NCBI GenBank assembly: GCA_038087875.1
Contig: JAXLNO010005914.1
Span: 1-44,648, forward strand
Length of the DNA: 44,648 nucleotides
DNA from: Malacoraja senta
Lineage: Eukaryota
Direction: 5' to 3'
The notes under the pieces were generated by a model. It was not told the DNA's origin, did no database searches, and was given only the letters and a program-made list of their open reading frames with translations. Below, piece by piece: positions 1 through 44,648 of the stretch; within the stretch, counting starts at the first letter, position 1, and each line of letters starts with the position of its first letter. The translations under genes and the position numbers were made by a program.

Positions 1-12310: not shown

Positions 12311-14170
12311 CAATTTATCTTTCAAAACTGGTGTATTTCCATGTAAAATGAAAACTGCCAAAGTCATCCCACTATACAAAGCTGGAGACAGAAATCAATT
12401 TACAAATTACAGGCCGGTGTCGTTACTCTCTCAGTTCTAAAAAATATTAGAACAACTGTATGTAAGTAGATTAGATAACTTTATCGAGAAGCACGAATTG
12501 CTAGTTAATAGTCAATATGGATTCAGGTCAAACAGATCGACATCCATGGCATTAATGGAGTTAATTGAAGACATTACCAGTTCTATAGATAACAAGAAAT
12601 ATGCAGTGGGTGTATTTATAGATTTGAAAAAAAGCATTCGATACAATTGATCATCATTTGCTAATCAAAAAACTGGAAAAGTATAGAATCAGAGGGGTTG
12701 TACTAGAGTGGATGAGAAGCTACATAAGTAAAAGACATCAGTTTGTGCAAATAGGGGACTGCAAATCAACATGCTTAGAAATAACTTGTGGAGTCCCACA
12801 GGGGTCGGTTTTGGGCGCCAAATTATTTATTTTGTATATTAATGATATATGTAGGGTGTCAAACCTCTTGGAATTTGTGTTATTTGCAGATGACACTAAT
12901 ATTTTCTGTGATGGGGACAATTTGCAGCAGCTTTTGGAGGTGGTCACAGCAGAAATGAGTAAACTGTAAAACATGGTTTGATTTGAATAAATTATCATTA
13001 AATTTAAACAAAACCAAACTTATGCCGTTTGGAAAACGCAAAATAAATACACAAGTAAAAGTAATGATAAATAATGTGAAATAGAAAGAGTGTATGAAAA
13101 TAAATTTCTGGGTGTGATTCTTGATCACAAAATCTGCTGGAAACCCCATGTAAAACATGTGAGAGCAAAAGTAGCACGGAGTATTGGAGTGATGGGAAAG
13201 CAAGGCATGTTTTGAATGAGAGAGCATTGTATATTCTGTACAGCTCACTTGTGTTACCGTATTTAAATTACTGTGTGGAAGTATGGGGCAACACCTACAA
13301 AACCACCTTACAATCACTAAGCACACTACAAAAAAAGAACTATTCGTATGGTAAACAATGTAGGATATCATGAACACACCAATATACTGTATTTAAAATT
13401 ACACACTTTAAAGATTAAGGATCTGGTAGAATTTAAGACTGCACAATTAATTTATAAAGCAAAAAATAAACTGCTACCTGTAAACATACAAAAACTGTTC
13501 AGAGACAGAGAGGGGGGTTATAACTTTAGAGGGAAACTAAACTTGAAACAGCATTATGCTCGGACCAATTTAAAAAGTATGTGTATTTCCATTTGTGGGG
13601 TGGTTTTGTGGAATGGTCTTGACGAAACGATTAAACAAAGTATGAATATAATGCAATTAAAAAAAATGTACAAAAGATATATCTTTGAAAAGTACAGTAA
13701 TGAGGAAGGAGAATGTAAATCTCACAGATGTTAATGGTGCTTGTTCTTTGTGTTCTTTTCTTTTTTTAAATTCTTTTTTTCTTAATAGCTTGATTGGAGT
13801 AGTTTATTTGAATTGTCTGTTTATTTTACTTTATTGAATTTTGCATTTGTTAATGGTGAAGAATGGGGTTAGGACTTGACAACCATAGGCTTCTTCCTAT
13901 CCCTTTTCGAACGAGTCTAATGTGTATTATGTTGAAATTGGCTTTTGATTTTTTAATTTATGTATGTGCGTGTGTGTTGTGTATATATGTGTGTGTGTAT
14001 GTGTGTGTATATGTACATGTATATGTATGTATGTGTGTATGTGTTTGTGCATGTATATATGTATGTGTATGGTTTTCCTTTGTTTATTGTTCATTATCAT
14101 CTTTTCTTTTCTTCTTTTTTGATCGTTCGAAATAAAAAAAATAAAAAAATAAAAAAAAATAAAAAAAAAT
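12311..14170 (+). mobile_element. 5'-truncated L2/Crack-clade LINE inserted in CR1-B RT
   Basis: NYRPVSLL, QYGFR, FIDLKKAFDTI, VPQGSVLG, LFADDTNIFC motifs; (TG/TA)n in the 3'UTR; A-rich tail at 14150-14170; CR1-B reads NEVD|FQSL across the site. Confidence 0.85.
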
Positions 14171-14591
14171 TCTACTTCATTAACCACAACACCACCTATC
14201 TTAGTATTATCTGCATACTTACTAATCCAATTTTCCACACATCATCCAGATCATTGATGTACATGACAAACAACAGTGGACCCAACACAGACCCCCGAGG
14301 CACCCCACTAGTCACCGGCCTCCAACCTGACCAACAGCCATCCACCATTACTCTCTGGCATCTCCCATTCAGCCACTGTTGAATCCGTCTTGCTACTCCA
14401 CCATTAATACGCAACAATTGAATCTTCTTAACCAACCTTCCATGAGGAACCTTGTCAAAGGCCTTACTGAAGTCCATATAGACAACATCCATTGCTTTAC
14501 CCTCATCAATTTCCCTAGTAACCTCTTCGAAAAATTCAAGAAGATTAGTCAAACATGACCTTCCAGGCACAAATCCATGTTGACTGTTCTT

Positions 14592-14957
14592 TTTTTTTTT
14601 TTTTTTTGAAAATATTTTTTATTGGAGATAAGTACATAACATATTAACATCATTACCAGTCTTGCATTTTAAATTGATAATATTGTCAATTATTATTACA
14701 TTGTCTCCAATACCTTTTGCCTTTTTTTGTTTTTTTTATACTAGATTGAACTAAAAAGATAGATGAAGTAAAGAAAGGAAAGAGAGAGAAGGAAAAAAAG
14801 GAAAAAAAAAGAAAAAAAAGAAAACAGAAAAGAAAAAGTTAGTTGAAGAAGAATGGAAAAATGTATTAAGATAAAAAACATCGTTCGAGATATATTCATA
14901 CATTTCAGAGTATAACATTTCATCCATTTTTTAGCCCGAGTGTTAGTCAGGTTCTAA
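14592..14957 (-). mobile_element. Poly(A)-tailed 366-bp retroposed 3'-end fragment (L1/Tx1-type insertion)
   Basis: 16-bp TSD CATGTTGACTGTTCTT (14576-14591, 14958-14973); on minus, AATAAA followed by an ~18-nt A tail; target TT|AAGAA. Confidence 0.8.
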
Positions 14958-16969
14958 CATGTTGACTGTTCTTAATCAGTCCCTGTTTATCCAGATGCTT
15001 ATATATATTATCTCTAAGTATCCTTTCCATTAATTTGCCCACCACTGACGTCAAACTAACAGGTCTATAATTCCTAGGTTTACTCTTAGAACCCTTTTTA
15101 AACAACGGAACAACATGCGCAGTACGCCAATCCTCCGGCACTATTCCCGTTTCTAAGGACATTTGAAATATTTCTGTCATAGCCCCTGCTATTTCGACAC
15201 TAACTTCCCTCAATGTCCTAGGGAATATCCTGTCAGGACCTGGAGACTTATCCGTTTTCATATTTTTCAAAGTGTCCGCACCTCCTCTTCTTTGAATCTC
15301 ATAGTTTCCATTGCTACTCTGCTCGTTTCCCTTACCTCACATAATTCAATATCCTTCTCCTAGGTGAATACCGAAGAAAAGAAATTGTTCAATATCTCCC
15401 CCATCTCTTTTGGCTCTGCAGATAGCTGTCCACCATGACTCTCTAATGGACCAATATTATTCCTTGTTATCCTTTTGCTATTAATATAGCTGTAGAAACA
15501 CTTTGGGTTTACTTTCACCTTACTTGCCAAAGCAACCTCATATCTTCTTTTAGCTTTTCTAATTTATTTCTTAATATTCTTTTTACATTCTTTATACTAC
15601 TGCAGCACCTCATTTAATATATGCCGCCTATAATAATTGTAGATCTCTCTCTTTTTCCGAACCAAGTATCCAATTTCCCTTGAAAACCATGGCTCTTTCC
15701 AATTTTTACTATTTCCTTTCAACCGAACAGGGACATAAAGATTCTGTACTCTTAAAATGTCACCTTTAAATGTCCTCCATTTCTCTTCTACATCCTTCCC
15801 ATAAAACAACATGCCCCAATTCACTCCTTGTAAATCCTTTCGCATCTCCTCAAAGTTAGCCTTTCTCCAGTCAAAAATCTCAACCTTAGGTCCAGTTCTG
15901 ACCCTCTCCATAACTATATTCAAACTAATGGTATTGTGATCACTGGACCCAAAGTGCTCCCCAACGCATACCTCCGCCACCTGCCCTGTCTCATTTCCTA
16001 ACAGGAGGTCCAGCACTGCCCCTTCTCTTGTAGGTACGTCTATGTATTGCTGCAAAAAAATATCCTGCACACATTTTACAAACTCCAAACCATCCATCCC
16101 TTTTACAGAATGTGTTTCCCAGTCTATGTGTGGGAAATTGAAATCTCCCACAATCACCACCTTGTGCTTACTACTAATATCTGCTATCTCCTTACATATT
16201 TGCTCTTCCAATTCTCGCTCTCCATTAGGCGGTCTATAATACACCCCTATAAGTGTTGCTACCCCTTTCCCATTTCTCAGTTCCACCCAAATAGCCTCCC
16301 TAGACGAGCCCTCTAATCTATCCTGCCAAAGCACTGTTGTAATATCTTACTTGACAAGCAATGCAACACCCCCACCTCTTGCCCCTCCAACTCTATCACA
16401 CCTAAAGGAACAAAATCCTGGAATATTTAGTTTCCACTCACAGCCCTCCTGCAACCTTGTTTCACTGAACGCCACAACATCATACTTCCAGGTGTCAATC
16501 CAGGCTCTAAGCTCATCCACCTTTCCTACATTGCTCCTAGCATTAAAATATACACATTTAAGAAACCCACCACCTCTTATTCTCTGTTTATTATCTTTTT
16601 CTTCTTTCTCCCCTACATTTTGGGTCTGAGTCCTTCCCTTCTCTGCCTCCTGCCTCACACCCTGACTACTAGCTTTCCCTATTCGGGTCCCTCCCCCCAA
16701 CTGTTCTAGTTTAAAGTCTACCCAGTTGCCTTTGCAAATCTCCCCGCCAGGATATTGGTCCCCCTCGGGTTCAAGTGCAACCCATCCTTTTTGTATAGGT
16801 CACACTTTCCCCAAAAGAGGTCCCAATGATCCAGAAACTTGAATCCCTGCCCACTGCACCCGTCCCTCAGCCACGCATTTATCCTCCACCTCATTCCATT
16901 CCTACTCTCACTGTCACGTGGCACAGGCTGTAATCCTGAGATTGTTATATTTTTGGTCCTTCTCCTTAA

Positions 16970-17817
16970 GGACCAAGATGGCGGATGTGCAGGAGTGGGC
17001 GCCGTTTGTATGGCCGCCTGCCTGCAGTCCGTCCTCTAACTTTTTTATTGTCTAAAACATATTTTTGGAGGTCTATTCTTTCTCTGTGGGGGGGTGGGGA
17101 AACTGTTTCAACTCCAGTCCTACCTGGTCGGAGATGCGGTTTTCCTCCGAGTCGCATCTTCGCTCTCCCCATGCGGCCTTCCATCGGGCTGGGGCGGCGT
17201 TTCCTGCCGGGGACCACAGGTTCGGCGGCGCAGCGCTGGGACACCAGCACGGAGCGGGCGATGCCTTGCCGGGTCACCGCTCCGGAGTGCTGTGACCGCC
17301 GACCACCGGCGTCGGGCGGCCGCGGGCGGCAGTCTGAGGGCGTCCCGCCGCGGGCGGGCGGCGCTGGATCGAGAGCGCCGCGGGGTCGGAGTCGGGGCTC
17401 CGGCCGGCGCGGCCTGAAGACTGCGGGCGTCGCGGTCTCCGGGGGGGAGCGGCCCCTCCGGACACTTCCAGGGCCGCTGGGGACTTTCGGCCCGGTGCCG
17501 GTGTTCCAGCTTCCCGGCGGGTGGGTCTGCAGCGTCGGGCTGCCGTTGCGGCGGCTGGCTGCGGAGCCCTCGGACTGGCCCCGATCTCGGGTGGACTGGG
17601 AGGAGGACTGGACATTTTGGTGCCTTTCCCTCACAGTGGAGAGTGTCGACTCTGCTGTGGAGGGATGTTCATGTTGAATCTCTAAATAGGGTGTCGTGTC
17701 TTTTTTATTCTACCTTTTTATTTTTATTTATATGGTTAATTGTCTGTGAAGCGCTTTGGTTTCAGTAATCTGATTGAAAGGCGCTATATAAATAAACTTA
17801 CTTTACTTTACTTTACT
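16970..17817 (+). mobile_element. ~850-bp GC-rich non-coding element with an L2-type 3' tail, inserted in CR1-B ORF1
   Basis: Flanked by TTAA (16966-16969, 17818-17821). Starts GGACCAAGATGGCGG and ends TGTGAAGCGCTTTG...AAAGGCGCTATATAAATAAA(CTTTA)n. CR1 ORF1 reads GGEL|RRRTK once it is removed. Confidence 0.8.
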
Positions 17818-18444
17818 TTAACTCTCCTCCCAACTCCCTAAATTCTCCTTTCAGGACCTCTTCTCTCTTTCTGCCTATGTCATTGGTATCTATATGTACC
17901 ACAACCTCAGGCTCCTCTCCCTCCCATTTCAGGATATCTTGGACGCGTTTAGACACATCCATGACCCTGGCACCAGGGAGGCAAACTACCATCCGGGTCT
18001 CCTGACTGCGTCCACAGAATCGCCTATATGACCCCCTAACTATAGAGTCCCCTATTACTATTGCCCTCCTCTTCTTTTCCCTACCCTTCTGAGCAACAGG
18101 GCCGGTCTCTGTACCGGAGGCCCGGCCGCTGTCGCTACCCCCAGATAGGCTGTCCCCCCCAACCGTACTCAAACATGAGTACTTATTGTCAAGGTGTACA
18201 GCCACCGGGGTACTCACTAGTCCTTGCCTCTGCCTCTTGCCCTTCCTAACAGTGACCCACTTGTCTGCTCCCGTGGTCTTGGAGAGACCACCTCCCTATA
18301 ACTCCTCTCTATGACCTCCTCACTCTCCCTGATCAGACAGAGGTCATCGAGCTGCTGCTCCAGGTGCCTAACACGGTCCCTTAGGAGCCCCATCTGGACA
18401 CACCTGGTGCAGATGTGGACGTCTGGAGGGGTATCAGACTCCAT

Positions 18445-19982
18445 TTTAATTTTTATTTTTATTTATTTATTTATTCCGAACAAATAAAGACATTAAAGAC
18501 ATTAATATTAACAAAATCGAAATTATCAAACAATTGGACATTACAATCAATATTTACAAAGCAATGAGAAGAACAAAATCAAAGTTCCAATGTCCAACTC
18601 TGTGTCTGTACAAGCTCGAAAAGGAGTGAGAAGAAGAATAACTTATTAAATCTCACCCCTTTTCCCCAACACTTCTATCATATTTAAAAATCAATTAATT
18701 ACTAATAATAATACTATCCTAGGCAATTTCCCATAATACCTACAGACATATACATACATACAACTATTATGTACATACAAACTTCATATCTGAAGTACCC
18801 AAACATAAGTAAACAATAGCAAAGCAAGATAAACTTCACCCCCCACTTGTCAACCATCCCCTCCATCCCTGTACCCCTTGAGAATTATTTTTTTATATAT
18901 CATTTTAAAATGATTCTTGTTTGTGCATTGCTTCAATTCCCCGTTCAATTTATTCCACACTCTTACTCCACAAACCAAAATACAAAAGGTTTTTCTAGTC
19001 GTACGGACTTTTTGTTTCTTAAAGTTAAATATTCCTCTTAAATTGTAACCCCCCACACGCTCGTTAAATAATTTTTGAATGTTTCCAGGTAAATGTTTAT
19101 TTTTGGCCCTAAACATTATCTGAGCTGTTTTGAATGTGACCAAATCTTCTAATTTTAATAATTTTGACTCTAAAAATAATGGATTCGTATGACCCAGATA
19201 CTTAGCATTATGGATAATACGAATTGCTCTTTTTTGCATCATGGTTAATGAGTGTATCGAATTTTTATAATTATTACCCCAGACTTCTGCACAATAATTT
19301 AAGTAGGGTAAAATTAATGAACAATAAAGAATACGGAGTGATTTGTAATCCAGAGCTTGCTTGGCTTTGTGTAATACAGAGATACTTTTTGACAATTTTA
19401 ATTTTACATGTTTAATATGTGATTTCCAGCTTATTTTATCGTCAATTATAACCCCAAGAAATTTATTTTCATGCACTTTCAACTTCCACCCCATTTATCT
19501 TTATACTTACTAGTGTATTTATTCTACAATTACCAAATAACATTATTTTAGTTTTACTCAGATTTAATGAAATTTTATTCCTATCAAACCATATTTTCAA
19601 TTTACCCATTTCTTTTATTATTTTATCCAATAGCTGTTTTAAATTTTCCCCAGAACAAAAAACATTTGTATCATCTGCAAACAAAACCAGCCTCAAGACA
19701 TTGGACACATTACAAATATCATTTATGTACATGATAAATAATTTTGGGCCCAGCACTGACCCCTGTGGTACACCACACACAATGTCCAAGCATGCAGAAT
19801 TATGACTACCCAGATTTACAAACTGTTGCCTGTTACTTAAGTAGCTTTTAATCTAGTCCAGTACTATTCCTCTAATTCCATACCTTTCCAATTTTTTAAA
19901 TAAAATATCATGTTTAATTGTATCAAATGCTTTTTTTATGTCAATGAATATCCCAGCTGCATATAATTTCTTATCAATGGCG
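18445..19982 (-). mobile_element. 5'-truncated L2/Crack-clade LINE inserted in CR1-B ORF1
   Basis: FIDIKKAFDTI, VPQGSVLGPKLF, LFADDTNVFC motifs; 5-bp TSD TCCAT (18440-18444, 19983-19987); A-rich tail at 18445-18480. Confidence 0.88.
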
Positions 19983-20059
19983 TCCATGACCTCCCACATC
20001 TGACATCCAGAACAGTAAACTGCCCTGGCCCTCATTCTCCCCCCTCTTTCTCCCCCTCT

Positions 20060-20251
20060 TCCATATTGTGTTTTTGATTTTTGTTTTTGGATTTAATTCT
20101 ATCTTTAATTTGTGTACTGGTGATGTCTTTGCTATTTATTTCATTCCGCTTACATGTTTCTACACTATTTGTTAAACTTTGTAAGGCGTCCTTGAGACTT
20201 TTGAAAGGCACCCATGAATAAAATTTATTATTATTATTATTATTATTATTA
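20060..20251 (+). mobile_element. L2-type LINE 3'-end fragment with (TAT)n tail in the CR1-B 5'UTR
   Basis: TGTAAGGCGTCCTTGAG...TGAAAGGCACC...AATAAAAT(TAT)n. Confidence 0.6.
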
Positions 20252-20343
20252 ATACAAAGCCGTACCATGGATACAATACAAAGCCTTACCCTGGATACAA
20301 TACAAAGCCTTACCCTGGATACAATACAAAGCATTACCCTGGG
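20252..20343 (-). repeat. 24-bp minisatellite (~4 copies) in the CR1-B 5'UTR
   Basis: Plus-strand unit ATACAATACAAAGCCTTACCCTGG. Confidence 0.9.
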
Positions 20344-20433
20344 TACAAGCCAATCAGCGGCTTCCCCTAGTCCGTTTCCACCAATCAGTGGCTTCCTCAA
20401 GCCCACTTAATTTGAAGTGTGAACTGCGGATGG

Positions 20434-21942
20434 AATACACCAGGTGTGGTCTCACCAGGGCCCTGTACAACTGCAGAAGGACCTCTTTGCTCCTATACTC
20501 AACTCCTCTTGTTATGAAGGCCAACAGGCCAAAACTGCACACAATACTCCAGGTGTGGTCTCACCAGGGCCCTGTACAACTGCAGAAGGACCTCTTTGCT
20601 CCTATACCCAACTCCTCTTGTTATGAAGGCCAACAGGCCAAAACTGCACACAATACTACAGGTGTGGTCTTACCAGGGCCCTGTACAACTGCAGAAGAAC
20701 CTCTTTGCTCATATACTTAACTCATCTTGTTATGAAGGCCAACAGGCCAAAACTGCACACAATACTCCAGGTGTGGTATCATCAGGGCCCTGTACAACTG
20801 CAGAAGGATGTCTTTGCTCCTATACACAACTCCTCTTGTTATGAAGGCCAACAGGCCAAAACTGCACACAATACTCCAGGTGTGGTCTCACCAGGGCCCT
20901 GTACAACTGCAGAAGGACCTCTTTGCTCCTATACTCAACTCCTCTTGTTATGAAGGCCAACAGGCCAAAACTGCACACAATACTCCAGGTGTGGTCTCAC
21001 CAGGGCCCTGTACAACTGCAGAAGGACCTCTTTGCTCCTATACATAACCCTCTTGTAATGAAGGCCAACAGGCCAAAACTGCACACAATACTCCAGGTGT
21101 GATATCATCAGGGCCCTGTACAACTGCAGAAGGACGTCTTTGCTCCTATATACAACTCCTCTTGTTATGAAGGCCAACAGGCTAAAACTGCACACAATAC
21201 TCCAGGTGTGGTCTCACCAGGGCCCTGTACAACTGCAGGACCTCTTTGCTCCTATACTCTACTCCTCTTGTTATGAAGGCCAACAGGCCAAAACTGCACA
21301 CAATACTCCAGGTGTGGTCTCACCGGGGCCCTGTACAACTGCAGAAGGACCTCTTTGCTCCTATACTAAACTCCTCTTGTTATGAAGGCCAACAGGCCAA
21401 AACTGCACACAATACTCCAGGTGTGGTCGCACCAGGGACCTGTACAACTGCAGAGGACCTCTTAGCTCCTATACTCAACTCCTCTTGTTATGAAGGCCAA
21501 CAGGCCAAAACTGCACACAATACTCCAGGTGTGGTCTCACCAGGGCCCTGTACTACTGCAGAAGGACCTCTTTGCTCCTATACTCAACTCCTCTTGTTAT
21601 GAAGGCCAACAGGCCAAATCTGTACACCATACTCCAGGTGTGGTCTCACCAGGGCCCTGTACAACTGCAGACGGACCTCTTTGCTCCTATACTCAACTCC
21701 TCTTGTTGTGAAGGCCAACAGGACAAAACTGTACACAATACTTCAGGTGTCGTCTCACCAGGGCCATGTACAACTGCAGAAGGACCTCTTTGCTCCTATA
21801 CAAAATGTAAAGCACTTTGGCCAACGAGAGTTGTTTTTTTAAATGAGCTATATAAATAAATGTGACTTGACTTGACTTGATACTCAACTCCTATTGTTAT
21901 GAAGGCCAACAGACCAAAACTGCACACCATACTCCAGGTGTG
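20434..21942 (-). repeat. Tandem array of a 109-bp unit derived from CR1 ORF2 (at least 13 units, runs into a gap)
   Basis: GAAGGCCAAC recurs at 20516, 20625, 20734, 20843, 20952, 21060, 21169, 21275, 21384, 21492, 21601, 21710 and 21901. The unit encodes [34 protein letters not shown] on minus. Confidence 0.95.
21801..21879 (+). mobile_element. ~80-bp L2-type 3' tail inserted into one array unit
   Basis: TGTAAAGCACTTTG...CTATATAAATAAATG(TGACT)n interrupts the unit at CCTATA|CTCAAC. Confidence 0.7.
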
Positions 21943-22125
21943 NNNNNNNNNNNNNNNNNNNNNNNNNNNNNNNNNNNNNNNNNNNNNNNNNNNNNNNNNN
22001 NNNNNNNNNNNNNNNNNNNNNNNNNNNNNNNNNNNNNNNNNNNNNNNNNNNNNNNNNNNNNNNNNNNNNNNNNNNNNNNNNNNNNNNNNNNNNNNNNNNN
22101 NNNNNAGGGAGAGGGAGGGAGAGGG

Positions 22126-22290
22126 TGAGAGAGGGGGAGAGAGAGGGGGGAGAGAGAGGGGAGCGGGGGAATGAGGGGGAGAGAGAGGGGGGGAGAGAGA
22201 GGGGGAGAGAGAGAGGGGGAGAGAGAGGGGGAGAGACAGGGGATAGAGAGAGAGGGGGAAAGAGAGGGGGGAGAGAGAGAGGGGGAGATA
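22126..22290. repeat. GA-rich low-complexity tract
   Basis: G/A-only runs. Confidence 0.9.
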
Positions 22291-22914
22291 GGTCAGCCAT
22301 GGTTGCAAGGCGGAGTGGACTCGGTAAGTTGGCGATATGCAGAGAACTGCCCTGCTGACTACAAATTCAGAAAGGTCCAATGCAGACAATGCCAAGTGTG
22401 GGCTAGCAGGAGTGAAATGGGCCGATGGGCCTTTTCAGGATGCTCCAGGCTCCCCGCATCCACCTCGTTGTCCCGCAAGGTCGGCTTGGTGACTTTGGGG
22501 GAATTATTGGTGGCAAATGGTTTGGAAATGAGACAGAACCCGGCCTGCAGGGCCACATTAAGTGTGGATATAGTGTGAGTTATAAAGTGTGGGGAACCGC
22601 CTGCGAGCGCCTGTGCATGCTCCCCCTGCTGCATTATAGGGAATGCATGCATCACTGGCTGCATTGCTGCCTCCCCCGCTGCATGGTAGCGCTTTTATCT
22701 TTACCTGCTCTTCACAGCTGCATTCCCGAGGCGCTTCCGGCGGGATGTGGGACGCTTTAGGGCGGCGCACCGGGGCTGGCAAAGCAGGACGGCGGGTCTC
22801 AGGCGTCCGGGGTGGAGGGCGAAACGCCGAATGTTTGTTCCGGGGTGGTTTTGTTGTTGGTTTTTTGGTGCATTGAGGGTCGGGTGGAGAGGAAAAAGGA
22901 GGGGGGTAACGAAG

Positions 22915-23585
22915 GGAGGGAGAGAGGGAGGGAATGTGTGTGAGAGAAAGTTTGGGAGAGTTTTGAGAAAGTTTGGGAGAGTTTTGAAAACTTTTGAGAA
23001 ACTTTTGAGAACGTTTTGTGAAAGTTTTGAAGAGAGAGAGGGAGAGAGAGAGGGGAGAGAGAGGAAGAGAGGGAAGAGAGGGGGGAGGGAGTGAGGAGGA
23101 GGGGAGGAGAGAGGGAAGAGAGGGAATAGAGGGAAGAGAGGGAAAGAGCGATGAGGGAGAGAGGGAGGGAATGAGTGAGAGAAAGTTTGGAACGTTTTGA
23201 GGAAGATTGAGAAAGTTTTGAAAAGTTTTGAGAAACGTTTGAATTTTTGAGATAGTTTTGAAGGCGGAGGGAAGAGAGGGAAAGAGAGAGAGGATGGGTG
23301 TGAGAGAAAGTTTGGGAGAGTTTTGAAAAGTTTTGAGAATAATTTGACAAACTTTTGAGAAAGTTTGAGAAAGTTTTGAAGGGAGAGAGGGAAGAGGAAA
23401 GAGAGGAAAAGAGAGGAAAGAGAGGGAGAGAGGGAAGAGATAGAGGGAGAGGGAAGAGAGGGAAGAAAGGAAAGAGAGGAAAGAGAGGAAAGATAGGAAA
23501 GAGAGGGAGAGAGGGAGAGAGGGAAGAGAGAGAGGGGAGAGAGGGAAGAGAGGGAAGAGAGAGAGAGGGGGGCGAGGGAGAGAGA
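22915..23585. repeat. GA-rich tract interleaved with degenerate GAGAAAGTTTTG units
   Basis: Alternating (GAGAGG)n blocks and GAAAGTTTTGA/GAAAGTTTGGGA blocks. Confidence 0.8.
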
Positions 23586-23610
23586 AGTATTCACCTCTCC
23601 CTCCCTCTCT

Positions 23611-23764
23611 GGTCATCATGATGGCGCAGCGGTAGAGTTGCCGCCTCACGGCGCCAGAGACCCCGGTTCCATCCCGACCACGGGCGCTGTCTGTACGGAG
23701 TTTGCACGTTCTCTCTCCCCTTGACCTGCGTGGGTTTTCTCCGGGTGCTCCGGTTTCCTCCCAT
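23611..23764 (+). mobile_element. tRNA-derived V-SINE (HE1-like), 3'-truncated
   Basis: A-box TGGCGCAGCGG (23622-23632), B-box GGTTCCATCCC (23665-23675), core GTTTGCACGTTCT...GGGTTTTCTCCGGGTGCTCCGGTTTCCTCCCA. Confidence 0.85.
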
Positions 23765-23900
23765 CAGGGCCGGATTTATGTATGAGCCAGACAAGCTTAA
23801 GCTTAGGTCCTCGAGATCTAGGGGGGGCCCGGCCCGCTCCACCAAGGCAGGGGCGGAAAACACGGGGCCCGCTCCACCAAGGTGTACAAAACTTTTGACA
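23765..23900 (+). mobile_element. Possible hAT-type DNA transposon/MITE terminus
   Basis: Begins CAGGGCCGGATTTA exactly where the SINE is cut; the partner terminus was not found. Confidence 0.4.
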
Positions 23901-24032
23901 TAGTGGCGTTGTTACAAAACCTACCATCGTTGGCGTTGTGCTTGTGATTCCGGAGGCTTTGATGTTGGTGGGGGGGGGGAGGTGTGGGTGTGATTAAAAT
24001 GCAGGTGAGATTTATATTTGCTGTGGAGAGGC

Positions 24033-24767
24033 CATAGAAACATAGAAAATAGGTGCAGGAGTAGGCCATTCGGCCCTTCGATATGATCATGGCTGATCAT
24101 CCAACTCAGTATCCTGTACCTGCCTTCTCTCCATACTCCCTGATCCCTTTAGCGACAAGGGCCACATCTAACTCCCTCTTAAATATAGCCAATGAACTGG
24201 CCTCAACTACCTTCTGTGGCAGAGAAATCCACAGATTCACCACTCTCTGTGTGAAAAATGTTTTTCTCATCTCGGTCCTAAAAGATTTCCCCCTTATCCA
24301 TAAATTGTGACCCCTTGTTCTGGACTTCCCCAACATCGGGAACAATCTTCCTGCATCTAGCCTGTCCAACCCCTTAAGAATTTTGTAAGTTTCTATAAGA
24401 TCCCCCCTCAATATTCCAAATTCTAGCGAGTACAAGCCGAGTCTATCCAGTCTTTCTTCATATGAAAGTCCTGACATCCCAGGAATCAGTCTGGTGAACC
24501 TTCTCTGTACACCCTCTATGGCAAGAATGTCTTTCCTCAGATTAGGAGACCAAAACTGTACGCAATACTCCAGGTGTGGTCTCACCAAGATCCTGTACAA
24601 CTGCAGTAGAACCTCCCTGCTCCTATACTCAAATCCTTTTGCTATGAATGCTAACATACCATTCGCTTTCTTCACTGCCTGCTGCACCTGCATGCCTACT
24701 TTCAATGACTGGTGTACCATGACACCCAGGTCACGTTGCATCTCCCCTTTTCCTAATCGGCCACCAT
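24033..24767 (-). mobile_element. CR1 3' fragment of the same young subfamily as CR1-D
   Basis: 211-aa ORF nearly identical to the C-terminus of ORF 31580-33280; (TTTCTATG)n tail. Confidence 0.92.
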
Positions 24768-25062
24768 CGCCTCAGTCCACCCACCTGCCTTCCTCTGGCC
24801 CCAACCCTCATCCCTGCCGTGTGTTCACCACCCCCCCTGACCTCCCCCTCTCAGATATCGAACGGTCTGTCCTCAGCAGAGGCCACACCTTTGTCCCCCT
24901 CCGTCCCCACCTCAATGAGTTCCGCGCCCGCATCGATTTTGAGCTCTTCTTCCCTCGCCTCCGCCTCACACCGTTCTTCCACGGGAAGGAGTCCTCGCCC
25001 TCATTGATGATCCCTTTTCCCGTCTCCAACGGACCCCATCCTCTTGGACCCCCCCCCCCTCA
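24768..25062 (+). mobile_element. Penelope-like element ORF N-terminal fragment
   Basis: LPLSDIERSVLSRGHTFVPLRPHLNEFRARIDFELFFPRLRL resembles the LSxxExxVLxKGLxFxP...F.RRLRL N-terminal block of Penelope-like ORFs. Confidence 0.65.
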
Positions 25063-25139
25063 TGGCCATTGGGATAGTCGATGACGGAGTTGAAGGGAAA
25101 GATAGTAAAGGGAGGGTTAATGACCCCCAGAATTGATCC

Positions 25140-25415
25140 TCTCCACATCCACTCTATCCAAGCTTTTCACTATTTGGTATGATTCAATGAGGTCCCCCCG
25201 TATTCTTCTAAAATCCAGCGAGTACAGGTCCACTGCCATCAAATGCTCATCATATGTTAATCCATTAATTCCTGGGATCATTCTTGTACACCTCCTCTGG
25301 ACCCTCTATAGAGCCAGCACATCCTTCCTCAGATATGGTGCCAAAAAATGCTCATAATGCTCCAAATGTGGCTTGACTGGTGCCTTATAGAACCTCAGCA
25401 TTACATCCCTGCTTG
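25140..25415 (-). mobile_element. Old CR1 ORF2 C-terminal fragment
   Basis: PHLEHYEHFLAPYLRKDVLALERVQRR-like motif, degenerate. Confidence 0.7.
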
Positions 25416-25584
25416 ACAGGGAGAAAATGCAATTGATGTCTTTCATATTAGTTAACCATGGATTTTCTTGACCACAGTTGACAGCCCCAAATGGGATTAC
25501 ATCTCTTTCACACATCTCTATAGAGCATAGCGTTAAGCTTCGAAGGGCAAAATTTACACGAGTTGTGCAGGTCAAGTGTTTTTT

Positions 25585-25735
25585 TGCAGAGAGAGCTTGA
25601 TACCTAGAATGCGCTACCAGGAGTGGTGGTAGAGGAGGACATGATAATGGTGCTTAAGAATGTTTTGGACAGGCTTGTGGTTATGCAGGGAATACAAGGA
25701 TATGGATCACATGCAGGCAGTGGAGATGAGTTTTG
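25585..25735 (+). mobile_element. Old CR1 3'-end fragment
   Basis: GAATGCGCTACCAGGAGTGGTGGTAGAGG...GGATATGGATCACATGCAGGCAG, similar to other CR1 3' ends in the window. Confidence 0.55.
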
Positions 25736-25737
25736 GT

Positions 25738-26020
25738 TTTGTTTAGAGATAGAGTATGGAAACAGGAACTTTGGGCCACTGAGTCCGCACTGACCAGCAA
25801 TTGCCCATTCACTATTTCTGTCCGACAAGCTAGGGACAATTTACAGAAGCCAATTAACCTACAAACCTGCACGTCTTTTGTATTTGGGAGGAAACCGGAG
25901 ACCCCAGAGAAAACCCACAGGGTGAGAAAGGGAACGTACAAACTCCGTCCAGACAGCACTCTAGTCAGGATCGAACCCGGGTCTCTAATGCTGTAAGATA
26001 GCCACTCTATCACTGTGCCT
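25738..26020 (-). mobile_element. V-SINE (HE1-like)
   Basis: B-box GGTTCGATCC on minus, V core, CR1-like tail ending CTCTAAAC. Confidence 0.85.
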
Positions 26021-26159
26021 CTGTGTTGCCTTAGTTTAACTTGGTATCCTGTTCGACATGGACATTGCAGGCTGAAAGTCCTGTTCTTGTACTGTTCTAT
26101 GTTCTATATATTCTCATTGGACAGGGCAGGGATATGTTTTCCACTTCTCCAGCCTCCAT

Positions 26160-26865
26160 GTTGAATACTTACTCCCAGTTTAAAGTTGATTCAATTAGTC
26201 AATCCATATCTCCCTCCCCTCCTGCCCTGATCCCCATTCTATATTTTGAAGTAGTCATTCCCCTTTTCACTCCCTGGTCTGTCTACAATGCCCACAACTT
26301 TCCTCTAATTTCCTGTCTTGGTGCAAGCAACATCTATCCATTTACCTCTTCCCTTCCCACTGTCCATAGACCCAGGTAGTTCTTCAAAGTGAAACAGCGT
26401 GAAACACTTGGACTTCCAGTCAAATCTACTGTATTTGGTTTTCATGACGTAATCTTCCACATTGCCTCAATGAAACAAATTGAGTGGCTGCTTTCTGGAG
26501 AACCTGCATTCAATCCATGGGACTTTCTAAGATTCCTAATTCCTGCCACTTTAATTCTCCATTCAACACCCACCATGATCCATCCATCTGTACCTCTTAC
26601 ACTAGGATAACAAGGGTGAAAGTAACCTTGAGGACCAAAAACTCAGCTTCTGTCTGGACATGTTGCAGCCTTTCAAACTCAATTCCACATTCAACGAGTT
26701 GCATTCCCTGTCGATAAAAGAACTGGTCATTTCAACTGTTAAGTTGAAGTCAGAAAGAACAGATGCAAGAAGTATGAAGCAGGATCCCAAGCTGAAACAT
26801 TACATAACCATGTCTTCCAGATGCTGCCTGAACCACTGAGTTACACCTGCACGTTTTTGTATTTT
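26160..26865 (+). mobile_element. Degraded Penelope-like GIY-YIG C-terminus followed by terminal repeat
   Basis: HFNS... and LEDQKLSFCLDMLQPFKLNSTFNE resemble the GIY-YIG end. Degenerate hammerhead-like segment at 26771-26803, then the same arm as the palindromic mini-elements. Confidence 0.6.
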
Positions 26866-26994
26866 TTTTAAATTACAGTAAAGTTATCCACCAGCAAAAT
26901 CAGGACAGCCTGACCTACTTGAGTACTGCAGTATGTGCTGCATTTTATATAACTCTGTTTAGTTTCATGCATGCAGAGATGCAGTGAAATGGTT

Positions 26995-27084
26995 TGGATG
27001 GCACAGCAGATGCTGGACACCCCGTCCCTTCTCTCCAGAGATGCTGCCTGTCCCACTGAGTTACTCCAGCTTTTTGTGTCTATC
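26995..27084 (+). mobile_element. 90-bp fragment of the Penelope-derived arm with a 15-bp TSD
   Basis: TGCAGTGAAATGGTT at 26980-26994 and 27085-27099; interior matches AGAGATGCTGCCTGTCCCACTGAGTTACTCCAGC. Confidence 0.75.
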
Positions 27085-27777
27085 TGCAGTGAAATGGTTG
27101 TTCTGCATTCTCTCCAGTCAAGTCATACTGCACATAAGTACAATACGTCCACTTCTGGAACAGCACGCAGAAATCCACCACATTCCAGTACTATCTTGCA
27201 GCTTCCAAGTCTCTGAAAAGTCTGATTTTGCCCTATGGAAATACCTAATTTCTCATTTTCTCATGTTAAGGCCCAGTGTCATAACAGCACTGGATTGATG
27301 AAGTAGAGGCGCCTGCCTCAGTTTAAGTTTTTCTGTTTCAAGATTGTGATCAAACCCTCATCACTGCACTGTGTCGCAGTGCCACCCATTACGTATCAGT
27401 CCCAATTATCTTTCAACATGCTGGAATCACTTGTTTTCTATCCATTTTAGACTTTTTTCATGAATTGTTCAGCATAAACAGTTATGCTACAGCAGTTAAG
27501 CGCAGCTACCACTTAGTTCCAGATACGTAACAACACAAGAGATAGTGTTGGAAGAATGATCAAACTCACACATAGTGGTTAGAATCCATAGTCTATTATT
27601 AGTAACTCTGCAGATGAAACACAAGGTGCATTCTTCTCAGCATGCTTACTGCCAGTCTACCAGAGAGAGGGAGAGAGGGAGAGAGAGCTGTCTTATAAGC
27701 CTGTGGGCGGAGCCACAGTATGAGTGACACTAACCTACAGATAGGCACAGGGGTAAGTTTCGGTTTATTATTGGCAC

Positions 27778-28050
27778 GTTTAGTTTCGAGGTACAGCATG
27801 GAAATAGGCCTTTTGGCCCACTGAACCTGTGCTGACTAAGGACCACCCAAATATTAGTTATATCCTGCACACTAGGGACAATTTACAGAAGCCAAAAAAC
27901 ATACAAACCTGCACTTCTTTGAATGTGACGGAAGTGTAGCACCCGGAGATAACTCACATGGTCACAGAGAGAATATATGAACTATATATAGACAGCACCC
28001 ATTGTCAGGATTGAACTTTGGTCTGTGGTACTGTAAGGCAGCAACTTTCC
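27778..28050 (-). mobile_element. Old V-SINE (HE1-like)
   Basis: Aligns with the other SINE copies; more diverged. Confidence 0.75.
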
Positions 28051-28196
28051 AGGTACAGTTGAATGCTATCCAATTGGATGAGATAACAACATACATATAT
28101 ATGATCAAGTCAACTCAAGTACTGTAGGTAGAGCAAAGGGGAAGGTACAGAGTGTGGCATATAGTTCTCAGCAATGTAGCACACCAGTTCCATTAG

Positions 28197-28318
28197 ATAA
28201 GGGTTTCGACAAGAAACGTGACACGTTCCTTCTCTCCAGAGATGCTGCCTGACCCGTTGAGTTACTCTAGCATTTTGTGTCTATCTGCGGTTTAAACCAG
28301 CATCTACAGTTCCTTCCT
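28197..28318 (+). mobile_element. Single arm of the Penelope-derived mini-element with a truncated hammerhead
   Basis: GGGTTTCGACAAGAAACGTGAC then the arm; the CTGANGA box is missing. Confidence 0.65.
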
Positions 28319-28814
28319 GCATAGTTTCATAAACAAAGTCCACTGTCTGTATTGGGGTAGTGGTCAATTGGACAGTACCCTAGCTTATGGAACGATCATT
28401 CAGAAGCCTGATTTTCTCATCGGTTATCAAGTTTCCGAGTAAGCCATTTGGTCCTCTAACCTGCCCACCATTCAATATGACCATGGCTGACGTTCCTCAG
28501 GCATCAACTCCTGTTCGGTGCCAGTTCCTCATTGCACTCAATTCTCCAATCTTTCAAAAGTTTAACTACCGCCACATTAAATACTTCCAATGATTTTGTC
28601 TTCACAAATCTCTGGGGTCAAGAGCGCCAGAGAATGACCACACTCTGCAAAAAGAGATTTTGTAAACAAATGACTGGTCTCTTTTATCTCTTATTGAAGA
28701 GGAGTGAAAATACTGCCAATTTTAAGCTTGTCCCTCCCCAATTGGCCCTCATTTCGTAACTTGTCAATTATTTATTATTGTCAATAATATGCCCTTGTGA
28801 AAAGATTTGCCGTT

Positions 28815-29148
28815 GGTATTAGTTTATTATTGTCACGTGAACTGAGATATAGTCAAAAGTTTGTCTGTGTGTTATCCAATCAGATCATACTACACATGTG
28901 CAATCAAGCCATCCACAAGTAGATCAGTGCAAAGAGAAAACTACCCAGAGTGCAGAATATCGGGTTACAATATCATAGCATTACAGTTACAGAGAAAGTG
29001 CAGATCAAAAAGAGTTGTAAGGTTCACAATGAGATTGGTTGGAAGATCAGGGCAACATCTTATCTTACATGAGAACCATTCAGTAGTCCAATAACAGTGG
29101 GGAAGAAGCTGTTCATGAATTTAATGGTACGTAAATTCAAACTTTCTT
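28815..29148 (-). mobile_element. LINE 3'-end fragment (Rex1/Babar-like)
   Basis: Minus strand ends ...GTGACAATAATAAACTAA; body resembles the 3'UTRs of the other Rex1-like pieces. Confidence 0.45.
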
Positions 29149-29335
29149 GTGTACTGTCTTAACAGGGAGCGTGCGATCCCTTTTAAACCACGTGGTTGGT
29201 TGATGGGACGAAAGAGGCAAAGCGGGGTAGATGTAGACAGTAACTTGGTTGTTGTAGTAGACTGAAGAATATTTTGTGGTGGGTGACTGTGCAAGTTTTA
29301 CTGAAGTTGAAAATAACCATCTTACTGTCTTGTAA

Positions 29336-29546
29336 TTTCCACTGAGGTCACTCTCGCTGCCCGCCCTGATGATCATTCAGTCCTGTACTGCACTGTGTTT
29401 GGATTTTACCCACCGGCCATCAATGTCAGCTGGTTGCAGAATGGTCAACATGTCTCTGAGACGAAATCTTCTGGGGTCATACCCAACAACGATGGAACAT
29501 ATCATCTAAGGTCTGTCCTTGAGTATGATCCGTATGATGGGAAACA
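29336..29546 (+). pseudogene. MHC class I alpha3-like C1-set Ig exon, 5' part
   Basis: (V)STEVTLAARPDDHSVLYCTVFGFYPPAINVSWLQNGQHVSETKSSGVIPNNDGTYHLRSVLEYDPYDGK: C-x3-GFYP, W, PNxDGTY. The expected acceptor reads GTAA (29332-29335) rather than AG. Confidence 0.88.
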
Positions 29547-32500
29547 CCTAAGGTACTGGAAGAGAGAAGTTGGGAGACGGTGAGAAAGGGAGGGAAGCAT
29601 GGAATGCCAACGTCCCCGGGTGTTGTGCCTCTTGTGAACAGGTTCACCCACTTAGAAGCTGTTGGGACAGAAGACGTGTTTACACTGAGCGGCGGACTGG
29701 TTTGCGATGCGAATAGGGCTGTTGAGCCAAAACCAAAAAGGCCTAAGGCAGGCAACGCCATTGTAGTGGGAGACTCCATTGTGAGAGGTACGGACAGGGG
29801 TTTCTGTGGCAACAGACGGGATGCGAGGATGGTGTGCTGCCTTCCTGGTGCCAGGATCCAGGATGTCACGGACAGAGTGCAGAAAATCCTCAAGGGCGAA
29901 GGTGAACATCCGGAAGTGGTAGTGCATGTCGGCACAAACGATGTCGGAAAGAAGGGGATGAATATTCTGCAGCGTGACTTTAGAGAGCTCGGAAAAATGC
30001 TGAAAAGCAGGACCTCCAGGGTTGTTATCTCCGGTTTGCTTCCAGTTCCTCGTGCTGGCGAGAGCAGGAACAGGGAGATACGGGACCTGAACGTGTGGCT
30101 CAGGAACTGGTGCACGGGGCAGGGATTTAGATTCTTAGATCACTGGGATCTGTTTTGGGGTAAGGGGGAACTGTACAAAAGGGACGGATTGCATCTTAAC
30201 AGGTGTGGGACCAGCATTCTGGCAGGCAGGTTTGCCACTGCTACACGGGTGGTTTTAAACTGAATAAGGGGGGTGGGGTGTCGAATGGGATAGTGGAGGA
30301 TGGAGTTAAAGGGAAAGGGTTTCTTAAATGTGTGAGCGTAGAGACAGAGGAGTGAAAAATGAGGTAGCAAGGTGAAAAGTAAAAGTGGAAGACAGACAAA
30401 ACCAGGGCAAAAATCAAAAAGGGCCACTTTTCAACATAATTGTATAAGGGGTAAGAGTGTTGTAAAAACAAGCCTGAAGGCTTTGTGTCTCAATGCAAGG
30501 AACATTCGTAATAAGGTGGATGAGTTGAATGTGCAGATAGCTATTAATGACTATGATATAGTTGGGATCACGGAGACATGGCTCCAGGGTGACCAAGGCT
30601 GGGAGCTGAACATCCAGGGATATTCAATATTCAGGAGGGATAGAGAGAAAGGAAAAGGAGGTGGGGTAGCATTGATGATTAGAGAGGAGATTAACGCAAT
30701 GGAAAGGAAGGACATTAGGTTCGAAGATGTGGAATCGGTATGGGTAGAGCTGCGAAACACTAAGGGGCAGAAAACGCTGGTGGGTGTTGTGTACAGGCCA
30801 CCTAACAGTAGTAGTGAAGTTGGAGATGGTATCAAACAGGAAATTAGAAATGCGTGCGACAAAGGCAAAACAGTTATAATGGGTGACTTCAATCTACATA
30901 TAGATTGGGTGAATCAAATTGGCAGGGGTGCTGAGGAAGAGGATTTCTTGGAATGTATGCGGGATAGTTATCTAAATCAACATGTAGAGGAACCAACGAG
31001 AGAGCAGGCTATTTTAGACTGGGTATTGAGTAATGAGGAAGGGTTAGTTAGCAGTCTTGTTGTACGTGCCCCCTTGGGCAAGAGTGACCATAATATGGTT
31101 GAGTTCTTCATTAGGATGGAGAGTGACATTGTTAATTCAGAAACAATGGTTCTGAACTTAAAGAAAGGTAACTTTGAGGGTATGAGACATGAATTGGCCA
31201 TGATTGACTGGCAATTAATTCTAAAAGGGTTGACGGTGGACATGCAATGGAAGACATTTAATGACTGCATGGATGAACTACAAAAATTGTTCATCCCAGT
31301 TTGGCAAAAGAATAAATCAGGGAAGGTAGTACATCCGTGGATAACAAGGGAAATCAGGGATGGTATCAAAGCGAAAGATGATGCGTACAAATTAGCCAGA
31401 AAAAGCAGCATACCAGAGGACTGGGAAAATTCAGAGAAAGGCAGAGGAGGACAAAGGGCTTAATTAGGAAAGGAAAAATAGATTATGAAAGAAAACTGGC
31501 AGGGAACATAAAAACTGACTGCAAATGTTTTTATAAATATGTAAAAAGAAAGAGATTAGTTAAAACAAATGTAGGTCCCTTGCAGTCAGAAACAGGTGAG
31601 TTGATCATGGGGAACAAGGATATGGCGGACCAATTGAATAACTACTTTGGTTCCGTCTTCACTAAGGAAGACATAAATAATCTGCCGGAAATAGCAGGGG
31701 AACGCGGGTCAAAGGAGTTGGAGGAATTGAGTGAAATCCAGGTTAGTCGGGAAGTGGTTTTGGGTAAATTGAATGGATTAAAGGCCGATAAATCCCCAGG
31801 GCCAGATAGGCTGCATCCCAGAGTACTTAAGGAAGTAGCTCCAGAAATAGCGGATGCATTAGTAATAATCTTTCAAAATTCTTTAGATTCTGGAGTAGTT
31901 CCTGAGGATTGGCGGGTAGCAAACGTAACCCCACTTTTTAAGAAGGGAGGGAGAGAGAAAACGGGGAATTACAGACCAGTTAGTCTAACATCGGTAGTGG
32001 GGAAACTGCTAGAGTCAGTTATTAAAGATGGGATAGCAGCACATTTGGAAAGTGGTGAAATCATTGGACAAAGTCAGCATGGATTTACGAAAGGTAAATC
32101 ATGTCTGACGAATCTTATAGAATTTTTCGAGGATGTAACTAGTAGCGTGGATAGGGGAGAACCAGTGGATGTGGTGTATCTGGACTTCCAGAAGGCTTTC
32201 GACAAGGTCCCACATAAGAGATTAGTATACAAACTTAAAGCACATGGCATTGGGGGTTCAGTATTGATGTGGATAGAGAACTGGCTGGCAAACAGGAAGC
32301 AAAGAGTAGGAGTAAACGGGTCCTTTTCACAATGGCAGGCAGTGACTAGTGGGGTACCGCAAGGCTCAGTGCTGGGACCCCAGCTATTTACAATATGTAT
32401 TAATGACCTGGATGAGGGAATTGAAGGCAATATCTCCAAGTTTGCGGATGACACTAAGCTGGGGGGCAGTGTTAGCTGTGAGGAGGATGCTAGGAGACTG

Positions 32501-33373
32501 CAAGGTGACTTGGATAGGCTGGGTGAGTGGGCAAATGTTTGGCAGATGCAGTATAATGTGGATAAATGTGAGGTTATCCATTTTGGTGGCAAAAACAGGA
32601 AAGCAGACTATTTTCTAAATGGTGGCCGACTAGGAAAAGGGGAGATGCAGCGAGACCTGGGTGTCATGGTACACCAGTCATTGAAAGTAGGCATGCAGGT
32701 GCAGCAGGCAGTGAAGAAAGCGAATGGTATGTTAGCTTTCATAGCAAAAGGATTTGAGTATAGGAGCAGGGAGGTTCGAGTGCAGTTGTACAGGGTCTTG
32801 GTGAGACCACAACTGGAGTATTGCGTACAGTTTTGGTCTCCAAATCTGAGGAAGGACATTATTGCCATAGAGGGAGTGCAGAGAAGGTTCACCAGACTGA
32901 TTCCTGGGATGTCAGGACTGTCTTATGAAGAAAGACTGGATAGACTTGGTTTATACTCTCTAGAATTTAGGAGATTGAGAGGGGATCTTATAGAAACGTA
33001 CAAAATTCTTAAGGAGTTGGACAGGCTAGATGCAGGAAGATTGCTCCCGATGTTGGGGAAGTCCAGGACAAGGGGTCACAGCTTAAGGATAAGGGGGAAA
33101 TCCTTTAAAACCGAGATGAGAAGAACTTTTTTCACACAGAGAGTGGTGAATCTCTGGAACTCTCTGCCACAGAGAGTAGTCGAGGCCAGTTCATTGGCTA
33201 TATTTAAGAGGGAGCTAGATGTGGCCCTTGTGGCTAAAGGGATCAGAGGGTATGGAGAGAAGGCAGGTACGGGATACTGAGTTGGATGATCAGCCATGAT
33301 CATATTGAATGGCGGTGCAGGCTCGAAGGGCCGAATGGCCTACTCCTGCACCTAATTTCTATTTCTATGTTTC
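29547..33373 (+). mobile_element. Young 5'-truncated CR1 (CR1-D): partial ORF1, ORF2 with one internal frameshift
   Basis: ORF1 esterase open to 30263. ORF2 30372-33280 is broken by a 1-nt frameshift at ~31425-31429, plus a 13-nt deletion just after the presumed ATG relative to CR1-A. (TTTCTATG)n tail; 14-bp TSD TATGATGGGAAACA (29533-29546, 33374-33387). Confidence 0.97.
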
Positions 33374-33387
33374 TATGATGGGAAACA

Positions 33388-33443
33388 GTATTCCTGTCAT
33401 GTCGATCACAGCAGCCTGCCCGGTGGGAAGACCATCATCTGGG
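33388..33443 (+). pseudogene. MHC class I alpha3-like C1-set exon, 3' part
   Basis: QYSCHVDHSSLPGGKTIIW followed by G|GTAAGA donor. Joined exon is 267 nt, phase 1-1. Confidence 0.9.
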
Positions 33444-33759
33444 GTAAGAACATTAAATATTCATTCATAGATAATCATTACCTTCTGTTGTATCCATTTT
33501 AATCATCGTGACTACATCGCATATTCCAAGATGCTTAAACTTTCTTTGTTTAGTGGTGTTGCTCTAAGCAATCACGTAATCAGCACCCACTCTCCACATG
33601 AGCAGAAGACTTTGTCAACAGAAAATTTATCAAAAGTAAATAAATAACTAATATACAAGGAAGGAGTATTTGAGATTCTCAGTGCTGGAACTGAAATCCA
33701 TGAAAGGTATGTTTAAATAAAAAATGAATCTTTCCTCATGATGTGATTAACAGCAAGGC

Positions 33760-34492
33760 ACTGGGGGAGTACATGCCCCAATCCAAATCAATGGTCCGAA
33801 GTGGAAATGATTGAGAGCTTCATGTTCCTTGGCATGAATATATCCAATATTCGGTCATGGACTGGCCACATAGCCAAGGAGGCACACCAACATCTCTACT
33901 TCCTCAGGAGACTGAGAATATTCATCATGTCTCTGGTGACTCTAGCAAACATCTATAGATGCTGCCAGAGAACGCATGTTGTTGGGTTGCATCACATCTT
34001 GATTTGGGAACTGCACTGCTCAAGACTGCAAGAATATACAAAGAGTTAAAGATCATCACACAGGCCAGACTTCCCACTATTGATTCAGTCACACCAGGTT
34101 GCCTTGGAAAACGAGACTTATCCCACCCCGGTCATTCCTCTTTCCTGCTCCCATCAGGCAATAGGTACAGAAAGTTGAAAGTATACACTGCCAGACCCCC
34201 TTTCCATCTGTTAACAGGCTTTAACCCCCTTTCCATCTGTTAACAGGCTTCGGAAGGGTCCTTCCATAATGTAGGTTTAATGCCAGATTTACCTCAACCT
34301 CATTGCACATTGAACATTGTCTATGGAACTGATGCGTTACAATGTTGAGAACGATATTCTGTACTCTGTATCCTCCTCTTTGCTCTATCTATTGTTTTTG
34401 AGTTTGTATTTATGTATAGTTTTATAATTTGTTTGGATAGCATACAAAACAAACCTTTGCTCTGTATTTTGAAACATCTGGCATTAATAAAA
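33760..34492 (+). mobile_element. Degraded Rex1/Babar-type LINE 3' portion
   Basis: ESFMFLGMNIS...QHLYFLRRLR...LANIYRC; 3' AATAAAA at ~34486. Confidence 0.75.
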
Positions 34493-34917
34493 CAAAACCT
34501 AATGAAGTAAGTTCCCTGACGCAAGTTACAGATTCAGCAACAACAAATATAGCTGCCTGACAAACAGCGATCGTAATAGTTTGAATCCAGGTATGCTGCA
34601 CTAACCTAGACAAATGCTCACTTTTGAAGATTCCCTCGAACAATGCAAAACTAAGGAATCTGATATTTCACTCTGAAGACTGTTGACATACTCCAGAACT
34701 TAATTTCCAACCTATCTATGTATCATCAGCAATCTAGGCTACAGCGCCATCAGTCCCTTCATCTGCTCTTAATACCAACGATAAGTAGTTCACTTTCTTG
34801 CATTGATTCCCAACCCGCTGTTGCAGTTTCCCAACCTGAACACTCCTTTAAGACAACTCTCTGCTTGCTCTTAATTGTTTCTTCCATTCATGCTAATTAT
34901 TACCCCCAATGTCATAA

Positions 34918-35259
34918 GGAAGTGGCGGCGCTGTTCAACAGCAGCGGCTCGCCTGCAGTCCATCTGTTTTTACGTTTTTTGTTGTTTTCCTTTGTCCTGT
35001 TTTAGTTAAATTTCAGTTTATTGGGTTGTGTACGTGTGGTGTGGGGTGGAGTGGGGGGGTGAAACATGATTTTTGTCTCTTCCTTCGGGGGAATGCGACT
35101 TTTGTCGTAGCCCCCTTCTCTGCCTCCATCTGCGCTGAGGCCTAATGGCGGAGCTGCCGGCCACCAACTCCAACTGCGACCGACCGACCTGGAGGCTCCG
35201 GAGGCAGAGCCAGGACTTACCAGCGCGGGGCTGGCCTGCTTCGGGGCTGCGGTGGCGTG
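34918..35259 (+). mobile_element. GC-rich element 5' part, related to 16970-17817, replacing the start of an Ig exon
   Basis: Starts GGAAGTGGCGGCG; shares GCCTGCAGTCC + T-run architecture (34951-34961 vs 17020-17030). Confidence 0.55.
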
Positions 35260-35503
35260 GGCAGTGACATCACCCTCAGCTGTACCATCTCCAGACTGCC
35301 AGATACCATCAGTCTTCACTGGAAACCAAGAGGCTCATCTCAGCAGAACAGGAGGAACAGCACTGATCAGATCCGTCAGAATAACGCCATCTATCTGATG
35401 GTCCAACACATTGGAGCAGGAAATCCCATTCTGTACACATGGGAAGTGCAGGAAAATGGCTCCATTGTTCTCACTGGAGACACCAATGTCGAAGTGGATC
35501 AGG
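35260..35503 (+). pseudogene. C2-type Ig exon (5' end lost or displaced), CD4/LAG-3-like family
   Basis: GSDITLSCTISRLPDTISLHWKP...LYTWEVQENGSIVLTGDTNVEVDQ. B-strand Cys and C-strand Trp present; F-strand YxC reads YTW. Perfect G|GTGAGT donor, phase 1. Confidence 0.75.
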
Positions 35504-35824
35504 GTGAGTCCAAAGCTGCCTTGCAGCAGGTATTAAATAGTTCTTGATATCAAACTGTTCCACATGTTGTATAGTGAGCACTGACTCCACCCGTGGGCTT
35601 CCACACTGTAGGATGTGGACATTGCCTTTACGCTGGAACATGGTGGAAATATAAAATGGTGGCACTAGGATTGATGGAGCCACACAGGAGAACCAAGAGA
35701 TTCATTTCAATTCACCTGAATGAATCAAAGGGGATAATATCCAGTGATGGAAATAACATCTAGTTTTCAGTGTATAACAGAACAGGAAAATATGAACTAA
35801 TTCATGAATAAATGCAGAGGTAAT

Positions 35825-36520
35825 ATCAGAATCAGAATCAGAATCACATTTTATTGGCCACGTAATCATACACAAGGAACTTGACAGTGCTTTGCTCGCA
35901 TGTGGTAAAAACATGATATACAGCAGACAATTAAAAATAAAACATTATAATTTAAACATGTGAAAATAAAGTACCGGAGATAAAAGAGGCTACCGACTTT
36001 TGGCTGTTGAGTAGAGCTACGGTTCGTGGGAAGAAGTTGTTTTTATGTCTGGATATGGCAGCTTTGACAGTCAGGACTCACCTGCCAGAGGGAAGTGATT
36101 CAAAGAGTTTGTGGCCAGGGTGAGAAGGGTCACAGATGATCTTACCCGCTTGCTTCCTGGCCCTTGCAGTGTACAGTTCATCTATGGAGGGAAGGTTGCA
36201 GCCAATAACCTTCTCAGCTGATCGGACGATTCGCTGCAGCCTCCAGGTGTCGTGCTTGGTGGCTGACCATGACCATGATGGAGAACGTGAGGACAGACTC
36301 TATGATGGTAGTGTAAAATTGGACCATCATTGCCTGTGGCAGGTTGTGTTTGCTCAGCTGCCGCAGGGAGTACATCCTCTGTTGGGACTTTTTGACTGTG
36401 GAGTCGATGGTGGCCTCCCATTTAAGTCGCTGGAGATGATGATTCCGAAGAAATTAAATGACTCCACAGTTGTGACTGTGGTGTTGTTGAAGAAAAGTGG
36501 GAGGAGGGGAGGGGGAGCTC
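35825..36520 (-). mobile_element. Rex1/Babar-type LINE 3' portion with (TTCTGA)n tail
   Basis: RMYFLRQLSKHNLPQAMMVQFYTTIIESVLTFSI-type frame; tail at 35825-35848. Confidence 0.75.
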
Positions 36521-36594
36521 TACAATCAGGAGGGGAGGATTGAGTCTACAATCAATTCCACTGTCTTAAGAGCACTGAGCTTCAGGTTGTTGCA

Positions 36595-37035
36595 ATGCCA
36601 ACAGGACACAAGCTTTATGATTAGGGTGACTTGGACATCGTGCTGAAGTAAGCATGCAGGTACAGCAGGCAATGGAGAAAGCAAATGGCATGTTGGCCTT
36701 CATAGCGAGATGATTTAAGTATAGGAGCAAAGAGATCCTACTGCATTTGTACGGGGCCCTGATGAGACAACACCTGGAGTATTGTGTGCAGTTTTGGTCT
36801 CTTAGTTTGAGAAAGTACATTCTTGCTATCGAGGGAGTGCATCATAGGTTCACCAGGTTAATTCCTGGAATAGCGGACTGACATATAATGAAAGAATGGA
36901 TCGACTGGGTTTATATTCACTGAAATTTAGAAGGATGAGAGGGTATCTTATAGAACCGCGTAAAATTAATAAGGGATTGGGCAGGCTAGATGCAGGAAAA
37001 ATGTTCCCCATATTGGGCGAATCCAGAACCAGGGT
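36595..37035 (+). mobile_element. CR1 ORF2 C-terminal fragment
   Basis: [15 protein letters not shown]...LGLYSLKFRRMRG motifs. Confidence 0.85.
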
Positions 37036-37143
37036 TCCCAGCTGACATCCCAGAGCCGGGGGGTTTTCCCTGTGGAAACTCACAACATTGTATCTCGGCG
37101 TGTGTGAAAATCTAATTCTTTGTTCCCTGTCCCGCTCTTGCAG

Positions 37144-37479
37144 GTTTACACAAGACGTACACAGTTTATCGCTCAGTCACAGATCACAGTGAACTCGACC
37201 TGATTTGTGAAGCTTCTCCTGAGCTCAGTGAAACCAAATGGACTTGGAGATCACAACGTTTCCAGAATCAAGAGAAGGAAATAGCTTCTTCTCACAGGTC
37301 TGAGCCGATACATGTCGACAGGAGCTACTTTGGGAATCAGCTGGAAACCATAGAGGGAAATGTGAATGGCAAGAATTTCCATGTGAGGATTGTCCCCGTG
37401 CAGTTTGCAGATGCTGGAGTTTACACATGTTCCACAGGATCAAATATATATGTGAACATTGAACTAATCACAGTTACAG
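37144..37479 (+). CDS. Intact V-set Ig exon (CD4/LAG-3-like family)
   Basis: Pyrimidine tract + CAG acceptor; 336 nt open: (G)LHKTYTVYRSVTDHSELDLICEASPELSETKWTWRSQ...KNFHVRIVPVQFADAGVYTCSTGSNIYVNIELITVT; G|GTAGAA donor; D-x-G-x-Y-x-C motif. Not captured in frame by the ORF track. Confidence 0.88.
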
Positions 37480-38284
37480 GTAGAAGACTGGATGTTACTA
37501 CTTTCAAGAATTAAGAATTAAGTGTAGAGTTTCTAATCTGAGTACAGACTGCAATGTCAGCAGAAATTCCCAAGTTTTAAGAGTTATTTTACCTACAGAG
37601 CTTCCTCTTCAACTTATTTGTATTTTGCTGAACCCAAAATCTGCCTTAAACCAACATTATTGGGAAGCACATTAAATGTTATTTTCATTTATTTGGTTGA
37701 AAACACATTGTTTTATACGTAAGAGAGGGAATATGATGAAATGTGATTCACAAAGGTGCAAATGAGCTTCTATCGAAAATATTTTTAAAATCATTCAACT
37801 TCTCTTAACACATTCCCCAAGCTTCTTTGACCCCAAACGACCCATCCTAATTTTGAAGGCTCACTGGAGGCTTAAAACTGAGTGTATTTTGTGGAATTTA
37901 TCGATTAATATTTACCTGGATGAGTGTTGTGGCCAAAACTGGCCAAAGACAATGATGTGGGCATTGGTTGCTCTTTGAATAATTAGTTCAAAAGTGGTGT
38001 GAATGATTATGGAAAAGACACTTGGAAAGGCACATGGATGGGAAAGGTGCAGAGGGATATGGGCCAAATGTGGGAACATATTTTAGATGGAGCATCTCGG
38101 GCGGCATGGATAAGTTGGGCTGAATGGACCGAATTGTTTCATGCTGTATGACTATGCCTCTAACTCTTGTTGTGTAATATAATTTTTCACACTTAGAACG
38201 CTAGATACTGGTGTCAATGTACTGAGAAAAATACAACACATTCCAGACAAAATTCATTGTTTTATGATTTTCTTCTTTCCACAG

Positions 38285-38554
38285 TTACAACTGAACCATC
38301 TGGCGCAGTGACTGAGGGAAGAAAGATTACCCTGACCTGCTCTGTGTCTCATGTCACTGAGTCAATGAGACTGGTTTGGATCAATGATGAAGGCAAAGTT
38401 GTAGAGGAGAAAAATCTCATGCAAACAAAGCAGGAGGACAATTCTTTGCAGCTGCTTATTGCAATAGCTGATGCAGTAAGAAGGAAATGGACACGTGGTT
38501 TGTTTCATCAAAGCACAGCCAAGGTTTTCATTCCATATAATCTGCAGGTGAACA
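38285..38554 (+). CDS. C2-type Ig exon with a WxC-type F strand (Cys to Arg), CD4/LAG-3-like family
   Basis: TTCTTTCCACAG acceptor; 270 nt: (V)TTEPSGAVTEGRKITLTCSVSHVTESMRLVWIN...RKWTRGLFHQSTAKVFIPYNLQVN; A|GTAAGT donor. Confidence 0.85.
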
Positions 38555-39171
38555 GTAAGTTTCTAAGCTTCTGCTCTTCGTTATCTCGACACAGAGTTCT
38601 TGTCACGTTGCTATTCTTTTTGGATAACTTTTAACATTCCATGTCTTACTGCAAGTAGAGCTCAATCATAGACATTTCCTTCAAACATCTTGTCCATGCC
38701 TATAAGGTCACTTCTATTGTAAGTAGTCCAGGTCAATGAAGCACATGGGAGCACATGGATCACTACTGCTGACAGACCACTGACCAAGACCTGTGTTGGC
38801 CATCTCATTGAAGGTGATCGGGAATTTTGTCATCAATGTCTGTCCTTGTTGATAAGTGTCTCCACAGGTATGAAAAGTGGTCCAGTAGTATGAAAACCAG
38901 TGTGTCACTGTCAACCTTTTTGTCAGAGGTCAGTATAGTAAGGTGGGCAGCTTGGTGGAAGATCTTTGCCATAACACCCAAACTGTGCCCCTTAAAGATA
39001 ACACTGTGCCCCTTAAAATCATCTTGAAAATAGTTGTACAAGTTTCATTCCCCTGTTCTGATGCTGTAAAACATTACAGCGGTTGAAGCATCCACAGTAA
39101 CTTCACCAAAGGCTGCCACGTGAGAACAGAAGATGTGGGGGAGGGAATACTGATGTCTTCACCTTGTCTGA

Positions 39172-39468
39172 CCATGATGGCGCACTGGTAGGGTTGCTGC
39201 CTTACAGCGACAGGGACCCGGGTTCAATCCTGACTACAGGTGCTGTCTGTATGGAGTTTGTTTCTTCATCCCGTGCCCTGCGTGGGTTTTCTCCAGGATT
39301 TCCGGTTTTCTCCCAAATTCCAAAGATGTACAAGTCTTGGTTTGGCTTGGTGTAATTGTATGTTGTCCCTGGTGTGTGTAGGATAGTGTTAGTCTGTGGG
39401 AATCGCTGGTTGGCGTGGACCCGGCGAGCCGAAGGGCCTGTATCCGCGCTGTATCTCTAAACTAAATT
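39172..39468 (+). mobile_element. Full V-SINE (HE1-like)
   Basis: A-box, B-box GGTTCAATCC, V core, tail GCCGAAGGGCCTGTATCCGCGCTGTATCTCTAAACTAAA. Confidence 0.88.
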
Positions 39469-40242
39469 GAACACAATCCCAACATTCCTCCCAATCCCAC
39501 CCATCCATTAATCCCTGCCCTTCATGTGGTCCCAAGCCTCAGTGAAAGACATTTTGTACAATGCTGACAGAAGGCAAAGCACTGATCCCTAACAGAGGAA
39601 GATGCTGTAAACACCCAGGCACAAAGGAACAAGCGCCACCACATATAGATCAATGAAGAGTCAGTGAAGCACAAAGTGGAAAGTATCAATGTCCCAACAG
39701 GAACACTTTAATTCCTCACAGATAATCACATCATCCAGTCATAGAATTGTGGAATGGTTGTCGCACAGAAGGTGTCCATTTGACCCATCATATCCATGCT
39801 AACTCTCATCCAGAGCAAATCGCTAATTCTACCCCCTCTCCTTTTGCCATCACATTGCAGCTTTTTCATCGCTATATATTTGTCCAATTCTCTCTGGAAA
39901 GCCACGATAGAACCCAGCTCCCCAACTGATGCAGACAGTACACTTCAGACTCCAACTACCTGCTGCCCAAAAAGATTTTCCTCAAGTCATTCTAAAATGT
40001 TTCCCCTTTATTTTAAACCAATACCATTTTGTGCTCAGCCTTTCCACTGAAGGGAGCATCCTTCCACAATCCATTCTGTTCAGACTGAATAAATAATGCA
40101 TAAATGAACAATGCTGCCATTGATGTGATGAAAGAGCATTATTGACTCTTGTCTTCAAACTCTCTCTTCAGTGTGCCATGGGAATAACTGTACAGAGAAC
40201 AGCCATAAATAGAATCTCAATTATACCAACCATGTTTACTGT

Positions 40243-40557
40243 TTAGTTTAGTTTAGAGATACAGCGCGGAAACAGGCCCTTCGGCCCACCGGGTCCACGT
40301 CAACCAGCGATCCCCGCATATTAACACTATCCTACACCCACTAGGGACAATTTTGTACATTTACCAAGCCAATTAACCTACAAACCTCTACGTCTTTGGA
40401 GTGTGGAAGGAAACCGAGGTTCTCGGAGAAAACCCATGCAGGTCCCGGAGAGAAAGTACAAACTCCGTACAGACAGCACCCGTAGTCGGGATCGAGCCCG
40501 GGTCTCCGGCGCTGCATTCACTGTAAGGCAGCAACTCTACCGCTGCGCCACCGTGCC
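40243..40557 (-). mobile_element. Full V-SINE (HE1-like) with (CTAAA)n tail
   Basis: A-box TGGCGCAGCGG, degenerate B-box, V core, CR1-like tail. Confidence 0.9.
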
Positions 40558-40627
40558 GCATTCATTGTGTCATCTCTTTGTAACATGTTTACAGTTTGAC
40601 TTGCAGATTCAACTGCTTCAATGCACC

Positions 40628-40985
40628 ATCTCCATCAGTACCGCTACAGTGTGCCCCTCCATCAGTACCACCACAGTGTGTCACTCCATCAGTACCACAG
40701 TGTGTCACACCATCAGTACCACCACGGTGTGTCTCTCCATCAGTACCACCACATTGTGTCACTCCATCAGTACCACCACAGTGTGTCCCTCCATCAGTAC
40801 CACCACAGTGTGTCACACCATCAGTACCACCACAGTGTGTCCCTCCACCAGTACCACCACAGTGTGTCACTCCATCAGTACCACCACAGTGTGTCACTCC
40901 ATCAGTACCACACAGTGTGTCCCTGCGTCAGTTCTGCCCCATTTTTATCCCTCCATCAGTACTTTCTCACTGTGTCCCTCCATCA
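40628..40985. repeat. 27-bp minisatellite (CTCCATCAGTACCACCACAGTGTGTCA), ~11-12 copies with 24-bp variants
   Basis: Tandem units read directly; 9-aa periodicity in the ORF track. Confidence 0.92.
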
Positions 40986-41801
40986 GTGGGCGGAGAGAGG
41001 GCAGCCCAGAGAGGGGGAATAGAGAGCGTAGGAGAGGGAGTAACAGTTCAGAGAGTGTGACAGCAGTAAGGATGGAGGGAGAGAGAAAGAGAGGAGGGAG
41101 AGGTGCTGGATCATTCGCTGTTTTATTTAGGTTTAGGACAATTCTGAGGCGGCAATGTTTCTGTTCTCTGAGTGTCCTGAGTCTTTGGGTCGTTCCTCCA
41201 CAGAGGTGATGAAGGAAGGCAGAGAATGTTATTGTCCCATGGTATAGTCAGATATATTCCAGGCAAGCAGGGAGTGAATGGTTCCCGGGGTCAGTCAGCG
41301 GGAGTGTGGGGTTGAGGTCACAGTCAGTGAAGCCGCGATCATATTGAGTGGTGAAGCAGAGTGGAGGGGGGGGGGCATTTTAGTCTGAGGTGATGTGTTG
41401 AACTAATTCCTCAACCTGTGGACAAAGGTCGCCCAGTCCAGTCCACCTTCAAACTGGGCACCAGATGCCCTGAGAGGGTCCCTGGAATTTGGCATTGCCT
41501 TGCTGAGTGAAACGGATTGAAGGAAATCAGACAAACAACATGAGGTGGAGAGTTGGATCTGATGGAGTTTGAAACAATATCCCCTTTGCGGGAACAATGG
41601 CGCCGCTCCCAATTTCCATCCGTCAGGATCTATCGCCACAATTCCCAGTTTTTGGAGTTTCTCAATCAATTCCCTGAATAAATCACAACCTGTCTCAGCA
41701 GGGATTTCACTGGGCTGATGTCATCTGTTTGTGAATCATTTCTAAATCTCTATTTTTAAAATCTGTTGAAACTTCACTGTTCCGGCGGAGACGGAAAATG
41801 G

Positions 41802-41808
41802 TATAAAA
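41802..41808 (+). promoter_or_regulatory. Candidate TATA box of the GPCR gene
   Basis: TATAAAA 80 nt upstream of the ATG; an in-frame stop lies upstream of that ATG. Confidence 0.45.
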
Positions 41809-41887
41809 TCTCCAGGAATGTTCTGCCTCAGCATTTCATTGCAAGACATTACCGGTAGCTCACGGGGACACGTCGCTGGGCAGAGAA

Positions 41888-41963
41888 ATGGGGGGAAAGC
41901 TGCGGGAATATTTCGACGTGGAGAAAATCCTGTACGTGATCATTGCTGCCGTTGGAGTCCCTG
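41888..41963 (+). CDS. GPR139-like orphan class A GPCR, coding exon 1 (N-terminus, start of TM1)
   Basis: MGGKLREYFDVEKILYVIIAAVGVP + G|GTAAGT; 76 nt, phase 1. Confidence 0.85.
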
Positions 41964-42646
41964 GTAAGTGAGTGAGCAGAACAATTCAAGTTTTATAACT
42001 CCATCCGTATGTTAACTGGTGTTGACCCGATTCTCATCATGTTACAAGTTCCCAACTGATGATCGTTGTACAAGAATATGTGAAGAATATCAATCCTCTC
42101 AGTGAAATATTTGTGAATTAACGCTATGCTTTTTCTTATTTTCAGACAGCTGAAACTAACCCTCTTTTTCTCTCACTGCTGCCGGCCGGGAGCCACTAGA
42201 ATGTTGTTCTTGCCTTCAGTGGGACTTTGCCCAGAGATGTCCCAGTGCTCGGGACAGGCAGGCAGGCAGGCAGCTCTCCGGGACGGTGTGACTGGGAGAG
42301 AGGGGTTCACATTGTGAAGTTCACTGTGTCTGAGTTATTGATCAGAGTGAACACCCGCTCCCTGTGGACACTGTGTCTCACTGTGGAGTCTGTCTGTCAC
42401 AGTCGGATTCCACCCACCGCCTGTTGGTCAATAATAGGATCGATCTCCTGGACCAGTGGCCGCGGATCTACCGGCGTGTGTGTGTGTGTTGTTACTTCAC
42501 CTGCACCATCTTGAGTCTGCTGAGATTAGCCGCTGTATGTCTAAACTAACCCGACTAACTCCCCCCCCTGTCTCTGTGCTTTGGTACATATATCCCACAC
42601 CATCCATACATGGGTATAATAGGTTGCATTCCTGGCACCGTCTGGA

Positions 42647-42843
42647 TTTCGTGTGTGGGAAAGAACTGCCGATGCTGGTTTAAATCGAAGATAGACACAA
42701 AGTGCTGTAGCAACTCAGCGGGACGGGCAGCATCTCTGGAGAGAAGGAATGGGTAACGTTTCGGATCAAGACCCTTCTTCAGTCCCATTCCTTCTCTCCA
42801 GAGATGCAGCCTGTCCCGCTGAGTTACTCCGCTTTCTGCGTCG
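42647..42843. mobile_element. Palindromic Penelope-derived mini-element with a 10-bp TSD
   Basis: TSD ACCGTCTGGA (42637-42646, 42844-42853); inverted arms; hammerhead core in the loop on minus. Confidence 0.8.
42751..42786 (-). ncRNA. Minimal type I hammerhead ribozyme core
   Basis: CTGAAGA-A-GGGT[CTTG]ATCC-GAAA-CG-TT-ACCC; stem II includes a G-U pair; stem I is weak. Confidence 0.55.
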
Positions 42844-43016
42844 ACCGTCTGGACCAGAAGGGGTGGACTCTCTCTCCCGCTTTGCAACAATTGGCCTCTG
42901 CTTCAGGAGGGAAGTGTGAAGGGCACCTTGTGTGGGCAGGGAGAGAAATAGGAATATCAGGGATATCGGATATGGCGGCCATTGTAGTGCATTCTCCCCC
43001 CAGCTTTACCTTTACC

Positions 43017-43270
43017 TTTAGAAAGGAGATGAGGAGGAATTTCTTTAGACAGAGGGTGGTGAATCTGTGGAATTCATTGCCGCAGACGGGGTTGGAGGCC
43101 AAGTCAATGGATACTTTTAAGGCGGAGAGTGATAGATTCTTGATTAGTGCGGGTGTCGGGGGGTTACGGGGAGAAGGCAAGAGAATGGGGTTGAGAGGGA
43201 AATATAGATCGGCCATGATTGAATGGCGGAATAGACATGATGGGCCGAATGTCCTAATTCTGCTCCTATG
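43017..43270 (+). mobile_element. CR1 3'-end fragment (GPCR intron)
   Basis: RKEMRRNFFRQRVVNLWNSLP and CR1 3'UTR. Confidence 0.85.
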
Positions 43271-43287
43271 AGCTGCACTCTTGTGTA

Positions 43288-43491
43288 AAGTGTTTAAGAA
43301 GGAACTGCAGATGCTGGAAAATCGAAGATAGACAATGCTGGAGAAACTCAGCGGATGAGGCACCATCTATGGAGTGAAGGAAATAGGTAACTATTTGTAG
43401 TCTGAAGAAGGGTTTCGGCCCGAAACGTTACCTGTTTCCTTCGTTCCATAGATGCTGCCTCACCCGCTGAGTTTCTCCAGCACTTTTGTCT
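43288..43491. mobile_element. Palindromic Penelope-derived mini-element with an 11-bp TSD
   Basis: TSD ACTCTTGTGTA (43277-43287, 43492-43502); ~65-bp inverted arms enclosing a hammerhead core. Confidence 0.85.
43399..43432 (+). ncRNA. Minimal type I hammerhead ribozyme core
   Basis: AGT-CTGAAGA-A-GGGT[TTCG]GCCC-GAAA-CG-TT-ACC. Conserved boxes intact; stem III reduced to the palindrome AACGTT; stem I only 2 bp. Confidence 0.65.
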
Positions 43492-43644
43492 ACTCTTGTG
43501 TAGTCCTTTCTGAATAATTTCCCTTATCTGTGCTGAATGCTAACCTGGTTCTGGAAGGGTAGAGTTTGGGGATAATGCAATAGATGAAGTAGTTTGCATC
43601 AAGAAGCCATTGGGATAACCTCAGTGGAAGCTTGAGAGTGATGA

Positions 43645-43860
43645 ATGGTGAGTGTGGAATTCTCTGTCTCAGAGGGCGGTGGAGACAGGTTCTCTGGATG
43701 CTTTCAAAAGAGAGTAGATAGGGCTCTTAAAAATAGCGGAGTCAGGGGATATGGGGAGAAGGCAGGAACGGGGTACTGATTGGGGATGATCAGCCATGAT
43801 CACATTGAATGGCGGTGCTGGCTCGAAGGGCCAAATGACCTCCTCCTGCACCTGTTGTCT
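43645..43860 (+). mobile_element. CR1 3'-end fragment (GPCR intron)
   Basis: Matches the CR1-C-type 3'UTR. Confidence 0.85.
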
Positions 43861-44336
43861 ACTGAACTCACTGTGGAATGAATCCATTAACTGAGCCACT
43901 CTGCTGCCGGATTCCATGTTGTCCCTGCCTTCCCTCTGGAAGCCTCCCTCCTCGTCCCCATCAGATGCCGTGTTCCCAGAGCCCTGGTTAAACGCGGCCG
44001 GCCGCTCACGGTTAAGTCTGTGAAAGCGGCCCCATCACAGACTGTGAGCAGCAGCAGGGTTCACTATAGAAAGGACCATTGCGCCTATTGTAGCGGGTGG
44101 GTGGCTGCTCGTTCCCTCCCCGCCCTTTACCCCACCCGCCCGTCACCTTATCCCTTCTCCCCTGAAGCAGGCAGGCAGGTCGGGCACAGTCGGAGCCGGC
44201 TCTGACATTGTTAAACTTGCAGCAGCCGCGCACCGACTACAACGCTCCTGATCTTGAGCTGAAAGTCGAGCCGCTGTTCAGCCCCGGAGACCGTGTTGAG
44301 TAAATGCCCAGTGTCCGTTCCCTTGTCTTTCCGCAG

Positions 44337-44648
44337 TGAATTTAGTGGCGATCGTGATCCTGTCCCGGGGAAAGTGCGGCCTCTCCACCTGCACCACTCG
44401 CTACCTGGTGGCCATGGCAGCGGCTGATCTACTGGTCCTCATCACCGAGGTCATTTTGTATCAGATCCGATTACATTACTTTTATTGGAGTTTCCTGGCC
44501 ATCACCCCTGTGTGCAGTGTTAACGGTGTACTGGCAACTGCAGCTGCAGACTATTCTGTCTGGTTCACCGTCACTTTCACCTTTGATCGCTTTGTCGCCA
44601 TTTGTTGCCAGAAGCTGAAAACTAAATATTGCACCGGGAAAACTGCGG
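44337..44648 (+). CDS. GPR139-like orphan class A GPCR, coding exon 2 (TM1 end to TM3/ICL2; runs off the window)
   Basis: CTTGTCTTTCCGCAG acceptor; open frame (V)NLVAIVILSRGKCGLSTCTTRYLVAMAAADLLVLITEVIL...TPVCSV...DYSVWFTVTFTFDRFVAICCQKLKTKYCTGKTA. TM1 N, TM2 AxxD and TM3 DRF motifs; phase matches exon 1. Missed by the ORF track. Confidence 0.93.

Follow-up and report, generated by a model that had tools for sequence, protein, structure and literature searches.

Two adjacent immunoglobulin-superfamily gene fragments, one MHC class I alpha3-type and one from a chondrichthyan receptor family, in Malacoraja senta DNA

A stretch of 44,648 nucleotides from Malacoraja senta (contig JAXLNO010005914.1, referred to here as the window) was found to carry two gene fragments on the same strand that very probably are unrelated and non-functional and do not make up a hybrid receptor; their adjacency, in a repeat-rich region, is most likely accidental. 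A previous sequence-only reading had recognised four immunoglobulin-superfamily exons on one strand, and all four are present, on the plus strand. The first fragment would be an orphan alpha3 exon that derives from an MHC class I gene of non-classical type and is split by a recently inserted CR1-like LINE. The second would be a partial receptor-gene copy, comprising a D2 remnant, D3, D4 and approximately 2 kb of the following intron. The alternative offered by the earlier reading, that less than 2 kb separates an MHC class I-like locus from one that resembles CD4/LAG-3, holds as a description, except that both are fragments and not loci. Their adjacency provided no evidence for a primordial immune complex, the relevance that had been proposed for it.

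The receptor fragment belongs to a chondrichthyan gene family

The exons that had been read as C2-V-C2 are D2 to D4 of a large shark and ray receptor family. A phmmer search with D3 returned 58 relatives (best E = 1.7e-120), and the 23 matches with E values of 1e-10 or below defined a chondrichthyan family whose records all read "uncharacterized", save for automatically assigned names of the type "obscurin-like" or "VCAM1-like". Examples at NCBI are Leucoraja erinacea LOC129701493/95/96, Amblyraja radiata LOC116978604 and Rhinoraja longicauda LOC144591061. Members have four or eight Ig domains and are encoded by multicopy, clustered genes of 8-40 kb. Intact members have the order leader-D1-D2-D3-D4-TM, followed by an ITIM tail, or are short-tailed with a lysine in the TM. 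In every relative D2, D3 and D4 were contiguous and were preceded by the leader and D1. Tblastn searches with family proteins matched the three exons in the window at E = 1e-20 to 1e-62, far beyond chance, and across D2-D4 the window copy was 76-91% identical to intact genes in protein and 86-92% in DNA, introns included. It also shared their exon order, their phases and the subfamily-specific YTW motif in D2.

The D2 (C2-type) remnant occupies 35258-35503 on the plus strand, as determined by tblastn and DNA alignment, and ends at a GTGAGT donor at 35504. It was 82-87% identical to P0133, P0103 and P0126 by tblastn, and its F strand reads YTW (TGG at 35440), the same as in the intact subfamily. 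When aligned with the D2 exons of intact orthologues and paralogues it lacked its acceptor and the 31 nt at its 5' end; every paralogue alignment began abruptly within the exon, at 35258-35260. The D2-D3 intron contains repeat insertions (35742-37040; LINE tails and others) that had blastn matches to LINE copies elsewhere in the window and in the family loci and very high depth in all runs. D3 (V-set; 37144-37479, plus strand) is a phase 1-1 exon of 336 nt flanked by AG and GT, and D4 (C2-type; 38285-38554, plus strand) is an exon of 270 nt flanked by AG and GTAAGT; the splice sites of both are intact, and both sizes agree with those given before. D3 matched the Pfam V-set profile (E = 2.8e-07) and was 91% identical to L. 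erinacea P0108, and D4 was 76% identical to P0126 by tblastn.

Homology to intact paralogues, introns included, extended from 35258 to approximately 40555. Its last part, a remnant of the D4-TM intron (38555-40555, plus strand; blastn), was 86-88% identical to positions 21379-28995 of L001, an intact L. erinacea gene, and ended 2 kb past D4, some 2.5 kb before the position of the TM exon in L001. In contrast to intact genes, the window copy has no leader, D1, TM or tail: family proteins and C-termini gave no tblastn match to these exons in the window at E values up to 10, and hydrophobicity scans found no TM segment 3' of D4. At 37338 the family-invariant Arg of D3 has become Gln (CAG), and at 38494 Arg (CGT) stands in place of the F-strand Cys of the D4 WxC motif, a residue that 44 family members share without exception. 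The copy was truncated at both ends, probably during the duplication or rearrangement that brought part of a family gene to its present site, and it has since drifted almost neutrally; dN/dS was 0.87, and identity was about the same in exons as in introns. Decay has been slight, since the three exons are stop-free and four of the five internal splice sites are kept. The view that the copy is pseudogenised is supported.

We consider it very unlikely that D2-D4 are part of an active family gene, with its other exons beyond the window or in masked stretches and the class I exon inside a long intron. Family genes are long enough for such an arrangement, the three exons have open frames and for the most part good splice sites, and contigs from RNA runs covered them at 95-99% identity. 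However, homology to intact genes starts within the D2 exon instead of in the upstream intron and stops before the TM position, two invariant residues are lost, and a rhodopsin-type receptor ORF occupies the same strand from 44300. Those contigs that are spliced, furthermore, come from another copy, since their sequence departs from that of the window where the V exon begins; the RNA contigs may derive from paralogues or from other species.

The MHC class I-type exon is interrupted by a LINE

The 5' part of the C1 exon lies at 29336-29546 and the 3' part at 33388-33443, both on the plus strand. After removal of the LINE they form an exon of 267 nt that ends with YSCHVDHSSLPGGKTIIW, in phase 1, before a GTAAGA donor at 33444; this length and this donor had been predicted correctly. 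The same was true of the domain type, MHC class I alpha3 (C1-set). Pfam C1-set was matched with E = 1.2e-14, the best solved-structure match was 9ch4_A residues 183-249 (E = 1.6e-21, about 52% identity), which scored above MR1, CD1 and classical class I, the next matches, and class II was absent among the best 60 solved-structure matches. The elasmobranch non-classical class I lineages include UDA, UEA, UFA and UGA (Verissimo et al. 2023, PMC10751288); in comparison with such genes, the window has the alpha3 exon only, split by the LINE and without an AG acceptor.

The LINE is a CR1-like element of 3.8 kb (29547-33373, plus strand) that encodes an ORF1 esterase, an endonuclease and a reverse transcriptase, as seen from the Pfam matches Lipase_GDSL_2 (8e-13), Exo_endo_phos (5.6e-12) and RVT_1 (1.7e-33). 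It is flanked by a perfect 14-bp target-site duplication, TATGATGGGAAACA, at 29533-29546 and 33374-33387, and is 95-97% identical to copies in L. erinacea loci. The long ORFs and the perfect duplication indicate that the insertion is young. The empty site was found in X6, a DNA-like run from a close relative in which the C1 exon is uninterrupted; the sequence of this uninterrupted exon has a 22-nt loose end identical to window positions 29511-29532.

The position of the C1 acceptor, 29334-35, reads AA instead of AG, and no other in-frame phase-1 AG acceptor was found, so that the alpha3 exon would have no usable splice acceptor. In Pfam scans of stop-free stretches of 46 aa or more, which short or broken remnants could escape, no alpha1 or alpha2 was seen within 7 kb upstream. 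No partner TM was found within 11 kb downstream, to 44300, and none of 30 plus-strand ORF pieces up- and downstream had an MHC_I match or a TM segment. The rhodopsin-type ORF that begins at 44300 shares its strand with the receptor exons.

These absences, together with the AA at the acceptor, argue against the reading that other individuals or sister species retain a functional class I gene here, with its other exons at a distance and the young LINE a null insertion that may be polymorphic. The empty site in X6 and the recent date of the insertion are in favour of such a gene, as is an RNA contig that uses the 33443 donor. Small RNA runs contained words nearly identical to those of C1 (in X3, 56% of the words sampled), so that somewhere either a gene that includes this alpha3 exon or one closely paralogous to it is expressed. 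C1 words were also found in RNA run X1 and in runs from many related organisms; the words in the RNA runs may derive from paralogues. On balance we regard a functional class I gene of this kind as unlikely, although it deserves some weight, and in individuals that do not carry the LINE the C1 locus might remain active, together with exons further away.

The two fragments are not joined

Much of the 1.8-kb interval that follows the C1 donor is LINE debris, in keeping with the previous estimate of about half. Stop-free pieces at 33747-34240 (plus strand) probably represent the C-terminal part of a LINE reverse transcriptase; their single Pfam match, ALKBH8_N, is presumably LINE-derived. A GC-rich multicopy repeat at 34929-35257 lies directly against the receptor fragment at its 5' breakpoint. 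Its depth in X6 was approximately 30-45 times the single-copy level, it was elevated in RNA runs, and it had no homology to the intact family loci and no Rfam match. No TM-like or MHC-like piece was found in the interval, and no coding piece resembling a leader or promoter, consistent with the earlier statement that it holds no convincing TM, leader or promoter.

A genuine chimera, in which a class I-type C1 domain, placed membrane-distally, is spliced to a CD4/LAG-3-like D2-D3-D4 stalk and which may be dead in this copy only, was largely refuted and is now exceedingly improbable. The proposal had rested on all exons being phase 1 and splicing in frame. The exons do share one strand, C1 ends in phase 1 at its donor, and both D3 and D4 are phase 1-1; in-frame cryptic AGs occur at 35195, 35204 and 35210. 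X6 has single-copy depth throughout the stretch with these exons, and the same arrangement is thus probably present in a related genome. However, in-frame splicing fails at the C1 acceptor and at D2, which has neither its own acceptor nor its first 31 nt, and the cryptic AGs upstream of D2 are weak, with poor pyrimidine tracts (content 0.40-0.50). There is also no leader before C1 and no TM after D4.

The intact paralogues gave the same answer: no C1-like exon was present in approximately 240 kb of intact family loci (L001-L005), and the relatives carry their own leader and D1 directly before D2, as expected if the C2-V-C2 exons belong to a separate gene. RNA-run contigs covered 33374-33443 and stopped or diverged exactly at the C1 donor; one continued for 95 nt that matched nowhere in 33300-38700, which means that it splices C1 elsewhere. 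Among the contigs of four runs, which can show presence and not absence, some joined D2 to D3 and none joined the C1 donor (33443) to the D2-D4 exons. The two fragments would therefore yield no joint product.

The receptor family resembles CD4 and LAG-3 in fold and architecture

Paired Ig receptors such as KIR, LILR, SIRP and the teleost NITR/LITR form multigene clusters with ITIM-bearing and short, charged-TM forms and frequent pseudogene fragments. By analogy, the present family may comprise paired inhibitory and activating immune receptors. The analogy is a functional one and no homology is claimed, since domain types and fold differ, the present family forming a V-C2-V-C2 rod.

An AF2 model of the ectodomain of the closest intact relative (pLDDT 80.9) was compared with known structures using Foldseek. 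The best PDB matches were LAG-3 and CD4, over the whole length, and the first 17 Swiss-Prot matches were all CD4 or LAG-3, suggesting that this ectodomain folds most like these two receptors. As in CD4 and LAG-3, the model has long continuous strands bridging D1-D2 and D3-D4, and the intact relatives have a V-C2-V-C2 ectodomain with WxC in D4. D1 is encoded by a single exon, as has been reported of CD4 and LAG-3 in sharks (Takizawa et al. 2023, PMC10768021). That study describes a single intact CD4 in the catshark, along with a gene for LAG-3, whereas the present family consists of many copies in clusters. Its D2 carries YxC or YTW where CD4 and LAG-3 have WxC, and its tails have the ITIM-type motifs IHYxxI and VIYAQI, or there is a TM lysine, instead of the Cx(C/H) of CD4 or the (F/Y)xxL(D/E) of LAG-3. 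Since the tails and the D2 motif differ, the family does not belong to CD4/LAG-3; the description of these exons as CD4/LAG-3-like is upheld for fold and architecture and not for family membership. In profile searches with the family, LAG-3 was matched at 1e-06 and PD-L1 at 6e-10, with CD4 outside the best 60 matches, a result that at the sequence level hints only faintly at kinship with CD4 and LAG-3.

Four Ig-type exons on the forward strand

The four stop-free Ig-type exons that the sequence-only reading had claimed on the forward strand were present between 29336 and 38554, with boundaries set by pattern search. The C1 exon (267 nt) was found in two parts, at 29336-29546 and 33388-33443, with AA at the acceptor position and a GTAAGA donor at 33444. 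The homologous part of the first C2 exon (D2), at 35258-35503 (246 nt), is without an acceptor and has a GTGAGT donor. It is followed by the V exon (D3) at 37144-37479 (336 nt; AG and GT) and by the last C2 exon (D4) at 38285-38554 (270 nt; AG and GTAAGT). A fusion of the first of these exons to the other three, if true, would be a new immune-receptor architecture bearing on the origin of MHC and coreceptor genes.

The C1 exon is of class I alpha3 type and is interrupted by a LINE

The C1 exon was identified as C1-set by Pfam (E = 1.2e-14), and its top matches among PDB sequences were class I-like heavy chains, with Ig constant domains and SIRP further down. The best match was 9ch4_A, a 268-residue chain, over residues 183-249 (E = 1.6e-21, approximately 52% identity), after which MR1, CD1 and classical class I were ranked; class II chains were absent from the best 60 PDB matches. 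These results assign the exon to the class I alpha3 type and bear out its earlier description as MHC class I alpha3-like, that is, a membrane-proximal C1-set domain closest to class I alpha3. 9ch4_A might be UFA or UGA, a guess that carries no weight in the analysis. In the ESM Atlas, the V exon and C1 led only to generic V-set and C1-set clusters, which did not discriminate further.

The exon is interrupted by a 3,827-bp element at 29547-33373. The 14-bp sequence TATGATGGGAAACA stands without mismatch on both sides of this element (29533-46 and 33374-87), as a target-site duplication. Since the element codes for a GDSL-esterase ORF1 and for an endonuclease and reverse transcriptase (ORF2), as detected by Pfam, it was classified as a CR1-like LINE. 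The insertion is young, as judged from its 95-97% identity to copies within Leucoraja erinacea loci and from its long open reading frames (238, 366 and 632 codons). In X6, a DNA-like run of a close relative, a contig reaches 33374 and its preceding 22 nt are those of window positions 29511-29532; this contig represents the empty, LINE-free site. The phase-1 acceptor position of the exon (29334-35) reads AA and no other in-frame phase-1 AG was found before the upstream stop; the donor GT is intact.

No partner exons were detected for this domain. At E values up to 1, MHC_I (alpha1/alpha2) was matched by none of the 20 forward-strand stop-free pieces at 22.4-29.3 kb, a search that short or broken remnants could escape, and by none of ten pieces downstream of C1. 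Hydrophobicity scans of 33444-35257 and 38554-44300 revealed no credible hydrophobic stretch for a connecting-peptide/transmembrane (TM) exon, and there was no Pfam match to such an exon downstream of alpha3. To the extent that these searches can tell, alpha3 is an orphan exon.

Words nearly identical to C1 occurred in small RNA runs, and the runs of many related organisms had them as well. In one RNA contig, the 33443 donor is used and is followed by 95 nt that are absent from 33300-38700. Taken together, these observations indicate that a gene with a near-identical alpha3 exon is expressed somewhere. Its source could be either the C1 locus itself in LINE-free individuals or a paralogue.

The receptor exons are a truncated copy of a multigene receptor

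Comparison by blastn with intact loci of L. erinacea and A. radiata showed that the exons and introns of the window copy are 86-92% identical to those of the intact genes; at the protein level, the window exons are 76-91% identical to annotated family members. All of the alignments begin at 35258-35260 and the last ends at approximately 40555. Intact D2 exons open with cag/TTGAGGCAGACTCACCGAGGCCAGTAATG ahead of GGCAGTGAC; in the window, unrelated GC-rich sequence stands in that place and the D2 exon is without its first 31 nt. Only weak cryptic AGs lie upstream of the D2 remnant. The GC-rich sequence at this 5' breakpoint (34929-35257) is multicopy, at 30-45 times single-copy depth in X6, and a search of 33444-35300 against Rfam gave no match, so the repeat is not a known RNA family. 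It is well represented in the RNA runs and has no copy elsewhere in the window.

Leader, D1, TM and tail exons were not found anywhere in the window at E values up to 10; in L001, one of the intact paralogous loci, the TM exon lies approximately 2.5 kb past the point where the window homology stops. A tandem repeat of 27 bp (13.4 copies, 40630-40987) is located just after the end of homology and may mark the 3' breakpoint of the receptor fragment.

Changes within the coding sequence were also observed. Six of the 66 columns that show at least 90% conservation across 44 family members are altered in the window, and two of these are invariant in the family: in D3, Gln (CAG at 37338) replaces Arg, and in the D4 F strand, Arg (CGT at 38494) replaces Cys, so that the window D4 reads WTR where the family D4 has WxC. 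The D2 F-strand Cys to Trp change was rejected as a pseudogene lesion, since YTW is common to the intact members P0133, P0126, P0108, P0115 and P0004. When the window exons were compared with those of L001, dN/dS was 0.87, and identity was 91-93% in exons versus 89-91% in introns. The dN/dS value and the nearly equal exon and intron identities fit neutral drift; immune receptors that evolve fast could, however, give a similar picture.

The two parts do not form one gene

In the intact loci, the receptor exons are preceded by exons of their own; in L002, these are a leader at 10001-10087 and D1 at 11587-11931, ahead of D2 at 22623-22895. No C1-like exon was found in the approximately 240 kb of L001-L005 at E values up to 1. 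Two runs, X1 and X2, behave as RNA, since they have zero depth in unique introns and contain D2-to-D3 joints; the joints derive from a slightly different copy. No joint from 33443 to any place in 33300-38700 was present in the run contigs. The proposal that one gene fuses C1 to C2-V-C2 is not supported: the intact genes use their own leader and D1, the sampled loci hold no C1 exon, and the contigs show no joint from C1 to these exons. The sequence-only reading had named two observations that would separate the parts, namely receptor exons in a gene with its own leader and V exon, and a C1 exon always spliced to its own TM exon. The first is what the intact loci show; for the second, it was found only that C1 is spliced to something other than D2-D4.

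The chimeric receptor is absent, and the window carries two dead fragments that adjoin each other among many repeats. Both are of an ordinary kind, a class I exon killed by a LINE and a truncated pseudogene, and they add a further case of how rapidly, in a skate genome, class I-like genes and genes for CD4/LAG-3-shaped receptors arise and die. They also illustrate how Ig exons that share a strand and have compatible phases can, where repeats abound, look like a chimeric gene.

The adjacency might be more than an accident, with skate class I-type genes and CD4/LAG-3-shaped paired receptors interspersed in one MHC-linked region of which the window is a decayed sample. If true, such interspersion would represent an old linkage of MHC-type ligand genes with coreceptor-shaped receptor genes. 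We consider this linkage very improbable; approximately 240 kb of the main family cluster is without a class I exon.

A large chondrichthyan receptor family

When searched singly against PDB sequences, the three receptor exons matched nothing significantly, neither CD4 nor LAG-3. With the V exon as query, exhaustive phmmer searching recovered 58 proteins (23 at ≤1e-10); the top match reached 1.7e-120 and aligned in five stretches. These relatives belong to sharks, rays and chimaeras, and their database name is 'uncharacterized protein'. A wider search gave 116 members, whose LOC numbers follow one another in runs within each species. No published name was found for the family, and its LOC numbers are absent from the supplement of Verissimo et al. 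The closest relatives are skate genes: L. erinacea P0108 (V exon, 91%) and P0126 (82/81/76%), Rhinoraja P0115 and Amblyraja P0133 (D2, 87%). The L. erinacea family loci are located at CM054017.1:15.4-16.0 Mb.

In tblastn comparisons, the three exon types were always contiguous in family proteins and in the order seen in the window, and the D2-D3-D4 block was repeated in members with 8 and 16 domains. Full-length four-domain members consist of a leader, D1 (V-like, without the Cys pair), D2, D3 (V), D4 (with WxC) and a TM segment. Their C-termini take two forms, either a long tail with IHY(G/A)xI and (V/I)IYAQI or a short tail after a lysine-containing TM segment. Long ITIM-type tails in some members and short tails with a lysine TM in others are classically the mark of paired receptors, one form inhibitory and the other activating, and from their motifs we infer that the two forms may reflect paired signalling of this kind. 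Two ITIM-type tyrosine motifs are present on the long tails of P0063 and P0007, whereas P0061, P0065, P0126 and P0133 have the short tail and lysine TM. This large, old, CD4/LAG-3-shaped family with apparently paired forms is of more interest than the fragment in the window.

In L. erinacea, the annotated isoform P0108 has '...LITVTGR' as its C-terminus, its D3 donor being read through into the intron, and at 37473-37511 the window V-exon ORF likewise continues past its end (...LITVTGRRLDV...). The P0108 read-through is either a real soluble isoform or an annotation artefact.

Comparison with CD4 and LAG-3

The ectodomain of P0133, the closest intact relative (residues 28-440), was modelled with 44 family sequences, giving a mean pLDDT of 80.9 and a pTM of 0.77. 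In the model, the D1-D2 and D3-D4 junctions are bridged by long continuous strands. Foldseek searches of the PDB were led by LAG-3 (8dgg, 7tzg) and CD4 (7t0r, 7t0o, 1wio), and in Swiss-Prot every one of the first 17 matches was to CD4 or LAG-3, along the whole length. TM-scores were low (0.3-0.4), as is expected of flexible four-domain rods. When a profile of the family was searched against the PDB, LAG-3 was reached at 1.3e-06, none of its individual stretches passing, and PD-L1 at 6e-10; CD4 was outside the best 60 matches. By its model, intact P0133 is predicted to resemble CD4 and LAG-3 in its V-C2-V-C2 ectodomain and fold; the window holds a partial D2, D3 and D4.

CD4 and LAG-3 are recognised by their tail motifs, by WxC in both D2 and D4 and by genomic position, LAG-3 and CD4 lying head-to-tail in the MHC-paralogous region; the cytoplasmic motif is Cx(C/H) in CD4 and (F/Y)xxL(D/E) in LAG-3 (Takizawa et al. 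2023, PMC10768021). Unlike these proteins, family members have WxC in D4 only, with YxC or YTW in D2, and their tails either bear IHY(G/A)xI and (V/I)IYAQI or, after a lysine TM, are short; the window is without a tail exon. By the tail-motif and WxC criteria of that study, the family is neither CD4 nor LAG-3. The label 'CD4/LAG-3-like' in the sequence-only reading therefore holds for architecture, as supported by the V-C2-V-C2 fold and the Foldseek matches, and fails for membership, given the tails and the D2 motif. The family and CD4/LAG-3 share a shape and, perhaps, a distant common origin. Possession of a D1 intron was discarded as a criterion because shark CD4 and LAG-3 are without one.

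Repeat content and other features of the window

The window consists mostly of repeats, with CR1-like LINEs in several copies, satellites and masked stretches of N. Further LINE copies, at 5372-9150 (forward strand) and 14199-19852 (reverse strand), retain long open frames for esterase, endonuclease and reverse transcriptase, and some of these copies belong to other families. The region is dominated by active or recently active retrotransposons. A satellite at 20434-21801 has a 109-bp unit in 12.6 copies (93% matches), and its units share 84-88% identity with a portion of the CR1-like LINE 3' region found elsewhere in the window; from this identity, the satellite looks like a LINE tail amplified as a tandem array. 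At 44300-44647, a forward-strand ORF that matches the rhodopsin-family seven-transmembrane domain (Pfam 7tm_1, 1.3e-08) runs off the end of the window. It probably represents the beginning of a single-exon GPCR gene that shares its strand with the Ig exons.
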